Shown piece after piece: positions 1-64,000 of a stretch of 64,000 bases of DNA. The DNA is from an uncultured bacterium. Lineage in GTDB: Bacteria; Muiribacteriota; Ozemobacteria; Ozemobacterales; Ozemobacteraceae. The translations under genes and the position numbers were made by a program. The notes below the pieces were generated by a model. It had not been told where the DNA came from. It ran no database searches and saw nothing but the letters and a program-made list of their open reading frames with translations. Positions within the stretch are counted from its first letter, which is position 1. Each line of letters starts with the position of its first letter. The stretch spans positions 135,460 through 199,459 of the forward strand of contig CAZQUE010000001.1 of assembly GCA_964596185.1 (NCBI GenBank), read 5' to 3'.

Positions 1-1247
1 CCCGGCTATATCTCAAAAATGGGGCTAATGAAGATTCGGTTCGCATCTATGAGAAAATCCTGCGACTTGAGCCTGAAAATGCCCTGATCATGGTGGAGCT
101 TGCCAGTTGCCAGATCAAACTAGGGAACTTCGAAGAAGCAACATTTTTGCTTGAACGGGCTCAAGAAATCAAACCCGGGTTTTATGCCGTTTTTCTGACC
201 TTTTCACGTCTTTATGAGGCGCAGAAAGATACTGGCCGTCAGGTGAGTTTTCTAATGCTTGCCGCTAATGCCGCACCTGAAAAAACTGAAATCAGGCTGG
301 CGCTTGCCGATCTTTTGAAAAGGCATGGCGACGTAAATGGGGCAATTTCTCAATATCGTAGCTTGATCGAAGAGCATCCAAGACTCGAACCGGCTTTATT
401 CGCTGCAGGTATCTTGCTGATGAACCGAAATGAGCTTGCCGAGGCGATGATGTGCTTTCGGCGTATACTTAATTTTAATCCTGGTGCTTTTGATGCTCAT
501 TTTAACCTCGCCAACTGTCTTTTCCGCCAGAAAAAGTATCAGATGGCAATTACTCATTTCCGTTTTGCCAGCAGAAGTAAAAAAATGGTCGAACGCTCAC
601 TTTATCTTTCAGCACAATGTCATCTGCAGTTAGGTGATTACGACCGGGCGATCGTTGCCATGGAACAGCTGGTAAATCATGACGAAAACAATATTTCTTA
701 TCAGAAAAGTCTTGCAGAAATTTACTCGGCGGCCAAAGAGCACGATCTGGCTCGCGACACATGGCGTTTGCTGTCAAAGCTGGCTCCAGAACGCCCTGAA
801 TTCATGGTCAAATATGCTGAGTCCCTGGTGCGATTGAAGGATTTCGATCGGGCAGAAAAGGCTCTCGACAATCTCTTCCGAATGCATCCAGGGCACATCG
901 AGGGACATCGTATTCTTGGTGAAATCTATCTGTTAAGGGGCCAATACTCTGCAGCAATCGAAGAATTCAAGCGCACTCTGATGATCAATGAAAACTATGC
1001 CGCGGTTTATCTTGGCCTGGCAAAAGTTTTTGCTGAAACCGGTGAAATGGAAAAAGAATATCAGGCTCTTGAAAAGGCCTGTGAACTAGGTATCGAAGAA
1101 CCACAGATTTTGCTGAAACTTGGCCAGCTTGAAAATCGTTTGAATAAGCCGACCTCGCTCGACAGATTTCGAAGAATCACAGAAATTGCTCCAGATTCAG
1201 ACTGTGCTCTTGAAGCCGAATATTATCTAAGGCACCAGGCCGCCTGA
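1..1247 (+). CDS. TPR-repeat protein, 5' end outside window
   Basis: The reading frame is open from position 3 through the annotated ATG at 90 and already carries TPR-like sequence (YLKNGANEDSVRIYEKILRLEPENA), so the gene starts upstream of the window. The whole ORF is made of repeated 34-aa TPR-like units rich in A, L, Y and N with W/LG/Y/A/F/A/P positions. Stop at 1247. Confidence 0.6.
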   Translation, partial: RLYLKNGANEDSVRIYEKILRLEPENALIMVELASCQIKLGNFEEATFLLERAQEIKPGFYAVFLTFSRLYEAQKDTGRQVSFLMLAANAAPEKTEIRLALADLLKRHGDVNGAISQYRSLIEEHPRLEPALFAAGILLMNRNELAEAMMCFRRILNFNPGAFDAHFNLANCLFRQKKYQMAITHFRFASRSKKMVERSLYLSAQCHLQLGDYDRAIVAMEQLVNHDENNISYQKSLAEIYSAAKEHDLARDTWRLLSKLAPERPEFMVKYAESLVRLKDFDRAEKALDNLFRMHPGHIEGHRILGEIYLLRGQYSAAIEEFKRTLMINENYAAVYLGLAKVFAETGEMEKEYQALEKACELGIEEPQILLKLGQLENRLNKPTSLDRFRRITEIAPDSDCALEAEYYLRHQAA

Positions 1248-1248
1248 T

Positions 1249-1977
1249 TCAATTCAAAGCTATCATTGCCGCGATTCCAGTCAGCTGGATTGCGGCAAAA
1301 ATTCTTTCAGGCCAATTTTTTTCTGGGAAAATTGCCGCTATCAATGCCGCTGCACCGACGAAAATTGCCGGGGCAAATGCAAATCTGGGTGCCATGGCGA
1401 ATAAAAACAGGAAACTCAAGCCTGCCCAGGCCGGCAGAGTGGCAAATTTAGTCCGAAAAGTTGCCAGCGCGGCGATGGCAAATGCGATTAATGGCGCAAC
1501 TTTCACTGGTAAAGACAGAAACGGGCAGCCATGCAGCGGAAAATTGAAGAGGATGAAAATCATCGCCGGCCACACATAAGGCCCAGGCTCAAGAACTTCA
1601 CGGCGAATAAATATGACCGTGGCAACGAACCAGATCACGGCCTTGCTTGCCAAAGCGATAAAAGCCAGCGAGAGACCGGCCTGACGAAAGCTTGCGGCAA
1701 GGATTATGGCGATTGAAGCTTCTACCACAGGGTACTGCCAGGAAATCGGCGCCTGGCAGTAGCGGCATTTTCCCCTTAGCATTAGCCAGCTCAAAACCGG
1801 CAGCAAATCACCGGCATGAAGTCGATGATTGCATTTTGGGCATGCAGAGGGTGGAAAAATAACCGAGGTTCGGCTCGACATTCGCAGAATGACTACGTTA
1901 CAGAAACTGCCCAGGAGACTGCCAAAAACAAGGAAAAAGATGGTTAACAGATTTTGAAGTAACTCTTGCGCTGGCAT
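1249..1977 (-). CDS. pilD: Type IV prepilin peptidase (A24 family, PilD-like)
   Basis: ATG start at 1977. The N-terminal zinc-binding tetracysteine motif (CPKCNHRL...CRYCQAPIS) is followed by a multi-pass membrane domain, which is the typical PilD/A24 architecture. It sits next to the pilin gene. Confidence 0.75.
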   Translation of the reverse strand: MPAQELLQNLLTIFFLVFGSLLGSFCNVVILRMSSRTSVIFPPSACPKCNHRLHAGDLLPVLSWLMLRGKCRYCQAPISWQYPVVEASIAIILAASFRQAGLSLAFIALASKAVIWFVATVIFIRREVLEPGPYVWPAMIFILFNFPLHGCPFLSLPVKVAPLIAFAIAALATFRTKFATLPAWAGLSFLFLFAMAPRFAFAPAIFVGAAALIAAIFPEKNWPERIFAAIQLTGIAAMIALN

Positions 1978-2041
1978 AATTTTCTTTCTATTTGAGGTTA
2001 AAACAGAATAATCGATTTAACCCATGAAGGCAAAAAAAAAG

Positions 2042-2072
2042 AGCGACTGAAACCAGTCGCTCAATTTTGTGA
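2042..2072 (-). terminator. Rho-independent terminator after the pilin gene
   Basis: A hairpin gagcgactg-aaac-cagtcgctc (2051-2072) is preceded on the plus strand by a 9-nt A-run (2042-2050). Read on the minus strand this is a hairpin followed by a T-run, immediately downstream of the pilin stop at 2083. Confidence 0.5.
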
Positions 2073-2082
2073 CTAAGAAAAC

Positions 2083-2427
2083 TTAGCTGTCGTTGCTTTC
2101 AATGGTTCCATGGTTAGAACATTCGATGAGACCATTGTCATCAAGGCCGGTGCCTGAAATGACACAACTCTGCGCTGCTGGCGTAATGGGAGCCTTGAGA
2201 TACTTACCGCTGACGAGTTTACTCATAACGAGTGTGCTCATCATGTCGGTGTGATCCATGTTGTACATTTCAACTGCACCAAGGACAACTCTCATGTTTG
2301 CGTAGCAGGCTTTTTCACGGGCCTGTTCACGAGCCTTTCGGAAGTTAGGAATCGCGATGGCGGCCAGAATACCAATAATAGCGATAACGATCATAAGTTC
2401 AATCAACGTGAAGCCTCTGCGTTTCAT
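2083..2427 (-). CDS. pilA: Type IVa pilin (prepilin with class III signal peptide)
   Basis: MKRRG|FTLIELMIVIAIIGILAAIAIP: a short basic leader, then Gly-Phe(+1), Glu(+5) and a hydrophobic alpha1 helix. ATG start with an AAGGAG SD 8 nt upstream. Total length 114 aa. Confidence 0.85.
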   Translation of the reverse strand: MKRRGFTLIELMIVIAIIGILAAIAIPNFRKAREQAREKACYANMRVVLGAVEMYNMDHTDMMSTLVMSKLVSGKYLKAPITPAAQSCVISGTGLDDNGLIECSNHGTIESNDS

Positions 2428-2471
2428 AAAAACTCCTTTCTTGAAAAAATTACGGTACTACCGTCAACTTA

Positions 2472-2500
2472 ATACTAACTAGAATGATGGGTTTTGTCAA
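2472..2500 (-). promoter_or_regulatory. Candidate sigma70-type promoter for the pilin gene
   Basis: On the minus strand: TTGACA (2495-2500), a 17-nt spacer, then TAGTAT (2472-2477). This lies ~45 nt upstream of the pilin ATG. No sigma54 TGGCAC-N5-TTGC element is visible. Confidence 0.35.
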
Positions 2501-2609
2501 TCACCCCCGGTAGCCCGAAAAAGTTCGTTAATTGTTAGGGTTTTCTACATTATTGTCTGCAACCCTGTTTGACAATTTTTTTCCTTTTCTATATTCTTTA
2601 CCAATCCAA

Positions 2610-4832
2610 ATGGTCGAAAGGCTTTTCCCCTTGAAAAAAGTTCTGGGAGCAACTTTATTAATTCTTGCTCTGGTTTCCCTTACTTTTTTTTTCTCAGATT
2701 TTTTTTATGGCCATTATTCGGGCTCGGAGTACAGAACTTTAGACCCTGATTCGTTATTTTTTTTGCGAATATTTGAAAAAACCATGGCTCAAGGTAATGT
2801 CCCTGCCTATGATAGCTATGGATCATTTCCCGACAGATTCAATTTTCAATACCCGCCATTTCACATGTTCATTTTGCAAAAAACTGCAAACTTTTTGAGT
2901 TTGATCTGGCCTGGCCAAGACCCTCGCTACCTTGTGGGGTGGCTCCCTCCTTTTTTTGGATGGGTTTTGGCTATGATCCTGGTGAGCTTCGTCTGGGCAA
3001 AGACCCGCAATGCTGTTTTGACTTTACTGGTCAGCTTTGCCTGTGTTCCGGGCATTATCTCGACGATAATTTATCAGTTTCAAAGAATCGATTACCATTT
3101 TCTCAACAATTTTTTCATCTGGGTTTGGATCATTTTTGCGGCGTTATACTGTGATGGCAGAAAGCAGTGGCATTTGATCGCAGGTGTCGTTGCTGCGCTT
3201 CTGTTTCAAATGACCTGGGGTGGTACACCCTTGTTTTTTTTCATTGTAACCGTTTATTTTGTGGTTCTGCTTTTTTTCAGATCCGGAATCTTATCTGATT
3301 TTGGCTTCTATTGTTCTTCTTCAATGGTTGTTTCTTCTTTGACCATTTTGCTTTTCCTGGTCATTTCAGGAGTTAAAACATTCAATCTCGGGGGATTGAG
3401 TCTATTGCAGCCCCTGCTGATTCTTTCTGGCGGGATATTCGTGGTTATCGCACTATGGATGCCTTCATTATCCGGGAAAGGTAGATTTGCTCTGCTTGCT
3501 CCGATATTGATTTTTGCCGCATTGCTTTTTCCTTATTTTTTCGAGAAGGTAAAAGATGGTTTTACCTTTGTATCAAATTCTGATTTAAACCTTCAGTCTA
3601 TTAACGAGTTAAGGGCGGGAATCAATTTTTCTCAAATTCTGGTGTCATTTTCAGGAATTATTTCTGCTGTATCGAAGCTGAGACTAGTCTTTTTTCTGTT
3701 TCCATTTCTGATTTTCTTCAATCCATCCGGTCTTTTTGATGGCGGTGGCAAACTTTTGAAGGGCTTTAGCGCGATTTTTCTTCTTATGGGGTGTTTTTCC
3801 GAAAGATATTTTCGTTGGCTGGGCATTTTAATCGGATTTTGGAATGGCGTGGCCCTGTTTTTTCTTTTTTGCGTAATAAGTTCGACTGTAAAGGCGGATG
3901 ATTCAACGGTCTTCAGGAAAAATTTCAAATATTTGTTTTTTCTGCCATTTTTGCTTCTGCACTTTTTCTGGAGTTATCCAATGTTTTATAAACCCAGTTC
4001 TGCTTCTGGAGCTGCGCTGATGTCTGCGATGAATTGGATTCGCGACAATACGCCACCTACCAGCGGTTTCTTAGACAATAAGACTCCGGAATACGGTATT
4101 TACAACTACTGGCATTCAGGTAATGTCGTCAATTACTACGCTCAGCGCCCGACAATCGTAAACAATACCATGGTTGGGTATGGAAAAATGGCCGAAATTT
4201 TTTGCGCTGCAGATGAAGAATCTGCCTATTCGATTTGCGAGAAATATGGGATCAGATATTTTTATATCAACTCTTTTTATGATTTTTCTGATCGATTGGT
4301 CCGGTTTATGAGGGCATACTACCTTAGGCCGGGCGTGACCGGAACCGAATATCTATTCTTTCCTGATTATATTGATAATCCTGAAGATAGCTTTAAGTTC
4401 GACAAGACATTTCACTACTGGCTAAGAAATAAACTGGCAATTGAACCTTCCGGGATGTTCTCTGAAGCTGCTTCCAGACTAAGAATCGTATATTGTGATG
4501 AATATCATAGTGCCAACATGCTGCCCACCTATCTACTTTATGAACTGGTGCGCGGAGCAGTTGTTAAAGGGAATGCCGACGCGGGTTCAGAGGTGGAGGT
4601 TGCTTTGGACTGTCGTTTTGCTGATGTTGAAACCAGATACAGAAGAAAAGTCAAAGTTTCCGATCAGGGCGATTTTTCTATCCGACTTCCCTATGCAAAT
4701 TCATGGAAAAATGGCAATGTTGAAACAGGCAGTGCTTATCAAATCTCAGTCTTTATTGACGGAAAGATGAGTGAGCGCAGCTTTTCTCTTTCAGAAAATG
4801 ATGTGGCAGCTGGTAACGAGATAAAATTGTGA
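2610..4832 (+). CDS. Polytopic membrane protein, putative STT3/AglB/PglB-like oligosaccharyltransferase family (paralog A)
   Basis: There are 12-13 predicted TM helices followed by a soluble C-terminal domain. Motifs resemble the STT3 superfamily: DPDSLFFLR in loop 1 (DxD-like), SFPDRFNFQYPP (compare WFDDRAWYP), and YNYWHSGNVVNYYAQRPTIVNNTMVGYGKM, which aligns to [24 protein letters not shown]...VGKAM. I set the start at ATG 2610 by alignment with the N-terminus of paralog B; the six-frame track began at TTG 2532. Confidence 0.5.
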   Translation: MVERLFPLKKVLGATLLILALVSLTFFFSDFFYGHYSGSEYRTLDPDSLFFLRIFEKTMAQGNVPAYDSYGSFPDRFNFQYPPFHMFILQKTANFLSLIWPGQDPRYLVGWLPPFFGWVLAMILVSFVWAKTRNAVLTLLVSFACVPGIISTIIYQFQRIDYHFLNNFFIWVWIIFAALYCDGRKQWHLIAGVVAALLFQMTWGGTPLFFFIVTVYFVVLLFFRSGILSDFGFYCSSSMVVSSLTILLFLVISGVKTFNLGGLSLLQPLLILSGGIFVVIALWMPSLSGKGRFALLAPILIFAALLFPYFFEKVKDGFTFVSNSDLNLQSINELRAGINFSQILVSFSGIISAVSKLRLVFFLFPFLIFFNPSGLFDGGGKLLKGFSAIFLLMGCFSERYFRWLGILIGFWNGVALFFLFCVISSTVKADDSTVFRKNFKYLFFLPFLLLHFFWSYPMFYKPSSASGAALMSAMNWIRDNTPPTSGFLDNKTPEYGIYNYWHSGNVVNYYAQRPTIVNNTMVGYGKMAEIFCAADEESAYSICEKYGIRYFYINSFYDFSDRLVRFMRAYYLRPGVTGTEYLFFPDYIDNPEDSFKFDKTFHYWLRNKLAIEPSGMFSEAASRLRIVYCDEYHSANMLPTYLLYELVRGAVVKGNADAGSEVEVALDCRFADVETRYRRKVKVSDQGDFSIRLPYANSWKNGNVETGSAYQISVFIDGKMSERSFSLSENDVAAGNEIKL

Positions 4833-4849
4833 AAAAGAGGACTTGAACC

Positions 4850-7093
4850 TTGTTGCGATTGCTTCCAATAGACAAAAAGACCGGGATTTTTCTGGTTTCG
4901 TTGCTTTTGATTCTGGCTTGCTCCTTAACGATGTTCTATTCAGACTACCTTTTCCAAACTTCTGAAAGATCCCAGTATGTGACCAGAGATTCCGATTCGA
5001 TCTTTTTCATGCGTTTGTATGAAAAAGCAATCAATACAGGAAAAATCTCGCAAAAGGACTATTACGGCTCTTTTCCTGATGAACTGGAAATCAAATACCC
5101 ACCGTTTCATTTAAGATTTTTGCTTGAAATCAGCTATTTTCTGATGATGTTTTTGCCGGAAAAATGGTGGGGGATTGATTTTCTTATCGGTTGGATCCCG
5201 CCTTTCTTTGGTTGGATGATCGGCCTGCTGATGATTTTTTATACCTGGAAGAAAACCGGAAATAAAGGACTTACGTTAATGGTTGCCTTTGCCTGCATTC
5301 CCGGCAGAATCGCGGCGATGAGTTCGTTGTTTCTCAAGATAGATTATGATTTTCTGATAAATCTTTTTATCTGGGTCTGGGTTGTCGGTGCAGCAATGTA
5401 TTGTCCAGACAAAAGCCGCTTCTGGCAGTTTGCCGGAACAATTTCATTATTATTGTTTATTTTTACCTGGGGCGGGGTTCCACTATTTTTCTCGGTTGTT
5501 TTCATTTATTCTTTGTTTTTGCAGATTGTTAACCGACAGCTTGGCCAACAATTCGCCGAATATGCCAAATCAACATTTTTTCTCTCTTGCCTGGTGGCGT
5601 TGGTCTACGTTTTATACTCCGGAGAAAAGACCCTGAATATTGGTTATCTTGGTCTCTTCCAACCATTGTTTGGCCTGGCGGTTGCAGTTCTTCTGGTGGT
5701 TTTTGAAAAACTCTTCAGAAAAGAACCTGGAGCAGAGAGCAAAATTGCGCATTACCTTGCAATTGCCACTTTGCCATTGATTGCAATACTGGCAGCATTT
5801 TTCTTCCGTGACCAGCTTAGCAGTGGTTTTTCATTTCTGTTTAACAAAGATCCGCACATGCTCTCGGTGGGTGAACTGCAGCCAATAATCAGCTTTTCAG
5901 AATTGATCAAGGATAGAGATATTTTAATTTCTGCTCTTTATCGATTAAGTCTGATGTTTTTCTTCTTTCCATTGATTTTTTTGGCCAATCCAGGCCGTAT
6001 TTTTTCCGGAGAAGGCCGTTTCGTTCGGGACTTTGCCATTCTGTTTCTGCTCATGGGCTGCTATTCTGTCAGATATTTTCGTTGGGTTGGCCTGGTAATA
6101 GGGTTTTTGAACGGTTTGATCCTGTTCGAGCTGTTTTTAATTTTTTCCCGCCGTTTCTGCAATTCAGAAAGAAAATATGGCCGGCTGTTGCTGATCGTTC
6201 CTCTGATGGTTTTACATTTCGTTTTGAGCTATCCCGTATTTTCAAGAACTGCAGGGATTAAAAAAGCTAATTTGCAGGCTTTGACCTGGATAAATGAAAA
6301 TACTCCACCCACCAGCGGTTACTATGACGAGAAAAGGCCTGAATATTCGATTTTCGCGGTCTGGAGCTACGGGAACCAGATAAATTATTATGCAAGAAGG
6401 CCGACGATTGTAAACAATACCATGGCCGGTTTTGGAAAAATGTCCAGATTGATTACTGCTGAAGATGAAACTCAGGCCTATGAATTATGCAAAAAATACG
6501 GAGTCAGATACTTTTTTATCGATGCCAAATATAGATTGACAGATGAATTGGTTAAATTCATGCAGGTCTATGCGAAAAAAGTAGATGAAAAAGATGTCGT
6601 TTACCGTTTTATCGATGATTCTCAAGAAAGCACGACCCGTTCCAATGGTTTAAAGGAGTCTTTTTATTATTGGTTGGGCAGCAAGCTGGCAATGGAAAAA
6701 AGCTTCAATTTTCCTCAGGCCGCATCGAGATTGCGAATCGTTTATTGCTATGAATACTATTCCGAAAAAATTCCTCCGGAGCATTTGATTTTTCAGCTTG
6801 TTGAAGGCGCAAAGCTCACTGGTAAAGCTGATGCAGGAACCAAGGTCCGTATCGAATTGGATTGTCAGTTTTTCGCGATCAAGAGAAAATTTGTTCAGGA
6901 AACTATTGTGGGTGAAGATGGAAGATTTGAGGCTACTGTTCCTTACTCAAATGGATATAAAAATGGATTTGTGTTTACCGGGCCGAACTATCTGATAACC
7001 AGAATGGTTGAGGGTAATACCGAGAGCAAAGAAGTTCAGGTTTCTGAAAAAGCGGTTATTGATGGTGACCGTATATTGCTGTCGGAACTTTGA
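4850..7093 (+). CDS. Polytopic membrane protein, putative STT3-like oligosaccharyltransferase family (paralog B)
   Basis: This is a tandem paralog of the previous gene, roughly 35-40% identical by eye. Shared blocks include YGSFPD..YPPFH, GW(L/I)PPFFGW, NTPPTSG, YYA(Q/R)RPTIVNNTM.G.GKM and AASRLRIVYC.EY. The WWDYG-equivalent reads AVWSYGN. TTG start at 4850 with an AAGAGGA SD, 17 nt after the stop of paralog A. Confidence 0.5.
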   Translation: MLRLLPIDKKTGIFLVSLLLILACSLTMFYSDYLFQTSERSQYVTRDSDSIFFMRLYEKAINTGKISQKDYYGSFPDELEIKYPPFHLRFLLEISYFLMMFLPEKWWGIDFLIGWIPPFFGWMIGLLMIFYTWKKTGNKGLTLMVAFACIPGRIAAMSSLFLKIDYDFLINLFIWVWVVGAAMYCPDKSRFWQFAGTISLLLFIFTWGGVPLFFSVVFIYSLFLQIVNRQLGQQFAEYAKSTFFLSCLVALVYVLYSGEKTLNIGYLGLFQPLFGLAVAVLLVVFEKLFRKEPGAESKIAHYLAIATLPLIAILAAFFFRDQLSSGFSFLFNKDPHMLSVGELQPIISFSELIKDRDILISALYRLSLMFFFFPLIFLANPGRIFSGEGRFVRDFAILFLLMGCYSVRYFRWVGLVIGFLNGLILFELFLIFSRRFCNSERKYGRLLLIVPLMVLHFVLSYPVFSRTAGIKKANLQALTWINENTPPTSGYYDEKRPEYSIFAVWSYGNQINYYARRPTIVNNTMAGFGKMSRLITAEDETQAYELCKKYGVRYFFIDAKYRLTDELVKFMQVYAKKVDEKDVVYRFIDDSQESTTRSNGLKESFYYWLGSKLAMEKSFNFPQAASRLRIVYCYEYYSEKIPPEHLIFQLVEGAKLTGKADAGTKVRIELDCQFFAIKRKFVQETIVGEDGRFEATVPYSNGYKNGFVFTGPNYLITRMVEGNTESKEVQVSEKAVIDGDRILLSEL

Positions 7094-7106
7094 ATAATTG
7101 ATTGAT

Positions 7107-9779
7107 TCAGGGCGTCGCTTGAAGATATTTGGTGTAATATTCAAAATCCATAATCAGAAAGCGCTGCAGATATTCCATCGTCAGCATGATCGAGGCATTT
7201 TTGTTAACTCGATCAATGTCATAGTTCTTTAGCGGTTCAAAAATGGGCTTTCGGCCATCGAGCTTCATGCTCATGACCTTCATGCTGTTGAGATCTTTGT
7301 AATACCAATAATAGTTATCGTTTTCCTGCAGGGCGAGATGATTGAAAGAGGCAAGAAAAATCTTGCGCGGTGCAGGATTTGCGGTTAGCAGATCCATGCC
7401 TTGAATCACTACCGGAACTTTGCTTTTGACCCCACAAAGATTCAGTGCAGTGGGCAAAATATCAATATGTGAGCCTGGAGTTGGGTTTATTTTTAAGCCG
7501 GTGCTGTTTGGTCTGATAATAATAAGAGGAACATTCGTCAGATGTGGGTCGCAGTTCCAGCCGTGCCCAAATTGGCCATTTTCGCCAAGGCTGGTGACGT
7601 GGTCGGAAGTAATCATTATATAAGTGTTTTCGCTAAGCCTGTTTGCATCAAGGGCCTCAACAATTCTGAAAATCTGTGAGTCGAGATAGCTGATGCAGTC
7701 TTTGAATCTGCCGACGGCATCATTGGGTGATTTGCCGAAAACGGTTGGGTGGTCGGAGATCTGATTGAATGGAGCATGAGGAAAAGCGGCCCGGTAATAG
7801 ATGAAGAAAGGTTGATCAGAACTGCTTTTCTCTTTAAGAAAATCTGAAATTCGATCGACGACGAAATGTTCCTTTACGCCCCATATCCAGCCATCATCCT
7901 TGGTCATGCCGGGCATGGTGGTCGCATCATACATTCTGTCAGCGCCTCGTGGGCGATAAAAATTGGCAATTCCTGTATTGCCGGTATAGATCGAGAAAAA
8001 GAGCGAGCAATCAAAACCGGATGCTTTCAAAACTTCGATTAAAGTATTACAAATAAAAACCGGTTTGCTTCTGAAAATATGGAATGTTGATGGGATGATC
8101 CCGGAAAAAATTGAAAATTCTGCATTTGAAGATTCGGCAAAAGATGAAAAATAAAATGGAAAAATCTCGATTCGATCTTTTAATGATTCGAGCTTCGGGG
8201 TAGTTGCATCCTCATTGCCGAAAAGCTGCAAATATCTGGTTCCGGTTGATTCGAGGGTAATCAGAATCAGATTGGCAGGTTTTTGCACATTTTGTTGTCG
8301 TTGCGATTCAACAAACTTTTTCGTTGTTTCCTCGATATTGAAGCCTGCCTGATCAAGTCTTTTCTTGAGAGCTTCAGGGGTTGGGCGTTTTGAAAAATAG
8401 TTTTTGAAATAAGGAACCGAGCCGATGAGGTTGTTGACCGGGTCTGACATGCCGGCAACCGGCGAGTTCAACATGCGCGAGCCGATGTTTGAAATAGCCG
8501 AAAAGCCAAGAATGATAATCAGAAAAAGTTTGGTTCTGCTGGTCGATTTGGCAATGATTCGACCGGATACGAAGCTGGCACTTAACCAGAGAACCGTTGG
8601 CACAATGATAAGGCCGACCAATGTTCCGATACTGACTACTTTGACGGCAGTATTCAAAAACATGCTTAAAGTGCTGAGACTCAAGACCCAATCAATTGCA
8701 TGAAAGTCTACACTCTGGCCCATGTTGAAGAACACAAAACCGTCGACGACATAGAAAATAAAAAGCAGGAACGCCAGCGAATAGAAAATCGCCTTTTCTG
8801 CTTTCTTGCTGAAAAGGCCGAAAAATACTGCAATGATACTGATGATGGTCAGATGAGAAATGGCCATGAAGGCATAACCGAATGAGAAAAGCAAAAGCCA
8901 GAAGTTGAAAACGCAGATCCCCATTGGAATTCGGTTAACTGAAAAGCTGAAAACAATGCTGAAAAAAAGCAGAAAAAACCATGAATGATTTGGTGAACCG
9001 CTTTCATGATGAGATTCGGCAAATTTGATCATTCGAAAACCCAGAAGCCAACATAAAAAGAACAATACTAAAACTGAGATCAGCGATGAACTGTAGATAA
9101 TAGCAAAGTTCAACAGGTAAGCAACTGATGAAACGAAGGTTAGCCCGAAAAAGTAATGCAGGTATCGTGGTGATCGACCTTTGGCGCAGTTAGTCGAGAT
9201 CAGGGTTGTGAACAAAACCGCAAAAGCAAAAATCAATTGGTAATTACTTAAATAATAGGTGAATTGAAAAAAAGGCAGGATACATAACAGATCGATAATC
9301 CGCTCATATCCAGCTTTTCGGGTGATGTAAAAAACCAGGCCATAAAACAGCAGACTCCAGACAATGAACGGCGACTGAAAAAACATGTCCATTATCAAAA
9401 CTGCACTTAAATCTTCATAAGTGGCCTGTGCTTCAAAAATTCTAAAAAGAGCCGGCTTACTGCCGCCCAGCTTGAGATTTGTCAGGGCAAAAATTATAAA
9501 TGCCGCAGGGTAAACCAGGGCGCTCTTGAATTGAAAATCTTTGGGAAAGCGCTTTATCGAGCGAAAGTAGGCGATAAATAAAACTACATATACAGCAATG
9601 TACAGCCAGATGCCGAACTCGGGAAAAGAAAGATCCGGCCTGACCAGTTCGCCAAGGTTTTTGGGAACGTTTAAGAAGATGGCGAAAACACGTGCGGCAA
9701 GAATAAGAACAAATGCCGTATAAACTGGGGCCTTTAGACGCTCTGCGGCACTTTTCCAGAAAAGGATGAAAGAATTCAT
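7107..9779 (-). CDS. Membrane-anchored sulfatase / alkaline-phosphatase-superfamily transferase (LtaS/EptA/PptA-like)
   Basis: A ~520-aa multi-TM N-terminal region is followed by a C-terminal sulfatase-type domain (ITLESTGTRYLQLFG..., ITSDHVTSLGENGQFGHGWN). I moved the start to ATG 9779 (MNSFILFW). The longer track ORF would overlap pilT by ~100 nt. Confidence 0.7.
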   Translation of the reverse strand: MNSFILFWKSAAERLKAPVYTAFVLILAARVFAIFLNVPKNLGELVRPDLSFPEFGIWLYIAVYVVLFIAYFRSIKRFPKDFQFKSALVYPAAFIIFALTNLKLGGSKPALFRIFEAQATYEDLSAVLIMDMFFQSPFIVWSLLFYGLVFYITRKAGYERIIDLLCILPFFQFTYYLSNYQLIFAFAVLFTTLISTNCAKGRSPRYLHYFFGLTFVSSVAYLLNFAIIYSSSLISVLVLFFLCWLLGFRMIKFAESHHESGSPNHSWFFLLFFSIVFSFSVNRIPMGICVFNFWLLLFSFGYAFMAISHLTIISIIAVFFGLFSKKAEKAIFYSLAFLLFIFYVVDGFVFFNMGQSVDFHAIDWVLSLSTLSMFLNTAVKVVSIGTLVGLIIVPTVLWLSASFVSGRIIAKSTSRTKLFLIIILGFSAISNIGSRMLNSPVAGMSDPVNNLIGSVPYFKNYFSKRPTPEALKKRLDQAGFNIEETTKKFVESQRQQNVQKPANLILITLESTGTRYLQLFGNEDATTPKLESLKDRIEIFPFYFSSFAESSNAEFSIFSGIIPSTFHIFRSKPVFICNTLIEVLKASGFDCSLFFSIYTGNTGIANFYRPRGADRMYDATTMPGMTKDDGWIWGVKEHFVVDRISDFLKEKSSSDQPFFIYYRAAFPHAPFNQISDHPTVFGKSPNDAVGRFKDCISYLDSQIFRIVEALDANRLSENTYIMITSDHVTSLGENGQFGHGWNCDPHLTNVPLIIIRPNSTGLKINPTPGSHIDILPTALNLCGVKSKVPVVIQGMDLLTANPAPRKIFLASFNHLALQENDNYYWYYKDLNSMKVMSMKLDGRKPIFEPLKNYDIDRVNKNASIMLTMEYLQRFLIMDFEYYTKYLQATP

Positions 9780-9790
9780 TTCGATGCGCC

Positions 9791-10852
9791 TTAAGCGCTC
9801 TTGAGCATTCTTTCGAGTTCCTTCGGATGCATGGTGTGTGACATTGCTTCTTCGAGAGTGATGTCGCCACGCAAATATAGGTCGCGCAGGCACATTTCGA
9901 AGGTCATCATGCCCTCGTCATGGCTGGTCTGCATGACCGTGTACAGTCCGGAAATCTTCTGTTCGCGAATACAGTTGGCGACGGCCGGGTTTCCGATGAG
10001 AATTTCGTTACAGACGACTCGGCCTTTGCCGCTGGCCATCGGAATGAGCTGCTGGGCAACGACTGCTCTGAGAACGAATGAAAGCTGTGAGCGGATCTGG
10101 CTTTGCTGGTGCGGCGGGAAAATATCGATGATACGGTTGATTGTCTGGGCAGCATCGGTAGTATGCAGAGTGCCGAAAACAAGGTGGCCGGTTTCCGCCA
10201 TGGTACAGGCAGCTGAAACAGTCTCGAGGTCGCGCATTTCGCCGACGAGGATAACGTCTGGATCTTCGCGAAGCACGCGTCTGAGAGCTTCACCGAAAGA
10301 GTTGGTGTCGATATGCAGTTCACGCTGGTTGACCACAGATTTTTTGTGGTAATGCAGGTATTCGATCGGATCTTCGATGGTCATGATGTGATTTCGTCTG
10401 GTTTCGTTGACGATATTGATCAGGCAGGCCAGAGAAGTTGATTTACCAGAACCGGTCGGACCGGTAAAGAGAACCAGCCCTTTGCGCAATTTGGTGAAGT
10501 CACGGAGTTTTTCGGGCAGTCGAAGCTCTTCGAGCGAAGGAATGCGGGTTGGAATAATTCGAAATGCTGCGCCGATACAGCCTCTTTGTTTATAAACGTT
10601 AACGCGGAATCGGCCAAAGCCATGAACTGAATAAGACAGGTCAAGCTCTTTGCATTCTTCGAATTCTTTCTGCTGTTCAGCAGTCAGCATGTTGTAGATC
10701 AACGATCTTGTATCCATAGGAGTGAGAACATCAAGATCGGTTTGAATCAATTCTCCATCAACGCGGATAACCGGAGGGGTTCCCACGGTAATATGAAGAT
10801 CTGATGCACCGTTTTCAATTACCAGGTTTAGCAGATCGTTAAGAACAAACAT
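9791..10852 (-). CDS. pilT: Twitching-motility ATPase PilT
   Basis: The N-terminus MFVLNDLLNLVIENGASDLHI..., Walker A GPTGSGKST and the 353-aa length are PilT hallmarks. Confidence 0.9.
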   Translation of the reverse strand: MFVLNDLLNLVIENGASDLHITVGTPPVIRVDGELIQTDLDVLTPMDTRSLIYNMLTAEQQKEFEECKELDLSYSVHGFGRFRVNVYKQRGCIGAAFRIIPTRIPSLEELRLPEKLRDFTKLRKGLVLFTGPTGSGKSTSLACLINIVNETRRNHIMTIEDPIEYLHYHKKSVVNQRELHIDTNSFGEALRRVLREDPDVILVGEMRDLETVSAACTMAETGHLVFGTLHTTDAAQTINRIIDIFPPHQQSQIRSQLSFVLRAVVAQQLIPMASGKGRVVCNEILIGNPAVANCIREQKISGLYTVMQTSHDEGMMTFEMCLRDLYLRGDITLEEAMSHTMHPKELERMLKSA

Positions 10853-10885
10853 TTTCCCGCACTCCTTATTTTTTTATGTGTATGA

Positions 10886-12718
10886 TTAGTGCTCGCCCAT
10901 GGTGACGCGGACAACTTCTTCAAGAGAGGTCATACCGGTGAGGGCTTTTCTCAGAGCTGATTCGCGCAGTGACAACATGCCTTCTTCAATGGCCTGTCTT
11001 CTGATGTCATCGGTTGAGCCGCCGTTGAGAATGATATCTCTAAGGCGTTCGGACATCAACATAACTTCGTAAACGCCGACGCGGCCTTTTGATCCTGAGT
11101 TGTTGCAGGTTTCGCAGCCTTTGCCCTTGTAGAACATCATATTCTTTTCATTGATGTGGGGCAGGTCGAGACGTCTGAGTAATTCTGGGGTGATGCCGAA
11201 CTGGCTGATTTGCTCAGCTCTTGGTTTGATTTCAAATTTGCAGTCTTTACAGATTTTTCTGACCAGACGTTGTGCCTGAACGATAACGACCGAGGTCGTA
11301 ACCATGAAAGGTTCGATACCCATGTTAACGATACGGCCGATGGTGCCGGGCGCATCGTTGGTATGCAGGGTTGAAAGCACAAGGTGGCCGGTCATCGACG
11401 CTTTGATCGCGATTTCTGCGGTTTCAAAGTCACGAATCTCACCGACCATGATTACATCCGGATCCTGGCGCAGGAAGGAGCGCAGGGCCGCGGCGAAAGT
11501 CAGGCCGATTTCAGGTTTACACTGCACCTGGTTAACCCCATGCAGCATGTATTCAACCGGATCTTCAGCGGTCATGACGTTGGTGTCGACGGCGTTGAGA
11601 GATGTCAGCGCCGAATAAAGCGTTGTGGTTTTACCTGATCCGGTTGGACCGGTAACGAGAATGATGCCGTATGGCGAGGCAATACCGCCCTTGAAGCGTT
11701 CAAGCGTTTTTGGTTCGAACCCGAGATCTTCAAGGTTAACCTTGAGCGAGCTCTGGTCGAGAATTCGCATAACGATTTTTTCGCCCCAGATAACCGGCAG
11801 AACCGATACGCGCAAGTCGATCATGCGGTTGGCCACTTTGATCTTGATACGTCCATCCTGTGGCAGACGCTTTTCAGCGATATTGAGTGACGACATGATT
11901 TTGATACGCGAAGTGATAGCGGCGGTAGCCTTTTTGGGCGGGCTCATGGCGGTGAACATCATGCCGTCCTGGCGATAACGCACGCGCAATTCTTTTTCGA
12001 ACGGTTCGATATGAATGTCGGAAACCCCGTTTTGAACAGCCTGAGAAATAACCAGGTTGCAAAGGCGGATGATCGGCGCATCGTTTTCGCCGAGTTCGCC
12101 GAGCTGGTCGAGATCTTCGTCGTCGGTGTGTCCGATGTCTTCAAGGTCGTCCATCAGTTTGTCCTGCTGGGCAACGGCACCATAGGCGTCCTGTAGTGCT
12201 TTACTGATGTCAGTATGGGTCGCGACGACCGGTTTGACCATCAAACCGCTCATCAGCTGAATGTCGTCGATGGCAATGATGTTAAGTGGGTCGACCATGG
12301 CCACGGTAAGCTTGTTTCCGACCTTGTTGATCGGAATGAGCATGTGACGCTTGGCGATATGTTCGGGTACCAGTTTCGCAATAACCGGATCAATCAGGTA
12401 GTTTGACAGGTCAATGAACGGTATACGAAGCTGCTTTGACAGGATCTGAACGATATCCTGTTCGGTGACAAGATGCATTTCAACCAGCACCGCGCCAAGT
12501 CGTTTGCCGCTCTTTTTCTGTAGCGCCAGAGCCTGTTGCAGTTGCTCTTCGTTGATCAGACCTTCATGAATAAGTGCATCCCCAAGACGCATTTTCTTGG
12601 GAATAGTAGACGAAGAAGCTCCTGGCTTGGGTGGCCCCGGTGGCGCAGCGGCCGGGCCTGGGGGCATTGCGCCGCCATCCGGTCCCTGGCCGGGCTGTGC
12701 AGGAATAGATTGATTCAT
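10886..12718 (-). CDS. pilB: Type IV pilus assembly ATPase PilB (GspE family)
   Basis: An Ala/Pro-rich N-terminus is followed by a GSPII_E N-domain, Walker A GPTGSGKTTT and a C-terminal CxxC...CxxC zinc finger. There is a strong AAGGAAGG SD. Confidence 0.9.
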   Translation of the reverse strand: MNQSIPAQPGQGPDGGAMPPGPAAAPPGPPKPGASSSTIPKKMRLGDALIHEGLINEEQLQQALALQKKSGKRLGAVLVEMHLVTEQDIVQILSKQLRIPFIDLSNYLIDPVIAKLVPEHIAKRHMLIPINKVGNKLTVAMVDPLNIIAIDDIQLMSGLMVKPVVATHTDISKALQDAYGAVAQQDKLMDDLEDIGHTDDEDLDQLGELGENDAPIIRLCNLVISQAVQNGVSDIHIEPFEKELRVRYRQDGMMFTAMSPPKKATAAITSRIKIMSSLNIAEKRLPQDGRIKIKVANRMIDLRVSVLPVIWGEKIVMRILDQSSLKVNLEDLGFEPKTLERFKGGIASPYGIILVTGPTGSGKTTTLYSALTSLNAVDTNVMTAEDPVEYMLHGVNQVQCKPEIGLTFAAALRSFLRQDPDVIMVGEIRDFETAEIAIKASMTGHLVLSTLHTNDAPGTIGRIVNMGIEPFMVTTSVVIVQAQRLVRKICKDCKFEIKPRAEQISQFGITPELLRRLDLPHINEKNMMFYKGKGCETCNNSGSKGRVGVYEVMLMSERLRDIILNGGSTDDIRRQAIEEGMLSLRESALRKALTGMTSLEEVVRVTMGEH

Positions 12719-12803
12719 TACTGCAGTTCCTTCCTTATTTCTTTACAGAAACAATTCCATTAGACTGTCATGATATATCAAGTTTCACTGAATTTCCAGT
12801 AAA

Positions 12804-13628
12804 TCAGAATATACAACCACGCATAATTTTTTCGGGCGCTTCGAGATCTGTCAGCAGTTTGAACGATTCAACCGCCTGAAGCACCAGAAGCTCTTTGCCA
12901 TCGATAATTCTGCAGCCGGATTCATTGGCGGCACCAATTAATTGAGAGCAATCGCTATAATTAAGATCGAAAAAAATCTGCCGATTGTTTAGCTTAGTTT
13001 CAAACTCTTTGATTCTGTCTTCATTTTTCCAACCCAGGGGGGTGGCATTAATGATCAAATCAACTTTTGGTAAAATGGCCTCGAGGTTGTTCGAGTTCCA
13101 GTGCAGAGATTGAAATTCTGTACCCGTTGTCAGATACTGCGGTGCCTTAGATTTTTTTCTTGAGATCTGAAAAATTCTGGCAATTTTATTTTGCGTAAGA
13201 GCCCAGATTACGGCAGCGGCAGAACCGCCATTGCCAAGAACGAGCGCTGAGCCAATCTTTTTTAGAGATGCCAGTATCCGGCACATTGCTATAGCATCAG
13301 TGTTCCAGCCTTCGCTTCCTGCAGAAGAAAATTTTATCGTGTTTACCGCAGAGAGAAGGCTGGCTGGGGGATGTAAAACTTCGCAGAGTTCGGCGGCGTT
13401 TCTTTTGTGGGGAAGGGTAACGTTGACACCCTTGATTCCAAGTGCCTTAAGGCCGTTGAAAGCAGATGGCAGATCGACGACATCGAATGCCAGGTAAACT
13501 GCGGGGAATTTGAGAGCGGCGAAAGCGCAATTCCACATTGCCGGACTCAAAGAATGAGCTACCGGATGACCAATCAGCCCAAAAATGTGCTGAAAGCCCG
13601 ATTTGCATTTTTTTGGTTGCGTTGACAC
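12804..13628 (-). CDS. aroE: Shikimate dehydrogenase
   Basis: FGLIGHPVAHSLSPAMWNCAF matches the AroE N-terminal substrate-binding motif, and there is a Rossmann-type GNGGSAAAV. The start appears to be GTG. Confidence 0.75.
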   Translation of the reverse strand: MSTQPKKCKSGFQHIFGLIGHPVAHSLSPAMWNCAFAALKFPAVYLAFDVVDLPSAFNGLKALGIKGVNVTLPHKRNAAELCEVLHPPASLLSAVNTIKFSSAGSEGWNTDAIAMCRILASLKKIGSALVLGNGGSAAAVIWALTQNKIARIFQISRKKSKAPQYLTTGTEFQSLHWNSNNLEAILPKVDLIINATPLGWKNEDRIKEFETKLNNRQIFFDLNYSDCSQLIGAANESGCRIIDGKELLVLQAVESFKLLTDLEAPEKIMRGCIF

Positions 13629-13663
13629 CTAAAAGGGATCTTCTGGCAGAAGATTTACCGGCT

Positions 13664-14008
13664 TCAGGAAAAGCTTTTCAAAGCGCTTTCTTCAGAATCA
13701 AAAATTTCGAAAACTTTGGTCAGACGAGTGAGCTCGAACAGCTCCTGGACTGCCGGCGAAAGATTGATCAGCTTAAGGTCTCCCTTGGCTTTTTTGACCT
13801 TTTTCAAAGTTGCGGCAACGACGCCAAGGCCCATGCTGTTGAGATAATTCACTTCCTGAAAATCCATGATCAGTTTGTTTTTGCCGTCGGCAACGATCTG
13901 ATCGATACGATCTTTGAATTGATTGACGGTTTCGGTACCGATTTCGCCTCTGAGAACTACCAGCGTAACATCGTTACCCTTAGGTCTTACGTCGATTCTG
14001 ATTTCCAT
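13664..14008 (-). CDS. STAS-domain anti-sigma-factor antagonist (SpoIIAA-like)
   Basis: A 114-aa protein with the typical STAS pattern (...LRGEIGTETVNQFKDRI..., conserved phosphorylatable serine context NSMGLGVV). GGGAGG SD. Confidence 0.75.
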   Translation of the reverse strand: MEIRIDVRPKGNDVTLVVLRGEIGTETVNQFKDRIDQIVADGKNKLIMDFQEVNYLNSMGLGVVAATLKKVKKAKGDLKLINLSPAVQELFELTRLTKVFEIFDSEESALKSFS

Positions 14009-14058
14009 TTTGGTTTCCTCCCAGTTATTCTTCTGCCAAATAACTTTTCCTAAAATTA

Positions 14059-14094
14059 CCTCATCTTTCTCTCAGATGCAAGAGAAAGACGAGG
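14059..14094 (-). terminator. Stem-loop between the OMP gene and the STAS gene (possible terminator or attenuator)
   Basis: A 14-bp imperfect inverted repeat cctcatctttctct / agagaaagacgagg with an 8-nt loop, flanked by T/A-rich sequence. It lies between convergent-order genes on the minus strand. Confidence 0.3.
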
Positions 14095-14128
14095 TTTATT
14101 GTAAAGGGGATTTACAAACGTTTTTAGA

Positions 14129-15139
14129 TTAGAACTGTTTTGATGCAGAGATTCTATGCGCGTCTCCCAGAGTTTCGTCGGCGTAGGAATAATCAAAACG
14201 CCAGGTATCGAGCTTGAAGCTGGCACCAAGAGTCAGGTCGCCGTCGTGGGCACCGAGTCTCAGAGCGGCATAGTCCTGTACCCAGTATTCTGCGCCGGCA
14301 TAAAGCTTGGCATCCATGTCTTCAACCTTGTTGATGTCGGCGGCGATTGTAAGCTTGTCATTGGGCTTATGGGCAACACCAACCTGAAGGGTGGTGGGAA
14401 CGCTATCAGAATGTCCTGAAGCTGTATCCCATTCGAGAGATTCACCAATGTCGCGAACAGACAGACCCAGAGTCGTCTTTTCGTTGGCTTCATAGAGGAA
14501 GCCGAGATCGAGGCCGAAACTGTCTGCCGAGTTGGTAAACAGATCCTGGCTCAGATATTTGAGGTTGATACCACCATACCAGCGATCAGCCAGTTTTTTG
14601 GCGTATGAACCGAAAGTTGCTTTTTCAGAATCATCGAAGTAGCTGAAAATGTAAACTGATTTACCGGGAGAATAAGTCCCGTCAGGATTGGTAGCCGGAA
14701 GATCCGTTCCTGCTGGAATCGCTGTTCCATCAAGAGTTGCAGGGGTGTTGCCTGTGCCATAAGTAGTGGCAAGCCGTGTTTCAGGAATACCATCAACGCC
14801 GAATCTGATGTGAGACAGGGCGACAACGCCATTGTCTTTGCCATCTTTGCCTTTAAGCGGATGCGCGTAGTTGAAGAAGTTGTATTCGCGATCCATGCTC
14901 AGGTCGGCGTGCATGAAAGAGCCTTCAGCCTTTTTCAGTTTGGCGAGTCCGGCCGGATTCCAAAACGCGGCGGTAGAGTCGTCGGCCAGTGCAGTGAATG
15001 CACTGCCCATGCCCAGAGCCCGGGCACCGACACCCATTTTCAGATATGCTCCCGCCTGGCCTGCGGATTCAGCAAAGGCAGTGCTCATGGTGCCTACGCT
15101 AAGAGCCACGAGGAAGAGAGTCTTTAAAACCTTTTTCAT
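14129..15139 (-). CDS. FadL/PorV-family outer-membrane beta-barrel protein
   Basis: Signal peptide MKKVLKTLFLVALSVGTMSTAFA. The FadL-type N-terminal hatch motif is present (GVGARALGMGSAFTALADDSTAAFWNPAGLAKL). The body has alternating-hydrophobic beta-strand character and ends in C-terminal ...ASKQF. I trimmed the start to ATG 15139. Confidence 0.55.
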   Translation of the reverse strand: MKKVLKTLFLVALSVGTMSTAFAESAGQAGAYLKMGVGARALGMGSAFTALADDSTAAFWNPAGLAKLKKAEGSFMHADLSMDREYNFFNYAHPLKGKDGKDNGVVALSHIRFGVDGIPETRLATTYGTGNTPATLDGTAIPAGTDLPATNPDGTYSPGKSVYIFSYFDDSEKATFGSYAKKLADRWYGGINLKYLSQDLFTNSADSFGLDLGFLYEANEKTTLGLSVRDIGESLEWDTASGHSDSVPTTLQVGVAHKPNDKLTIAADINKVEDMDAKLYAGAEYWVQDYAALRLGAHDGDLTLGASFKLDTWRFDYSYADETLGDAHRISASKQF

Positions 15140-15244
15140 ATTGTTTCCCCTTACGAGTCGATAGAACTGGTTATCTATCATTTCGGCAGCTGACTTGATT
15201 TTCTGAACGATAATTTAACTATTTTTGAAAAAAAGTTTTTTCAA

Positions 15245-15940
15245 TTAGATACCGGTCAGTCCAAGATCGAGCAGTGATTTGTAAATTTGCGCAACTGAGC
15301 TGTCATTAGAACTGTCTTCAGCTCGGGCAACGTTGATCTGTGATCGTGCTTTGTCCTGGTCACCCAGTTCGTTGCGCCAGAAATAACAGAAGGCCAGCAT
15401 TGCATGTGCTTCGGCATTGCTGATGCCAATGTCGTGAGTTGATTGGAACACGAAAGCGGTGTTGTTCAGACCTATTTGTTCCAGCACTTGAATCGCCTGT
15501 TTGAATCCTGCCAGTTGTCCGCGCTGAATCAGTGCGGAGGCCAGACCGATACGGGCTTCATTGTTGGTTGAGGCGGCCTGAGTAAAGGCTGAATAACCGG
15601 ACTCAACCCCTGAAGATTTGGTCAGTGCCCAGCCCAGACCATTATATGCGTGAGATTTCTGGTCATCGCTGATATTGCTGATCGTCAAAACTTCATTGAA
15701 TTTGTTTATTGCACTGCTGTAAGCGCCATAACGGAAGTCTTCCCATGCAGAAGCGATCAATGAGTCTGGATCAGTTTCACCGGTGCCGCCGGTTCCACCT
15801 GTTCCACCAGTGCCGCCGGTTCCCGGAGTCGGAATTTCGGGCGGAATGGTGTAACGTCCGCTGCCACCGCCGCTGCCGCAGCCGCTGGCTATGAGTATGA
15901 CAATGCCGATGGTAAACAGCACCAGTAGTTTTCTGTTCAT
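15245..15940 (-). CDS. Lipoprotein with (GTG)n linker and TPR-like domain (cassette 1)
   Basis: MNRKLLVLFTIGIVILIASGC is a lipobox. A GTGGTGGTGGTGGTGE linker precedes a TPR-like helical domain. The C-terminus SVAQIYKSLLDLGLTGI is shared with the 25913..26692 paralog. GGAGA SD. Starts 8-26 nt after the giant ORF stop. Confidence 0.6.
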   Translation of the reverse strand: MNRKLLVLFTIGIVILIASGCGSGGGSGRYTIPPEIPTPGTGGTGGTGGTGGTGETDPDSLIASAWEDFRYGAYSSAINKFNEVLTISNISDDQKSHAYNGLGWALTKSSGVESGYSAFTQAASTNNEARIGLASALIQRGQLAGFKQAIQVLEQIGLNNTAFVFQSTHDIGISNAEAHAMLAFCYFWRNELGDQDKARSQINVARAEDSSNDSSVAQIYKSLLDLGLTGI

Positions 15941-15966
15941 TTTGCTATCTCCAATCATATTCGCTA

Positions 15967-18900
15967 TCAGCGCAACACGGCGATTTTGTGCGTGTATTTA
16001 GCTTTTTTGCTCCAGTTGTCGGGATCTCTGACCGTAATCCTGGCGAAGTAAACGCCATTGGCAACCTGTTTGCCACCCGTTGAGCGCAGATCCCAGAGCA
16101 CATCCTGAACCTGCAGCAAACCGTTGGTTCCGGTTCTGATACTGAGGTTGTTCGAATCAGCGACCTTGTGGCCGGCGACATCGTAGATTTTAACTTCGAT
16201 TTCGCCCCAGTCGACATCAGGTCGATTGGTGCTGATGCGCAGATTTACCCGGGTTCTTGCCGGATTCGGGTATTGATTCACTTCGTAAATGACCAGCGGT
16301 GGCAGAACCTGGAAGCGCAGTGCCGGAGTGACAAGCTGATTGCCTGCTTTGTCGGCCAGCCGCAGCGACATTTCATATTCTCCACCGATCAGATCTTCGG
16401 TCGGAATGAAGCGTGCCATCTTGCCGCTTTCGTCAAACATAACCGGATAGGCTCGGTTGTTCATGATTACCTGACCTTTGGCTAAATCGATTCCTGAACC
16501 CAGTTCGTCAATATTCCAGACGAATGATGGTCGCGGTTCGCGAATCGGTTTATCGGCTTCAATCTTGGTAAGCATGTTGGCGCGTGGTGCAAGAACGTCT
16601 TTCATTATTGCAAAGGTGCCGGGTTCGTTGGCGAAGAATTCGATCTCGCCATCTTTCAGACTGTAGGCGACAGGCTTCCAGCCAAGGCTGAGATCGCTGC
16701 GATACAGGCCGGTGCCGGCTTCGAGCTGCTCGGTGCTGAGCTTGAAGTTGGCTTTGATGTTGCCGGCAATTCTTCCGGCCGCAATGTTGATGCTGTATGC
16801 AGTGCCAACCGGAATCAATTCTTCGGCGCTCTGGCCATCGGTTGCCGCGCTGGCTCTTATCGAACTGACCTGAGCTCTGGTAAGCTCGGCCATTACCGAA
16901 GGAACGATCATGGCAGCTCTGGTTTCGCTGGTGGGCACTTTGCTCAACTGCTCAGGCACGATGGCGACCAGGCTGTTTTCTTTGAGGGTTCCCGGTTCGA
17001 ACAATGCGGTGAAGTTGCGGTCTGGCGACTGCAGCGAGGCTCGCATCGAGGCATTGACGAAGGCCGTTGAGAAGCTCATGTTCGCGGTTCCGGTATTCGT
17101 AGAGATGTCGGTGGCGGTGACCTTGATCGTTGCCACGCCTGGGTAATTCATGTCGAGATGAGCGCCGCCGATGAAGATGCGATTGGTCGGGCCGGCATTG
17201 AGAACCAGCGATACGGCGGTTCCACCACTCTGGGTGATGACAGCTGTCGGAGCTCCTGACAAATCTTCATTTGAGCTGACGGCGATGCTGAAATCGAATT
17301 CATTGGCCGGGTTGCTGAATGCTGTGATGGTCAATACCGGCGGTGTGATGTCCTGACCCTGGAAGGTAACCCGGGCCAGTGAACTGTCGCTCGGGTTGCC
17401 GAAGAGATCTTCCACTCCAGAGGCGACGATAGTGTAGTTTCTGGTTTCAACGATGTCGTCATAAGCCGTGATCGTTACCGATTTCAGATCCGCACGCAGG
17501 CTTACCGACTCGATCGCAATTGTGTCGGTGCCGCTGGTGAGGTTGTAGTTGCCAACCTGCTGTGCGGTAATGTTCTCGATCTGTTCATCGAAGACGATAT
17601 TGAATTTTTTCTGAGAATTCAGACCGTCATAAGTGATCGCTGTAATGATCGGGCCAAGAGTGTCGGCGGTAAACAGTCCGGTGTTGTTGCCGGAAGTGAT
17701 CGGATCATCGTCGATACTTCTGAAACCCGGGTTAACAGTCAGGGTGTAGTTGGTGTTGTGAGTAAGTGGGTAGGTGAGCGGTATTTCGACGGTGTTGTCG
17801 TTTACGGTTATCGGGGTTACTGCACCGATGCCGACCGGAGTGGCCGGAGACAGGCTGTAATTGCTGGGTATTCCAGCATCAGCAGGATTGACCGCGTGGC
17901 TGAAAGTGACCCTGATATGGTCTTTGTCGATCTGCGCAACACTGGTAACCTTGAATACGGAGTTCACAACGGTGATGTCTTTGGTAACATCGGTGGATTC
18001 GTTTCCGGCCAGATCGGTTACCGACAGTTTGTATGTGCCGTCGACGACTGGCTGTCTGTTTGAATCCTTGCCATCCCATTCAACTTTGAACGGAGTCGCG
18101 GTTTCTTCAAGCAGCAGCTCGCGAACCAGCGAGGAGCCGGTGGTAATTCTTACCAGTGCGGTTCCAGAACTGACGCTGGCGTCGTTACTGCCAACTTCTA
18201 TTCGCAAAGGTGTGACGTTTGGATTGAAGCGGTTCACTTCATTGCCGTTGTCGACACGATATGTTCTGATATCGATTATAGATGGGGCTGTGCGGTCCAT
18301 GACCAGGGTTCCGGTAGCTATGCTGCCGACACCAAGAGGATCGCCGATATTGCCGGCATAATCGACGATGTTAACCATGTATTCGCCGTCGACAAGTGTG
18401 CCTTGCGGAGAGTTGGTGTCTTTGCCGTCGAAGCTGATGGTATAGCCGCCGCCACTCAGACCGGTCATCGGATAAGTGTCGGTCGAGAGGCCTGGGTTAA
18501 CCAGTCGCATTTTCAAGGCATCGCCTGAAGCAGGTCCGAAGGCATCGATCTTGGCAAAAGAACTGACCAGCGGGCTGAAATAGGCTTTGTTGTTGTAGGT
18601 TCGCACGTTACTGAACCGCCATGAAGTTACAACCGGAGCTTTGCCATCATATACGATGCTGCCGCGTTTGCTGGCTTCATTGCCGGCGTCGTCATAAACC
18701 CTGAGAACATAGGTTGTCGGTCCGGATTCGCCTACCAGGGTGCCACCAATGGTGCCATCCCAGTTGGCAGTGCCGGTAAGACCGCTGACTGTTATTGGCA
18801 GTGATTCTCGCAGAGCGTCGCCCTGGAAAATTTGCAGCCAGAGACTGGTTGCCAACGGCGCAGTCTGGAAGTTGATTGTAACTGTCGCGATTCCAGGGGC

Positions 18901-21900
18901 AACGTATGGGCTGAAGGGTTGATTATTCACGTCACCTGAAGGTGAAGTTAATTTTGCAGTGGTCGACTGATAGGTTGAAACGACGAATGAGTCGATGTTT
19001 GGCCCTTTTGACCTGATCTGCAGCTGACTTGGCAGGGCGACTTCGTTGTTGCCGCGGTTGCCGGCCTCATCATAGCCACCGGAAACGTAGTAGGTATAAG
19101 TGCCTTGCGGGGTATTGGCATCAAAGTTGGCAGAGTTGGTAAACCTTGCGGTGTAAGAATCCACCCATGACTGGAAAGTGAAGGACATAACGGTGTTAAG
19201 GCCATCACCAAGTCGCAGTTGCGGCTGGAAGCCACTGCCAACTGTCTGATCCATGGGTTCGTCGAAGGTTACTTCGAATTGCGCTGAATTTGCAGGAGTT
19301 ATACCGATCGTGCCGGTGGGAATTGCCGACAGCGGCACTGGCAGTTGATTGTCGAGCATCAGTGTGTAGCTTGCATTCTTGAAACCATTGACCGAATTGT
19401 CTTTGTCGCTGAGATTGTAAGAAAGCGAAGCTGTGTCGGTGTAGGTTGTCGGGCTGAAAACATCGGCATAGCCGCTGACTTCAACAAAACATGGTCTTCT
19501 TTGCAGATTTGAAGCGGTAAGGTCGCTGTTATTGGCAAATCTGGCTACAGTCCTGGTTATACCACCCTGAACATGATCGAGCCAGGCGATGAAGGTCGCG
19601 GTATCCTTGGGATTGACCTGATCATCCTGAGTGAAGAGTTTCAGGGTTGGAACCTTGGTCCTGTCTATGGGTATGTAGACATCTGCAGAAAGAGTTGCAG
19701 TGTTGAACGCTACTTCATAGTAGAAGTTGCCGACCGGTTGCCCTTTGCAAAGCTGAATCTGCTGAGCTGAAATCGATTTGGCCGGAGTGACTGCCAGGGT
19801 TTGGATTGCCGGGGGGGCAATGATCATCGGGAAAGTGACATTGATGATTTTCTGGGCAGTGCCACCCTGAACCGGGTAGCGAATGCTGCCATTGCCCCAA
19901 AGGTCGACGAACGCGCTTTCTGAACAGGCAATGAAGAATTCACTGGTTCCCCAGCTGAGCATGGTTCTGAGAGCTTCCGAAGTCAGCGGGATGGTTACCA
20001 CGTTCGAGGCATAGTCGGTGTTGTAAGTTTTGTAGGCAGTGTAATCAACCATCGTCTGGTTCAAGGGAATCGAACCATCGGTCAGGTCTGATTTGGCATA
20101 GAGATAGATTCTTGACAGGTCAACCGGCAGGTCACGGCTGAGTTCAATCGTTTCGGCCAGGTTTTTGTAAGGATCGAGATAAAGCCGGGCGCGTCTGAGG
20201 GGTGCTTTCTGGAATTCAATCTTGAGGAGCGGCTGTGCGCCTGAAAGATCGAGAGAAATTGCGCCATCGTCAATGGAGAATTGGCTGTTGAGAGGAATAA
20301 GAGTTGCCGGAGTCGCAACGGTGTAGTGAATCGGCATTACTCTATTGCCTTCGAAGTCTCTGATCAAAGGATCCGGATCGAATGGATCGGGTGGTTCATA
20401 CTCGGTTCCATTCACCTGCAGATGGAATTGTGCGCCGGTTCGGCCGTAATTAAGCGCGATCCAGTCTTTGGCTTGTTGCGAGAGCAGAATTTTCAATCTT
20501 CTGATGTCCATGTCGAATACCGCGTCGGGCGCAGCAGCAGTAATGAAGCGGTAGCGATTGGCATAGGTGTCAGAAGGATTGCCGCGGTTTTTCCAGATGG
20601 AAAGGTTGCGCAAGCTGTCATTGGTTATCGAGTTGGGATCCATATCCTTGTCGAAGTCGACATAGAGATAATCGGATTCAGAGGGCACATTGGCATTGTA
20701 ATAGCCGGTAACCAGCTTGGGTCTGGTCGTATAAACCGTGGGAATATTGACACTGGTGCTGGCAAGAGTTCTGGGCAGGGGCTGCAGCCAGTTGCCCGCT
20801 TCATCGAGAGCGATTGGATCATAGGTGTTCGGGGTTGCTTCACCGTTTGTCGTGCTGTGAGCCACCGAGATGTAGAGGTTGGTCTGGCCCCAATCGGCGA
20901 CAATCGCTTTGGTGCCGGTAGAAAGCATGACCTGAATCCGGTCGCTTGGGTAGGATTCGAAGATCGTGTCGTTGACCGGGTCAAGTGCTCTTGCTGCTCC
21001 GGGAATCTGAATGTCGTCATGATCCATTTTGCTGCCAATGCGAACCTTGTCGAGGTTCGTCTGAAAGAGTATTGGATCAATGGTTTCGGTAAAGTTCATC
21101 GTGAGAATGCGACCGTCATAACTGGCCGATTCAAGGCGCGGGCGAGTTGTATCGACGGCGAGTTCGTGATCGACGTATGTGTAGTTACCGGCGCCGTCGC
21201 GAACGTAGATTCTGAAGGTTCTGGTCGCCAAATCGAAGGTATTGGTTGCCAGTTCCATCGGCAGTGAATAGACTGTCAGCGGATTCTGAATCTGAGTCAG
21301 CTTATAGGTCGAGGTTGCTTCGATTTGTGAGAAGTCGACGAAGGCCATGCCGTTGCCGGTGACGTCGCCGGTATTGGTAACCGTTACCGAAGCCACGATT
21401 CCGTCGGGTGCGACTCGGTCACCTTCGCTTGGTCGGTAACCATCGCCAACGTTGGCGGCCCAGTTCTGCAGGTTGCGATTTTCGACGCGCAGATTAGAAT
21501 CGGTGATGACCGGAGGATCGTTGTCGATGGTGAAAGTAGCCAGCTTGAGTGCGCTGCTGACAATGTTCTGGGCATCGTCAGAAGCATAAACTCTGAATCT
21601 GGGGGTTTCACCATTCATTGCCGGCCAGCCGGTAATGGTTGTCGTAGCAACTCTGAACATACCTTCCCAGATTTCAGTGCCGGGCAGGTTGTAGATCGGA
21701 GTTCGGAAAGCTTCGGTGACGTTGTCGGCCCGATAGAGAATGAAGGTCGCTGAACCCGGGTCATCGAATTTCTTGATTTCGGTTCTTACGTAAAGAAGAT
21801 CGTCGATATTGATGCTGTTTGAAGCAATGTTGTCTTCATTTTCATCAAGAACCGAAAGAATAATGTTCTGTGGGTCAGGTAGCTTGGTGTCGACACCGAA

Positions 21901-24900
21901 TGGCGAATCTGGGTCGCAGGTAATGGTGGTAGATGCGAGAATGATCGAGCTTGCATCAGGATGCAGAACTCTTACGCCGAAGCTGGCAATCGGAGTGTCA
22001 ACGTTTCCGGCACTTACTGTGAAAGTGTCGCGATATACATAGTTTCCGGCTCCGCTGATCGGGAAAGGCTGGTAGGTCAGCGGGGTCCAGTAGGTTTTCA
22101 TGTCGCCGTCATAGTATGCCGAGTTGGCATCATCGGCAGAGGCGCTGGTGATACTGCGGATATCAGCCAGAACTGTTGCCGGCGGAGCATTGTCGGCGCT
22201 GTAAAGCGAAGTCATTACTACGGTCAGGGTGACCTGGTCGCCGGGATTGGCAATCTGGTTCTGCTCCCAGCTCGGCACAGCATCCAGGCTCAGATCGGCT
22301 CTTGATTGCGGATAAGATGCAAAAGTCGGGGTTTTCGACAGGAATCTTATTGAATTGGTATAGCCGTATTTCATGTTGCCCGAGGCGTCATAAGCGAGAA
22401 TGGTCAGCGAGCCAACCGTTCCGAGACCTTCGGGAACGGTCCATTCGTAAACGTATTCGCCCAAAACCGGCGGCGGGAACAGAGTCGGGCCAGGAGGTGT
22501 CAGACCATTCGCCAGATAAAGATTGGTGAAATCGATCATCGGGAGAATGTCGTCGTTATTGGTGACTCTCAGTCTTATCTGAATAACGTCATTGAGATTG
22601 GCCTCGTTGAGGCGGCCCTGATCGACAACGAAAGCGATCGGGTAAATTTCAAGTTTTGGCGGGCTGTTATCGATAAAGACTTTGGTTGTCGTGGTCTGAA
22701 CGATTTCGTTGCCGTTAACATCGGTAAGTTTGATGTTGAAGGCGGTTTCTTCGTTATTGGTAGAACCCGGAATGGGCATGTAGTCAGCGGTTGCTATCCA
22801 GCCGCCGGCAGTTGAGGTATAAGGAATCTGTCGGGCAGTGTCGTTGATGCCGAGTTTGGTCAGATCAACGGTGGCGGTGCCCATGTCTCCGGTATTACCA
22901 GAAATGTTGATTTCGATTCTGACGACGTCGGTAGCTACGCTCGGATAGGTGGTATAAATACCATCGAGGTCGACGATGGTATTGCCATTGTTATCGTAAA
23001 CCTGGGTAACGGTGCAGGTATTGATCGTCAGAGGTTTATTGTCGACGAACATTGCTTCGGTAGAGCCCAGAGCACGGTTGCCGGCGTTATCCGTCAACTC
23101 AACGGTGAGCGAAATGGTTTCGCCATCGGTAGAGCCTTCGGTTACTGTGTGGGTGTAACCGTAAATGCCGTCGTTGGCAAGATTGTCGTTGTGTGCGCCA
23201 TCGTCATAAAGAACCTGCGCTGAGTTGCCGCCGAGGGAAGTAAGATTTACCATCGGGGTGCCGCCATCGACGCGGGTCAGGTCAGCCTTGGCGGTTATAG
23301 TAACTTTATCACCGATGTTTACTACACCGGTTTTGCCCTTGAGTTCCTGAACAGTTGCTGAAGCATACATGATCACTGGCGGTCGACAATCGACTTCGAA
23401 GGTGCTCGACAGCGAATTCATGGTATTGCCGGCTTTATCGGAAACGATGGCTCTGAAAACATAGCTGGTGCTTTCCATGGCTGCTTCTGCGCAGTCATGC
23501 ACCAGATAATATCTGAGCAGCACCGGATCGTAATTCATGATATAGCCGCTGGGGCCACCGACATACGAAAGATCGATGGTGCAGGTTCCGGAATCGGGAT
23601 CGGTTACGGGTACGATTATTTCGAGACGGTCGCCGATGTTAACGACTCCTGATTTGTTCAGGTCGGTCATATAGTTGATTGCCATCGGTCCGACATCTGG
23701 TTTCTTGTTGTCGATGTGGACGTAAATTGTGTTTGAAACGGCGTTTCCGGCGTTGTCTTCAGCCTGATAGGTGAAGTAATGGTCGTCATTGAGGTCGCCG
23801 TCGGTAACATCGACGGTTACCGTGTAGGTTCCGACGCCATCATAAACCATGTTCACCGGAGTGGTCTGACCGAATTCGGTAAGTGAGACTTTAACCGTTT
23901 CCTGGTCATGAACAGAAGCAGCGGCGCTCGCAAGTTGCACGAAGAAACTTAAGCGGTCATTGATTCGGACGTATGGGTGAGTTGCTGAAATGGCGGGTGA
24001 CGAAGTGTAACGACTGCCGAGAATTTTGGGCATTTCGTTGTCGATGCTGATTGTGTTCGCAACGGTATAAACGGTATTACCGGCATCATCCGCGGCATAA
24101 ATGGTGAAAGCGACGTTCTGGTCATAGAATGTGCCGACAGTCGGGTCACCAACCGTATGGTCGAGGCGATAAATCGTGCCGGAATAAGGTGACAGGGTGC
24201 TGCTGGCTGTGCCGCCAATTCTTTCGAAATTGGTCCAGATACTGCCGCCGTCAATATTGGCCAGAGTGGCCTGAATGGCGATCTGATCACCGTATTTTAC
24301 GGTTTTGCCAGGCCTTGATACGTTCTGGGTTTGTCCGGCGCTGATCGTCGGCGGATAGTTGTCTACGTAAAGAATTGGCAGAACGACCTGACTGATCTGG
24401 TTGCCGGCAGTGTCTTTTGCAGTAACCGTGAAAGCTCTTGGGGTAGTGTTTTCTGAGGTGAACTGATGAATGTCATACCAGAGTTCAAATGTAGTGGTTG
24501 CACTATTATTGAACGGGATGATCTGATTTGGAATTCCACCGATGCCGCTTAGGTCAACGGTTATTACGACATCGTTCATCAGGCTGGAAAGGTTGCCGTA
24601 GAAGTGCAGCTGGTCGCCGATGATAGCGATGTTGTCGTTGGGAACACCGCCTTTTTCAACCATTTCTACGCCAAAGGGCAGGGCGAATTCGGGCGGAATA
24701 TTGTCAAGAGCAAGAGGGTTAGAGTTTCTCGGCGAACTTTCGTTGCCGACATCGTCAGTGGCTCTAACTTCAAAGGTGATGAAGTTGCTCTGAACGTCGG
24801 GAACATCGGCCAGATAATAGTCATACTGGAAAGTAGCTTCCGAGCCAACTGTTCCAGCTGTGCGGATCATGGTGATACCGGCCGGGAAAAGTATTGGATG

Positions 24901-25749
24901 AGTGACGACGACTTTGTCATAGTCGTATTTGTCGATTACAGCCTGAATTCTGATTGTGTCGCCTGAGGTAACCCAGGATTTGCCAGTGGTCATGTTTACG
25001 GCAGTTACAGATTGAATTTCAGGTTCGACTGTGTCGTAGTTAACTGAAAGATCCCACTGACGGGTGTTGCCGGCATCATCTGTGGCCGATACGGTCAGAG
25101 GAGTAGCGGTGCCTTCACGGTTGTTGGGAAAAGTAAGCGAGAGCTGGTAAACCGGAGCTGAGTCCGGGCCGCCGACGCGAGAAAAAATATGGCTTGCGCC
25201 CAGACCGATGCTGGTAAGATTGGCTCTGGGGATGTCGCCATCGAGCGAGCTGTTCATGGTGATATCGATCTGAATGTTGTCACCAATTTTGAAATAGCTG
25301 CTGGTACCGGTTCCACCGGTAACGCTCGGACCATATTGTGAAAAAGGCCTTCTATTGTCTATCAGTAAGCTACCGCCAACTCTGACACCATCTTCGTCAG
25401 AAAATTGGAATGATTGGGCAGTATTGTTTTCCACGTTACCGGGCGAAACGGTCAAAAATGCGGAGTAGAAGTTACCGGCGATGTTTGGCAGAGGGAAATA
25501 GGGGTTGCCGAACTGGCTGAGGTTGACGAACGGATACTGGCTTGTATCGGTAGTTGTCGAGCGACAACTGAAAGTGATCGTGTCGCCAATACCGGCAATG
25601 CCGTCGCCGTTCAAGTCTGAAGACAATACGGCTACCTGGTTGGATACTAGTGCCCAACCTGATGTGATTGTACCCAGAAGCAGGTATAGTATCAATATGC
25701 TTCTGAATACCCTGTTGATAAATTTTCTGTCTGCCTTTTTGATCGCCAT
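15967..25749 (-). CDS. Giant (3260 aa) secreted cadherin/Ig-like repeat surface protein with T9SS C-terminal sorting domain
   Basis: N-terminal signal peptide. There are more than 20 modules separated by cadherin-like linkers xIDNxPPxI (ALDNIPPEF, YVDNYPPTI, HIDNKKPDV, TIDNDPPVI...). The C-terminal ~90 aa (...YPNPARTRVNLRIS...VKIYDVAGHKV...WDLR...GKQVANGVYFARI...KIAVLR) matches the T9SS CTD (Por_Secre_tail-like). GGAGGA SD. Confidence 0.85.
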   Translation of the reverse strand: MAIKKADRKFINRVFRSILILYLLLGTITSGWALVSNQVAVLSSDLNGDGIAGIGDTITFSCRSTTTDTSQYPFVNLSQFGNPYFPLPNIAGNFYSAFLTVSPGNVENNTAQSFQFSDEDGVRVGGSLLIDNRRPFSQYGPSVTGGTGTSSYFKIGDNIQIDITMNSSLDGDIPRANLTSIGLGASHIFSRVGGPDSAPVYQLSLTFPNNREGTATPLTVSATDDAGNTRQWDLSVNYDTVEPEIQSVTAVNMTTGKSWVTSGDTIRIQAVIDKYDYDKVVVTHPILFPAGITMIRTAGTVGSEATFQYDYYLADVPDVQSNFITFEVRATDDVGNESSPRNSNPLALDNIPPEFALPFGVEMVEKGGVPNDNIAIIGDQLHFYGNLSSLMNDVVITVDLSGIGGIPNQIIPFNNSATTTFELWYDIHQFTSENTTPRAFTVTAKDTAGNQISQVVLPILYVDNYPPTISAGQTQNVSRPGKTVKYGDQIAIQATLANIDGGSIWTNFERIGGTASSTLSPYSGTIYRLDHTVGDPTVGTFYDQNVAFTIYAADDAGNTVYTVANTISIDNEMPKILGSRYTSSPAISATHPYVRINDRLSFFVQLASAAASVHDQETVKVSLTEFGQTTPVNMVYDGVGTYTVTVDVTDGDLNDDHYFTYQAEDNAGNAVSNTIYVHIDNKKPDVGPMAINYMTDLNKSGVVNIGDRLEIIVPVTDPDSGTCTIDLSYVGGPSGYIMNYDPVLLRYYLVHDCAEAAMESTSYVFRAIVSDKAGNTMNSLSSTFEVDCRPPVIMYASATVQELKGKTGVVNIGDKVTITAKADLTRVDGGTPMVNLTSLGGNSAQVLYDDGAHNDNLANDGIYGYTHTVTEGSTDGETISLTVELTDNAGNRALGSTEAMFVDNKPLTINTCTVTQVYDNNGNTIVDLDGIYTTYPSVATDVVRIEINISGNTGDMGTATVDLTKLGINDTARQIPYTSTAGGWIATADYMPIPGSTNNEETAFNIKLTDVNGNEIVQTTTTKVFIDNSPPKLEIYPIAFVVDQGRLNEANLNDVIQIRLRVTNNDDILPMIDFTNLYLANGLTPPGPTLFPPPVLGEYVYEWTVPEGLGTVGSLTILAYDASGNMKYGYTNSIRFLSKTPTFASYPQSRADLSLDAVPSWEQNQIANPGDQVTLTVVMTSLYSADNAPPATVLADIRSITSASADDANSAYYDGDMKTYWTPLTYQPFPISGAGNYVYRDTFTVSAGNVDTPIASFGVRVLHPDASSIILASTTITCDPDSPFGVDTKLPDPQNIILSVLDENEDNIASNSINIDDLLYVRTEIKKFDDPGSATFILYRADNVTEAFRTPIYNLPGTEIWEGMFRVATTTITGWPAMNGETPRFRVYASDDAQNIVSSALKLATFTIDNDPPVITDSNLRVENRNLQNWAANVGDGYRPSEGDRVAPDGIVASVTVTNTGDVTGNGMAFVDFSQIEATSTYKLTQIQNPLTVYSLPMELATNTFDLATRTFRIYVRDGAGNYTYVDHELAVDTTRPRLESASYDGRILTMNFTETIDPILFQTNLDKVRIGSKMDHDDIQIPGAARALDPVNDTIFESYPSDRIQVMLSTGTKAIVADWGQTNLYISVAHSTTNGEATPNTYDPIALDEAGNWLQPLPRTLASTSVNIPTVYTTRPKLVTGYYNANVPSESDYLYVDFDKDMDPNSITNDSLRNLSIWKNRGNPSDTYANRYRFITAAAPDAVFDMDIRRLKILLSQQAKDWIALNYGRTGAQFHLQVNGTEYEPPDPFDPDPLIRDFEGNRVMPIHYTVATPATLIPLNSQFSIDDGAISLDLSGAQPLLKIEFQKAPLRRARLYLDPYKNLAETIELSRDLPVDLSRIYLYAKSDLTDGSIPLNQTMVDYTAYKTYNTDYASNVVTIPLTSEALRTMLSWGTSEFFIACSESAFVDLWGNGSIRYPVQGGTAQKIINVTFPMIIAPPAIQTLAVTPAKSISAQQIQLCKGQPVGNFYYEVAFNTATLSADVYIPIDRTKVPTLKLFTQDDQVNPKDTATFIAWLDHVQGGITRTVARFANNSDLTASNLQRRPCFVEVSGYADVFSPTTYTDTASLSYNLSDKDNSVNGFKNASYTLMLDNQLPVPLSAIPTGTIGITPANSAQFEVTFDEPMDQTVGSGFQPQLRLGDGLNTVMSFTFQSWVDSYTARFTNSANFDANTPQGTYTYYVSGGYDEAGNRGNNEVALPSQLQIRSKGPNIDSFVVSTYQSTTAKLTSPSGDVNNQPFSPYVAPGIATVTINFQTAPLATSLWLQIFQGDALRESLPITVSGLTGTANWDGTIGGTLVGESGPTTYVLRVYDDAGNEASKRGSIVYDGKAPVVTSWRFSNVRTYNNKAYFSPLVSSFAKIDAFGPASGDALKMRLVNPGLSTDTYPMTGLSGGGYTISFDGKDTNSPQGTLVDGEYMVNIVDYAGNIGDPLGVGSIATGTLVMDRTAPSIIDIRTYRVDNGNEVNRFNPNVTPLRIEVGSNDASVSSGTALVRITTGSSLVRELLLEETATPFKVEWDGKDSNRQPVVDGTYKLSVTDLAGNESTDVTKDITVVNSVFKVTSVAQIDKDHIRVTFSHAVNPADAGIPSNYSLSPATPVGIGAVTPITVNDNTVEIPLTYPLTHNTNYTLTVNPGFRSIDDDPITSGNNTGLFTADTLGPIITAITYDGLNSQKKFNIVFDEQIENITAQQVGNYNLTSGTDTIAIESVSLRADLKSVTITAYDDIVETRNYTIVASGVEDLFGNPSDSSLARVTFQGQDITPPVLTITAFSNPANEFDFSIAVSSNEDLSGAPTAVITQSGGTAVSLVLNAGPTNRIFIGGAHLDMNYPGVATIKVTATDISTNTGTANMSFSTAFVNASMRASLQSPDRNFTALFEPGTLKENSLVAIVPEQLSKVPTSETRAAMIVPSVMAELTRAQVSSIRASAATDGQSAEELIPVGTAYSINIAAGRIAGNIKANFKLSTEQLEAGTGLYRSDLSLGWKPVAYSLKDGEIEFFANEPGTFAIMKDVLAPRANMLTKIEADKPIREPRPSFVWNIDELGSGIDLAKGQVIMNNRAYPVMFDESGKMARFIPTEDLIGGEYEMSLRLADKAGNQLVTPALRFQVLPPLVIYEVNQYPNPARTRVNLRISTNRPDVDWGEIEVKIYDVAGHKVADSNNLSIRTGTNGLLQVQDVLWDLRSTGGKQVANGVYFARITVRDPDNWSKKAKYTHKIAVLR

Positions 25750-25842
25750 GTAAATGGTTCCTCCGCGGTAGTGGAACTGATAGTTTTCGACTATTCAGTT
25801 AGTTAATCGGCACTTCGTAGAGAAACCTGTAGAAAAAAAACA

Positions 25843-25878
25843 ATAAAAAAAGGCCGGGGCGCGTTAACGCACCCCGGC
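25843..25878 (-). terminator. Rho-independent terminator between the two adhesin cassettes
   Basis: GC-rich hairpin ggccggggcgcg-ttaa-cgcaccccggc (25852-25878) with a plus-strand A-run at 25843-25851. On the minus strand that is a T-run following the hairpin, downstream of the lipoprotein stop at 25913. Confidence 0.55.
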
Positions 25879-25912
25879 TTTTCCCTAAACTCCCATTCAA
25901 TGGGATGTTACG

Positions 25913-26692
25913 CTATATACCGGTCAGGCCGGCTTTTTTCAATGTGTTGTAAATCTGGGCAACCGAAGAGGTCGAAGAGCTGTCGGCGCTTCTGGCAGCG
26001 AGAATCTGGGCTCTGGCTTTGTCGTCGTCGCCGACATTGCCGCGCCAGAAATATGCGTATGCAGTCATGGCGTGAGCTTCTGCCGAGCTGATTCCGATTG
26101 AAGTATGTTCCAGAGTCAGCAGGTAGCTCGGGTCACCCAGGCCTATCTGCTCAAAAATATCGACCGCCTGACTGACCGAAGAGGTGGTGCTTTGTTGAAC
26201 CAGGCCCATGGCATAACCAAGCAACGATTCCGGCAGACTTCCGGCCTGCATGAAATCTGACATACCCGACATGGTGTCGTAGTTTTTGACCTTGGCCCAG
26301 CCGCGGCCATTATAAGCCTGCTGGCGTTGTTCGGTTGTGGCGTTATTGTCCCCAAGGACGCTGTCGAAGTAAAGAATTGCTCCGCTCCAGTTGCCGTAAT
26401 CCATGGCTGACCAGGCGTTGGTAAGTTTCTGGGAAACTGTTGTGCCGGTGCCTGTACCCGTTCCAGTCGATGTGCCCGTGCCTGTTGAGGTTCCGGTTCC
26501 TGTTGAGGTTCCTGTTCCTGTCGAAGTTCCAGTGCCGGTGCCCGTTATGATCGGGCCGGTGGGGTTTTCGCCCGGCAATATTTGACGACCGCTGCCGCCA
26601 CCCCCACCACCGCAGCCAATCGTCAGAACAATGGCGGCGCACATCAGTGAGAAAAAGATACTGAGAAATGTATATCGCTGTTTTTTTTGCAT
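25913..26692 (-). CDS. Lipoprotein with (GTGTS)n linker and TPR-like domain (cassette 2)
   Basis: Lipobox LTIGC. Gly-Thr-Ser repeat GTGTGTSTGTGTSTGTGTSTGTGTSTGTGTGTGT. Paralog of the 15245..15940 lipoprotein. The start codon sits 3 nt after the giant ORF stop. Confidence 0.6.
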   Translation of the reverse strand: MQKKQRYTFLSIFFSLMCAAIVLTIGCGGGGGGSGRQILPGENPTGPIITGTGTGTSTGTGTSTGTGTSTGTGTSTGTGTGTGTTVSQKLTNAWSAMDYGNWSGAILYFDSVLGDNNATTEQRQQAYNGRGWAKVKNYDTMSGMSDFMQAGSLPESLLGYAMGLVQQSTTSSVSQAVDIFEQIGLGDPSYLLTLEHTSIGISSAEAHAMTAYAYFWRGNVGDDDKARAQILAARSADSSSTSSVAQIYNTLKKAGLTGI

Positions 26693-26695
26693 GGA

Positions 26696-29600
26696 TTACC
26701 TCAATATCGCAATCTTGAAGGTTTCTTTAACCTTTTTCGAGGGGTTGTCAGGATCTTTGATTTCGATTCTGGCAAAATATACGCCGTTGGCGACCAATTT
26801 GCCGGAAGCGTTACGCAGATCCCACGGAATGTCATACAGGTAGCGGGCATTGATTCCCCATTTTTCGTTTACTGGCTTGATGCCATCGAGTGTCGCAACT
26901 CTGTGGCCGGCGACATCGTAAATCTTGACTTTAACCAGATCTTCACTGACATCGCCACGGTTCGCACTGATTCTGATGAAAGTTCTTACTCTGGCCGGGT
27001 TAGGATATTGGGCTATCTGGGTAATCTGTAACGGGACGACCACTTCGAATCTTACTGCAGTCATCGCAGAATCGTTGCCGGTGTTGTCTTTGGCTCTGAT
27101 GACCAGGTCGTGCCAGCCACCGGTAAGATCGGCCATGGGCTTGAATGTGAAATTGCCGCTGTTGTCGACAGTTACATTCTGAGCCGGGCCTGAATCAATG
27201 TGGGCAGTAACCGTAGTTATATCGAGGCCTGATCCGGCGTCGGTGATTTTGCCCCTGAATTCCGGGCGAGGGGTGCGGAATGGTTCATTAAGGTCGATGT
27301 CGGCAGCCAGGGCTACTTCAGGGCCCTTAACGTCACGCAGAATGGCAAAGAGCTGGGTTGAAGCCGCTTTGGCTGCGAAGCTGCTGCCCCGGGTTGGTTT
27401 CGCAGTCAGGAATTTCCATTGGTCATTGGTCTGATAGAACAGGCCCAGCCCGGTAGTTGAAGTTGCTTGCGGAATTTCGACGAAGACATTGAAGCCTTCT
27501 TTTACTTTTTCTGCCGCAATTGCGACTTCATAAGCCATACTGACCGGCTTGAGTTCAGTCTGATCGATGGCCGAGGCCTGAGTTTGGCTGGCTCTGAGAC
27601 CGAGGGCAAGACGGGCCTGCTGCTGCAGGGCAGTTCTAATCGAGGTGCTGGTTTCGTTGCCAGCTTCAAGGCGATGGCCCATGATCTTGAACATGGCATT
27701 GTCCTTGAGGCTGCCGGTCGAGAATTCAGCGACAAGTTTTTCATCAGCTGATTTTACCGATGCAACCTTATTGGCACTCAGATATGCTACGGCAAAGGTC
27801 GAGTTGCCGCTGCCCTGGTTGCCGGCCAGATCCTGGGCCGTTGCCACGAGAGTGCCATTGCCCGGATAGGATGGGCTGAGATGAACCCCAATCATGAATG
27901 AGCGACTGTTGGCTCCCTGCTGCATGTTAGTGGTAATAACCGGAGCATTGCTTTGGGCTATCTGCAGCACTGGTGGAGCTTTCAGATCTTCATTGCTGAC
28001 GACGACGACGATTATGTCGCTTTCGTTAGCCGGGTTCGAGAAGGCGGACACTTCGAGAACCGGTGGCGTCAGGTCGCGACCCTTGAAGTTAATACTGTTC
28101 GGGCTTGGCGACAGGTTGCCATAAACGTCTTCGATTCCGGTTACCGAAATCTGATAATCGGCGTTTTCAATCAGATTGGAAGCTGCAGTCAGCAAAACAG
28201 TTTTGGTGTCTGCCTGAGTTGTGGCGGCTGCGATGGCCAGCGCACCACTTGGGCCGGTCAGACTGTATTTGCCGATGTCGCCGGCAGTAGCAGGCTTGTA
28301 ACTTTCATCGAAAACCACTTTGAATTCCTGCTGTCCCGACAGGCCGGAGAAGTTAACCGAAGAGAGAACGGGGCCTTGTCCGTCGGCAAGCATCGGGGCT
28401 GTATTGTTTGGCGCGGCAATCCCCGCTCCATAAATGCTGCTGATAGTGCCTGGAGTTGCCTGGAATTCATAGGTTGCCTGATGTGCAAAATTTGGAGTCA
28501 CGCTGAAGCTTACTGCCTGAGCTTCTATTTTCTGAATGTTGCTGATGGTCAGGCCGGCAGCAGTGATGGCCGCGCCGGCAAGATTGGCATCAACTTCATG
28601 GTTGAAAACGAGTTTGGCAGTCGAAGAACTTATCTGCACTGCACCGACAACCTTGAACGGAGTGGTCAGGGCAAAAATGCTGATGCTGATATTGGCTGGG
28701 TTGCCGGCATAATCAGTTGCCCTGAAACTGTAGGTTCCATCGAGAACTGTGCTGCCTGCAGAATTGGTGCCATCCCAGAAAGCGCTGAAGTAGGCCCCGG
28801 AATCGGTCAAAGGCAGCTGTTTGATTTTTATGTTTGAACTGTTGAGAACATCGACCCAGAAAATGCCGCTTTCTGAAAGCGTATCGGTAGATTCTACCCT
28901 GATTTCAAGATTGCCGGCCGCAGGCGAATAAGCGGTCACCGGGTTGCCGTTGACATAGGTGCTGTAAGTCGATACTGCCGGTTCAACCGTATCGATGATG
29001 ATGTTATACAGAATCGGGTCGCCCGATGCGAGCAAACCGACATTGCCGGCCTGATCAACCAGATCGAGGGAATAGATACCATCTGGCATCAGCGGCTTCG
29101 GATCGGTTCCGCGACTGTAGCGTCCATCGAAATTTCCGGCCCAGGTGTTGGCACCTGCGGCATTCAAAGCGTATGTGTCGGTCGAGTTGGCACCTCTTAT
29201 TCTCATTCTAAGCGCATCTGTGTCGACTGAATTGAACGAAACGTTCAGATAGCTTTGTCGAGATGGATTGAAATAGACGGAATCGGTAGCGACGGCGCCA
29301 CGGGTAACTGTCGGCAGATCGAGGGCGACCGGCGCAGAGGCATCAACGGTCCAGTCATAGGATTCAAGTGAGAAGTCACCTGAATCGTCGACCAGCTTTA
29401 TCTGATAGGTCGTCGGATAGATGGTTGGAACCGGACCATTGGTCAGCGACCAGGTAAATGTCGCTGATTTGCTTACGGCATCGTATGTCAGAGGATAAGA
29501 AGCCACGGTAACGCCGCTTTGCATGAAATGCAGATTGATTGGCAGAGCGTCAGGATCCTGGCTCAGGGTGACGGTTAGAGTCGCGGCGTTAGGTGCGACA

Positions 29601-32600
29601 GCGAAACTGAACGGTGTGTCGCGCAGAATTTCTGTGCCACTGGCGGTTGTTGCCTGCATAGATTCTGCGAAGATGGTTGCGATGACCGGGCCCCTCGACT
29701 GGACGACTACGGTGCCGACAACTGCGTTATCAAGCTTGTTTCCAGTCAGATCCCAGCCGGTTACCCGGTATTCATATTCGCCCTGCGGCAAATCGGGAGT
29801 TATCTCACTGGTTGTTACGAACTGAGCCTGGGTGTATGCAGGTGCATCGAGCCATGAGTCGAAAGCGCAGCCGATTACGGTGCTGCCGGTTGCGATACTG
29901 AGCAACGGCGTTGCTGATGCTTTCATACTTTCGTTGAAGGTGACGGTGAAAGTCGCTCCGCCGATTGGCTCAGAGGTAAGGGGTTCGCCGTTAAGTGAAA
30001 CAACACCGGTTACTGTCGGAGCCTGCCTGTCAATGATCAGAACTGTAGTTGCCGAAGCTCCGGTGGCAAAGTTGCCGGCCAGGTCGACGGCAGTTATTGT
30101 ATATGTGCCGGTTGCAAGCGCCGAAGCCTGTGAAGTGGTAAGGCTTGCGCTGTATTCATCTGCGGCATCGTCGAGATTAAGGCTGTAGGTATTTGTAGCA
30201 TTGTTGCCGGCGATTACCAGCCGCAGGCTATCGGTGGCAGTGCTGCCGAATTTAAGATACAGCGGACCATAAAGAGCCTCATTGTAGTAGAGCGGATCGT
30301 TACTGCCATCAGAAACCGGGCCGATAGCTGCCGAATCAATAACCGGTGCCAGAGCGTCGTAGGTAATGATGGTGCTGTTGGTGGCACTGATGTTACCAAT
30401 CTGGTCAACCAGTTTGAATTTGTAGCTCAGCGGGCCATTGTTACCTGGTTCATCGCCTGGAGTTGCATCGATGTTGTCAAAGAAATTGGCATCGACTGTG
30501 ATCGAAGCAATCTTGTTGCCGACATCCGGTGTAAAGGTTATCGATGCAGTAAGATTGTCGTCATTGTCGTAGATCCAGAGCATGTGTGGAATCTGGGTCG
30601 GAGCTTCGTTATAGTAGAGGGTAAGTGTCGCAACGCCAGGGGCGACATTGAGCGAGAACGGTTCGTTCATGCGAATGTCGGCGCTTACCATTGGTTGCTG
30701 TGAATAGAGAACAGCGGTTACCAGCGGAGACTGTGTGTAAAGGTCGATGGTAAAGCTGCCGATCAACGGGTTTTCGTTCTCATTGCCGGCCAGGTCTCTG
30801 GCACCGGTTATCTGGTAACTGTAGCTGCCGGTGTTGTAGAGAGTCAGGTCGTTGGTGTTGGTGAACTGGCAGTGGGTCGCATCGATCCAGCTGGTAAAAG
30901 TGAGCGGAATTGTCGTTGAGGTGCTGGCAATGTTCGCGGTCGGCGTTACAGATCGATTCATCGCTTCGTCGAATTCGATGACGAAGACTCCGGTTCCGGC
31001 AGCGTGGCCGCCTGCTATCAATGGTGTTGCCGAAGAAACCGTCGGAGCATCGCTGTCTACGATTAGCAGGGTTGCATTGTTGCCAATGTTTCCAGCCGTG
31101 TCGACCGCGCCAATGATATAAACGTCATCGACAAGGGTGCTGCCGAAAGTCGCGACATGTGTTCGCGCATCGGTGGTTTCGAGATCGATGGCCTGAGTGG
31201 CTACCGGTGAGACTGCCGGTGACAGGAAAACGAATTTCAGAGTTTCGTCATTGTTGGTTTCAACGGTAAATTGCACATCGCCCTGATTAGGTGAGTAATA
31301 ATATGCTCCAGTTGAGAAAGTTCCCAAGCCGCTGATGGTGATTGTGGCAACATCTGGAGCTGTCGCATCGTATTTCAGACTGCTGGCGAGAGCTGAGCCG
31401 GAAACGTTATCTTCATCATCGATAAGCTTGAAGCTGTAGGTCTGATCAGTGTAAGTATACAAAGGATCAGTTAAATTGAAGTCATTGGGGAAGATCAGCT
31501 GTTCGTTTATGTTGTTAAGAACCGCACCTGATGATGAAACCAATACGTCGTCTTTGTCATAGACGTTGAGACGGTGTGGTGTATTGAAAGGGCCGGCCGG
31601 ATAAGTGATGTTGATTGTCGCGCTGCCGACGCCATTGAAGGCATAGTTGGTCTTGATGCCGTCAGCAACTCCGTATACGGCACTCTGGTCAGTCAGATGC
31701 GAAATCTGGGCAAATGGCCCGTCGGTCATGACTTCAACTTTGAAGGTACCGGCGCTGGGAGCGATAAGAATATTTCCGGCAAGATCCTTGCCGCCAACGA
31801 TATCGTAATTATAAAAGCCGCTTGGCATGGAGGTTTCTATTTCGATGGCGTTGGTATAATAGGCAGTTGAAGCCAGATTTGCATCGGCCCAGCCGGCAAA
31901 GTTCATCGTGATGGTTGTACCTGCTGTGGCCAGGGTCAGGGTCGGTTCAATTCCTGCATCCATTGGCTCGGAGAAAATCACGGTGAAAGTGGTTCCGTCG
32001 GCCGGACTATTTCCGATAAGTGTGTCTGGAACTACAGAAAGAACCGTGGGGTTTGATTTGTCGACAATCAGACCTCTCTGGGCAAGTCCGGTGCCGATGT
32101 TGCCGGCGCGGTCGATGATGCTGAGAATGTAAGCGCCTTCGGCGAGCATGTTGCCGGTGGAAACGTTGTAGTTTCTCAGAGAAGTCTGGGTCATGTCATA
32201 AGTTGTCGTGGCATTGTCGGTCACTGAGTAGATTGCCAGTTTCAGCTCGTCGCTAGAGATTCCGGTAGTTGCATTCAGGTTGAAAGCGCCGATCATTGGA
32301 TTGTAATAGCTGATATTGGTTGTTTCAGAGCCGATACCGGTCATGGTGATAGAGGTTACGTCCGGTGCGAGGTTGTCGTAAGTCAGCGTAGCGACCTGAT
32401 CGGTCTGATTCATGGCCGAATCGATTATACGAATCTTGTAATCGGTTGGGCCGCTGACTCCCGGATCGAAGAGCGGGTCGAAATCAGCATTTGTAAAGGT
32501 TGCGGTGGCTACTCTGCTAACCGGAACCGAAATGGCGACCTGACCGTATCTGGTGTTGGCGGCATCGTAAACTTCGAGAACATGTGGCCAGTGCTGCACT

Positions 32601-35600
32601 GTGTCGGTTGAATAAACGATCTGGAAAGTCGCATCGCCGAGGTCGCGGCTCCAGGGTTGGTCTATAAGCGTTGCTGTAACATCAACAGTTGGTTGAACGG
32701 TTCTGACGCTTACATTACCCGAACTTACTTCCGGGGCATAGGTGCGAACTTCAACCGGATCAGTGAAAGTGGTGTCGAAACTGTTGGTCGCTTCGTCTCT
32801 ACCACCGGTTACTTCCCAGGTCCAGACGCCGTTAGCGGTAGCTTCGGTGAAGGCGGTATTGTTGGTGAAGACTGCGGTTTCAGAGGCAATCCAGTAGCTG
32901 AAGGTGAAGCTCATCGTCGTGGTTCCGGTTGCCAGGCGCAAAGTCGGGATGACGTTGGGATCCATTGCTTCGCTGAATTCTACTCTGAATTCTGAGCCAT
33001 AGGGGAGTCGGCCGATGTAGTCGCCCGGAATAACCTGCACAACAGACGGTTTCTGGGTGTCAAGTTCAATTGTGACTGAGGCGGTATCGGTGAATCCACC
33101 GGGTGCGCTATCGCTCTTCAAATTCAGATCGTAAGCCTGCGAGGCGGTTACAACATAGGCAGTGTCAAAGATGTCTCTGATATTGGTAACTTCGACGTAA
33201 ACCGGAACTCGTTGCAGGCCTGCTGGGAAGGCGGCGGCGTTGGTAAAGCGGGCGACGGTTCTTTCGAGCCCGTCGACGGTGCGATTGCTGTAGCTGATGA
33301 AACTGCCGTTGCAGATGACGGCATCGTTGTCCTGGCGCTTGATCTGGGCCGCAGGCTGGGCCTGGGTCTGGATCGGCACCGGGGCACCATCAAGATTGGG
33401 TGGGAAAATTTCTACTTCGAACGCCAATTCATTGATGGCTTTCTGATTTACCGGCGGTTTGTCGCTCATTGAGCAGGCGGCGACCGTGGCAGCGTTGTAG
33501 CCGACTGGGTAAATCATGTTGAGAGGGCCGGGGTTGCCAGAAGGCAGATAGGCGGTGTTGTTGGTTCCCCAGAGGTTGGTGAAAGCGCCGGCATTGATCT
33601 GCAGCCGCCAATCAGGAGTTGCACTGCTCTGAAAGAGGTTGATTACATTGTCGACATCAGTGGTTGTCAGTTTCAGAGAAATTGTCGTGCTGGCGTAGAG
33701 ATTGTCGGTGGGCAGTTGCAGGTCTTCGAGCTGAAGAACAAGCGAGGCTCCAGAATCATACTCATGCAGAATGATCTGGTTGTGGAATCCGGTCACTCTT
33801 CTGCTTAGTGAAGGAACTGGAGTATTTACCAGTGGATCGGTAGAATTAGCTCTGGTGAAATCGTTGGTGAACAGAAGCAGACGATCGCTGGCAGTTAGTT
33901 TGAGTGATCGACTGGCCATATCGAGTTCGGGCACGACAACATCGAAGTTGAAGGCCGGGGTGGGCCGGTTGTCAGCAGCATCCATCGGAGACTGACTTGA
34001 AATTGCCTTTACACTTCTCTGCAAATTGTCTTTTACAAAAGACATTCCATCTCGAATCGCAAACTTGAGCGTGTTGGCAGTGCCGATCTTGCGGGCGATC
34101 CAGTCGGTGCCGCTGGCATTGAGGGTGATGCGAACGTGGTTGTTTAGTGCGTCCGGCCATGAGATGGTGTCGCTTGGCGTGAACACGTAGCCATCGGCAT
34201 AGTCGACACTGCTGTAATCATAAGTCAGGTTCTTGTAGAGAAGAACGCCGCTGGAAGCACTGAGTGTCGTAGGTTCAACTTCTTTGTTGAAGTAAATGTC
34301 GATAACTGTTGCTGCGGGCCAGTTCTGCGTCATGGCAACCTGGCTCACTTCTGGCAACTCGCGCCATGATGAATCGGTTATGGTTACCGGATAGAAAGCT
34401 GCAGTCGGCAGCTCATTGGCGAACAGATCGGTAAGCGGTGAAGCTCCGGAATTGGTAATCTGTAGATACACCGGTGTTGAAGCCCAATTTCCGACGGTAA
34501 TCTGTTGCGCAGCATCGAGAGTGATGTCGAAGCTGTAGAGATTGGTGGTGTCGGGGACATTGGCGGCGAAGTTGAGATAGGCCGGCGTGCCGAGCGGGGC
34601 AGATGCACTGCCAACCAGCGTCCATTTGCTCATGTCGATACTGGCATTCTCATAGACTTCAGAGAGGTTTACCCTGATGGTCGTTCCGTCGAATTCGGCT
34701 GAAACGATTTGTGGGGCAACATTGTCGATTGTGTAGGTGAAGGTCGCGAAATCTTTGTTCCCACCTTCATCCTGGCCGATAACGTAGATTTCTCTGGTTT
34801 CGCCATTGATTGGTGGCAGGCTTGAAACCGGGATGCCGGCAATTGTCGTTGCGCTCGAGGCAGCCACTGCCATTTCGACTGTGCCGCTGCCGCAGTCGGA
34901 AAAGTCAATCCAGGCGCGATTCATGGTCGTGTCGCCGCTGAGGTAGGCATCGACATGCAGCAGATCGCCTACTGTCGAGGTGCCAAGATTGTAAGCGGTG
35001 TTCAAATCATAGTTTGGATTGAGGTCGGTAGTCGCAACCATTGTTGGGCGTTCATTTCTGACGGTAAAGGTCGAGTTGCCCTGAACCATGGTCGAAATGT
35101 TTGCGGCATCGTCTTCGGCGGTAAGTTTGTAATAAAGGGTGTTGCCGTTGTTGATGCCCCAGTTGCTGACGCCGGGTGCGCTTACCACGAAAGTAGCTTC
35201 GTGGCGATTCATTGCACTGTTGTAAACCATGGTCGCGGTCGCAAAATCAACTGTTCCTGAACCGATGGTCGCCTGAATGCTTACCGCGTCAAGGTAGGCG
35301 GCGGCACTTGCATAGACGGTCAGGACGTCATTTATGTTCGCAACATTGGCAACGGGATTGTCGCCATTAGTCTGGCTGATTTCGATGCCGTCGGCGGAGA
35401 AACTGATGGGTTGACAGTCGATGTTGAACTGAGCAGATTCGGCAAAAGCCAGATTGTTGTTGGAGTCATAGACCCTGGCTTTGAAAACGTAGTCAGTGTA
35501 TTCCTGATCGGCAGCCTGAGTATACAGGACCGGAGCCTGACCCCAGGTGTAGGTATCGATACCGTCGAAATCCATGGTTTCTGCGGCCGAATAGCCGATT

Positions 35601-38600
35601 GCGGTGAGGTCAAGGGTTACAGGCCCAGCTGAAGTCGTGCTGGTGATGCGCAGGGTAAAACTTGCCGTAGATCCGATATTAACTGGGTTGTTATCCGATT
35701 CAAACCAGAGAATGTCGGCGAGAACCGGCGGTGAATTGTCGATGGCCAGTTCGGTGGTGAAGGTTGAAACGTAGTTTTGATCGTTGTCCCAAGCGGTGAC
35801 ACTGAACGATGCAAGTTCGCCATCCCAGGTGCCGGTGCCGATTTCGGCGATATAGGCATAGTTGCCGCCGCCGGTCGCGGTCAGGGCCTGTTTGTCGCTA
35901 CCACCGAGAGTGGTCAGGTCAATGGTCGGAGCAACGTTTTCATGATTCTTGACCAGAACCGAGAATCTGATGCGGTCGCCGATCGCCAGAGGCAGAGTGC
36001 CGGCCTGAACCGTGGCAGTTGCGCCGAGAATTTCCGGCAGTTGGCAGTCGACGGTGTAAGAGTTTGACTGAGCCAGCGTCGAGTTGCCGGCCTGGTCGAA
36101 CAGAACGGCGTTGAACTTGTGCCCAAGGGCTTCATAGGTCGTTGAAGCGGTCGGTATAACGTATGAATACGAGGCTGAGTCGCTTGCAAGCAGCTGATTT
36201 GACGGGCCGCCGATAGCTGAAAGATCTATGGTGCCCGTAGCGTGGTCGATTGGGAAAGTTGAATAAGGGATATTGAATGAAACAATTTTGTTGAAGTTGA
36301 TCGTGCCGATTGCCGAATCGGTTCTTCCGGCTTTGTAAACAGACGAGTCGACATCGAAACCGTTAACGGTGATTGGGTAGTTGTCTATAGGGATGTAAAT
36401 GATGGTTGAGGTTGCATTGTTGGCGTTATCGACGGCAGTAACGGTGAAGCCGGTGTTAACCAGGTTGATGGTGCCGGTTGGAACTCCGCCTGGCAGAACA
36501 TAATCAAACCAGCCAGGGAAAGAGCTCGAGGCAAGCATGTTGGTATTAGCCGGCTGACCAAGAGGCAGCATGTTGATAGTAATGCTGGTCAGTTCACCTG
36601 TAGCCTGACTTGCGCTGGCAATGTCAGCGTGGAACGACAGGTAATCCTGTATGCGCACGTAACCGTTGTCTATGTCAGTATTGACGTTGTGATACGAGTT
36701 ACTGGCGATTCCGGCAATGTATGGCGGTTCGTTATCGATCATCATGCTGTTGGTGTTAAGACTTACATAATGAGCATCATCTAAGTATGGATTGCCGATT
36801 GTGTCATTGACCGTGATCTTGAAAGAGGTGTCGGCGTCGCAGATAACCCCTGCAGTAATTGAATCTTTCAGGGTAAAGTTGGCACTGTATACTCCGGGGG
36901 AGGTTTCCGGCAGATTCACCATTGTCGGTATGGGATAGGTCATATCGATGGCAGAAAGATCTACCGAGACAGAACCAAGTTCGACTCCGGTAACATTGGC
37001 TGTAATGGTGAAGGTGTCACCGACGTTGATGATTGAATCTGAGTTGGTGAGAGTTGCACTGGTAATAACAGGTAGAGTGCTATCGATGCGAATCGGTGGA
37101 TTGGTGTCGTCTTTAAGCAGCTGAGTTCCGTCTTTGTCGAGAATTGTCACCGGGAAATTGTAATAGGTGTCGTCTTCAAGACTTCCCGCGGGAATTGTAT
37201 AAACGGCGCGATAATTGTCGAGGCCGGCTACCTTCGGCATGGCCAGGGCTGCGGGCCCGCCGATCGAGCTGAGATCTACCGTCGCATTCAGCGGGGTCAA
37301 CAGTGTAGAAGCAGTGAGGCTGGCGACGATTTCAAGTTTGCAGGTGGCGGTGGCGTAATCGTTCACCACAGGTGTGTTATCGGGCATTAAAACTCTGATG
37401 TTGAGTTCATAAGGTCGATTGAAAAATTTATAGGTTGGCGTGTAATCTGAAACCATGTGGGCAATTACTGCCGCCGTGGTCGTTGCAATCGTGTCATTTG
37501 CCGAAACTTTGAGAGTTTTGTTGCCTTCAACGACAAGACCGGCCGAAGCTACGCTGAGAGTCGGCAAGGTGAAGGTGCCGGAATAGGTGGTGCCGGACTG
37601 CAGGGTAAGGGTTGCCACGCTCCATTCAGAGGAAAAGCCAAGCGGAGTCAAATCGACGGTTACTGAACCAGCTTCTATCTGGGTTGCCTGGGCGGTAATG
37701 GTGAAATCCATGCCGGCAAGAATGGTTGGCTGGGCTGCAGTTATCGTGATTCCGGAAAGGGTCGGTTGAATATTGTCGATGCCGATTGCTGGTGTTGTGT
37801 CGCGTTGGAATATCTGCGTGCTGTCTTTGTCGAGAATGGTTACGGTGAAGTTGTGATAGAGGTTGTCTTCAAGTGCCGGTGTACCGGCGGGGATCGTGTA
37901 AACGGTGCGGTATTCATCGGTTGCCCCGACTCTAGGCATGGCCTGGGTTGGAGAACCACCGATCGCACTCAGATCGACCGAGGCAGAAAGCGGGGTGATC
38001 ATTCCCTGAACCGGAACAACTGCACTGATAACGATTTTGCACGAAGTCGTCGCTACGTCGTAGGGTGAGTCAGCGTCATCAGGGTAAAGAACATCGGCGG
38101 TCAGAGTGAAATTTCCGTTATAAAACTTGTGATCGGGAGTGTTGGCAGTAACGGTGTGCGCTACCAAACCGACGGTTGTGGTGGCGATGGTGTCGTGGGC
38201 AGTAATTACAAAGCTGCGCGGACCTTCGACGAGCGGCACGGTGAACGGTGCGATCGTGCTCGATGCTTGAAGAACGAAGGTGTTCGAGTAAAGATTGCCA
38301 GAAACGAAGTTAAGGGGTTCGAATGCGCCGAGGCCGATACTACTCAGGTCTATGGTCAGCGAACCTGCTTCGATGAGGTTGGCTTCGGCGGTAACAGTGA
38401 AGGACTCACCGCTGATGACCGTCGGCTGAACGCTGGTGACGGTTATGTTTCCGAAAGTTGGTTGTACATTGTCGACGGCGACGGTTGGTACGGCGTCCAC
38501 CAGAGCCAGACGGTCGCCATCTTTGTCGTTGATGGTGACGGTGAAGCTGTTATAGACTACGTCTTCGGTCGTGCCTGGCGGTACTTCGTAAATGCATCGG

Positions 38601-40579
38601 TATTGTGTCGTTGCACCGACTCGAGGCATGGCCAGAGTCGGCGGGCCGCCGATTGAGGAGAAATCTGCGGTCAAGGCGAGCGGGTCAACGAATCCCAGGG
38701 TCGGTACATCGGCGGTGACGACTATTTTACAGGTCGTTGTCGCGACATTGTAGGTCGAGGGGGTATTGTCAGGGAACCAGACTTCGGCGCTGACGGAGAT
38801 GTCTCCGTTGAAGAATTTCTTGGCCGGTGTGGTCGCGGTTACTGAATGAGCAATTACATTGGTGCCCGTAGAAATTACTGTGTCTCTAGCGGTAACGACG
38901 AAGGTTCTGAGACCTTCAACGTAAGGTACCCCCGTTCCCGAAGCGGGAAGGGTGAAAGTGCCTGAATACGTGTCACCGGTAATGTACACCAGTGGTGAAT
39001 AGGTTGCCAGGCCGATACTTGAAAGGTTTACCGTTACTGAGCCGGTTTCGATAAGCGTTGCGTCTGCGGTTATGGTAAAGGTTTGTCCGGTGGTAACCGT
39101 GGCGTCGGCGCTGGTTAAGGTGATATTGGTCAGAGTCGGTGAAATGTTGTCGATGTGCACGGCGGGTGTCGTCGCTTGTACAACTGTGTTGCCGGCCTGG
39201 TCGACGGCTGTTACGACGAAGTTAAGATTTTGATTGTCTTCGGTTGCGCCGGCGACAATAGGATAAGTGTATCGGAAAAAATAAGGAAAAAGCATACTCA
39301 TCGGCTGGGCTGCTGGCCCACCGATGGGCGTCAGATCGACATTCAGGGTTAGAGTGTCGGGTGGCACATTGATCGGAATTGATGCAACAATTTCGAGTTG
39401 GCAGGTTGTCGTGCCGACATCGTATTGAGAGTTTGCTCCAAAAGGTTGAAGAATATTGGCGTAAAGGATATCGAAAGCTGGAGTTTCAAGATCGACTCCA
39501 ATATAGCGCTCGACGGTGCGAACGTTGCCGATGTCATCCGTGAAGGTAAAAACTACAAGAAGTGCGCTGTTTTTGATATCAGCGTCACTGAGATTGACGT
39601 CGAGTTGCCAGAGTGCAGGGTTTCCTTCACCGGATGAGCTAATCAGAGGCATCGCTACATCTGCAGATATTACTGGATTGGCTCCGGCGGTAAGTCCTGG
39701 TATTCTCACTGTGACAGTTTCATTGTCGTACTGAGAAACTACTGCGCTTAAGCGAAGAACGTCGCCGGCCAGAGCAGTCGTGTTTCCAGAGAGAACGGTA
39801 ACAGTTGTCTGAGCTGCATCAACCTGAGGAGGGCGAGTATCTAGCATAAAATCGTTGGTCACAAAAACAAAGGCCGGGTGCAGAGGATCTTTGAGCGTAA
39901 TCTGAAGTGCGCCAGTATATTCCCGGTTGGTTAGATAAAGCTGAGTGCTTGCATCGAGCTCAAGTTCAAAATAAGGAGTAGGCAGCGCACCTATGTAAGG
40001 AACTTCTACCGCACCGCCTCCGCCGATCGGAATCAGGTTAACCCAGGCTTTTGTTCCACCATAAGGTGCAGGCTGGTATCTCGTATCTTCTATTCTGATA
40101 GTAATATCCTGGCCGTTGGGAACCAGCAGAGGTGAAACCTGCGGATTTTGTCCTGCGACCTGGCAGAGATCGACTAGCATGGTGTTGGTAATTTCGCTCG
40201 GCAAAGCTCCCCCAATCGTCTGGGCACGAACCGTAACACTGGTATTGGCAAAATTCAATGTATTGACATATTCATTGAGGACTACGTCTACCTGATATTG
40301 CCCGATAGGCTGATTTACCATGTTCATGACGTATTCGCCGAGTCCAAGATTCGAGCAGTCGGCAAAAGGTGGAATTAACCACGCTTCAGTTAAAGGGTTG
40401 GTATAGGTTGCCACTGCCGCAATGCGCACTGTATCGCCAAAGTTCGCATAGCCGTTGCCGTCAACATCGTTTTGCAGGGTGAGATAAACAGCATCGATTT
40501 CGATAACCGCTTCTACCGGTGCAGAAAATAAAAATATCGAAAAAATCAAAGCGAAGAACAGCAGACTTAATCGCTTCAT
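26696..40579 (-). CDS. Giant (4627 aa) secreted cadherin/Ig-like repeat surface protein with T9SS C-terminal sorting domain
   Basis: Signal peptide MKRLSLLFFALIFSIFLFSAPVEA. Four tandem ~215-aa repeats near the N-terminus, with many further modules. The C-terminal ~1000 aa is paralogous to the 3260-aa protein (DLTPPVL..SAFSNPANE.., ...ANGVYFARIEIKDPDNPSKKVKETFKIAILR). AAGGAG SD. Confidence 0.85.
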   Translation of the reverse strand: MKRLSLLFFALIFSIFLFSAPVEAVIEIDAVYLTLQNDVDGNGYANFGDTVRIAAVATYTNPLTEAWLIPPFADCSNLGLGEYVMNMVNQPIGQYQVDVVLNEYVNTLNFANTSVTVRAQTIGGALPSEITNTMLVDLCQVAGQNPQVSPLLVPNGQDITIRIEDTRYQPAPYGGTKAWVNLIPIGGGGAVEVPYIGALPTPYFELELDASTQLYLTNREYTGALQITLKDPLHPAFVFVTNDFMLDTRPPQVDAAQTTVTVLSGNTTALAGDVLRLSAVVSQYDNETVTVRIPGLTAGANPVISADVAMPLISSSGEGNPALWQLDVNLSDADIKNSALLVVFTFTDDIGNVRTVERYIGVDLETPAFDILYANILQPFGANSQYDVGTTTCQLEIVASIPINVPPDTLTLNVDLTPIGGPAAQPMSMLFPYFFRYTYPIVAGATEDNQNLNFVVTAVDQAGNTVVQATTPAVHIDNISPTLTNITLTSADATVTTGQTFTITADATLIETGSVTVNLSSIGLATYSPLVYITGDTYSGTFTLPASGTGVPYVEGLRTFVVTARDTVISTGTNVIAHSVTATTPAKKFFNGDISVSAEVWFPDNTPSTYNVATTTCKIVVTADVPTLGFVDPLALTADFSSIGGPPTLAMPRVGATTQYRCIYEVPPGTTEDVVYNSFTVTINDKDGDRLALVDAVPTVAVDNVQPTFGNITVTSVQPTVISGESFTVTAEANLIEAGSLTIDLSSIGLGAFEPLNFVSGNLYSNTFVLQASSTIAPFTVPLVEGPRSFVITAHDTIATTTVGLVAHTVTANTPDHKFYNGNFTLTADVLYPDDADSPYDVATTSCKIVISAVVPVQGMITPLSASVDLSAIGGSPTQAMPRVGATDEYRTVYTIPAGTPALEDNLYHNFTVTILDKDSTQIFQRDTTPAIGIDNIQPTLSGITITAAQPTILAGMDFTITAQATQIEAGSVTVDLTPLGFSSEWSVATLTLQSGTTYSGTFTLPTLSVASAGLVVEGNKTLKVSANDTIATTTAAVIAHMVSDYTPTYKFFNRPYELNIRVLMPDNTPVVNDYATATCKLEIVASLTASTLLTPLNATVDLSSIGGPAALAMPKVAGLDNYRAVYTIPAGSLEDDTYYNFPVTILDKDGTQLLKDDTNPPIRIDSTLPVITSATLTNSDSIINVGDTFTITANVTGVELGSVSVDLSAIDMTYPIPTMVNLPETSPGVYSANFTLKDSITAGVICDADTSFKITVNDTIGNPYLDDAHYVSLNTNSMMIDNEPPYIAGIASNSYHNVNTDIDNGYVRIQDYLSFHADIASASQATGELTSITINMLPLGQPANTNMLASSSFPGWFDYVLPGGVPTGTINLVNTGFTVTAVDNANNATSTIIYIPIDNYPITVNGFDVDSSVYKAGRTDSAIGTINFNKIVSFNIPYSTFPIDHATGTIDLSAIGGPSNQLLASDSASYSYVIPTASTTYEALGHKFNAVLFDQAGNSTLAQSNSYTVDCQLPEILGATATVQAGTLPLAIGDRIRFSVLVKNHENVAPTIDLTTLGGSDKQALTATGGGNYAYIAEIGTGTWDGELASFSVTAWDNDQNYVSTFTTELAIDNSPPVLADILWFESDNNPVNIGSTASFTLRITSTTSAGPVTLDLTAIGYSAAETMDFDGIDTYTWGQAPVLYTQAADQEYTDYVFKARVYDSNNNLAFAESAQFNIDCQPISFSADGIEISQTNGDNPVANVANINDVLTVYASAAAYLDAVSIQATIGSGTVDFATATMVYNSAMNRHEATFVVSAPGVSNWGINNGNTLYYKLTAEDDAANISTMVQGNSTFTVRNERPTMVATTDLNPNYDLNTAYNLGTSTVGDLLHVDAYLSGDTTMNRAWIDFSDCGSGTVEMAVAASSATTIAGIPVSSLPPINGETREIYVIGQDEGGNKDFATFTYTIDNVAPQIVSAEFDGTTIRVNLSEVYENASIDMSKWTLVGSASAPLGTPAYLNFAANVPDTTNLYSFDITLDAAQQITVGNWASTPVYLQITNSGASPLTDLFANELPTAAFYPVTITDSSWRELPEVSQVAMTQNWPAATVIDIYFNKEVEPTTLSASSGVLLYKNLTYDYSSVDYADGYVFTPSDTISWPDALNNHVRITLNASGTDWIARKIGTANTLKFAIRDGMSFVKDNLQRSVKAISSQSPMDAADNRPTPAFNFDVVVPELDMASRSLKLTASDRLLLFTNDFTRANSTDPLVNTPVPSLSRRVTGFHNQIILHEYDSGASLVLQLEDLQLPTDNLYASTTISLKLTTTDVDNVINLFQSSATPDWRLQINAGAFTNLWGTNNTAYLPSGNPGPLNMIYPVGYNAATVAACSMSDKPPVNQKAINELAFEVEIFPPNLDGAPVPIQTQAQPAAQIKRQDNDAVICNGSFISYSNRTVDGLERTVARFTNAAAFPAGLQRVPVYVEVTNIRDIFDTAYVVTASQAYDLNLKSDSAPGGFTDTASVTIELDTQKPSVVQVIPGDYIGRLPYGSEFRVEFSEAMDPNVIPTLRLATGTTTMSFTFSYWIASETAVFTNNTAFTEATANGVWTWEVTGGRDEATNSFDTTFTDPVEVRTYAPEVSSGNVSVRTVQPTVDVTATLIDQPWSRDLGDATFQIVYSTDTVQHWPHVLEVYDAANTRYGQVAISVPVSRVATATFTNADFDPLFDPGVSGPTDYKIRIIDSAMNQTDQVATLTYDNLAPDVTSITMTGIGSETTNISYYNPMIGAFNLNATTGISSDELKLAIYSVTDNATTTYDMTQTSLRNYNVSTGNMLAEGAYILSIIDRAGNIGTGLAQRGLIVDKSNPTVLSVVPDTLIGNSPADGTTFTVIFSEPMDAGIEPTLTLATAGTTITMNFAGWADANLASTAYYTNAIEIETSMPSGFYNYDIVGGKDLAGNILIAPSAGTFKVEVMTDGPFAQISHLTDQSAVYGVADGIKTNYAFNGVGSATINITYPAGPFNTPHRLNVYDKDDVLVSSSGAVLNNINEQLIFPNDFNLTDPLYTYTDQTYSFKLIDDEDNVSGSALASSLKYDATAPDVATITISGLGTFSTGAYYYSPNQGDVQFTVETNNDETLKFVFLSPAVSPVATQAIDLETTDARTHVATFGSTLVDDVYIIGAVDTAGNIGNNATLLIVDSDAPTVSSATPLIAGGHAAGTGVFVIEFDEAMNRSVTPTANIASTSTTIPLTFTSWIDATHCQFTNTNDLTLYNTGSYSYQITGARDLAGNENENPLIGSFTIDLYTQSPLVTAVLYSQQPMVSADIRMNEPFSLNVAPGVATLTLYYNEAPTQIPHMLWIYDNDDNLTASITFTPDVGNKIASITVDANFFDNIDATPGDEPGNNGPLSYKFKLVDQIGNISATNSTIITYDALAPVIDSAAIGPVSDGSNDPLYYNEALYGPLYLKFGSTATDSLRLVIAGNNATNTYSLNLDDAADEYSASLTTSQASALATGTYTITAVDLAGNFATGASATTVLIIDRQAPTVTGVVSLNGEPLTSEPIGGATFTVTFNESMKASATPLLSIATGSTVIGCAFDSWLDAPAYTQAQFVTTSEITPDLPQGEYEYRVTGWDLTGNKLDNAVVGTVVVQSRGPVIATIFAESMQATTASGTEILRDTPFSFAVAPNAATLTVTLSQDPDALPINLHFMQSGVTVASYPLTYDAVSKSATFTWSLTNGPVPTIYPTTYQIKLVDDSGDFSLESYDWTVDASAPVALDLPTVTRGAVATDSVYFNPSRQSYLNVSFNSVDTDALRMRIRGANSTDTYALNAAGANTWAGNFDGRYSRGTDPKPLMPDGIYSLDLVDQAGNVGLLASGDPILYNIIIDTVEPAVSTYSTYVNGNPVTAYSPAAGNLEIRVESTDTLSESGIFWVDVLNSSNIKIKQLPLTDSGAYFSAFWDGTNSAGSTVLDGTYSFRATDYAGNPANISISIFALTTPFKVVGAVQISSSTAKLVFNHEVDANLAGAAITAAGLTISNIQKIEAQAVSFSVTPNFAHQATYEFQATPGTISSIYGAGIAAPNNTAPMLADGQGPVLSSVNFSGLSGQQEFKVVFDESYKPATAGDIGKYSLTGPSGALAIAAATTQADTKTVLLTAASNLIENADYQISVTGIEDVYGNLSPSPNSINFKGRDLTPPVLEVSAFSNPANESDIIVVVVSNEDLKAPPVLQIAQSNAPVITTNMQQGANSRSFMIGVHLSPSYPGNGTLVATAQDLAGNQGSGNSTFAVAYLSANKVASVKSADEKLVAEFSTGSLKDNAMFKIMGHRLEAGNETSTSIRTALQQQARLALGLRASQTQASAIDQTELKPVSMAYEVAIAAEKVKEGFNVFVEIPQATSTTGLGLFYQTNDQWKFLTAKPTRGSSFAAKAASTQLFAILRDVKGPEVALAADIDLNEPFRTPRPEFRGKITDAGSGLDITTVTAHIDSGPAQNVTVDNSGNFTFKPMADLTGGWHDLVIRAKDNTGNDSAMTAVRFEVVVPLQITQIAQYPNPARVRTFIRISANRGDVSEDLVKVKIYDVAGHRVATLDGIKPVNEKWGINARYLYDIPWDLRNASGKLVANGVYFARIEIKDPDNPSKKVKETFKIAILR
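36750..39200 (-). repeat. Intragenic tandem repeats (~650-690 bp, 3.5 units) inside the 4627-aa gene
   Basis: Repeat boundaries recur near 39170, 38520, 37810 and 37130 (for example ...gtcgacggcgacggttggtac... / ...gtcgatgccgattgctggtgt...). Protein units start (I/V)DN(I/V)xPT(L/F) and are ~40-50% identical to each other. Confidence 0.6.
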
Positions 40580-41022
40580 GGCAACTCCTTAGACGTATCC
40601 GGGCGATATACAAACATTTGTTGATCCTTGTTTGCGGCAAATTTTGACAATTCAGACTATTATTCTTTCTGTATATCGGTTGATGAATGTGAATAATTTA
40701 TTTTTTTGTTTCGTGCGGACGTATGGAACAGCCCCTACATTTGTTCTGGGTTGGGATTTTGGTGTTAAAATTGTTGTCGTTGTTGTCGTCGGGCATTTTA
40801 AGAACTGCTTCTCCGGGTTGGTTTTTACCTGGAAAATTTTCTATAATGAAAACAGAGAAATTTTCGGAGGATCGCAATGAAAGACCTGAAGCGACTATAG
40901 AAAAACTTTTCCAGGTGGAAAGGTTTTATCAGTGTTTCTGAAGGAATCACCCGGCAATTGTCGGAAAAAACAAGCATTAAAGCCATCTGGCGCGGTGCCC
41001 GGCCTTGTGTTAAAATTCATTC

Positions 41023-41868
41023 ATGAAAGAAAAAAATCGATTTTTTGGTCGGATACTCAAAGCCGATAAAAGCCTGCTCAATCTTAGCGAAAACAGCTTT
41101 GCGATTCGCCGGCGCAGCGGCGAGGAAATTCTGCTTTTCGCTCTTAACGGAAAAATGTTGCGCCTGTTGGCCGGCGATTGTGATCATGCCCCAGACACTA
41201 TCGTTTGTGAGCTTTTGCCTGACGTGACCCAGGAAATCGCCGAAGACGGCTGGAACCTTGCCGATGGCGTGTTGCGCATTCCCTTCATGACCAAAATCGA
41301 TCTGAACCAGGTCGAACTGGTTGATATGATTGCCAACATCGAAATTCGCGATTTTCCCGGACACATGAAAGGGCTGATCGCCAGACGCATGCGCCAGGCT
41401 GATTTTGCCAGATTCAAAGAAGTTGAAGATCGCTGTGCCCTATTGACATCTGCTTTAAATGAACATTTGACCGAGGCGGCAGAAATCCCGCTTGTCGATG
41501 TCATTTCTTTCGGCGAAGGGCAGCCTTCTCAGGGCGACGCCGCGCTGAGCGGTATGCTGTTGACCGGTCGCTGCTTTGCTTTAGGTCGCCGCTTTAATGT
41601 TAACTGGTATAACCGTTTGCGTGTAGAAGTCAGAAGATTGTTGCATCGCACCGATTTTCGCGGTCGCAATTTGCTTGGTTATGCTCTTGAAGGACGAATG
41701 ACGGCTATTCAAAGACGCTTTTTCGAGGCAATGGCCCGCGATTATGAATGTGCCGACGAAATTCAGGTGAAAGAACTTGCAGCTGCTGAAGATTTTAATG
41801 GTCGCGCTTTTTTGATCGGTTGTTTCGCCGCCCTCGAAATGATTCAGAAAAGTCTTTTTCAGCGCTAA
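41023..41868 (+). CDS. Hypothetical cytoplasmic protein (281 aa)
   Basis: Clean ORF with ATG start, no signal peptide, and no SD. Transcribed divergently from the giant gene across a 440-bp intergenic region. I recognise no motifs. Confidence 0.45.
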   Translation: MKEKNRFFGRILKADKSLLNLSENSFAIRRRSGEEILLFALNGKMLRLLAGDCDHAPDTIVCELLPDVTQEIAEDGWNLADGVLRIPFMTKIDLNQVELVDMIANIEIRDFPGHMKGLIARRMRQADFARFKEVEDRCALLTSALNEHLTEAAEIPLVDVISFGEGQPSQGDAALSGMLLTGRCFALGRRFNVNWYNRLRVEVRRLLHRTDFRGRNLLGYALEGRMTAIQRRFFEAMARDYECADEIQVKELAAAEDFNGRAFLIGCFAALEMIQKSLFQR

Positions 41869-41962
41869 GAAAAAGACCTCTCTTATAGGAAAAACACTGA
41901 TTGAGGAGGATCGTCTGATTATCCCTTCGGCGCACAAGCTCGTCGGGCGATGACGTTGCCCC

Positions 41963-42005
41963 CCAAAAAAAAGGGCTTTGAGAATTTCTCAAAGCCCTTT
42001 TTCGC
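41963..42005. terminator. Bidirectional rho-independent terminator
   Basis: Hairpin aagggctttgagaa-tt-tctcaaagccctt (41971-42000) flanked by A8 upstream and T5 downstream. It lies between the convergent genes 41023..41868(+) and 42019..42540(-). Confidence 0.55.
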
Positions 42006-42018
42006 AGATTTTAACGAT

Positions 42019-42540
42019 TTACATTGATGCTTCTGTGGTTGGTTTGATTAAAAAAGTCGTTTGAAAAAAGATTTCTTCCGGAGAGAAGAATTTGGGATTC
42101 GCCTGCTGTTTTTGAAGGTTTTCCATTTGGGTTGATTGCTGGCCGGTGAGAAAGGCGTCGAAATCATTCATGAATTTTTCAATCGCGCTGTTAGCTTTAG
42201 AACGAATCATCGGATGATTTTTAATCTCGGTTTTCAGCGAGCCGATTTCTTCAGGTGAGAAGCGGTTGCTGATGTTTTTGAGGAAATTTTTGGTCTCGGG
42301 GGTAATGCCCTGATCGAAAACTTTGGTTGCTACAACTGATGCGGCCAGAGAAATCTGGTTTTCTTTGGGCATATTGTCGGTCATGCTCCAGAACTGGCTG
42401 ATTATGTCGTCTTTATTGAAAGAAGTATGGCTCATTTTGCGGCCTTCGTTGTCGAAACCGATTGATATTTCAGGTCTGGAATTGTTCAAGGGCTTGTTGT
42501 AACGACTGAACATATTCTGGCTATAAGCGCTCACGTTCAT
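42019..42540 (-). CDS. Hypothetical protein (173 aa)
   Basis: ATG start with an AGGAGG SD. Hydrophilic and rich in N, K and S. No recognisable motif. Confidence 0.45.
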   Translation of the reverse strand: MNVSAYSQNMFSRYNKPLNNSRPEISIGFDNEGRKMSHTSFNKDDIISQFWSMTDNMPKENQISLAASVVATKVFDQGITPETKNFLKNISNRFSPEEIGSLKTEIKNHPMIRSKANSAIEKFMNDFDAFLTGQQSTQMENLQKQQANPKFFSPEEIFFQTTFLIKPTTEASM

Positions 42541-42622
42541 ATTTTTGCCTCCTGTTTATTCTATTCTTAGAAAACTATCGGCACTTTGCCCTACGTAGTT
42601 TAGGGGTAAAAATTTTTGTAAA

Positions 42623-42654
42623 AAAAACGGTCGGGCATGGTGGCCCGACCTTAC
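42623..42654 (-). terminator. Rho-independent terminator downstream of hisS
   Basis: Hairpin ggtcgggc-catggt-gcccgacc with a plus-strand A8 run (42623-42630), which is a T-run after the hairpin on the minus strand. Confidence 0.5.
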
Positions 42655-42804
42655 AGTGTCTTTGTTAAACAGGTATTCGTAGGGGTCGACCACTGTGTCG
42701 CCCCGCAGGATTTGTTGGCAAATGAATTTATGGATTCTTTGTGACTCTGCGGCTTGGTGTGATGCAATTGTGAAGCAATTTTATTGCCGGTTAATTGCTT
42801 TGAA

Positions 42805-44148
42805 TCAGCCTTTTACAAAAGTGGCCGCTTCGGCCCAGGGCAGCACCTGCTGCTCACCGCTGGCGAGATTTTTTATGCTGATTTTCTTTTCGGCCGCTTC
42901 GCTGGCCCCGAGAATGGCAACCCAGGCTGCGCCGAGCGATTCAGCGTAGGCGATCTGTTTGCCGAGTTTGGGGGTTTCGGGATAAACCTCGACCTTAAGA
43001 CCATTCTGGCGAAAAGCCCTGGCAGCGGCCAGAACTTCGCTGTCGGCAACGTCGTTGAAGTGACAGAGCACCAGTTGCGGGCCAACCGGCAGCTTTGCAA
43101 AAAGTCCCTTCTCTTCAAGAATGATTACCAAACGTTCAAAGCCGATGGAAAAACCCACGGCGGGAATTTCTTTGCCTTTGAACATGCCGATAAGGCCATC
43201 GTAACGACCGCCGCCACCGATACTGCCATTGAGCTCGGGTGAGCGAATCTCAAAAATCGGGCCGGTGTAATAGCCGAGGCCGCGGGCGAGAGTGGCGTCA
43301 ATAAAATATTTTCCGGCTGCTTCAGTATTGTCGAGCAGGCGGGTTAACTCTTCGAGTTGGGTCAGATGCTGTCCGGCATCGGCGCCGAGGCAGCGGCCAA
43401 GTCTTTCGAGTTCTTCTTTTTCAGAAAGCCCCTCAGGTCTTTGGATCATTTGCAGGAGCTTTTCGGCAGCATTTTGCTCGATGCCGCGTTCGCTAAGTTC
43501 TTTGGCAACGCCTTCGACGCCGATTTTGTCGAGTTTGTCGACGGCGACCAGGGTTGTGGCTTCGTTTGCTTCGGCGATGCCTGCCGCGCTGATCAGGCAT
43601 TTGAGCAGCTGGCGATGATTGATGCTGATGGTGAAATTGTGAAAACCGAGCTGATTGAAAACTTCAGCTACGGCCGAACAGACTTCGGCTTCGGCAAGCA
43701 TTGAGGTCGTGCCGGTTATGTCGACATCGCATTGTAAAAACTCGCGATAGCGGCCTTTCCCAGGGCGGTCTGCGCGCCATACGGGTTGAATCTGGTAACG
43801 TTTGAAAAACTTGGGCAGATCCGGATAGTTGGCGATAACTCGGGCCAGGGGCACGGTAAGATCGTAGCGCAGGCCCATGTCAGCAAGGTCTTTTTCATCA
43901 ACTTCGGCATTTTCAAGGGCTCGGGCAAGTTTGTCGCGCCGATGTAGAATGCGAAAAAGCAGCTGATCACCTTCGTCGCCGTATTTTCCCAGCAGAGTCG
44001 TCAGGTTTTCGATCGAAGGTGTTTCAATCTGGACAAATCCATACTTTTCATAAACCTGTTGAATGGTGGTGATGACGAATTTGCGCCGAGCCAGTTCTTC
44101 TGGCATGAAGTCGCGCATTCCGCTGGGTGGCTTGGTTGAGATGGCCAT
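42805..44148 (-). CDS. hisS: Histidine--tRNA ligase
   Basis: N-terminal KPPSGMRDFMPEE (the GxRD motif), class II motifs, and GGGGRYDGLIGMF near the C-terminal end of the catalytic core. 447 aa. Confidence 0.9.
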   Translation of the reverse strand: MAISTKPPSGMRDFMPEELARRKFVITTIQQVYEKYGFVQIETPSIENLTTLLGKYGDEGDQLLFRILHRRDKLARALENAEVDEKDLADMGLRYDLTVPLARVIANYPDLPKFFKRYQIQPVWRADRPGKGRYREFLQCDVDITGTTSMLAEAEVCSAVAEVFNQLGFHNFTISINHRQLLKCLISAAGIAEANEATTLVAVDKLDKIGVEGVAKELSERGIEQNAAEKLLQMIQRPEGLSEKEELERLGRCLGADAGQHLTQLEELTRLLDNTEAAGKYFIDATLARGLGYYTGPIFEIRSPELNGSIGGGGRYDGLIGMFKGKEIPAVGFSIGFERLVIILEEKGLFAKLPVGPQLVLCHFNDVADSEVLAAARAFRQNGLKVEVYPETPKLGKQIAYAESLGAAWVAILGASEAAEKKISIKNLASGEQQVLPWAEAATFVKG

Positions 44149-44481
44149 TTGCTTTTATCTTCCTCTGAGTAGATGTGCTCCCTTTGAACTTCTGAAGCCA
44201 TTAGTTGATAACAGAGGCGCGGGTAGATTGTCAATATTGCGATAGGTGCCGTCAAGGTCGATATTGAACTGGTTAGTGCCGGTATTCATTTCTTTTCCTC
44301 CTGAAATACTCTTACCATCTTATATCGGTAAATCAGCAGAAAAACTTCAGCCTTATCAGTTTGGGTAAAACTCTGAATTATGGGTTTCCTATATAAAAGC
44401 TCATTCAATTATTCCCCTGTTTTGTCCAAGCCTCCCGCAAAGCCTCAAAGCCTCAAAGACACAAAGAATAGATCGGGCTCT

Positions 44482-45306
44482 TTATTTGTTCTTTTGTCGC
44501 TGGGGCTTCATGGCTGCAAGCAGCTTAAAACCGTCTTTGAGCTGTGGAAAATGTGGGCTGAGCAGCTTATACATTTTTCTGGCGACAAACAGGCCTAAGA
44601 TGCTGAAAAATGCTGATATGCCGGCCGGCAGCCACAAAGGAATGCTGAATTGCCGGTCGAAATCGGTAAACAAAACGATTTCTTTCGGCTGCCCCGCCGA
44701 TAGGTCAGATTCTTCAAGCCGAATCGCGACAATGGTGCGGTCGTCGCCATCATAGCGAATTGCCGCCTCGTTCCAGAAAAACTGCAGTTTTTCCGGAGAA
44801 AAGCGATGCTGAAGGTCTTCAAGTAAATTTTTCAGATAATTGTCTTGCAGGGCTGCGCTGATGCCTTCGGAAACCATGATGAAATGGTCGTCGAGGCAAA
44901 AGTCCAGGCTTGTGCTTTTTATGGCCGGCATGGTTAAGTGGGGTTTTCCGGTAAACTTTTTATTGGCAGCAATCAGACAATTGCCGTGCCATAAAAGGTT
45001 GGCTTTGCCTCTATGGATCCAGATGGCGGCAAAGCCATCGATGCCGGCCGGGTATTCGGCATTGGTTTCGGCTAATGCGGCCGCAGCAAACTCGGCCAGA
45101 CGCTCTTGCCCTTCTTCAGCTGAGAAGAGAAATGAGTTTTCGAGCAGTGACGTGGCAAGGAGCTGCAGCAGAAGACGGGCTGCAGAACTGCCGTCGGCAC
45201 CCTTTCCGTCGGCAAGCAGGCCCAGACGATTTTTGCGGTCGAGATGAACGGCATCCTGGTTGTGCTCGCGAATTGTACCAGCCGCTGTCAGCGACGAAAT
45301 CAACAT
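44482..45306 (-). CDS. PP2C-family Ser/Thr phosphatase-like protein with C-terminal TM anchor
   Basis: GTIREHNQDAV (compare GxxRxxNED), LADGKGADGSSAA (compare DGMGGHxxG), DGDDRTIVAIRL (compare DNxTVIVV), and a C-terminal hydrophobic helix. The start codon is 3 nt after the upstream ATPase stop. Confidence 0.55.
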   Translation of the reverse strand: MLISSLTAAGTIREHNQDAVHLDRKNRLGLLADGKGADGSSAARLLLQLLATSLLENSFLFSAEEGQERLAEFAAAALAETNAEYPAGIDGFAAIWIHRGKANLLWHGNCLIAANKKFTGKPHLTMPAIKSTSLDFCLDDHFIMVSEGISAALQDNYLKNLLEDLQHRFSPEKLQFFWNEAAIRYDGDDRTIVAIRLEESDLSAGQPKEIVLFTDFDRQFSIPLWLPAGISAFFSILGLFVARKMYKLLSPHFPQLKDGFKLLAAMKPQRQKNK

Positions 45307-45309
45307 CGG

Positions 45310-48300
45310 TCAGATTCCAGCCGGGGCCTTATGATCGAGCAGGCGGTTATGGGTGTTGACCAGCTGTTGAACCTTTTCAACCACGTCGAGCAGACCTTTT
45401 GATCGCAATCCGCCGGTGAGTGCGTCGACGAATACCAGTTTGACTTTCGGGTGGGTCGGCTCAACATAGCCGGTGCTGCGATCATCTCCGAGAACCCAGT
45501 AAGTCAGTCGGTCGCAATATGGCACCCAATGGGAAAAATCGCTGAAATCAGAATAAGCATTGAGCTTGGGAATGACGATCTGCGGCACATATTCGATCTG
45601 ATTTGCGGCATTGATATAGATGCGTTCGTTTTCAGGAACGATCGGAGCTACTTTCAGATTCGGCAGGGTGACTTTGAAGCGGGCTTTGCCGAAATGATTC
45701 AGGGCGATTTTTTCGGCAAGTGCTTCCCATTTGACGTTAATGTCACGGATTTCCTGAGAATAATTGAACAGCGCTTTCTGAAAAATCTCATTGGTTTTGA
45801 GCTCTTCGATGGCATTTTCGAGAGCAAGAAAATGAGAGTGGTTGAAAAGCGTGCCGAGCATGAAGCCGAGGCCATTGTTGAGGAAATGGCGGCGGGAAAT
45901 GTGCTGCGCGGCTTTTGCTTCATCGATATGCAGGCGGTCGTGAATCAGCCATGTGGTAGCCTGCCTTGCAGTTTCGAGGGCATCTGGTGCCTTCCAGAGG
46001 TCAGACTGCTCATTGAACTGCCAGGCTTTGAATTTTTGCGGGTAAGCGTTTTCGATGACCTGGTAGAGATTCTGGTTGAAAAGGTCGAGCAATTTTGACA
46101 GGCCGTTCATGTGGAATTCCCGAATGGAAATACGCTTGGGGATTTCTTCTATCGGTATGCCGAGCCTTTCTTCAATAAGCCAGATCGTAGCTTTCTGGGC
46201 CGTGTCGAAACGGTCTTCCTGGAACCATATAAGTGGCTCTTCCTCAATGAATTGCCATTGTTTGAAGACATTTGGGAAAACGGCATTAACCAGCTTAAAG
46301 CATGAGTCATCGAAGAGTTCGAGCAGTTTGCCCAGGCCATTGTCTTTAAAAATGTGCCGGTTCAGCATAGCCGGAAGATCGCCGCGACTACAGCCAAGTT
46401 TCTCTGACATCAGCCATTCTAGAGCTTCGCGAGCGCAATAGTTTTTGTCATTATTTTCGAGCCAGTTTTCAATTTCGTTGAACTGCCAGGGTTTGAATTG
46501 GCCAGGCAGAACCATTTCGATGAGCTTGAAGCGGCTTTGTCCGGACCAGAGCCAGACCTGTTCGAGGCCTGCATTGACAAGCAGCTTTTCATTGAATATT
46601 TCCGGTAGCTCTTCCGGTTTTTGCAAACGGTTTTTAATCTTTTCGAGCAGGGCTTTAACGGCTATGGCCGACCAGGTTGCCGCGATTTCATCATTGGCAA
46701 AGATAAAGTCGGGAAGATAGCCGCCTTTTTCCTGGATTAGATGAATGATGTCGACGATATCGGTTTCGCTCATTTCTTCGGGGGCCGCGCCGAAAAAGTT
46801 TTTGAATCCTTCGCTTGTTCTGGTTAGACCCTGCATTTGCAGCAGTTCTCTAATCTGCAGAACGGGCAGATGCATTCTTTCGGCGAGCTTTTCGTCACTG
46901 AAAAACAGATATTCTTTTTCGAGGGAAGCAATGATGGTCTTTATTACCGGATCATTGGGATCGATAACCGGGGCACTCCGCTGGGCGCGAATCGGCTCTG
47001 ACTGTGGCATGGTTGAGCCCATTGCCGCAGATTGGGGCATGGCCACCGGCACTACCATGCTGGGATTGCCGGTAAAAACTCCCGGAAGACTGATTCTTTT
47101 TTCTTCTTCATCGGAAGGAGTTACATAAACGACTTCTTCAAGAGTCGATTCTCCGACGATGGCCCGTTCAATGGCCATTTCTCTCAGAGTTCTCATGCCT
47201 TCCAGGCGTGCGATACGTTTTATTGCCATTTCGGTGCCGCCTTCCATGATAATGTCCTTGAGAGAGGCGGTCATTACCATGGTTTCGTAGACGCCGATTC
47301 GGCCAAAGGTGCCGGTTTGATTGCATTCTTTGCAGCCGGCGCCATGATAGAACTTGTTGCCGATCAGCTTGCCTGGTGAAAGATTGAGTCGCTGAATGAT
47401 ACTGTGGCTCGGTTTGTATTCGGTTTTGCAGCTTGGGCAGATGCGGTGCAGCAGTTTCTGGGCCACTACTGCTCTGACGGCAGCTGTGACCAGATAAGCC
47501 GGAACACCCATGTTGATCAATCGGTTGATGCTGGCCGGGGCATTGTTTGTGTGAAGGGTCGACAAAACCTTGTGGCCGGTAAGAGAGGCTCTGAAGGCAA
47601 TTTCAGCCGTTTCCAGATCGCGGACTTCGCCGACGAGAATGATGTCGGGATCCTGGCGCAGGGCAGAACGCAGGCCGCTGGCAAAATCAAGGCCGATTTT
47701 GTCGTTTATCTGAACCTGGGTGATGCCGTTGATTCGGTATTCTACCGGGTTTTCAATGGTGAAAATATTGATTTCGGTGCTGTTGAAATACTTCAGCATG
47801 CCGAACAGGGTTGTGGTTTTACCCGCGCCGGTCGGTCCGGTAACCAGAATCAGACCGTATGGTTCGTCGAGAGCGGCTTTGAGTCGAGACAGATCATCGT
47901 CGAAAAAGCCAAGATTGTCGAGGTCGTATTTTGCTTCACGCTGCAAAAGACGCAGAACCGCTTTTTCACCAAGTAAGCTGGGTACGGTGCTGACACGGAA
48001 GTCGATTTCCTTATCCTGCATTCTGACCTTGAGACGTCCGTCCTGTGGCAGTCTTCGCTCGGCAATGTCAAGATGTGAAAGAATCTTGATGCGACTGATC
48101 AACGGTGCGAGAAGGCTTTTGGGCCCGGTCATCGCGTCGTGCAGAATGCCATCAACGCGGAACCTGACCAGAAGAATGTCTTCGCGCGGTTCGACATGAA
48201 TGTCAGATGCTCTTTTTAGGATTGCCTGTTTAAAAATTGCATTTAAAAACTGAACGACCGCTCCCTGTTCCGAGGTTTTTCTGACAACTTCAACACCAGC

Positions 48301-48798
48301 TTCGCCCGGTTCACTGACTTCTGCTTTGCCGTCTTCACCACCGACAGAAAAGCCTTCCCAGGAGTAAAGCTGGCGGATTGCCAGTTCTATCTGATTTTTG
48401 GGGGCGATCAATACTTCAAGTTTGCATTGAGTAAGAAAGGCGATCATATCGGTGGCCATGATGTCGAAAGGATCGGCCATGGCAACGGTGAGGCGGTTTC
48501 CTTCCTTTTTCATCGGAACCATTTTGTATTGTTTGGCCTGATATTCAGGGATAAGCGAAAGAATCTTGGCGTCGACCTTGATGTTGGTCAGATCGATGAC
48601 CGATACCCCAAGAAATTCAGCCCAGAGGTCGAGAATTTGCTTCTCAGACATGAAACCAAGTCTGACAATGATATTTTCAAGGCGTTCGAGCGTCTGGGCC
48701 TGGATGTTTTTCGCCTTTTCAAGCTGATCTTCAGACAACAGACCCTTTTGCAGCATCAGGCTTTCAACTGTTTGTTTGGTTCCTTGAATGTTGTTCAT
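45310..48798 (-). CDS. GspE/PilB-family secretion ATPase with long C-terminal repeat-containing extension (1162 aa)
   Basis: The N-terminal ~570 aa have a GSPII_E N-domain, Walker A GPTGAGKTTT, and a CPSCK...CKECNQ zinc finger. A ~590-aa extension follows, containing three ~85-aa repeats (FKPWQFNE.../FKQWQFIEE.../FKAWQFNEQ...). GGAGGA SD. Confidence 0.8.
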   Translation of the reverse strand: MNNIQGTKQTVESLMLQKGLLSEDQLEKAKNIQAQTLERLENIIVRLGFMSEKQILDLWAEFLGVSVIDLTNIKVDAKILSLIPEYQAKQYKMVPMKKEGNRLTVAMADPFDIMATDMIAFLTQCKLEVLIAPKNQIELAIRQLYSWEGFSVGGEDGKAEVSEPGEAGVEVVRKTSEQGAVVQFLNAIFKQAILKRASDIHVEPREDILLVRFRVDGILHDAMTGPKSLLAPLISRIKILSHLDIAERRLPQDGRLKVRMQDKEIDFRVSTVPSLLGEKAVLRLLQREAKYDLDNLGFFDDDLSRLKAALDEPYGLILVTGPTGAGKTTTLFGMLKYFNSTEINIFTIENPVEYRINGITQVQINDKIGLDFASGLRSALRQDPDIILVGEVRDLETAEIAFRASLTGHKVLSTLHTNNAPASINRLINMGVPAYLVTAAVRAVVAQKLLHRICPSCKTEYKPSHSIIQRLNLSPGKLIGNKFYHGAGCKECNQTGTFGRIGVYETMVMTASLKDIIMEGGTEMAIKRIARLEGMRTLREMAIERAIVGESTLEEVVYVTPSDEEEKRISLPGVFTGNPSMVVPVAMPQSAAMGSTMPQSEPIRAQRSAPVIDPNDPVIKTIIASLEKEYLFFSDEKLAERMHLPVLQIRELLQMQGLTRTSEGFKNFFGAAPEEMSETDIVDIIHLIQEKGGYLPDFIFANDEIAATWSAIAVKALLEKIKNRLQKPEELPEIFNEKLLVNAGLEQVWLWSGQSRFKLIEMVLPGQFKPWQFNEIENWLENNDKNYCAREALEWLMSEKLGCSRGDLPAMLNRHIFKDNGLGKLLELFDDSCFKLVNAVFPNVFKQWQFIEEEPLIWFQEDRFDTAQKATIWLIEERLGIPIEEIPKRISIREFHMNGLSKLLDLFNQNLYQVIENAYPQKFKAWQFNEQSDLWKAPDALETARQATTWLIHDRLHIDEAKAAQHISRRHFLNNGLGFMLGTLFNHSHFLALENAIEELKTNEIFQKALFNYSQEIRDINVKWEALAEKIALNHFGKARFKVTLPNLKVAPIVPENERIYINAANQIEYVPQIVIPKLNAYSDFSDFSHWVPYCDRLTYWVLGDDRSTGYVEPTHPKVKLVFVDALTGGLRSKGLLDVVEKVQQLVNTHNRLLDHKAPAGI

Positions 48799-48815
48799 TC
48801 TTTCCTCCGGTGACT

Positions 48816-49568
48816 TTATTTAACCTCGATGCGGTATGATCTGCGCTCGATCGATTCTTCGAATTTCATGGTATCTCGGCGGGCAAAAAGGTGAAAATTC
48901 ACATGTCCGGTGCGCTTGGCCTTGAAAATAAGGACAAGTTTGTCGTCATGTTTGCGCAAATCATGAATTGAAATGCGGTTGTCGTTGTATTCATACATTA
49001 TTTGCCAGTCGAGTTCCTGTATTCCTGAATAGCGGGGCAGTTCTATTTCGAAAAAACTGTTGAGCCCGACTTTGATTGTTTCGGTTTTCTTGATTTCCGG
49101 TGGTAGCAGACGAACTGAAAATGTGTTGGAAACCAGATGCCGTGGACTGGTCATAACCATGGCATGAATGCGGTAAACTCCCTGCGGCAACGGACTGTTC
49201 AGTCGATCTCGCGATTGCCATGACATTTGGTAGGTGATGGGCTGACCAACCCGCAGTGGTATCGAGTGGGGCGCTTCCTCCCAGCGTAGGCCCTGAGACC
49301 ATCGATATATCTGGGTGCCGTTATGGAAAACCGCGTAATCCCAATGCTGACCAGTCGGATAAAAAATATCGACGGTTTTGTCAGTGCGATTGCGAATCTG
49401 AATGGTAAAAGTGGCAGTTTCACCGGCGATGATCTCCGGTTTCTCCGGCCAGGCTTTTATTTCAAGATCGGCAGGGTTGACGAATTCCCATTTTCGCAAT
49501 TCAGCCTTCGCCTGAGTGGCAAAGATAACGAAAAACAAAAGAATAAAAACTGTGAATTTTTTCTTCAT
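48816..49568 (-). CDS. Secreted protein, possible BsuPI/proteinase-inhibitor-like beta-sandwich domain
   Basis: Signal peptide MKKKFTVFILLFFVIFATQAKA (start trimmed to ATG 49568). TFTIQIRNRTDKTVDIFYPTGQHWDYAVF...YRWSQG resembles BsuPI-type domains, but that assignment is tentative. Confidence 0.45.
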   Translation of the reverse strand: MKKKFTVFILLFFVIFATQAKAELRKWEFVNPADLEIKAWPEKPEIIAGETATFTIQIRNRTDKTVDIFYPTGQHWDYAVFHNGTQIYRWSQGLRWEEAPHSIPLRVGQPITYQMSWQSRDRLNSPLPQGVYRIHAMVMTSPRHLVSNTFSVRLLPPEIKKTETIKVGLNSFFEIELPRYSGIQELDWQIMYEYNDNRISIHDLRKHDDKLVLIFKAKRTGHVNFHLFARRDTMKFEESIERRSYRIEVK

Positions 49569-49628
49569 GCCTGAATGATACAACACCTGAACCTGTCTGA
49601 AAAGAAATTGTCTGCAACTTTGCAATTT

Positions 49629-50477
49629 TTAGACTGTCTGCCTGGGTGTGCAGGCATAGCAATAGCGACAACCATGCCTGCAAAGATCGTATTTGCCTAT
49701 GTCACGACTGTACAGGCAGTTGCAATATTTGCGCTGACCTTTATGCCTGGCTTTAACAAATTCATTCCCGGTAATTTGTTCGACCCAGTTTTGATCGATG
49801 CAGCCCGAATTTGGAATTTTGGCTTCGGCAAAGGCCGGGTCATTTTCACAACAGCAGCTAAGAGCCAGACTATTCAGTTCGGCAATTTTCTTGAGCTGTT
49901 GCAAAAATGGCAGAAAACCCTCCTGTTTTTCGGGGTCGCGCATGAAGGTTTGTTTGACTGGCTTCAATCCGCTGATTGTTTTTCGATAGAAATCGAGAAG
50001 ACTGATCTTGCAGCCGTAAACCAATGGTGAAAGCTGTTCGGCCAGTCTGGCAAAGTTCTCAATATGCCAGGTAAAACTGAACTTTTCGGAAATTATAATC
50101 GGATCATAGCGCCAGATCAGTCTTTGCGGCCCAATCTGGTCTGCCAGTCGACGCAAAGCTGTTATTGCCTGAACAGGAGCAGGACAGAAAGGTTCAAGCT
50201 CTTGACCATAGCCATTGATCGTCATGAAAAAGCCAAAGTCAATGTTCAACCTTATCAATTGCTGAATTGACTCTTTGAATGGTTCTGGATTGCGGGTCCA
50301 GAAAATGAAGGCGGCAACGTTTGCCGGGCGCAGCGAGACATGGCTGATCTGCCTGGGATTGAATGGATTGGCAACCTCACAATCGCCTTTTTCCAGACAA
50401 TCAAGAAACCAGTCATTGGCAAAAGCCGGTATATCACAGCGTCTCGACGCGCTGATCAGGTATTTTTCCTCTGGCAT
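49629..50477 (-). CDS. DUF1848-like protein with C-terminal Cys cluster
   Basis: Start trimmed to MPEEKYLISASRRCDIPAF...NPFNPRQISHVSL...IFWTRNP, which matches my memory of the DUF1848 N-terminal signature. The C-terminal CxxxCxYCYAC suggests a metal or FeS site. Confidence 0.45.
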   Translation of the reverse strand: MPEEKYLISASRRCDIPAFANDWFLDCLEKGDCEVANPFNPRQISHVSLRPANVAAFIFWTRNPEPFKESIQQLIRLNIDFGFFMTINGYGQELEPFCPAPVQAITALRRLADQIGPQRLIWRYDPIIISEKFSFTWHIENFARLAEQLSPLVYGCKISLLDFYRKTISGLKPVKQTFMRDPEKQEGFLPFLQQLKKIAELNSLALSCCCENDPAFAEAKIPNSGCIDQNWVEQITGNEFVKARHKGQRKYCNCLYSRDIGKYDLCRHGCRYCYACTPRQTV

Positions 50478-50505
50478 GGGTCTATTATACAACAATTTGC
50501 GGCCA

Positions 50506-50534
50506 TTGACAGGCTTGCGATTGGTTCTTATAAT
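50506..50534 (+). promoter_or_regulatory. Consensus sigma70 promoter
   Basis: TTGACA (50506-50511), an exactly 17-nt spacer, then TATAAT (50529-50534). This sits ~65 nt upstream of the ATG at 50599, which has a GGAGGG SD. Confidence 0.5.
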
Positions 50535-50598
50535 TGAGAAAAGTTGTACGCACGCTTGCAAGAAAAGCCTCTTTCAAAGAGAGCGGAGGGAATAAATT

Positions 50599-52176
50599 AT
50601 GAAACTGTTTTCAACGGCCCTGGTTCGAAGAATCTCACTGATCACGGTGATTCTGTTTGTATTCTCGACCTTGTCGGTCAGCGCCCAGGTTGGCGAAGTT
50701 AACATTCCGGTCAACAACACTCAGCCTATTGATATTTCACTTATCAACAACGTGTTGCCGGAACTCAACGGGTTGCAGGCTAATTTGAGGACTACCCAGA
50801 ATACCATTGCAACAATTGAAAAGATTTCTACGCCTCTTTACAATCAGGTAGCCCCAACCAATATGCAGACAATGAGCATTGCTCAGCGAGTTAAGGCAAT
50901 TCTGGGCAATGCAAAAAACCTGCTCACCGGAACCCTGAAAACCTCAAGCGTCGCTGCCCAACAGAATTTGCAGAGTGGAACCAGCATCGGCAATTTGCCG
51001 ATTGATCAGCAGCTGGCCTACAGCGTCGAACAACTCGGAGTTCAGGCTGCCAAAATTCAGACTAATCCTCAGGCGTCTGGCGCTATTGAAAAACTTAAAT
51101 CAATTCTGGCTGTAGTTAAAGACAAACTTCAGGCAATCGTAAACGTAATCAGAGCGAAAATTTTTGCCGTTGGTCAGAAAGTTGGTTTGATCAGTAAAGA
51201 TAAGCGCTTTGAAGATGGTAAGGTCGTCGACAATAAAGGAACGATCAATGCCGCCGCTGATGTGCAATATGCTGACAGTTTTTCCGGCAAGCTTTCAAAG
51301 GGTGTTAACGAAGGCGTTCAGAATGCCAAAGCTTCTTTGAAAAACAGCTTTTCGTTCTCGAACCTGGCTCTGACAACCACCGTTGCCGTTGGAACCAACC
51401 TCGCCATCGACATGATTCATGGTGAAAAACCTTCATTGAAAAAAGCGGTTAAAGCCGTTGCTTCGCTTGAATTCGCCGGCAGCGTGGCCGGTTCTGCACT
51501 TGGTGCCGCCGGCGGTCAGTTTACCGCCTCACTTGTAAAATCTTTCATTCCCGGTCCGATTGGTGCCATGGTTGGCGCTGTAATCCCGGTGATGTTCGCC
51601 TCTGCTACCGGTCAGATGGGCGCTGGCCTGATTTCTGGTCTGAAGAATGGTGAATTTTCAATCGCCAAAGCCTGGAAACAGGTTGATAAGGCTGATCTGG
51701 TCGGCTCTTCGATCGGGTCGACCATCGGTATGGCTCTTGGCGCTCCAATTCCAGTGGTTGGTCCAATTATCGGTGGTATCGTCGGCGGTTTGCTTGGCAG
51801 TAAGGTTGCCAAATGGATATCAGGTTTTGCCAAAGGTAGAAAGGTATCTTTCTTCGGCAAAGGTTATGATGTTGATAAATCATCTACTCCCACCCGAACC
51901 GGAGGATTCTCGGTTGGTATCGGTTCGATTGCCGGCCCTGGCAACAATGGACCGGTCGTCATGGGTTCGCAGGAATCTTCGCCGATAGTTTCCGGAAGTG
52001 TTTCTGCTTCACCTGAACAGCTTAAAGCTGCTGAGAAAAGATACTATGATGCCTACCTGCAGTATAACAATATGGTTAAGTCTGGTGACAGCGAAGGCGC
52101 TAAAAAGGTTTTCGAACAGCTCAAGGTTTATTCAGATGAATACAACAGTCTGAAAAAACAAATCAGCGGAAACTGA
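50599..52176 (+). CDS. Secreted protein with C-terminal glycine-zipper membrane-active region
   Basis: Signal peptide ...STLSVSAQV. An N-terminal Q/N/A-rich helical region is followed by GxxxG zipper stretches (GAMVGAVIPVMF..GAGLISGL..IGSTIGMALGAPIPVVGPIIGGIVGGLLG). Confidence 0.55.
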   Translation: MKLFSTALVRRISLITVILFVFSTLSVSAQVGEVNIPVNNTQPIDISLINNVLPELNGLQANLRTTQNTIATIEKISTPLYNQVAPTNMQTMSIAQRVKAILGNAKNLLTGTLKTSSVAAQQNLQSGTSIGNLPIDQQLAYSVEQLGVQAAKIQTNPQASGAIEKLKSILAVVKDKLQAIVNVIRAKIFAVGQKVGLISKDKRFEDGKVVDNKGTINAAADVQYADSFSGKLSKGVNEGVQNAKASLKNSFSFSNLALTTTVAVGTNLAIDMIHGEKPSLKKAVKAVASLEFAGSVAGSALGAAGGQFTASLVKSFIPGPIGAMVGAVIPVMFASATGQMGAGLISGLKNGEFSIAKAWKQVDKADLVGSSIGSTIGMALGAPIPVVGPIIGGIVGGLLGSKVAKWISGFAKGRKVSFFGKGYDVDKSSTPTRTGGFSVGIGSIAGPGNNGPVVMGSQESSPIVSGSVSASPEQLKAAEKRYYDAYLQYNNMVKSGDSEGAKKVFEQLKVYSDEYNSLKKQISGN

Positions 52177-52189
52177 TATAACGCTCTTT

Positions 52190-52221
52190 AAAAAAGGCTC
52201 GGGATATCCCGAGCCTTTTTT
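52190..52221. terminator. Bidirectional rho-independent terminator
   Basis: Hairpin ggctcggg-atat-cccgagcc flanked by A6 and T6, between the convergent genes 50599..52176(+) and cheR(-). Confidence 0.55.
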
Positions 52222-52243
52222 ATTTCAGTTTAAACAACTACTT

Positions 52244-53095
52244 TTATTCAACAAACATTGATTTTCCACTGGGTTTGAGGAAGACGGTGCGTTCATCGAT
52301 TCGAGTTTCTTTGAACAGGGGCGGAAGGTCGCGGGTGCTCTCTGTTGAGCCTATCAACAGGTAGCCGTCATCATTGAGGTGACGTCTGATTTTCACAAAC
52401 AGGCTCTCGCGATCCCTTGCCGAAAAGTAAATCGCTACATTGCGACAGAAAATAAGATCATAACGCTCGGGAAGCAAAAAGGGCTTTTGTAGCTCGATGC
52501 GATCGAAGATCATCGATTCTTTGAGTGAATCATGAATATGATACTGCTCAGAACGGGCAATGAAATACTTTTTAAGAAAGTCCGGCGGCACCCCGCGTTC
52601 AACTTCGAATTTGCTGTATGACCCAGTTTTGGCAGCCAGCAATGCCTGATGAGAAATGTCGGTAGCGGTAATCTGGTATTCTTTGGGTGCAGCGCCCAGA
52701 TCTTTCAAAATCATGGCGATGCTGTAGGCTTCCTGGCCGGTTGCGCAGGCCGCGCTCCAGATTTTCAAGGCCCTGGGTTGAGGAAAGCTGCGTACCCGAT
52801 TAAGGAGCTCTGGTAAAATTTTACTCTTCAATGCATCAAAAGGACTCGAGTCTCTGAAAAAAGAGGTTTCTTTTATGGTGATCTGATCGATGATTTCATC
52901 GCGAAGTTTTCTCTGACCAGGTTCTCGTGCCAGAAAATACAGATGACTGAAGGTATTGCAGCGGTATCTCTGCAATAGTGATGTCAATCGCTCTCTTATC
53001 AGATATTCTTTCTCTTCTGAAAGCGCTATTCCGGTTAAATCAAAGATAAATTGAATCCAGAGGGCTAGTTCATGATATTCCAACCTTTGAACCAT
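52244..53095 (-). CDS. cheR: Chemotaxis protein methyltransferase CheR
   Basis: KETSFFRD and WSAACATGQEAYSIAMIL are the SAM-binding motif context of CheR. Confidence 0.9.
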   Translation of the reverse strand: MVQRLEYHELALWIQFIFDLTGIALSEEKEYLIRERLTSLLQRYRCNTFSHLYFLAREPGQRKLRDEIIDQITIKETSFFRDSSPFDALKSKILPELLNRVRSFPQPRALKIWSAACATGQEAYSIAMILKDLGAAPKEYQITATDISHQALLAAKTGSYSKFEVERGVPPDFLKKYFIARSEQYHIHDSLKESMIFDRIELQKPFLLPERYDLIFCRNVAIYFSARDRESLFVKIRRHLNDDGYLLIGSTESTRDLPPLFKETRIDERTVFLKPSGKSMFVE

Positions 53096-53129
53096 CTCTA
53101 TTCACCTCTTCTTCTGAAAACCTCGCTGC

Positions 53130-54263
53130 TCAACCAATTTGATAGATCTTCTGCAGAGAAAGTCTTTCAAGTTTGTTTCTAATTTCCTTGAGAGAGAGAA
53201 TCTCATTGGCGAGTTTGGCTTCAACTACCACTTTGGGCATTCCATAAACGACGCATGATTTCTCGTCCTGGGCAACCACGTAGCCATTGTTGTCTCTGAT
53301 CATTCTGGCGCCGGCCAGCCCGTCCATGCCCATTCCTGTCATGATGAAAAAAGCTATTTTGCCGGAAAAATTTTTAACCAACGATTCAATCAAATAATCA
53401 ATAGAAGGTTTGCAATTGTTCACCGGAGGGTCGTCCGTCAGCTTGAATCGGTAATTGCCGTCTGAGCATTTTTGCAGAGCCAGATGTCTGCCGCCTTTGG
53501 CAATGTAGATGCACTCAGAATCCATTGGCATTTGGTCACAGACCTCTGCAACATCGAGACCCGATCTTTCTTTGATGCTTTGGGCAAGTGCTTCAGAAAA
53601 GTTTTCCGGAATATGTTGAACGATGATTATCGGGATCTTGAGCTTGATGTGGAAGTCTGAAAACAATTCCATCAGTGCCGGAGGGCCTCCGGTGGAGATG
53701 CCTATTACGACAAGATCCGGGGTGAATCTGGCTCCGGCCGGTACTGGTTGCGGAAACGCCTGATCGGTTTTAGCCTGCTCCAGCTGTGGAGATTCGATCT
53801 TCTTTTGTGTCGAACCGGAATTTTTAGCAAGTTCGATACGGAATTTGCGACGGTTGATAAAGGCATTTATTGCAGACTGAAGATCTGAACGTAATAGTTG
53901 GCGGGTTTCTTCCATGGTGTGGTTGCCCTGTGGCTTGGCAACGAATTCGAAAGCGCCGGCAGCGAGCGCCTTGATGGCACCGCGGCACATACTGGGTGAA
54001 GCGCCACTGACGATGATTATTCCGATTTCGATCTTTTGTCGCTTCAATTCTTCTATCAGCTCAAGGCCGTTCATTTCAGGCATGTCAAGATCAAGAAGAA
54101 GCAGATCCGGTTTCAGGTTGAGTATTTTTTGCAGGGCAATTTTTCCGTTCGGTGCCTGACCCAGGATCTGCAGGTTTTTCTCTGTAGACAACAGATCAAT
54201 AAGTATCTTCCTGAAAACCAGCGAATCATCAACGATCAAAGTTCTTACCGGAGTTGGCTGCAT
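53130..54263 (-). CDS. cheB: Chemotaxis response regulator protein-glutamate methylesterase CheB
   Basis: N-terminal receiver (LIVDDSLVFRKIL...DLDMP) followed by the C-terminal methylesterase GISTGGPPAL. Confidence 0.9.
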   Translation of the reverse strand: MQPTPVRTLIVDDSLVFRKILIDLLSTEKNLQILGQAPNGKIALQKILNLKPDLLLLDLDMPEMNGLELIEELKRQKIEIGIIIVSGASPSMCRGAIKALAAGAFEFVAKPQGNHTMEETRQLLRSDLQSAINAFINRRKFRIELAKNSGSTQKKIESPQLEQAKTDQAFPQPVPAGARFTPDLVVIGISTGGPPALMELFSDFHIKLKIPIIIVQHIPENFSEALAQSIKERSGLDVAEVCDQMPMDSECIYIAKGGRHLALQKCSDGNYRFKLTDDPPVNNCKPSIDYLIESLVKNFSGKIAFFIMTGMGMDGLAGARMIRDNNGYVVAQDEKSCVVYGMPKVVVEAKLANEILSLKEIRNKLERLSLQKIYQIG

Positions 54264-54758
54264 TTAGTTTTCACCTTGATTGAGATCGCCTTCATCGTAT
54301 TTTTCGAGCACTTGCTCGAGCTTCAAAAGACCGATCATATTTCCATCGAGAAAAAAGAAACCGGCCAGCGATTGCTGCATGGCAGGCTGTAGATTTTCCG
54401 GATTGGGAACAAGATTCTCGTCGGAAAAGGGAAAGATTCCTGTGAGGGATTCAACCAGGAAGCCAACCAGCTCCGAATTTGTTTCGACAACCAGTATTCG
54501 TGACTCCGGACCGATTATCTGGGGTTGCAGTTCAAGTTTAACGGCCGGGTCAATCAATGCCAGAACCCGGCCACGCAGGTTGAAAAGACCTTTTACATAA
54601 GCAGCAGCGTGATGAACCGGTCTGATCTCCGGGACTGCCAGGACTTCCTGGATGTGACTGGTCGGTATGCCGAAGGTATTGCCGCAGAATTCGCAGACCA
54701 GTACCAGGGCATTGTCTTCATCGAGGAGGCTTTCAGCCAGATTCATCAGTTCGGTCAT
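54264..54758 (-). CDS. cheW: Chemotaxis coupling protein CheW
   Basis: A single CheW-like domain of 164 aa. Directly abuts cheB with no gap, and sits 1 nt from the MCP stop. Confidence 0.8.
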   Translation of the reverse strand: MTELMNLAESLLDEDNALVLVCEFCGNTFGIPTSHIQEVLAVPEIRPVHHAAAYVKGLFNLRGRVLALIDPAVKLELQPQIIGPESRILVVETNSELVGFLVESLTGIFPFSDENLVPNPENLQPAMQQSLAGFFFLDGNMIGLLKLEQVLEKYDEGDLNQGEN

Positions 54759-54759
54759 A

Positions 54760-57564
54760 TCAGATTTTGAACCTTGTTAACATATTGTTGAGCTGTTCAG
54801 AAAGTCTTGAAAGCTCTCTGGCGCTTGAAAGCACCTGCTGGCTCGAAGAAGAAATTTCACCCGAAGCGGTATTTACCCGTGCGACGTCTTTCGATGCTTC
54901 TTTTGTGCCGATGGCTATTTCTGCCATGCGTGAATTAACATCTCTGATGCTTTGTGAGGTGTCGGCAATATTACCAGAGATACTTTTGGTAACACTGGCC
55001 TGTTGCTCGATGCTGCTGGCAATCGCAGCAATGATGTCGCTGACTTCACGAATGATTTTGCTGATGTTTTCAATGTCGCCAATCGCGTTCACCGTAACTT
55101 CTTGAATTCCGGCAATTTTTTTGCGGATATCGATGGTGGCGATTGAAGTTTGCTGGGCCAGTTCTTTAACTTCATTGGCGACGACCGCAAAGCCCTTTCC
55201 GGCTGCCCCGGCTCGGGCTGCCTCGATTGTCGCATTCAGTGCGAGCAGGTTTGTTTGCGAAGAAATGCTGGTAATGGTTTCGGTTACCTGACCGATTTCC
55301 TGGGCCGACTTTTCCATTGCCTTGATGATATCTGAAACGCCACTGGCTTGTTGACTGGCATTACTGGCAATTCTGCGTGCTTTTTCTGAATTAGCGGCAA
55401 TTTCAGAGATGGTAACGCTCATTTCTTCGGTGGCCGTAGCAACTGTCGTCAGATTCATCGTCGTTTGCTCCATGCTCGAAGCCACCGAAACAGCATTTGA
55501 ACTCATTTCTTCGACAGCCGAAGCGACGAGTGAAGAGCGATCGTTTGATTCGCGAGAATTGGTTGCAAGTTGTTCAGAAATTGCAGAAAGCTCAGTTGAT
55601 GAAGATGCGAGGGTCTGAGCGCTCTGATTAAGCTCGCGGAACATTTGTGAGAGCTGTTTGACCATTGTTGCGACTGCCTGCATTTGCTGGTCATTTTCAG
55701 AACGCTGGGTTACTTCAACCATCAAATCGCCTTCGGCAACCTTTTGAGCAACGCTGGTTACCCCAAGAAGCGATTGAATCAGCTGATTCAGGCAATCTTT
55801 CAAGACATTGAACTCGCCTCGATATTCATCCTGAACCGGTGCAGGAATTTCGCCCCGGCTAAGTTTCCAGAGATTTTTTGAGACCATTACAATCGGGTCT
55901 TCAAAGGCTTCGAGAATGTTGTTCATCTCTTCGACAATTCGTGCAAATTCACCACGATTGCGGCTGGAATCACAACGCACGGAGAGATTTCCCTCAAGGG
56001 CCGCCTTCGTCAGGGTGTGACTGTCGCTGATTAGGTTGTTAAGCGAAGTTCGCACCATCTGAAGATTTTTGCTGATTGTCTGGAAATTTTCAAAAATCGG
56101 TTGGGTTGCCTTGTTCGGTGTGGCAATGTCCCAGTTCCAGTTTAAGTCTCCTTCAGCCAGTTTGGCGAGACACTCTGCAAGTTTGTTGAGTTCGTTGCTT
56201 TGATAACTAAACACTTCTGCAGAGGTTCGGGTTAGCGATTCGACCTCGTTCCGGCCTTCTTCAGCCTTTTTCAAAAGAAAGTGATGGCAGTTTTCAGGGC
56301 GATTCAGCTTGTTATAGATTGCGACAGCCATGCCTTCACAGTTGCCGTATCCGCAAGAATTACAGTTGAAGAAGTCATCTTCAGAAAACTTGCCCATTTG
56401 TTGATAAATATGGTCAAGTTCACTTTTTGCGGGCATTTTAATAATGTTACTCTGGCTGCGATTTTCATAGCTTCGCGCATATAGACGGGGTTTCCAGTAA
56501 CGATTTAGCAGCTTTTCAATGCTTTTGTGGGTTCTACGGGCTGACATCGGGCCCCAGCGCTTGTAGCGCTTTTGCATTTCCCGATTTCTTTCTTCAACGA
56601 GTCTTTCGACTTCATCGGGTGAGCTGTGTTTGATGTCGGTACCGGTGCCGGCGTTGCAACCCAGCTCACAATTGAGACAATCGACGAGCAATGGTGCCTT
56701 TTTCTCGAGGCGAAGCCGGTTGAGATCTTTCAAATAATCGTAAATGATGTGTGGCCCTTCAATTTTGCGGGTAACTTCCTTTACATCGGCATTCCAGCGT
56801 TCCGCGGTTCTGAGAAGGCCGCCTGGAGTTGAAAAAAGAACAGCTCTTTCGGCGGGCGGGTTGTCGTAATCGACCTCCGGGAAAGTGGTCAGATGAATGT
56901 TGTTCTTGGCCATCCAGGCTTTGAGATTGGACATGGTCACATTGTAATCGCCGAAACCGGTCTGATAAAACTCTCGCTTTTTGGCAACGCAGGGCGATAA
57001 GACGGCGACCTTGTGGGCTGCAAACCTTGGCCAGTATTCCTTGATCATTTTTATCGTATGCAGCATTGGGCTGTCGGCAGGCGCGAATGAAGGCAGCAGG
57101 TCGGGCTGGTAGATTTCCGCATAATTTACCAGAGCCGGGCATGGTTGGGCAATTACCAGGTCAGGCTCATTGCTCTTTATGTGCTCAAGGTAAGATTTGA
57201 TGGTCAGTTCAGCGCCAAAACTGACGTCAAAGATACCGGCGACACCAGTTGATTTCAGCCAGCCGTTGAGGCGCAGATATTGATTGGGGAAAGATACTGC
57301 AACGGCGGGTGCCACAACCGCGATTATGGGCTCGCGACGGTTGAGCGCTTCAATGAAAGCCGCAGTGTCATCGACGGGTCTTCTGGCATCGTGGGTGCAG
57401 GTTTTCAAACATTGGCCACAGCCAATGCACATGTCTGAGTTTATCTCTACTGAATCTCCAGAGGCATCATTGCAGAATTTAACCGGGCATGCGGCGATAC
57501 ACGCATGACAATTTACACAGTTGTCTTTTACGACTTCGATTACTTGTGGTAGAGAGCGTAACAT
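54760..57564 (-). CDS. Soluble methyl-accepting chemotaxis protein with N-terminal 2x[4Fe-4S] ferredoxin plus [FeFe]-hydrogenase-like sensor domain
   Basis: Two CxxCxxCxxxCP ferredoxin motifs ([23 protein letters not shown]) are followed by a region with H-cluster-like motifs ([31 protein letters not shown]). The C-terminal part is a canonical MCP signalling domain (...[31 protein letters not shown]...). No TM helices. GGAGGA SD. Confidence 0.85.
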
Positions 57565-57584
57565 TGGGCTATCCTCCAGAAATT

Positions 57585-60206
57585 TCAGGTTGCGGATCGA
57601 ACATGGTCGAGCCAGTCGGAAATTTGTTGCATTTCAAGTTTGAGCATGTGTGCTCCAATACCTTCATGGCTGAGGTCGAGATCGCGGTCTCCCTCTTTTG
57701 TCCATAAAGTAGCAACTTTTATTCCATCGAGTTGTTTATTCTGTTTCAGTTTGCGCAAAGTCAGAAATTGATCTTTCTTAACCAGGGAAAGGTCGGCGAG
57801 AATGCCTTTGATGCTGTGCCCGGGCGCAGACAGGCAGTCTTCGAGTTCGGCAATCGACCCGGCAATTCTGACGTTGCAACCCTGGTTTTCAAGCTGCAGC
57901 TTGAGTTGGTTTTGAAAGAAACTGTTTGCCTCAAGCAATGCAATACAGGTTGAATCCTTAGGGATAGAATCATCTGGCAGAGAATGTTCCAACAGCTCGG
58001 GTCTCGTGTTGGCAACGATTTCAATTATATCAATGAATAACAATGATTCGTTCTTCCAGACAGTTGCGCCACTGATACCGGGTCTTCTGAACACCTGGCG
58101 ATCAAATTCAGGTATCAACTCGATCACTTGAATCGGCAGGGCAGCAATTAGTCCTATTTCTCTCGATTTGAGGCGAACTACGATCACTCCCCATTCTTTG
58201 TCTGATGACAGGCTGTCAAGTGAATGACCATCTACAGGAAAGACCGGCAGAATCTTGTCTTCAAGCTGCAAAGCCCGCCAGTCACCACAGGAGATAAGAC
58301 GTTCGGGCAGGACTTTTTCAAGTCTGGAAACAAGAAATAACGGCAGAGCATAATTTTCCGGCCCGGCAACCTTGAAGCAAAGAAATGGCAGAGCTTGATT
58401 TTCTGCCGAAATATTGCGGTCACTTTCAATCAAATTACTGTTGATATGATTTTGCCGGCCAAGAATTCCAGATCGGGCGGCTAAACCAAGAACGTCGATG
58501 ATCAAGGCAATCCGGCCATCACCGAGTATGGTTGCGCCAGAATACTCGCTTAAAGATTTCAAGTCCTTGCCGAGCTGTTTTACCACGATTTCTTCGGTAA
58601 AAAGAGGCTTGTCGACGATCAGGGCAAAAGTAAAACTGCCGGTAGTGACGACAATTACGTTCAGGCCACTGGCTGAATGAAAGCGCCGACCGTCTTTGCG
58701 TGGCTTTGTTTGCGCAATATTATGCGGAATCAGGCGGTCATGCCCGTTTTTAAGTTCATTATTGCGCCGGTCTGCAATGCGTTTGCGTCGGTTTTTCAGC
58801 TTGATTTTTCGTTGCGGGTCTTCATAACTGTCTTCACATCCGAGGAAGCGATTTAAAGAAATGAGTGGCAGAAGTTTACCCCGCAAAACCAGAACTTCCT
58901 GATTGCCGATGATTTCAACGCGGCGCTTGATCATTTCAGCGGGTATAAGCAGCATTTCAAGAACATTAGCCTGTGGAATAGCGAACATTTCATCGGCGCT
59001 GGTCAGAATCAAAGAGGGAATTATGGCCAGAGTCAGCGGCAGCTTAATTTTAAATATCGAACCTTTTCCCGGTTCTGAAATTATTTCGACTTTACCCCCC
59101 AAACTGTCAATGTTGGCTTTAACCACGTCCATACCCACGCCGCGGCCGGAAAGCTCCGATACTTTTTCGGCCGTTGAAAGTCCTGGCAAAAAAATAAGAT
59201 TCTGCATATCTTTAATTGACATGTTTTTTGCTTTTTCGAAAGAAAGCAAACCACGATCTATCGCTTTTTGACAGACTTTCTCTCCATCAATGCCGCGACC
59301 GTCGTCGGCTACCTCGACAATTACCCGACTGGCTTCGTAAAATGCCTGAATCTTGATATGGGCTGGTAAAGATTTGCCGAGCCTTTTGCGTTCATCCGGA
59401 GTCTCGATGCCATGGTCAATGGCGTTGCGAACCATGTGGGTCAATGGATCGCCAAGACCTTCAATCAGCGTTTTATCAAGTTCTACTTCGCGACCTTCGA
59501 GGCTGAGTTTAATTTCTTTGCCGAGCTTTCGCGACAGATCTCTTATCATTCGCGGAAACTTGCAGAAAATTCGATCTATCGGCTGCAGCCGGGTCATCAT
59601 GATCGTTTCCTGAAGTTCGGTCGTAACCTGACCCATACGTTGTCCACTCATGCGGATAGAGCGCATGTCATTACGGCTGAGAGCTTCGCGAAGCTGGTTT
59701 CGGCTAAGAACCAGCTCGCCGGCCAGATTCATCAGATTTTCGAGTAAGCTGACCTTAACACGCAAGGTTGGTTCTGAAACTTCTTTAACCTGAATAGCTT
59801 CGGTCGCCGATGACATTTTTTCTTCAGCATCTTTAGCCGGAGCTTCTGGCGCGGCCTCGGCTTCTGCTCTCTGAGGTTCGAAGGGCAAAAACGAACCGGA
59901 TGGAACTTCAAGAAAAACTTCGATTTCTCCCGGGCCAATCTCTGAGCTGTAGAGAATCTCGATTGGCAAATTCGAGTCAGCTGAAAGATCATTTTCGTCA
60001 AATGTATCAAAGTCGATTTTTAGTTGTAAGACACTTCCTAAGCCATATAGCAGTTTTAAGAAGTCACCCAGCGATTTGCCGAGACTGTCGATGTCTTTGA
60101 TCAGGTTCAGTTTTGCGTGATAAATGTTCAGGCCCAGATCCATGGCTTCGTCGAGCTGTGCGCGCACCCCATCGTCTTCTGGTTCATTGGCAAACGAACT
60201 TTCCAA
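57585..60206 (-). CDS. cheA: Chemotaxis histidine kinase CheA (possibly with C-terminal receiver-like domain)
   Basis: Dimerisation region ([25 protein letters not shown]), HATPase ([16 protein letters not shown]...GRGVGMDVV), CheW-like domain(s), and a C-terminal ~120 aa with a degenerate REC pattern. The start appears to be TTG; the upstream frame is closed by a stop 30 nt earlier. The N-terminal P1/Hpt region is short and divergent. Confidence 0.8.
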
Positions 60207-60340
60207 CCATGACTTTTTTACTGGCAGGCCGTCTCATGTACCCTCTTTTTTAGTTTGTTTGTGGAGACTCAGCCTAGATTATCACGTCTCATTTATTTAT
60301 ACAAGCCGGCGCGAAAATATTTGTAATTGCCAGTTCCCGC

Positions 60341-60369
60341 TTGACGAAAAGACCGGGTAATAGTATCAT
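60341..60369 (+). promoter_or_regulatory. Candidate sigma70 promoter for purD
   Basis: TTGACG (60341-60346), a 17-nt spacer, then TATCAT (60364-60369), ~40 nt upstream of the GTG start. Confidence 0.4.
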
Positions 60370-60410
60370 TGCGCGGCGGCATGTGCCGATGATAAAACGG
60401 AGAATTAGTT

Positions 60411-61652
60411 GTGAACATACTCGTGCTTGGTTCTGGAGCCAGAGAACATTCTTTGGTACATTCTCTGTCCAAGTCTCCCTCGGTACATCGGATTTTTGCC
60501 TGCCCCGGCAATGCGGGAATGGCAGACATCAATCTTTGTAAAAGAATTCCATTCAAGGATAATGTCGAACTTATCAAGCATTGCCGCGACAAAATCGCCC
60601 TGGCGGTTGTCGGCTCTTCGAAATTCGTTGAAGATGGAACGGTCGACGCGCTGGCTCTTGCCGGTATTCCGGTAATCGGTCCCGCCGAAGATGCCGGCAA
60701 AATCGAGACCAGTAAAGCATTCGCGGCAAAATTCATTGCCAGGCACAAGATTCCTGCCCCACATACAATGATTGTCGTAAATGAGCAGGAGATAGATGCT
60801 GCATTCGCTCAAAACCAAAACCTGCTGGTTGCCAAGTGTGATGGTTTTTCACACGGTGAGGGAGTAAAGGTTTGTAAGAATACCAACGCTGCTATTCAGG
60901 CTGCCAAGGATCTTTTGCGCAAGAATGGCCCGCCGGTAATACTTCAGGAGCCCTTGATCGGCGTTGAATGCTCATATTCAATTCTGACCGATGGCCAGCA
61001 ATGGGTTTCTTTCAGCTCGAGCCGAGATTATAAAAGAGTTTTTGAAAATGAAACCGGCCCAACCTCTGGAGGAATGGGTTCCGTGAGCCCTTCACCAGAC
61101 CTAACTCCTGAACTCGAGCAGAAAATCATTCGAGAGATCGTTCAACCAGTCGTTAACGGTATGAAACAGGACAATCTTCTTTATCGCGGCTTTTTGTCCA
61201 TTCAGTTGATGCTGACGGCAGAAGGCCCAAGAGTGCTTGAATTCAATGCCCGACTTGGTGACCCGGAGACACAGAGTATTCTGACCCGTTTCCGTGGCGA
61301 CCTGGCTTGCCTGCTGAAGGATTGCGCTATGGGGTGTCTTACTTCAGTTGGCTCTGAAGTCGCTTTTGGAAAACATTCTGCCGTGTCGGTGGTTATTGCC
61401 CGTGAGGGTTATCCGGAGTCAGAGGCCGCCGACCCGATTATTGATGGACTGGAGAAAATTCAGGATTCCTATGTTTATTTTTCCAACTGTCGTAAGTCAG
61501 AAGATGCTGATCGCATGAAATTCAAGAGCGGTCGATTGTTGAGTGTCACCGCAATTGGCGAGACATTGGAATTGGCTAAAAATAAGGTTTACCAGGATAT
61601 TTTGCTGTTAAACCTTGCCAAAGTTCATTACCGCAAAGATATCGGCAGCTGA
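60411..61652 (+). CDS. purD: Phosphoribosylamine--glycine ligase
   Basis: N-terminal (M/V)NILVLGSGAREHSLVHSL is the classic PurD start. ATP-grasp body. GTG start with an ACGGAG SD. Confidence 0.9.
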   Translation: MNILVLGSGAREHSLVHSLSKSPSVHRIFACPGNAGMADINLCKRIPFKDNVELIKHCRDKIALAVVGSSKFVEDGTVDALALAGIPVIGPAEDAGKIETSKAFAAKFIARHKIPAPHTMIVVNEQEIDAAFAQNQNLLVAKCDGFSHGEGVKVCKNTNAAIQAAKDLLRKNGPPVILQEPLIGVECSYSILTDGQQWVSFSSSRDYKRVFENETGPTSGGMGSVSPSPDLTPELEQKIIREIVQPVVNGMKQDNLLYRGFLSIQLMLTAEGPRVLEFNARLGDPETQSILTRFRGDLACLLKDCAMGCLTSVGSEVAFGKHSAVSVVIAREGYPESEAADPIIDGLEKIQDSYVYFSNCRKSEDADRMKFKSGRLLSVTAIGETLELAKNKVYQDILLLNLAKVHYRKDIGS

Positions 61653-61669
61653 CCTTCTGATACATGATG

Positions 61670-61708
61670 AAAAAAAGAGGGACTTATTAGAAAGCCCCTC
61701 TTTTTCTG
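61670..61708. terminator. Bidirectional terminator between purD and the PLD-family gene
   Basis: A7 run, then hairpin aagaggg...cccctctt, then a T5 run, between convergent genes. Confidence 0.4.
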
Positions 61709-61735
61709 ATATCGGAGAACGTTTTTTCGATTGAA

Positions 61736-63982
61736 TTAAATCAACTTTTTGAATATGGTGAACTTTGACAAGGTCTTAAGCATCCAGAAATTTTTGCCCT
61801 TGAGATCATCGGGCCCGAAAACTGATTTTATCTTGCCATTTTCATCGATCGATATCTGATATTCTTTACTCTGGTTGAAGTCTTTGTAGATTTCGCTTCG
61901 CAGCTGCTGAGCGAATTCATCTGACTTAACCGCTGCCACAACTTCTGAGTTGATCTGCTCACTCATCCAGTCAAGATTATAGGTGCCGACTACGCCGACT
62001 TTTCCGTCAAATACCCAGTTTTTGGCGTGCAGCTTGCGCTTGCCGTAATACACGAAGATTCTGATGTTGGGAATCTCGGCCATTACTTGCTTCCACTGGG
62101 CATAAAACATTGCCTGGGTCGCGAGACTGTCAGTTGAATAAGGACTGTTTGTGTGCAGTTTGATGCTGACACCACGGCGTCCGGCGCGTTGCAGGGCTGC
62201 AAAAATTCTGTCAGTTAAAACAACATAGGGGTTCTGAATGAGAACTTCTTTTTTGCTGCCATCGATGTATTTAACCATTTCATCGGTAATGTCATTTCGT
62301 GGCCCGCCGAGTGAATGCTTGTCAATTATTTTTGCATAAGCTTCAACCGAATTACTCAATGGTGAGAAACCGGCATAGCTTCTGAGGTTTTTATATGGAG
62401 CCAGTTCGCCAAGGAATTCCCTGGCGCTGTTGAGATACTTCTTGTCGACGTTGGCTGAAACGGTAAAACGTTCGTTTAAAAGATGTGAGTACATTGTATC
62501 GCGAGCAGCAAGCATCTCGTTGCTCATGATATCAATGTTGCCCCAGAGCTCTTTACCGATGGTGTAGGTTTTGAGCTTTGAGAACTCTTCGTCGAAAGCA
62601 TAAGAAAGCTGTCGGGCTACATCGTCACATCTGATAATGACATCTGTGTCGCGATAGCATTCAGGGTGGTCTTCTACTTCCAGGAAGTAATCCTTGGAAA
62701 CATTGCGGCCACCAACGATGCTGTATTCGTTATCGATGACGATTATTTTGTCGTGATTAGAGGCCATAATTTTGCGAAGATCGGTGAGGGCAGTAAGAAG
62801 ATTCGAATGCGCCGGGTTGAAAACCTTTACTTCGCAGTTTGGCAATTCCAATAGTTCCTGGAGGAAATCCTGGCCCATTAGCTTGCGGGTAAGTTGCTTG
62901 GTGCCGCGAGCATCGAGCATGAGTCTGATTTTGATGCCTTCTCTGGCTTTTTTAAGCAGAGTGCCCAGCATCGACATACCGAAAATGTCTTTATCCATGA
63001 TGAAATATTGAATGTCGATGCTGTGTTTGGCTTCATTCAAAAGTTTCCAGCGACCGTACCAGGCTTCTGAGTTGGAGTATCTCAGACTGACTTCGGCAGT
63101 TTTGTTCGATTTACCTGTGGCAGGAACAAAACGATCAAAAGTGATATTTACCGGCGGAGCAAATTGTGCCCCCAATTTTTCATACGCAAGCTGGAATTTT
63201 TCAAATTTATCCTGATTGCTGTTAAATTTAAATAATTTACTGACATAGCCTGCCCACCTTGTGGCTTTTACCGGAAAGGCCAGCCAGGATGTATTTCTGT
63301 ATTTTTCGTAACTTTTCTGCGAGTCAGCATAAGAACTGTTTAAAACCTGTTTCCATTGCTTGTGGCTTTTGCTGGCCTGGTAATAGGCGAGGCGTTGTCG
63401 GGCAACATAAGCAGCTTTCGAATTGGGCTTGTTTTTGGCGATTTCAGTGAGAATTTTAGCGGAGGTTTCCTGGTCATCTTTGAGCAGGTCGTAGGCTTTG
63501 GCCAACTCATATCTTGCCATATCGACGAACTTTGATTCGGGATTGCTATTGATAAAGGCTGTAAGGAGCTTCATCATTGCGTCAGGCGATTTTCTACCCT
63601 TTTCTGACCAAAGCTGGTCTAAAATTCGTTTTAGACCTGCAGGTAGTTCTACTGCTTTGGTAGAAGTAGCAATCGATGAAGAAGAGCCTGAATCGACAAA
63701 ATTCTGGTAATCTTCGGTTGCGTTTTCTACGGCAGTTGTTCCGTCAAGAACCTCATCTGAAGAACGATGAAGATTGCCTTCATAAGAATTTTTGGCGTCA
63801 AGATAAGCATTCAGAAGAGATTTGATTTCCGTATCGGATTTTTTTTCAAGAACAGCATTGCGATAGGCGTTGTAGGCAGAAACATAGGCTTCATATTCCG
63901 CACGCGCATCGGCAAGACAAACTGAAGTAACTGCCGCTAACAAAACCATCAGCAGCAGAACTGATGAAAATTTTATTTTCAT
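61736..63982 (-). CDS. Secreted phospholipase D-superfamily protein (two HKD motifs) with N-terminal TPR-like region
   Basis: Signal peptide MKIKFSSVLLLMVLLAAVTSVCLA. HKD motif 1 is HDKIIVID...GGRN and HKD motif 2 is HAKNWVFD...GTYNLD. GGAGG SD. Confidence 0.7.
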   Translation of the reverse strand: MKIKFSSVLLLMVLLAAVTSVCLADARAEYEAYVSAYNAYRNAVLEKKSDTEIKSLLNAYLDAKNSYEGNLHRSSDEVLDGTTAVENATEDYQNFVDSGSSSSIATSTKAVELPAGLKRILDQLWSEKGRKSPDAMMKLLTAFINSNPESKFVDMARYELAKAYDLLKDDQETSAKILTEIAKNKPNSKAAYVARQRLAYYQASKSHKQWKQVLNSSYADSQKSYEKYRNTSWLAFPVKATRWAGYVSKLFKFNSNQDKFEKFQLAYEKLGAQFAPPVNITFDRFVPATGKSNKTAEVSLRYSNSEAWYGRWKLLNEAKHSIDIQYFIMDKDIFGMSMLGTLLKKAREGIKIRLMLDARGTKQLTRKLMGQDFLQELLELPNCEVKVFNPAHSNLLTALTDLRKIMASNHDKIIVIDNEYSIVGGRNVSKDYFLEVEDHPECYRDTDVIIRCDDVARQLSYAFDEEFSKLKTYTIGKELWGNIDIMSNEMLAARDTMYSHLLNERFTVSANVDKKYLNSAREFLGELAPYKNLRSYAGFSPLSNSVEAYAKIIDKHSLGGPRNDITDEMVKYIDGSKKEVLIQNPYVVLTDRIFAALQRAGRRGVSIKLHTNSPYSTDSLATQAMFYAQWKQVMAEIPNIRIFVYYGKRKLHAKNWVFDGKVGVVGTYNLDWMSEQINSEVVAAVKSDEFAQQLRSEIYKDFNQSKEYQISIDENGKIKSVFGPDDLKGKNFWMLKTLSKFTIFKKLI

Positions 63983-64000
63983 GATACCGCCTCCATCTTT

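Follow-up and report, generated by a model that had tools for sequence, protein, structure and literature searches.

Two giant genes beside lipoprotein and barrel genes

The window (the whole 64,000-nt stretch of DNA analysed) comes from a member of Candidatus Riflebacteria, a phylum that NCBI taxonomy places outside the FCB group. It carries two giant open reading frames on the minus strand, which encode paralogous proteins, and each of these is followed by a gene for a small TPR-like lipoprotein; a gene for an outer-membrane beta-barrel of the PorV/PorQ family stands at the end of the string (Table 1). The spacing is tight, with lipoprotein 1 starting 8 nt past the stop codon of giant 1 and lipoprotein 2 only 3 nt past that of giant 2. 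The lipoproteins are themselves paralogues (47% identical). Lipoprotein 1 matches TPR_19, and no beta-propeller or OmpA-type peptidoglycan-binding domain was detected in either protein. A terminator-like hairpin suggests that the genes form two transcription units, with the qualification that it was found by a consensus scan in which the total number of sites was no higher than in shuffles.

Table 1. Coordinates of the genes and features discussed, in window positions
Feature	Position	Strand	Description
PorV/PorQ-family FadL-type outer-membrane beta-barrel	14129..15181	minus	350 aa from first start codon; NF033709
Small TPR-like lipoprotein 1	15245..15958	minus	237 aa; lipobox ...IASGC; Gly/Thr-rich linker; helical domain of ~170 aa
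Giant 1	15967..25749	minus	ORF of 3,260 aa; Sec-type signal peptide; mostly unannotated
Giant 1 C-terminal sorting/anchoring domain (putative)	15967..16293	minus	~residues 3153-3260 plus stop codon; YPNPA from nt 16272
Terminator-like hairpin	25853..25878	minus	11 pairs, 10 of them G-C, then a T-run; between lipoprotein 2 and giant 1
Small TPR-like lipoprotein 2	25913..26692	minus	259 aa; lipobox ...TIGC
Giant 2	26696..40579	minus	ORF of 4,627 aa; signal peptide MKRLSLLFFALIFSIFLFSAPVEA; paralogue of giant 1
Giant 2 C-terminal sorting/anchoring domain (putative)	26696..27028	minus	~residues 4518-4627 plus stop codon; YPNPA from nt 27007

Both giants begin with candidate Sec signal peptides, recognised by inspection (MAIKKADRKFINRVFRSILILYLLLGTITSGWA in giant 1 and MKRLSLLFFALIFSIFLFSAPVEA in giant 2). 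Towards its C-terminus giant 1 contains Ig domains of the Big_5, Big_13, Big_3_2 and FlgD_ig-like kinds, and giant 2 has an internal domain (residues 3909-3957) that passes PF13860 at 28.8 bits. Self-BLAST revealed no internal repeats in the giants. N-glycosylation sequons are not enriched in them, their density being that expected from composition. AglB-like genes lie near the giants.

The barrel, whose database orthologues are 312-336 aa long, scores 132.3 bits against NF033709 and so passes the cut-off of 90; its orthologue at L007 scores 125.8 bits, and barrels encoded beside PorU-type sortases score lower than the window barrel, at 77-111 bits. It stays below the cut-offs of the two equivalog models, with 52.1 bits for NF033710 (PorV, cut-off 250) and 69.6 bits for NF033711 (PorQ, cut-off 220). 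Those models appear to be tuned to Bacteroidota, because in KSB1, Calditrichaeota and Poribacteria, too, the barrels encoded next to a PorU-type sortase fall below both cut-offs. A PDB sequence search with the barrel returned a single match, to PorV (6H3I_F), and a Foldseek search with its AF2 model (pLDDT 83.7) placed PorV first (8GL6_F, E 7e-13, TM 0.68; 6H3I_F, TM 0.65), ahead of FadL and TodX. The entry 8GL6 is a complex of PorV with the bound C-terminal domain (CTD) of RemA, and it is to PorV there that the predicted barrel fold is closest. Orthologues in Riflebacteria MAGs are already named PorV/PorQ family protein.

A long, PorU-like C-terminal domain

The preliminary description of this DNA had assigned a canonical type IX secretion system (T9SS) CTD of about 85 aa to the end of each giant. 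The motif string on which this was based is present as written in the minus-strand translations of giant 1 (...QYPNPARTRVNLRIS...VKIYDVAGHKVA...WDLRSTGGKQVANGVYFARITVRD...KKAKYTHKIAVLR) and giant 2 (...QYPNPARVRTFIRIS...VKIYDVAGHRVA...WDLRNASGKLVANGVYFARIEIKD...KKVKETFKIAILR), plus-strand translation of the same coordinates giving nonsense, and both tails run to the stop codon and thus occupy the extreme C-terminus. The domain is longer than had been proposed: from YPNPA to the end we measured 101 aa in giant 1 (nt 15970-16272) and 103 aa in giant 2 (nt 26699-27007), and the ranges first given, 15967-16240 and 26696-26950, fall on the right tails but clip the YPNPA motif that they were said to contain. 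Identity between the giants is 54% in the tails, 34% over the last 1,190 aa and about 25% farther upstream. Among orthologues, the tail is likewise better conserved than the body in all six comparisons made (55-91% versus 45-81%). Because of these differences, and of the HMM E-values given below, we regard the tail motif as above chance.

The hmmsearch proposed at the outset as a check gave a split result. Scored as isolated 144-aa segments, both tails pass the curated TIGR04183 cut-off of 23 bits (27.1 bits, E 3e-6, for giant 1; 26.5 bits, E 5e-6, for giant 2), and giant 1 also passes the PF18962 gathering score of 27 bits (29.6 bits, E 8e-7), whereas giant 2 fails it (22.6 bits, E 1e-4). Scored as whole proteins they do not pass: giant 1 reaches 21.1 bits with TIGR04183 and 26.1 bits with PF18962, and no match to either model is reported for giant 2. 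Because of such whole-protein score corrections the giants are left just under curated thresholds, as hypothetical proteins. Even at full length, TIGR04183 accepts a third protein of this lineage that bears the tail (37.0 and 31.2 bits). Models for other domains did not claim the tails, since TIGR04131 (type B CTD) gave no match at E up to 10, NF033708 (type C CTD) gave 12.2 bits against a cut-off of 40, and PF13860 (FlgD_ig) gave 12.4 and 16.7 bits against a gathering score of 27. The FlgD Ig-like domain does have a WD(G/L)..G..V..G.Y core in common with the tails, but these remain under its cut-off and lie in no flagellar context. Their nearest named relatives are called 'T9SS type A sorting domain-containing protein', and many relatives carry both PF18962 and PF13860 in precomputed Pfam, together with the JGI name 'flagellar hook assembly protein FlgD'. 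Calling such tails FlgD is an artefact of annotation, and it adds to an annotation gap in which the giants stay hypothetical and relatives of their tails are often misnamed.

The best NCBIfam match of the tails is to the C-terminal end of NF033707 (PorU), at 66 and 63 bits (E 2e-18 and 1e-17). A tail profile searched against the PDB found its best sequence match in the CTD of P. gingivalis PorU (6ZA2, residues 1055-1147, E 4.7e-12), and a Foldseek search with an AF2 model of the tail, predicted to be an all-beta sandwich of eight strands (pLDDT 82.9), returned the same PorU region at the top (6ZA2_B, TMq 0.67, 27% identity), the other structural matches being generic Ig folds. The PNP, WD, GxxVANGVYFA and terminal K motifs are common to the tails of the giants and of PorU. 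The giants themselves were ruled out as PorU homologues: the whole-protein match (62.6 bits) covers positions 941-1093 of the 1095 in NF033707, matches to the PorU model are confined to its final 135-160 positions, and the C25-type catalytic region by which we define PorU membership (positions ~1-860, at least 420 bits) is absent. Unlike PorU, they are structural giants and not enzymes. Both arrangements have a PorV-family barrel gene downstream, but in Riflebacteria the gene for a TPR-like lipoprotein stands between it and the cargo gene.

Type A CTDs are compact Ig-like beta-sandwiches of 3+4 strands, and in P. gingivalis they measure 67-88 aa on cleaved cargo, as against 108 aa on PorU and 96 aa on PorZ, which are not cleaved; the PorU and PorZ domains contain an extra hairpin (PMC11285876). 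With the type A domains of TIGR04183 and PF18962 the tails share their C-terminal position, the predicted Ig-like beta-sandwich, the (Y/F)PNP start, the GxY strand (ANGVYFARI) and the basic hydrophobic end (KIAVLR). They differ in exceeding the length of cleaved cargo domains, in being aligned by PF18962 through its first half only (model positions 2-38 of 75), in the phylum of their host, and in an extra predicted strand, which follows the KIYDVAG hairpin, precedes the GVYF strand and falls in the region of the extra hairpin of PorU and PorZ. By length and best sequence match, the tails appear to resemble the non-cleaved PorU class. Judged from its sequence, the domain is a T9SS sorting domain of the type A class in a non-canonical long subtype, and the word canonical was too strong for a PorU-like tail that passes PF18962 in one giant only and whose whole-protein scores lie under the cut-offs.

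Conservation of the gene string and the search for a T9SS

The order giant, small lipoprotein, PorV-like barrel is kept in about 20 Riflebacteria loci, the Ozemobacter lineage included, and in this phylum the string is always followed by genes for STAS, AroE, PilB, PilT, pilin and prepilin peptidase. Orthologues of giant 1 across Riflebacteria are 3.2-3.4 kaa long and 46-82% identical. A lipoprotein homologue lies 3' of nearly every tail-bearing protein in these loci, so that cargo and lipoprotein are paired 1:1. The third tail-bearing protein (L060-L062) is likewise paired with a lipoprotein, but a barrel gene is missing from the 10 kb around it, and a barrel would therefore have to be shared. 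At L063, from an intermediate lineage, the tail gene and the PorV-like gene are 7.5 kb apart, with small ORFs only in between. A fusion of TPR and PorV-like regions in one protein also exists (P0153).

Beyond this phylum, a search of 1.84 billion proteins gave 150 closest representatives, in 94 of which the tail extends to the last residue of the protein, with the end K[IL]AVL[RK]. In about 13 of the 150 the domain occurs as internal tandem repeats, and for this reason the fold alone would be no proof of a sorting role. The same tail family is found on PorU-type sortases adjoining PorV in KSB1, Calditrichaeota and Poribacteria, and in Elusimicrobiota a tail-bearing giant adjoins a PorV-like gene. 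The PorU-type proteins of L067, L078 and L080 match NF033707 over positions 8-861 at 272-400 bits.

Reviews describe T9SS genes as confined to the FCB group and absent elsewhere. Our literature search found no paper tying Riflebacteria to type IX secretion, and nothing relevant on a T9SS in Poribacteria or Elusimicrobia. The PorU catalytic region is absent from every ORF of the Riflebacteria loci examined (~1 Mb of redundant DNA), and three PorU-type catalytic regions searched by BLAST against the 150 closest tail-bearing representatives found no match. Two sets of candidate sortases, namely eight representatives of PorU size and the ~1,800-aa tail-bearing proteins of Riflebacteria (L060, L062), were ruled out, since both match NF033707 through the tail alone. 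Precomputed Pfam annotation showed no sortase, SprA or Gld/Por core genes at L008, L087 and L088, which hold PorV-like paralogues and a TPR+PorV fusion. Besides the tails, the PorV/PorQ-family barrel was the only T9SS-related component found for the host, and the neighbourhoods inspected contained no core gene. A homologue search with a mixed tail alignment yielded no Riflebacteria PorU, all its matches being short fragments that bear the names T9SS type A sorting domain or FlgD.

These results bear unequally on what the preliminary description had made of the tail. Targeting of the giants to the cell surface is supported by their N-terminal signal peptides and by the conserved gene string, which includes the PorV/PorQ-family barrel. 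That the type IX system exports them is an inference. Cleavage of the tail and attachment to lipopolysaccharide are unsupported, because no PorU-type sortase was found in the Riflebacteria loci examined or among the 150 closest tail-bearers.

Possible routes to the cell surface

We favour, with a confidence a little above even, a model in which the giants are exported by Sec, the PorU-like tail targets them and then anchors them, uncleaved, on the PorV-like barrel, and the TPR lipoprotein serves as an adaptor. The giants would be multi-Ig-domain cell-surface proteins that cross the outer membrane through a putative translocon. After crossing, the tail would bind the co-encoded barrel and stay on the giant, much as PorU and PorZ keep their tails in the PorU-PorV-PorQ-PorZ attachment complex, and the small lipoprotein may serve its own cargo in the periplasm as a specific adaptor or chaperone to the barrel, in the manner of the TPR domain of the lipoprotein PorE.

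There is precedent for the anchoring of intact CTDs by a barrel together with a TPR-bearing lipoprotein: SprB of F. johnsoniae (669 kDa) is encoded beside its own FadL-family 14-strand barrel, SprF, and is held by its intact C-terminal domain, and PG1035 of P. gingivalis is held by PorP-PorE, a complex in which the TPR-domain lipoprotein PorE binds the barrel PorP (PMC9143113). The anchoring proposed here would resemble these cases, with which the gene string has a triad of cargo, TPR lipoprotein and barrel in common. The likeness is incomplete, in that SprB and PG1035 carry type B CTDs whereas the tail of the giants is type-A/PorU-like, the barrel belongs to the PorV/PorQ family and not to PorP/SprF, and PorE is a multidomain protein whereas the two lipoproteins of the window have 237-259 aa. 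The model also needs a translocon, and none (SprA/Sov or other) is encoded in the window; either the review statements on the FCB limit are incomplete, or Riflebacteria use a different route.

The main alternative, which we consider possible but doubtful, is the one put forward in the preliminary description, namely that the giants are classical T9SS cargo. A full system (SprA/Sov, PorKLMN, PorU, PorZ) would then be encoded elsewhere in the genome, and PorV would pass the giants to PorU, which would cleave the tail and release them or link them to LPS. The passing TIGR04183 scores of the isolated tails and the presence of the barrel agree with this reading, a CTD paired with PorV would be hard to explain if there were no translocon, and the PorU-type and PorV genes of Poribacteria, outside the FCB group, indicate that the published phylum limits are not absolute. 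Against it stand the empty searches for a PorU catalytic region, the tail-only matches of both sets of PorU candidates, the silence of the literature on Riflebacteria and T9SS, and a tail length and best sequence match that point to the non-cleaved PorU class. A bolder reading, rather unlikely in our estimation, is that Riflebacteria have no classical T9SS core or sortase and that a stand-alone module of PorU-type tail, cargo-specific TPR lipoprotein and PorV-like barrel places the giants on the surface.

A T9SS-independent route that reuses the attachment half only, with a translocon other than SprA, seems improbable. The candidates would be a secretin belonging to the type IV pilus/T2SS-like genes next to the string, or a BAM/TAM-assisted path. 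It is in keeping with such a route that the pilus-type genes (PilB, PilT, pilin, prepilin peptidase) always lie 3' of the string in Riflebacteria, that no T9SS core gene was found in the neighbourhoods examined and that reviews place T9SS genes in the FCB group only; the window contains no secretin gene, however, and the pilus-gene synteny may be coincidental. Moreover, export of 3,000-4,600-aa proteins is not known from T2SS or T4P systems. That the tail is just a FlgD-Ig-like structural domain closing a large protein of the surface or periplasm, with no sorting role and an incidental barrel gene nearby, is very improbable, for although its weak PF13860 matches (12-17 bits), the internal occurrence of the same fold in both giants and as tandem repeats in other proteins, and its generic Ig matches beyond PorU would fit, it is flush with the C-terminus in most representatives, better conserved than the remainder of its protein, marked by the motifs of PorU tails, accepted as an isolated segment by a T9SS sorting-domain model and tied to a PorV-family barrel by phylum-wide gene order.

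Taken alone, the domain can be recognised as belonging to the T9SS sorting-domain family, and to that extent the basic call is ordinary. Its setting is unusual: a kind of tail otherwise found on the PorU sortase here ends phylum-conserved proteins of 3,000-4,600 aa, and these are paired 1:1 with TPR-like lipoproteins and linked to a PorV-family barrel, in a phylum not associated with a T9SS in the literature or in NCBI taxonomy. If Riflebacteria do possess a full T9SS, its stated phylogenetic limits need revision; the pairs of PorU-type and PorV genes in Poribacteria and the tail-bearing giant beside a PorV-like gene in Elusimicrobiota point in the same direction. If they do not, a simpler CTD/PorV route of surface anchoring would bear on the evolution of the T9SS attachment complex and on the delivery of giant proteins to the surface of diderm cells. 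A stand-alone module, in particular, would mean that the attachment half of the T9SS can work alone or with a different translocon outside the FCB group, and that recognition between CTD and PorV predates the full system or is the more mobile of the two. Tannerella forsythia produces, from adjacent genes, the large glycosylated surface-layer proteins TfsA and TfsB (~120-140 kDa), whose T9SS CTDs are cleaved. These may offer a functional analogy to the two tandem, phylum-conserved giants.

Terminal domains of the two giants

Two very large proteins of the window, giants 1 and 2 (see the table), begin with a Sec-type signal peptide, as judged by inspection, and end in a T9SS type-A-class, PorU-like domain, here called the tail. 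The C-terminal consensus that a preliminary description gave for both is reproduced by translation of the minus strand; read on the plus strand, the same coordinates are meaningless. The ranges assigned there (15967-16240 and 26696-26950) fall about 11 residues short for giant 1 and about 19 for giant 2, and exclude the YPNPA that was quoted as part of the domain. The two tails are 54% identical, compared with 34% over the last 1,190 aa and about 25% farther upstream. In all six orthologue comparisons the last 113 aa were more conserved than the body (55-91% versus 45-81% identity).

The same description called the domain a canonical T9SS sorting domain and proposed an hmmsearch as the check. 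As isolated 144-aa segments, both tails exceed the curated TIGR04183 cut-off of 23 bits (27.1 bits for giant 1, 26.5 for giant 2), whereas the PF18962 gathering score of 27 is passed by giant 1 (29.6) but not by giant 2 (22.6), and that alignment spans only model positions 2-38 of 75. When whole proteins were scanned, giant 1 stayed below both cut-offs (21.1 bits for TIGR04183, 26.1 for PF18962) and neither model reported anything for giant 2. The isolated tails do give significant matches, but given these missed cut-offs 'canonical' is too strong a word. The resemblance to sorting domains is nevertheless real and beyond chance.

The strongest matches of the tails are all to a single subtype, that of the PorU sortase's own C-terminal domain. 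Positions 960-1093 of the 1095 in the PorU model NF033707 match them (E 2e-18 and 1e-17), and a nine-sequence tail profile finds residues 1055-1147 of the P. gingivalis PorU structure 6ZA2 (E 4.7e-12), with PorZ (5M11) second (E 0.023). For an AlphaFold model of the tail (pLDDT 82.9, eight strands), Foldseek ranks 6ZA2_B first (TMq 0.67, 27% identity) and lists only generic Ig folds below it. When aligned with the PorU tails of other phyla, the tail shares with them (Y/F)PNP, KIY(D/T)xxG, WD(L/G), G(K/E)xVANGVYFA and a terminal K-x-A-x-x-(R/K). Cleaved P. gingivalis cargo CTDs have 67-88 residues and the non-cleaved tails of PorU and PorZ, with an extra hairpin, 108 and 96 (PMC11285876); by length and best match, the window's tails fall into the long, non-cleaved class.

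The conserved gene string

Features of the window, with tails counted from YPNPA to the stop codon
Feature	Position (nt)	Strand	Remarks
AglB/STT3-like oligosaccharyltransferase gene	2532..4832	plus	first of tandem pair
AglB/STT3-like oligosaccharyltransferase gene	4850..7093	plus	second of tandem pair
PorV-like barrel gene	14129..15181	minus	next after lipoprotein gene 15245..15958
Small TPR-like lipoprotein gene	15245..15958	minus	starts 8 nt past giant 1
Giant 1	15967..25749	minus	3,260 aa; tail is its last residues
Tail of giant 1	15970-16272	minus	101 aa
Strong terminator-like hairpin	25853..25878		
Small TPR-like lipoprotein gene	25913..26692	minus	starts 3 nt past giant 2
Giant 2	26696..40579	minus	4,627 aa; tail is its last residues
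Tail of giant 2	26699-27007	minus	103 aa
PilB-type ATPase gene	45310..48798	minus	1,162 aa
Chemotaxis protein-hydrogenase fusion gene	54760..57564	minus	

A small TPR-like lipoprotein partners each giant one-to-one, and a PorV/PorQ-family barrel of PorV-like fold belongs to the same conserved string. The two lipoprotein genes are paralogues (47% identical), each encoding a protein with a lipobox cysteine, a linker rich in Gly/Thr/Ser and a TPR-like helical domain about 170 aa long. The hairpin suggests two transcription units, one of giant 2 and its lipoprotein and the other of giant 1, its lipoprotein and the barrel. The barrel scores 132.3 bits against the PorV/PorQ family model NF033709 (cut-off 90) and reaches neither the PorV nor the PorQ equivalog cut-off. 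For calibration, the barrels that adjoin PorU-type sortases of KSB1, Calditrichaeota and Poribacteria get no more than 77-111 bits from that family model. Its sole sequence match in the PDB is F. johnsoniae PorV. Its AlphaFold model (pLDDT 83.7) most resembles PorV, as seen with bound substrate in the complex 8GL6 (E 7e-13, TM 0.68) and in 6H3I, both PorV structures ranking above FadL and TodX.

ORF calling and HMM searches on 86 loci showed that almost all tail-bearing proteins of Riflebacteria have a small TPR-like gene of their own next downstream, be it the two giants, a third protein of about 1,800 aa or the 2,556-aa protein of one genome. The PorV-like gene comes after the downstream giant/lipoprotein pair of the tandem, and beyond it lie STAS, AroE, PilB, PilT, pilin and prepilin peptidase genes, out to the Ozemobacter lineage. 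Three observations assign the window to Candidatus Riflebacteria. PorV-like homologues 60-90% identical are named in Rifleibacteriota and Ozemobacteraceae MAGs, and at 90% identity the PilB of the window clusters with those of Candidatus Riflebacteria and Rifleibacterium MAGs. When one genome per GTDB species was scanned, tails of 43% identity or more came almost entirely from Riflebacteria MAGs, a few standing under apparently wrong species labels. Riflebacteria-type records labelled Candidatus Methylomirabilis sp., Erysipelotrichia bacterium or Candidatus Avigastranaerophilus sp. (loci L009/L062 from DYKG01, L037 from SABV01 and L059 from JAZRWI01; protein GAB1352980.1) look mislabelled in this way; DYKG01 has the complete string of giant, lipoprotein and PorV-like gene, and its tail shows 91% identity to the window's.

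Several variants of the string were seen. A natural 463-aa fusion of TPR repeats with a PorV-like barrel (P0153, locus L008 10001-11392), with no tail-bearing giant in its neighbourhood, supports a functional link between small TPR lipoprotein and barrel. The further Riflebacteria tail-bearing proteins (about 1,800 aa, or 2,556 aa in one genome; L060-L062 and L071, at about 4870-10300; L061 11141-18811) have their own small TPR-like gene and no PorV-like gene within 10 kb; full-length proteins of about 1,800 aa pass TIGR04183 (37.0 and 31.2 bits). In one Riflebacteria genome an IS110-family transposase (L006 8801-9826) splits the small TPR-like gene from the PorV-like gene.

Retention of the tail and alternative readings

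After Sec export from the cytoplasm, the giants would pass the outer membrane through a putative translocon; the tail would bind the PorV-like barrel, stay on the protein and anchor the giant non-covalently, with the lipoprotein as a cargo-specific adaptor on the periplasmic side. We infer this scheme as a whole with a confidence slightly better than even. There is precedent in PorU and PorZ, which keep their tails in the PorU-PorV-PorQ-PorZ attachment complex, and in intact type B CTD proteins anchored on their own PorP-like FadL-family barrels, such as SprB on SprF, or PG1035 on PorP together with PorE, a lipoprotein that bears a TPR (PMC9143113). The kind of system is already known, since the domain lies in an established family and Riflebacteria MAGs already carry the barrel under the name PorV/PorQ family. 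What departs from known cases is the host phylum, the placing of a long tail of PorU type on giant cargo conserved across the phylum, the lipoprotein dedicated to each cargo, and a sortase not detectable nearby in the Riflebacteria loci examined.

The preliminary description instead envisaged the classical route with cleavage by PorU, which we consider possible but doubtful. In distant loci (29-38% tail identity; KSB1, Calditrichaeota, Poribacteria and other MAGs) the tail family is found on proteins of 1,700-2,150 aa. These align with the catalytic portion of the PorU model (positions 8-861, E 1e-81 to 1e-119, under the strict equivalog cut-off), and a PorV-like gene comes directly after them. 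Since tail family and PorV-like adjacency are common to both, the Riflebacteria pair of tail and barrel is homologous to the pair of PorU tail and PorV in T9SS-type genomes, but in Riflebacteria the tail sits on giant cargo and not on the sortase. PorU-type catalytic regions from three of these loci had no BLAST match in any ORF of the Riflebacteria loci examined, nor in the 150 tail-bearing representatives that came closest. Two sets of PorU candidates, eight PorU-sized representatives and the Riflebacteria proteins of about 1,800 aa, matched PorU through the tail only. These searches weakly suggest that a PorU nearby or with a similar tail is unlikely in Riflebacteria, and bear on PorU alone, not on SprA/Sov or PorKLMN. 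The examined neighbourhoods of PorV-like paralogues held no T9SS core genes. An anchoring route that uses tail, lipoprotein and PorV-like barrel by themselves, with no classical T9SS core, would clearly interest specialists; we judge it unlikely.

Reviews confine T9SS to the FCB group, and NCBI lists Candidatus Rifleibacteriota as an unplaced candidate phylum outside it; we found no paper joining Riflebacteria with type IX secretion. Two large Poribacteria assemblies (L080, L085) with PorV-family barrels directly after PorU-type sortase genes, and an Elusimicrobiota locus (L074) where a PorV-like gene comes after that of a tail-bearing protein of >3,448 aa, indicate T9SS attachment-type genes outside the FCB group. 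Export of the giants by a translocon of another kind is improbable.

Least probable is a purely structural end domain. The fold does double as a building block, since about 13 of the best 150 representatives carry internal tandem repeats of it. The terminal form is a distinct, strongly conserved class: in a tail-profile search of 1.84 billion representative proteins (12,951 matches at E ≤ 0.001, 302 at E ≤ 1e-10), the domain ran right up to the last residue in 94 of the best 150, with K[IL]AVL[RK] as its end, and the majority of these were giants of 3,000-7,400 aa. Among the internal-repeat proteins, P0155, P0156, P0162, P0177, P0184 and others have up to 15 tandem copies, and some end PNPF(T/I)P.., as though cut at a repeat boundary. 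A mixed alignment including PorU tails from other phyla returned short fragments named by NCBI 'T9SS type A sorting domain-containing protein' (Bacteroidetes, Calditrichaeota, Chlorobi) or 'FlgD immunoglobulin-like domain containing protein', and by JGI 'flagellar hook assembly protein FlgD'; PF18962 and PF13860 were both among the precomputed Pfam hits of most.

Other genes in the window

Elsewhere the window contains housekeeping genes, type IV pilus genes and a chemotaxis cluster. The tandem oligosaccharyltransferase genes, on a bacterial contig and some 9 kb away from the giant/PorV string, have Pfam AglB_L1 and AglB_core-like domains and 107 bits against TIGR04154 (cut-off 450). The giants have 1.2-1.3 sequons per 100 aa, against 0.45 in other genes; their density equals the expectation from composition, with no enrichment. 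The PilB-type ATPase has MshEN and T2SSE within residues 63-556 and, beyond them, about 600 aa of C-terminal extension with no annotation, kept in the sister contig L001. That contig, otherwise 99% identical, has an extra 573 bp just upstream of giant 2 (L001 13197-13769, against about 40951-40960 in the window), in which a 228-aa gene is called. Within the cheA-cheW-cheB-cheR cluster, a methyl-accepting chemotaxis protein with HAMP forms a fusion with an Fe-only hydrogenase large-subunit C domain and 4Fe-4S clusters; as a chemoreceptor it may sense redox state or H2.

Follow-up and report, generated by a model that had tools for sequence, protein, structure and literature searches.

An open reading frame on the reverse strand of the window, the 64,000-nucleotide stretch of uncultured bacterial DNA analyzed here, encodes a PilB-type ATPase that is extended at its C terminus by an arm of DUF4046 repeats and a disabled nuclease-like domain, a previously undescribed, non-standard architecture. 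The frame (45310..48798) specifies 1162 residues plus a stop codon and, as the earlier note had read it, opens with a complete GspE/PilB ATPase in residues 1 to 560, making it a third PilB/GspE-family ATPase besides the products of pilB (10886..12718) and pilT (9791..10852) in the same window. The note had also regarded the architecture as non-standard, and this view was upheld: the extension exhibited no Pfam match of its own and no PDB sequence match, and DUF4046, the family to which its repeats were traced, was not mentioned in the literature searched.

The match to PilB/GspE spans residues 13 to 560, and the features found there are listed in Table 1. Its T2SSE portion (PF00437) covers residues 176 to 556 and lies far above the curated cut-off of 24.9 bits, placing the protein in the superfamily. 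Walker A and Walker B were present in all 33 orthologues, 28 of which matched the strict His-box pattern, and the four cysteines of the tetracysteine motif were invariant in a four-sequence alignment. As judged from these profile matches and intact motifs, the long ATPase is a real motor ATPase of the pilus/secretion type. Like PilB, GspE, and MshE, it contains GSPII/MshEN-type N-terminal, N2, and C-terminal ATPase domains within its first 560 residues, together with Walker A/B, the His box, and the tetracysteine motif; unlike them, it bears a C-terminal arm of 600 residues. A second difference lies in the equivalog scores, since the long ATPase fell below the cut-offs for both the type IVa pilus PilB model (TIGR02538; 595.8 bits versus 675.65) and the type II secretion GspE model (TIGR02533; 540.7 bits versus 630.25), whereas the 610-residue canonical PilB of the window exceeded the PilB threshold with 710.8 bits. 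The ATPase core is 43% identical to that protein, and by sequence the long ATPase is a diverged paralogue of this canonical type IV pilus PilB. The c-di-GMP motifs differ as well. The motif sought consists of two tandem 24-residue elements of the form RLGxx(L/V/I)2xxG(L/V/I)2xxxxLxxxLxxQ, with 11 fixed positions in each. Its exact form was absent from the long ATPase, in which the best windows retained 6/11 and 8/11 fixed positions, as compared to 11/11 and 10/11 for the canonical PilB in the same scan, and the NCBIfam c-di-GMP motif model NF053729 returned 36.9 bits against a cut-off of 38. Enlargement of such a motor is reminiscent of Thermus thermophilus PilF, a PilB-family member grown far past ∼570 residues by extra N-terminal GSPII-type domains; here, by contrast, unrelated domains (DUF4046 and a nuclease-like fold) have been added at the C terminus.

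Table 1. Features of the long ATPase and its flanking genes, with nucleotide positions in the window
Feature	Residues	Nucleotides	Strand	Basis
N-terminal GSPII/MshEN-type domain, degenerate c-di-GMP motifs	1–150	48349..48798	-	Pfam MshEN, 68.3 bits
ATPase core	176–560	47119..48273	-	Pfam T2SSE, 434.5 bits, and motifs
Walker A, GPTGAGKT	321–328	47815..47838	-	Motif search
Walker B region DPDIILVGEVRD and His box	within 176–560		-	
Tetracysteine CPSC (454)...CKEC (489)	454–492	47323..47439	-	Zinc-binding motif
P/Q/A/M/S-rich linker	561–612	46963..47118	-	Least conserved segment
Helical HTH-like domain, acidic, pI 4.6	613–690	46729..46962	-	
Degenerate DUF4046-like unit R0	691–767	46498..46728	-	Local alignment
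DUF4046-type repeats R1, R2, R3	768–844, 845–922, 923–1000	45799..46497	-	Alignment and hhalign
Tail, PD-(D/E)xK restriction-endonuclease-like fold, acidic catalytic residues lost	1001–1162	45313..45798	-	
BsuPI-like protein, Sec-type signal peptide, upstream		48816..49625	-	Pfam BsuPI, 49.6 bits
PP2C-like protein, C-terminal hydrophobic anchor, downstream	274 in all	44482..45306	-	Profile search

Beyond the ATPase, the arm consists in order of a linker that is probably a flexible tether, a helical HTH-like domain, one degenerate and three clear repeats, and a tail of ∼160 residues. The three repeats noted earlier were recovered as units beginning with FKPWQF (residue 768), FKQWQF (845), and FKAWQF (923), all three of which contain an NGL motif, and pairwise local alignment of R1–R3 gave z scores of 18 to 24 above shuffles, the observed score being reached by 0 of 300 shuffles. 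Their period was found to be 77 to 78 residues rather than ∼85, and their DNA span 45799..46497 rather than ∼45700–46560, with one further degenerate unit, R0 (residues ∼691–767), lying upstream. R0 aligned locally with R1 (z 5.1) and R2 (z 3.1) and ends, as the other repeats do, in a PGxFKPWQF boundary. A profile of the repeats matched the units of P0012–P0015 by hhalign with a probability of 99.8% (E 5e-29; 76 of 77 columns), and phmmer matches to the same proteins had E values of 2e-71 to 5e-32. P0014 and P0015 in turn scored 25.4 and 36.4 bits with Pfam DUF4046 (PF13255; cut-off 22.8). Direct searches with the extension or with single repeats gave no Pfam DUF4046 match up to E 10, and only faint precomputed matches were found. 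On the strength of these profile comparisons, the arm repeats are homologous to DUF4046, an uncharacterized family. A well-characterized domain with a described function, which the earlier note would have taken as a refutation, was not found in the extension. Motifs common to DUF4046 proteins and R1–R3 include FKPW(E/Q)F, WL(I/M)EE(K/R)L, NGL, and AYP; in contrast to the acidic units of the window, free DUF4046 arrays are basic and have no ATPase fusion.

The segment that follows the repeats had been described as a unique tail of ∼200 residues, and this description did not hold: residues 1001 to 1162 contain the alpha-beta-beta-beta-alpha-beta core of the PD-(D/E)xK superfamily and have relatives. 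The fold is shared with AF1548, the EcoRII catalytic domain, and the R2 retrotransposon endonuclease domain, but unlike in these nucleases both acidic catalytic residues are replaced (P1052 and I1076). Among the orthologues, position 1052 was Pro in 33/33, position 1076 Ile or Val in 33/33, and position 1078 (Lys in the window) Lys or Arg in 33/33; the acidic residues of the catalytic D...(D/E)-x-K motif were thus missing from every tail in this set. In a second, divergent fusion lineage (P0033), the corresponding residues are D, S, and A. Having lost the two acidic metal-binding residues, the tail is not expected to cleave DNA in the classical way; a non-canonical active site is conceivable. 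Because these residues are replaced and no Pfam family covering the domain was found, the tail is regarded as a fold relative and probable descendant of the nucleases rather than a functional member. Rare tail relatives carry D...E/DxK motifs, the links to them being E 1e-4-level matches from a single profile search. Other domains seen in relatives of the tail are NUMOD, for which matches to phage homing endonucleases were obtained, and WYL. The combination of DUF4046 repeats with the nuclease-like domain resembles a domesticated endonuclease-type module, and active-looking relatives of the tail occur together with homing-endonuclease NUMOD modules or a WYL domain. An active enzyme, e.g., a C-terminal endonuclease driven by the PilB-type ATPase in a defense- or restriction-like system, would accord with the fold, with the motif-bearing relatives, and with the one relative whose WYL domain is of a kind known from defense contexts. 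Such a nuclease-ATPase is nonetheless very improbable given the residues at the catalytic positions in all 33 orthologues and in P0033, the lack of a meaningful PADLOC match or of any match among phage records, and the location of the gene, which sits next to hisS in a conserved chromosomal core across the phylum and not in a variable island.

A search for homologues with the same fusion, as the earlier note had suggested, recovered it as a single ORF in 41 species-level genomes, almost all labeled Rifleibacteriota, an uncultured phylum. Orthologues ranged from 1159 to 1178 residues, with one of 1131, and from 60 to 98% identity. Mean identity to the window residue was 0.86 for the ATPase core, 0.81 for the tail, and 0.36 for the linker. 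The long ATPase is more conserved than its neighbors, exhibiting 84 to 86% identity where the PP2C-like neighbors are only 38 to 45% identical. By these measures of conservation, it is under strong purifying selection on every folded domain. The possibility of an artefact, whether from chimeric assembly, fusion of gene calls, or decay into a pseudogene, was considered in view of frameshifts or an N-gap inside the gene in two relatives, L001 and L002, but these breaks fall at a scaffold gap and at probable assembly errors. The window and almost all of the 41 independent species genomes carry the ORF intact and at conserved length; the few ORFs that are shorter are truncated where a contig ends or, in L040, where an N-gap intervenes. 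With the fused ORF retained across these genomes at the identities given above and selection on every folded domain, an artefact is scarcely credible and this explanation was rejected.

The gene is accompanied by DUF1848, BsuPI-like, PP2C-like, and hisS genes. The neighborhood typical of PilB-type genes (pilT, pilC, pilM-Q, and pilins) was not present at this locus; unlike for PilB, GspE, and MshE, platform, pilin, and pilT genes do not adjoin the long ATPase gene. A cognate platform gene had been sought near other copies as well, and no PilC/GspF (T2SSF), pilin, PilMNO, or secretin gene was found within ∼8 kb in any annotated relative locus. The constant neighbor proved to be the BsuPI-like gene, which stops 17 nt short of the ATPase start and which tblastn placed immediately upstream wherever the upstream region was present in a locus; its start is likely the ATG at 49568 (MKKKFTVF...AKA/EL). 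On the other side, the coordinates confirmed that the ATPase stop codon (45310–45312) lies 3 nt from the start of the PP2C-like ORF, whose product, as also claimed earlier, has a C-terminal membrane anchor, the hydrophobic helix IPLWLPAGISAFFSILGLFVA read from the sequence. A profile of 16 homologues of this protein matched tPphA (E 3.6e-10 over residues 1–158) and PppA (E 7e-6) in the PDB, which points to a PP2C fold; NCBIfam Stp1 gave 23 bits against a cut-off of 230. Like the PP2C phosphatases tPphA, PstP, and Stp1, the protein keeps the RxxNQD, aDGxG, and DGDDR metal-site motifs, with NQD, ADG, SEG, and DGDDR as well as D18, D33, and D186–189 invariant among the homologues. Unlike them, it lacks the flap (an alignment gap of ∼36 residues), has an invariant Glu (E147, in SEG) in place of the third metal-site Asp, carries the hydrophobic anchor, and has no Pfam match.

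The partnership between ATPase and PP2C-like protein stood only in part: the genes are adjacent in the window, but the PP2C-like gene was found downstream in approximately half of the 41 loci, all in one clade, and was absent from, e.g., L030, L033, and L048. In the P0033 lineage, a STAS gene is directly downstream and a Fic gene is also adjacent; the neighbors in L001 are FecR and a CHASE2-cyclase. The PP2C-like gene of one clade and the STAS gene of a distant lineage point to Ser/Thr-phosphorylation, partner-switching-type control in some lineages, although the regulatory link may be incidental, as both neighbors are lineage-specific. One reading of these neighbors is a signaling NTPase, an ATP-dependent switch or hub whose arms would bind partners in a PP2C or STAS partner-switching circuit with no drive of a filament or of secretion. 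This would be in keeping with the PP2C-like gene 3 nt downstream and the STAS gene of P0033, with platform or pilin genes not being found nearby, and with the sub-threshold equivalog scores and degenerate c-di-GMP motifs. We consider it doubtful, as strict conservation of all motor motifs, of the N-terminal GSPII-type domain, and of the zinc-binding cysteines is what a working assembly ATPase would show and the PP2C-like gene is missing from about half of the genomes. Orphan PilB/GspE genes with a distant platform are, moreover, common.

With moderate confidence, we favor an active orphan PilB paralogue that uses six tethered arms, derived from an endonuclease-type module, as a docking or regulatory device. 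The long ATPase is predicted to be a catalytically competent, hexamer-forming assembly ATPase of the PilB/GspE type, putatively linked to a filament machine. From each subunit would extend a linker of ∼50 residues, followed by the HTH-like domain, four DUF4046 units (one degenerate), and the PD-(D/E)xK-fold domain. In the hexameric motor, the six arms would project from the cytoplasmic face and would there recruit or sense a conserved cytoplasmic partner, thereby coupling or gating the motor. Reached by elimination, docking or regulation is the most likely role of the arm, ahead of an enzymatic one.

The HTH-like and endonuclease-like folds would suit nucleic-acid binding equally well, which counts against a docking role. 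One could envisage a motor tethered to, or working on, nucleic acid through an arm that binds DNA or RNA but does not cleave it, e.g., in taking up or exporting DNA via a type IV filament machine or in nucleoid positioning, and we judge this unlikely. Quite doubtful, too, is the more specific proposal of a PilB-class motor physically coupled to nucleic acid by six domesticated endonuclease-derived arms, e.g., for DNA transport or for filament assembly anchored at the nucleoid, as a signature of the Rifleibacteriota. If true, coupling to nucleic acid would represent an unprecedented means of connecting a PilB-class ATPase with DNA or RNA and would give DUF4046 its first function. Against it, neither competence genes (comEC, comEA, dprA) nor other genes of DNA handling turned up in the vicinity, and the literature searched contained no demonstration of DNA binding by DUF4046. 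Family-wide, the tail has almost no net charge (median +1). In all 33 orthologues, the helical arm was acidic (pI 4.8–5.5; net charge −13 to −23), in contrast to the basic character of free DUF4046 arrays, and this speaks for protein docking rather than generic DNA binding.

The long ATPase gene of the window contains a complete PilB/GspE-type ATPase at aa 13 to 560 (Pfam: T2SSE, 434.5 bits; MshEN, 68.3 bits), with a Walker A motif, GPTGAGKT, at aa 321 and two CxxC pairs at aa 454 and 489. The fusion protein belongs to the PilB/GspE superfamily but misses both the PilB and the GspE equivalog thresholds and lacks PilB/GspE gene context. Its TIGR02538 score (595.8 bits) fell below the equivalog threshold of 675.65, which the canonical PilB of the window exceeded (710.8 bits), and the two proteins share 43% identity, which makes the long protein a diverged paralogue and, besides pilB and pilT, the third ATPase of this family that the earlier note had counted. 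Both MshEN c-di-GMP motifs are degenerate, retaining 6 of 11 and 8 of 11 fixed positions as compared to 11 of 11 and 10 of 11 in canonical PilB, and the NCBIfam c-di-GMP motif model scored 36.9 bits at a cut-off of 38. While known PilB/GspE motors vary mainly at the N terminus, the large added module of the fusion protein is C terminal. The literature searched did not describe any PilB-type ATPase carrying a module of this kind, in agreement with the earlier judgment that the architecture is not standard, and the same literature yielded no relevant paper on Riflebacteria and pili, on DUF4046 (PF13255), or on a secretion ATPase combined with a restriction endonuclease fold.

Coordinates of the fusion gene, its neighbors, and other features in the window and in relative loci
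Feature	Sequence	Coordinates	Strand	Remark
Fusion ORF	window	45310..48798	minus	1162 aa
Three repeats of fusion protein	window	45799..46497	minus	
PP2C-like gene	window	44482..45306	minus	
BsuPI-like gene	window	48816..49625	minus	
Canonical pilB	window	10886..12718		
pilT	window	9791..10852		
44-aa ORF near hisS	window	44155..44289	minus	
44-aa ORF near hisS	L004	8853-8987		
44-aa ORF near hisS	L005	9193-9327		
44-aa ORF near hisS	L007	8848-8982		
Tandem ~750-aa ORF, first	window	2532..4832	plus	
Tandem ~750-aa ORF, second	window	4850..7093	plus	
TPR and PorV/FadL-like genes	window	14129..15958		
Giant ORF	window	15967..25749	minus	3260 aa
Giant ORF	window	26696..40579	minus	4627 aa
che cluster	window	52244..60206		CheA, CheW, CheB, CheR
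Hydrogenase-like chemotaxis protein gene	window	54760..57564	minus	
Broken fusion gene	L001	1..3102		frameshifts
Broken fusion gene	L002	7022..10535		N run
P0033 locus	L049	7080..14531		different lineage

Three repeats in the C-terminal arm begin at aa 768, 845, and 923 and resemble one another at z 18 to 24, the observed score being reached by 0 of 300 shuffles. These scores bear out the three repeats of the earlier note but not their length of ~85 aa, the measured period being 77 to 78 aa; the DNA span, put at ~45700-46560, is corrected in the table, and a fourth, degenerate unit precedes the three (aa ~691-767; z 3-5). Pfam and NCBIfam gave no usable match to the extension, to single repeats, or to the HTH-like segment, a PDB sequence search with the extension returned no relative, and Foldseek comparison of the whole 553-aa arm model with the PDB gave no match below E 0.3. 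A homologue search identified four proteins (P0012-P0015; E 2e-71 to 5e-32) that are arrays of this repeat unit, two of which pass the Pfam threshold for DUF4046, and profile-profile comparison of the unit with DUF4046 arrays covered its whole length (99.8% probability, E 5e-29). By this profile homology the repeats are assigned as diverged DUF4046 units, although their own Pfam score lies under threshold.

The tail, which had been described as unique, does have relatives. Scored against 1.84 billion representative proteins, the tail profile gave eight matches in all: its own family; P0033, another, divergent fusion of PilB, DUF4046, and tail (1105 aa, four DUF4046 units, no HTH-like domain), together with a fragment of it; P0034; and P0035-P0038 (E 6e-5 to 3e-4). 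The matched region of P0035-P0038 carries a textbook PD...(E/D)xK pattern, LPNGxxPD(I/L) ... (I/V)(E/D)xK ... YC(D/E)xLxYW. One of these four proteins contains NUMOD1 and I-HmuI-type NUMOD modules, which match homing endonucleases of crAss-like phages, and another contains a WYL domain. At the catalytic-equivalent positions the fusion protein has P1052, I1076, and K1078, and the 33 full-length orthologues have P (33/33), I/V (33/33), and K/R (33/33), while P0033 has D, S, and A. As judged from these residues, the tail is a nuclease-fold domain without a classical active site, and it does not warrant classification as a nuclease: the PD-(D/E)xK fold is present but the catalytic-residue test is negative. 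An active nuclease or defense role is very improbable; PADLOC gave no meaningful defense-system match, and phage records had no match to the arm. A PDB profile search with the tail alignment gave no match, Pfam on tail homologues gave just a weak MmcB-like match in one member (E 0.23), and a third homologue search with a mixed tail alignment recovered fragments of the tail family only. Two candidate relatives were set aside: P0034 (3142 aa, many SEA domains, with eight stretches matching the profile), whose match probably reflects repeats or composition, and the P0012 C-terminal domain, on an hhalign probability of 0.1%.

One genome from each GTDB species was scanned, following the earlier suggestion to look for the same fusion elsewhere, and 41 of these genomes contained the tail, almost all of them labeled Riflebacteria/Rifleibacteriota (including Rifleibacterium, Ozemobacter, and Ozemobacteraceae). 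In every locus uncut by a contig end or gap it lies in a single ~1160 to 1180-aa ORF with Walker A, and all but one of these ORFs hold three FKxWxF motifs. An assembly chimera as the source of the fusion was rejected on the single ORFs intact in nearly all of the 41 species genomes, and the chance that the fusion is an artifact is practically negligible. Rifleibacteriota-type loci also occur on contigs labeled Desulfovermiculus, Methylomirabilis, Erysipelotrichia, and Avigastranaerophilus (P0005; L010, L021, L038, L039), which are probably mis-binned; the Desulfovermiculus label of P0005 was rejected as the true organism. In two higher-GC relatives the gene is broken (L001, L002), so that gene callers report two proteins, an ATPase piece and a separate "DUF4046" protein; the resulting P0009 and P0004 are assembly artifacts, not stand-alone arms.

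Orthologues are 60 to 98% identical to the fusion protein over their full length. Mean identity to the window residue was 0.81 for the tail and 0.86 for the ATPase core, as compared to 0.36 for the linker (aa 561-612). Strong purifying selection on every motor motif and every folded arm domain, joined by this variable linker, makes an active PilB-class hexamer bearing six tethered arms the simplest reading; that the protein is instead a pure signaling NTPase appears quite unlikely. The HTH-like domain, DUF4046 units, and PD-(D/E)xK domain, together with the relatives of the tail, suggest that the arm derives from a protein of the endonuclease type, perhaps resembling a homing endonuclease, that lost its activity and was recruited. 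Such folds would suit nucleic acid, and the arm could couple the motor to it. This alternative is unlikely, however, given that in 33 of 33 orthologues the helical part of the arm is acidic, with a pI of 4.8-5.5 and a net charge of -13 to -23, whereas free DUF4046 arrays have a basic pI of 8.5-9.3, and that tails throughout the family are near neutral. The same charge pattern favors the arm as a docking or regulatory device for a protein partner that is itself conserved, with Ser/Thr phosphorylation as a possible means of control in some lineages, a reading to which we give roughly an even chance.

The BsuPI-like gene lies directly upstream of the fusion gene in every locus reaching that region and is the sole neighbor conserved phylum-wide. 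Its product carries a classical Sec signal peptide (MKKKFTVFILLFFVIFATQAKA/EL) and no prepilin leader. The PP2C-like gene adjoins the fusion gene in the window, as reported earlier, but was detected in just about half of loci; at this position L030, L033, and L048 carry genes that are unrelated or on the opposite strand, or else hisS itself, and in L001 the PP2C-like gene is followed by genes for a FecR protein and a CHASE2-cyclase. Where the fusion protein is 84 to 86% identical, the downstream PP2C-like proteins reach just 38 to 45%. No Pfam match was obtained for the PP2C-like protein; a profile built from 16 homologues gave matches to bacterial PP2C enzymes of solved structure (tPphA, E 3.6e-10). 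NQD, ADG, and DGDDR motifs are invariant; at one metal site a Glu, likewise invariant, takes the place of Asp, and no flap region is present. The C-terminal stretch at aa ~223-274 consists of a hydrophobic helix and then a strongly basic tail of 30 aa, and there is no signal peptide, which sets the positive-inside rule against the expected cytoplasmic catalytic domain. Membrane topology is therefore ambiguous, and the protein may be anchored either by its tail or in the plane of the membrane.

A cognate GspF/PilC, which the earlier note had suggested seeking near other copies, did not emerge: PilC/GspF, pilin, PilMNO, and secretin families were absent within ~8 kb in every annotated relative locus. 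Consensus scans, suggestive only, placed a weak match to a promoter immediately ahead of the BsuPI-like start codon (ATG) and no strong terminator until after hisS, and Rfam gave no matches in the window. In L049, P0033 lies between an upstream Fic-domain gene and a downstream STAS gene (anti-sigma antagonist-type), with a gene for a large TPR protein coming next.

Few bacterial ATPases have been studied as well as the PilB/GspE motors. Conservation of the C-terminal module across the phylum, under selection as strong as that on the ATPase core, suggests that this motor has an extra, essential-looking interaction absent from model systems. The proposed origin would represent a clear case in which a module of the selfish-endonuclease type (DUF4046 repeats with a PD-(D/E)xK domain) was inactivated and recruited into a cellular machine, and would offer a first approach to the function of DUF4046 and of a nuclease-like family not yet classified. 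Because Rifleibacteriota are uncultured, the value lies in hypothesis generation; both arm and ATPase are amenable to expression and in vitro assays.

Other features of the window were also observed. A conserved 44-aa ORF, 6 to 9 nt upstream of hisS, is 70 to 82% identical across genomes with an invariant C-terminal HLLRGR, and could be a small protein or leader peptide; no Rfam element was found in this region. Archaeal-type AglB oligosaccharyltransferase domains (PF18079 AglB_L1, PF22627 AglB_core-like) occur in this bacterial genome, in two paralogous ORFs of ~750 aa that lie in tandem. The che cluster encloses a gene for a methyl-accepting chemotaxis protein with N-terminal Fe-only-hydrogenase large-subunit-like and 4Fe-4S domains, then HAMP and MCP signaling domains. 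Downstream of hisS are two giant ORFs, followed by TPR and PorV/FadL-like outer-membrane genes; a giant Big_5/Big_13 protein occupies the same relative position in L001 and L003/L004.

Follow-up and report, generated by a model that had tools for sequence, protein, structure and literature searches.

A soluble chemoreceptor with an [FeFe]-hydrogenase-like sensor module, probably reporting hydrogen or redox state, in a chemotaxis operon of an uncultured Ozemobacteraceae bacterium

Background

Can a bacterium wire a hydrogenase directly to its chemotaxis machinery, and would such a receptor report hydrogen? The question is raised by a gene for a 934-residue methyl-accepting chemotaxis protein (MCP) in a 64,000-nucleotide stretch of an uncultured Ozemobacteraceae genome, hereafter the window, whose product joins a hydrogenase-like N-terminal region to a chemoreceptor signalling domain. 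The architecture is not new: the class was named in 2016 by HydDB, which lists it as "[FeFe] Group C2, chemotactic (putative)" (Sondergaard, Pedersen & Greening 2016, PMC5037454, Table 1) and proposes H2 sensing for it. We found no experimental study of any Group C2 member in the literature, and nothing on hydrogenases or maturases of Riflebacteria or Ozemobacter. If Group C2 proteins are H2-responsive chemoreceptors, anaerobes could swim directly along H2 gradients, which would bear on syntrophy, on the H2 economies of gut and sediment and on the signal output of sensory hydrogenases. An MCP fusion would provide an explicit output, measurable as CheA activity, which is lacking in the sensory hydrogenases studied to date, all of them stand-alone or PAS-only.

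Results

The MCP gene begins with ATG, 8 nt downstream of a GGAGGA box, and the identical protein is encoded on an independent Logan contig, SRR13617028. Pfam matches and motif reading arrange the protein, from the N to the C terminus, as a Fer4-type dicluster, Fe_hyd_lg_C, a third four-cysteine motif, a HAMP array and MCPsignal (Table 1). A preliminary description, made from the DNA letters alone, had proposed a ferredoxin and hydrogenase-like sensor running without a membrane span into a full MCP signalling domain; Pfam recovers all three of the families it named (Fer4, Fe_hyd_lg_C and MCPsignal), and no transmembrane helix was detected in the protein (best 19-residue Kyte-Doolittle mean 1.35). 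Group C2 is defined as a hydrogenase-like catalytic-subunit homologue linked to an MCP; here both reside in one polypeptide, which is placed in the class by architecture. We read the protein as a soluble chemoreceptor of this class whose sensor domain probably reports hydrogen or redox state, and we give this reading as a whole a probability of roughly 0.6. The third accessory-cluster motif, the HAMP-type array of about 200 residues, the Hpt-less CheA and the existing class name were absent from the preliminary description.

Table 1. Features of the chemoreceptor locus, in window coordinates
Feature	Position	Strand	Residues	Basis or content
Cytoplasmic MCP gene with [FeFe]-hydrogenase-like sensor	54760..57564	minus	934 aa	ORF, translation, Pfam architecture
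Two [4Fe-4S] ferredoxin motifs (accessory F-clusters)	57382..57540	minus	9-61	Pfam Fer4/Fer4_7
H-domain	56638..57330	minus	79-309	PF02906, CpI mapping, fold match
Third accessory cluster motif, C401-x2-C404-x4-C409-x16-C426	56284..56376	minus	397-427	PF04060-like; M2e/M2f hallmark spacing
HAMP-type array	55645..56232	minus	445-640	Pfam HAMP_2 at aa 537-598 (nt 55771-55956) plus repeats
MCP signalling domain	54760..55644	minus	641-934	PF00015
cheA	57585..60206	minus		Pfam: dimerisation domain, HATPase, 2-3 CheW-like domains, degenerate REC-like C-terminus, no Hpt/P1
Single copy of 9-bp repeat AGAAGACGA, scar of a 453-bp deletion	60172..60180	minus		Comparison with contig L082
cheW	54264..54758	minus		Pfam CheW, E=3e-27
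cheB (REC + methylesterase)	53130..54263	minus		Pfam
cheR methyltransferase	52244..53095	minus		Pfam
Palindromic hairpin, 15-bp stem, U-tracts on both strands; probable operon terminator	52189..52222	.		Terminator scan

The two ferredoxin motifs reported near the N terminus are both complete, with the CxxCxxCxxxC spacing (C16/19/22/26 and C46/49/52/56) and all eight cysteines of a Fer4-type dicluster. The region that follows matches PF02906 at residues 79-306 with 108.2 bits (cut-off 22.1, E=6.9e-31), covering profile positions 2-244 of 245; the protein passes none of the NCBIfam hydrogenase models (130 bits, cut-off 450). For residue mapping we used a CpI reference sequence that had been checked against the PDB. 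The motif blocks earlier likened to those that bind the H-cluster, L1 (AQPCP), L2 (SPCVAKKRE) and L3, are all present and map onto CpI, the predicted H-cluster ligands C142, C192, C299 and C303 corresponding to CpI C300, C355, C499 and C503, and K195 to the cyanide-binding K358. L1 has a single cysteine, as had been noticed: the canonical TSCCP of CpI is replaced by AQPCP, which puts P141 in the place of the proton-relay residue C299. The other CpI proton-pathway residues fare likewise, E279 falling in a gap, E282 being replaced by Ser, R286 by His and S319 by Ala. Judged from the sequence, the catalytic proton relay of the H-domain is dismantled, in the pattern of sensory, not catalytic, enzymes. 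The predicted active-site pocket includes P141, S190, L297 and F244, with the changes M353S and M497L in CpI numbering. About 10% of sensory [FeFe]-hydrogenase sequences have proline at the Cys299 position, where it might influence the adt bridgehead.

The third four-cysteine motif gives a PF04060-like match of 20.3 bits, just below the cut-off of 23. Its Cx2Cx4Cx16C spacing together with loss of the proton pathway is the hallmark of sensory M2e/M2f [FeFe]-hydrogenases. The last predicted ligand, C426, lies at the start of a helix (residues 427-439 in the model) that would leave the sensor module. M2f, or classical group C, is defined by a PAS domain that follows the C-terminal cluster; Pfam finds no such domain here, and the helix leads directly into the HAMP array, while sister proteins with histidine kinase or SpoIIE outputs do carry PAS domains. 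An AlphaFold2 model of residues 1-440, with pLDDT mostly 75-97 in the H-domain, was compared with the PDB using Foldseek, and the top 50 matches are all [FeFe]-hydrogenases (probability 1.00, TM 0.52-0.59). The preliminary description had allowed for an N-terminal domain from an unrelated iron-sulfur family lacking a hydrogenase-like fold; that alternative falls away, since the model matches only [FeFe]-hydrogenases. On this combination of motifs, residues 1-440 are predicted to constitute a full [FeFe]-hydrogenase module of the sensory type, with a pair of N-terminal [4Fe-4S] sites, the H-cluster site and a C-terminal Cx2Cx4Cx16C site.

The likeness to HydS-type sensory hydrogenases, first offered as an analogy, proves closer than claimed, in the C-terminal cluster motif, the missing proton-transfer residues and the pocket substitutions. 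Compared by its published features, TamHydS (Thermoanaerobacter mathranii, group D, M2e) shares the two N-terminal [4Fe-4S] motifs, the H-domain, the Cx2Cx4Cx16C motif, the lack of PAS, the loss of the proton pathway and the replacement of M353 by Ser and M497 by Leu; it differs in being a stand-alone protein that lacks a fused output, and in the residue at the Cys299 position, which is proline in the window protein. TmHydS (Thermotoga maritima, group C, M2f), a low-activity enzyme with a stabilised reduced H-cluster, is a proposed H2 sensor with the same three-accessory-cluster layout and a lost proton relay, but a PAS domain follows its C-terminal cluster, it is presumed to act on gene regulation and not on the Che pathway, and its pocket reads A131, G177, S267 and Y223. 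A genuine H-cluster is present in both TmHydS and TamHydS, whose turnover of H2 is slow. With the group A enzymes CpI, DdH and CbA5H the window protein has in common the H-domain fold, the four cysteine ligands, the Lys-Glu pair and the N-terminal ferredoxin-like clusters; it is only about 18-22% identical to them and, in contrast to them, has one L1 cysteine instead of two, lacks Glu279, Glu282, Arg286 and Ser319, has both pocket methionines replaced, and carries an MCP fusion and no small-subunit-like C-terminus. Receptors of the Aer, Aer2, HemAT and TlpD types likewise pass from a cofactor-bearing cytoplasmic sensor through HAMP units to an MCP hairpin and CheA, but their sensors are PAS-FAD, PAS-heme, globin and zinc, whereas that of the window protein is a four-cluster hydrogenase module.

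The Pfam HAMP_2 match is flanked by HAMP-like GDL...GEF repeats that can be read from the sequence. The presence of a full signalling domain C-terminal to the sensor is borne out by PF00015 (105.5 bits, cut-off 34.6, E=3.6e-30). Its hairpin tip, at about residues 770-796, aligns with the structures of TM1143, Tsr and Aer, and the alignment to TM1143 (2ch7) contains one 7-residue, one-heptad gap in the C-terminal arm. A motif scan for the methylation consensus [ASTG]xx[EQ][EQ]xx[ASTG] predicts sites at residues 661, 682, 850 and 906; the protein has no C-terminal pentapeptide. The nearest NCBIfam MCP model is Aer2, with a score far under its cut-off.

Loci encoding a hydrogenase-like sensor with an MCP output number at least 575 in species-representative genomes and are spread over many phyla. 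Candidate cultured carriers of the gene are Desulfoluna limicola (NZ_AP024488.1), Desulfoluna butyratoxydans, Desulfobotulus mexicanus, Treponema sp. TIM-1 and Gracilinema caldarium. The closest relatives are Riflebacteria metagenome-assembled genomes, with 74-80% identity, the same 934-residue architecture and a matching operon. Compared with the usual Group C2 members of 554-753 residues, which by length mostly miss the HAMP-type array region, the window protein and its Riflebacteria orthologues are longer because this array lies between the sensor and the signalling domain; their genes, moreover, belong to a dedicated che operon. In 120 database homologues and in 78 ORFs from 77 genomes of many phyla, all 16 cluster cysteines, the eight of the ferredoxin motifs and those of the Cx2Cx4Cx16C site among them, are invariant, as are K195, E198, P86, P166 and F244. 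In CpI numbering, the [2Fe]-contacting residues K358, P231, P324, F417 and the bridging C503 are strictly conserved, and the K358-E361 pair is invariant across phyla. The module also serves histidine kinases and PP2C phosphatases: the fused outputs among the best 150 representatives of 50%-identity clusters include 52 MCPs, 59 histidine kinases, 15 SpoIIE phosphatases and 4 CheA-like proteins. Most MCP-type members are orphans, having no dedicated che operon; of 77 family loci, 20 have a cheA gene no more than 10 kb away, and che genes are the only neighbours that recur around them.

At the window locus the gene order cheA-mcp-cheW-cheB-cheR proposed earlier holds, with all neighbours identified by Pfam, all genes on the minus strand and intergenic gaps of 20, 1, 0 and 34 nt. 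The probable terminator hairpin sits between cheR and a convergent gene (50599-52176). A Sigma-70 promoter scan of the cheA-purD spacer found nothing above background, the model being uninformative for this phylum. The same operon core is kept in seven Riflebacteria-type genomes, three of which have cheY upstream of it; cheX is there too, confirmed in one. The MCP is the best-conserved gene of the operon, with 74-77% identity among the six closest genomes as against 45-62% for the others.

The wiring to chemotaxis that the preliminary description had assumed is supported in part, by the tight operon with CheW, CheB and CheR; the weak point is the CheA of this strain, in which neither Pfam nor alignment with orthologues of 1033-1074 residues reveals an Hpt domain. 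The domain is present in those orthologues and in a 99.5%-identical strain, and comparison with contig L082 of that strain (SRR35183622) shows that a 453-bp deletion removed the P1/Hpt coding segment of cheA; the native ATG at 60187 no longer shares a reading frame with the kinase body. An exact-sequence look-up of the 873-residue CheA ORF returned no record. An Hpt domain in another frame or elsewhere in the 64-kb window was sought and not found. An assembly artefact at the 5' end of cheA was also considered and rejected: the ORF body is intact, and the repeat bounding the deleted segment, at 9 bp, is too short to collapse an assembly. The window CheA lacks P1, and output would therefore need P1 in trans or another kinase, or would be impaired; the chemotaxis wiring, intact in orthologous operons, may thus be impaired in this strain.

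We looked for the maturase genes hydE, hydF and hydG and found none in the window, which holds five ORFs of 171-281 residues without a family match. The search was extended with NCBIfam models to 10 kb on either side of 80 related loci, and none was found near the MCP-type members. True HydE/F/G occur at one locus only (L060), in the order hydE-hydF-sensor-hydG-sensor-hydA, with all maturase and hydrogenase calls above the cut-offs of NCBIfam equivalog models; the family member there is of the histidine kinase type, and the QPCP-type sensor between hydE/hydF and hydG is 55% identical to the window module. The remaining radical-SAM proteins and GTPases considered as candidates around the 80 loci were assigned by NCBIfam to LipA, ThiH and SPASM-type enzymes and were set aside.

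Discussion

Assuming that the module acts as a hydrogen or redox sensor, its working can be sketched as follows. HydE, HydF and HydG encoded elsewhere in the genome would mature the H-site, where H2 would bind and be split slowly. The resulting conformational change would leave the sensor module through the helix that starts right after C426 and pass along the HAMP array and an MCP bundle of about 42 heptads, altering the activity of CheW/CheA at the hairpin tip; CheR and CheB would reset the receptor at the predicted Glu/Gln methylation sites. As a result the cell would show taxis, or some other Che-controlled behaviour, along H2 or redox gradients.

An alternative that we consider rather unlikely makes the receptor an energy-taxis sensor of the ferredoxin pool and not of H2. 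Ferredoxin would exchange electrons with the two N-terminal clusters, the receptor would report how far the low-potential pool is reduced, and the H-cluster would be only an extra redox centre or would couple the pool to ambient H2. The dicluster, invariant in the family, is the part through which electrons from ferredoxin normally enter M2-type hydrogenases, and the N-terminal clusters of TamHydS form the principal route for electrons and become reduced when H2 is present; the receptor is cytoplasmic, like known energy-taxis receptors, and the MCP-type members show no genomic link to hydrogenase genes. Against it stand the strict conservation of [2Fe]-contacting residues, for which a plain ferredoxin-like sensor would have no use, and the hydEFG/hydA neighbourhood of the histidine kinase-type relative. 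The distinction from H2 sensing is in any case not sharp, since one and the same set of clusters would bring H2 and ferredoxin into equilibrium.

The absence of maturase genes, in the window and next to any MCP-type member, also fits an H-site that is never matured. Such a protein would be a Group C2 hydrogenase in name only, holding just its [4Fe-4S] clusters and sensing O2, NO, ROS or iron-sulfur status through their damage or oxidation. The proline at the proton-relay position, a residue without precedent in tested enzymes, points the same way, as do the failure to pass any NCBIfam hydrogenase model and the decision of one genome-mining study to set aside its own Group C2 matches as unvalidated hydrogenases. 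We nevertheless regard this as quite unlikely, given the [2Fe]-contacting residues and the K358-E361 pair held constant across phyla, the QPCP-type relative embedded among hydE, hydF and hydG, and TamHydS, which has the same Ser/Leu pocket, takes up [2Fe]adt and is active. The same doubt attaches to a broader version, in which the QPCP clade, of which the window protein is a member, lacks the [2Fe] subcluster in most hosts and comprises four-[4Fe-4S] sensors of redox state, O2 or NO descended from hydrogenases: it draws on the invariant relay-position proline and on the lack of adjoining maturase genes in MCP-type members, and is opposed by the invariant [2Fe] contacts and the hydEFG-embedded relative. 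Should it prove correct, the name of H2 sensor would be wrong for Group C2 and for its kinase- and phosphatase-linked sisters with the same pocket. Far less probable is a competent hydrogenase tethered to chemoreceptor arrays for a metabolic role in making or consuming H2. The H-cluster site and the electron-entry clusters are complete and TmHydS and TamHydS keep measurable turnover, but the entire proton-transfer pathway of the fast enzymes is gone, in the best 150 cluster representatives a signalling output is always attached to the module, and the gene lies in a Che operon with adaptation enzymes.

The locus itself adds little to the databases: the Riflebacteria lineage gains a clean operon of the dedicated type, and the cognate kinase a naturally occurring allele in which P1 is deleted.

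Domain architecture and H-cluster site

The 934-aa receptor is encoded by a single ORF in which Pfam finds every domain that the preliminary description had placed there, namely two ferredoxin motifs, an [FeFe]-hydrogenase H-domain and an MCP signalling domain (see table). Since its top Kyte-Doolittle score in 19-residue windows is only 1.35, and falls inside the H-domain, the protein has no transmembrane helix, again as described; the factual statements of that description were all borne out by the ORF, Pfam and neighbour data. Over its whole length the signalling domain can be aligned with that of T. maritima TM1143; a single gap of 7 residues in the C-terminal arm suggests a bundle shorter by one heptad per arm, and there are four matches to the methylation consensus.

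Residues were mapped in an alignment of the receptor, 120 database homologs and the catalytic hydrogenase CpI of C. pasteurianum, whose reference sequence was checked beforehand as identical to PDB 1feh/3c8y. The H-cluster ligands C142, C192, C299 and C303 (CpI C300, C355, C499 and C503) are invariant in the 120 homologs, as are E198, P86, P166, F244 and K195, which corresponds to CpI K358 and pairs with the distal cyanide. The residues of the catalytic proton relay have been lost: CpI C299 is replaced by P141 within an invariant QPCP motif, E279 falls in a gap, and E282, R286 and S319 become S, H and A. Both pocket methionines are also exchanged (M353 to S190, M497 to L297). For the AlphaFold2 model of residues 1–440 (mean pLDDT 74.8; H-domain mostly 75–97, ferredoxin part poorly modelled), the PDB offers no matches other than [FeFe]-hydrogenases, with probability 1.00 and TM 0.52–0.59 for all of the top 50; the module therefore does not belong to an unrelated FeS family, the alternative named in the preliminary description.

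Downstream of the H-domain, C401-x2-C404-x4-C409-x16-C426 reproduces exactly the Cx2Cx4Cx16C hallmark common to the putatively sensory M2e and M2f subclasses (groups D and C), and the lost proton relay is a further likeness to these enzymes, in which the entire proton pathway is missing. With TamHydS (group D) the receptor shares M497L, M353S and the lack of a PAS domain, whereas TmHydS (group C) has Ala, Gly and Ser at the Cys299, M353 and M497 positions together with a PAS domain; Pro at the Cys299 position occurs in about 10% of sensory sequences. In the AlphaFold2 model C426, the last cluster ligand, lies at the start of the exit helix of the module (427–439), which leads into the HAMP array. 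By its sequence, the receptor is a complete four-cluster sensory-hydrogenase module joined through a helix and HAMP units, without PAS, to a methylatable MCP bundle in a Che operon.

Features of the window, of the receptor and of the related locus L060
Feature	Location	Strand	Remarks
Receptor ORF	window 54760..57564	minus	single ORF, 934 aa; ATG start; GGAGGA box 8 nt upstream
2x[4Fe-4S] ferredoxin-type domain	receptor aa 9-61		Pfam
H-domain PF02906 ([FeFe]-hydrogenase large subunit)	receptor aa 79-306		Pfam, E=6.9e-31; 108 bits, cut-off 22
PF04060 'FeS' match	receptor aa 400-426		Pfam, sub-threshold
HAMP_2 domain	receptor aa 537-598		Pfam
MCP signalling domain	receptor, C-terminal to HAMP_2		Pfam, E=3.6e-30
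Strong palindromic terminator	window 52189-52222		operon end
hydE	L060 6843-7928		NCBIfam equivalog cut-off passed
hydF	L060 7987-9186		NCBIfam equivalog cut-off passed
QPCP-type sensor, PAS-histidine-kinase output	L060 9992-13225		55% identical to window module; same pocket
hydG	L060 14958-16400		NCBIfam equivalog cut-off passed
Second sensor-kinase	L060 18198-20183		Asp at Cys299 position, Gly at M353
hydA	L060 20225-21301		large- and small-subunit Pfam domains
AglB-type tandem paralogs	window 2532-4832, 4850-7093	plus	oligosaccharyltransferase core and peripheral domains
Sulfatase-family protein	window 7107-9893	minus	928 aa
PorV/FadL-like outer-membrane protein	window 14129-15181
Giant ORFs	window 15967-25749, 26696-40579	minus	3260 and 4627 aa
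Type IV pilus / type II secretion genes	window 45310-48798	minus
Type IV pilus / type II secretion genes	window 9791-12718, 1249-2427
ORFs of 173-281 aa	window 41023-41868, 42019-42540, 44482-45306, 25913-26692		no Pfam match, E<=0.001

Operon and family

The gene lies, as previously claimed, in a minus-strand cheA-mcp-cheW-cheB-cheR operon with spacings of 0–34 nt (20, 1, 0 and 34). When one genome per GTDB species was scanned with QPCP-specific patterns, at least 575 loci came up, a sample skewed to the QPCP clade; the nearest sensor domains in it are those of L001–L007, seven loci from Candidatus Rifleibacterium amylolyticum, a Riflebacteria MAG and other MAGs (75–80% identity in six, 68% in the seventh). 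The likely origin of the window is thus Candidatus Rifleibacteriota. All seven share the gene order; cheY lies upstream of cheA in three, and in L001 Pfam also confirmed a cheX. The receptor has exactly 934 aa and the same HAMP array in L001–L006 and 946 aa in L007, and at full length it is the best-conserved operon gene (74–77% identity in L001–L006 versus 45–62% for the others). Across the family, 20 of 77 loci have a cheA no further than 10 kb away, and most members elsewhere are orphans.

By its hydrogenase-MCP fusion the receptor is a member of HydDB Group C2, "[FeFe] Group C2, chemotactic (putative)", a class already named and widespread, whose description recurs in a later genome-mining paper; our literature search found no experimental study of any member. 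The window copy is a further member, with an added HAMP array, and is of modest interest in itself. A word-indexed search matched 3728 clusters at E<=1e-10; in 119 of the best 120 (55–64% identity, 554–753 aa) Fer4, Fe_hyd_lg_C and MCPsignal occur together, in most with PF04060 as well. The pattern-scan loci span Desulfobacterota, Fibrobacterota, Spirochaetota, Planctomycetota, Bacteroidota, Acidobacteriota, Verrucomicrobiota and other phyla. In a set of 78 ORFs (77 loci) none of the 16 cluster cysteines varies, and QPC is present in 77 of these ORFs regardless of output domain. Scanned in full with HMMER, 1.84 billion 50%-identity representatives yielded 1112 proteins at E<=1e-30, and the outputs of the best 150 (52 MCP, ~35%; 59 histidine kinase, 39%; 15 SpoIIE/PP2C phosphatase, 10%; 4 CheA-like kinase, 10 other, 2 PAS only, 8 stand-alone) mirror HydDB groups C2, C1 and C3. 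Because the receptor passes no NCBIfam model, public names are mixed: "methyl-accepting chemotaxis protein", "4Fe-4S binding protein" and [quoted passage not shown] are all in use.

A sensor module with the same pocket, 54–57% identical, carries outputs other than MCP in the related loci L024, L034, L047, L060 and L064. In L024, L034, L047 and L064 and in representatives P0121–P0269 its fusion partner is PAS+SpoIIE phosphatase, PAS+HisKA/HATPase or PAS+CheA-like kinase+CheX, and some such fusions reach 1629 aa.

Hydrogen link and alternative readings

The 64-kb window contains neither hydE/F/G nor any other hydrogenase gene; instead it carries genes for type IV pili, two giant proteins with Ig repeats and housekeeping functions. 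Among 80 related loci, one is informative on the link to hydrogen: L060, from Bacteroidetes bacterium GWF2_35_48, where two different sensory hydrogenase-like kinases are interspersed with the maturase genes and the catalytic hydrogenase gene hydA. This cluster, a single locus of the kinase-linked type, connects the sensor module with H-cluster biogenesis and with the metabolism of H2.

The window receptor is, with a probability of roughly 0.6, an H2-responsive chemoreceptor, and the redox- or H2-sensing role put forward in the preliminary description is supported as a hypothesis. A conformational change of the sensor module would be relayed to CheW and CheA, with CheR and CheB adapting the receptor. 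In TamHydS, 1 atm H2 leaves the C-terminal cluster unreduced, and its role may be structural. That the receptor mainly senses the redox pool seems unlikely to us. Slightly more doubtful still is an unmatured sensor holding [4Fe-4S] clusters only. A metabolic enzyme is given very little credence.

A deletion in cheA

The operon's CheA has 873 aa and lacks the Hpt/P1 domain, which is encoded nowhere within the 64-kb window; its orthologs have 1033–1074 aa. In all aligned orthologs (L001, L003, L004, L006, L007) the N-terminus is a P1 region bearing a FRAAHSIKG motif, and that of L003, the one scanned against Pfam, scores as Hpt. L082, a 2.3-kb contig from the independent read set SRR35183622, is 99.5% identical to window 60172–61982 and has an additional 453 bp (26–478) that code exactly for P1 and are flanked by the 9-bp direct repeat AGAAGACGA, of which one copy is left in the window (60172–60180). 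Relative to L082, the 5' end of the window cheA (60172–60206) carries a 453-bp deletion between these repeats. Neither the native ATG (60187) in the window nor the P1 ORF in L082 shares the reading frame of the kinase body; in L082, one more A in an A7 run would join P1 ORF and body into a full-length CheA that matches the orthologs in register. This state could reflect decay at strain level or phase variation of the kinase. The dedicated CheA probably cannot autophosphorylate unless P1 comes in trans; the receptor gene is intact in the window and in a second independent assembly.

Other features of the window

The sole Pfam matches of the two giant ORFs are a few C-terminal bacterial Ig-like domains and a weak Por_Secre_tail (T9SS-type sorting); the block has raised G+C and GC skew. 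The tandem paralogs are of archaeal AglB type and adjoin the sulfatase-family gene in a stretch with G+C of 0.40–0.43 (~0.50 elsewhere). The pilus and secretion genes are scattered and include a second PilB (610 aa), a PilT-like ATPase, a prepilin peptidase and a pilin, besides a PilB-like ATPase of 1162 aa whose ~600-aa C-terminal extension has no family match.
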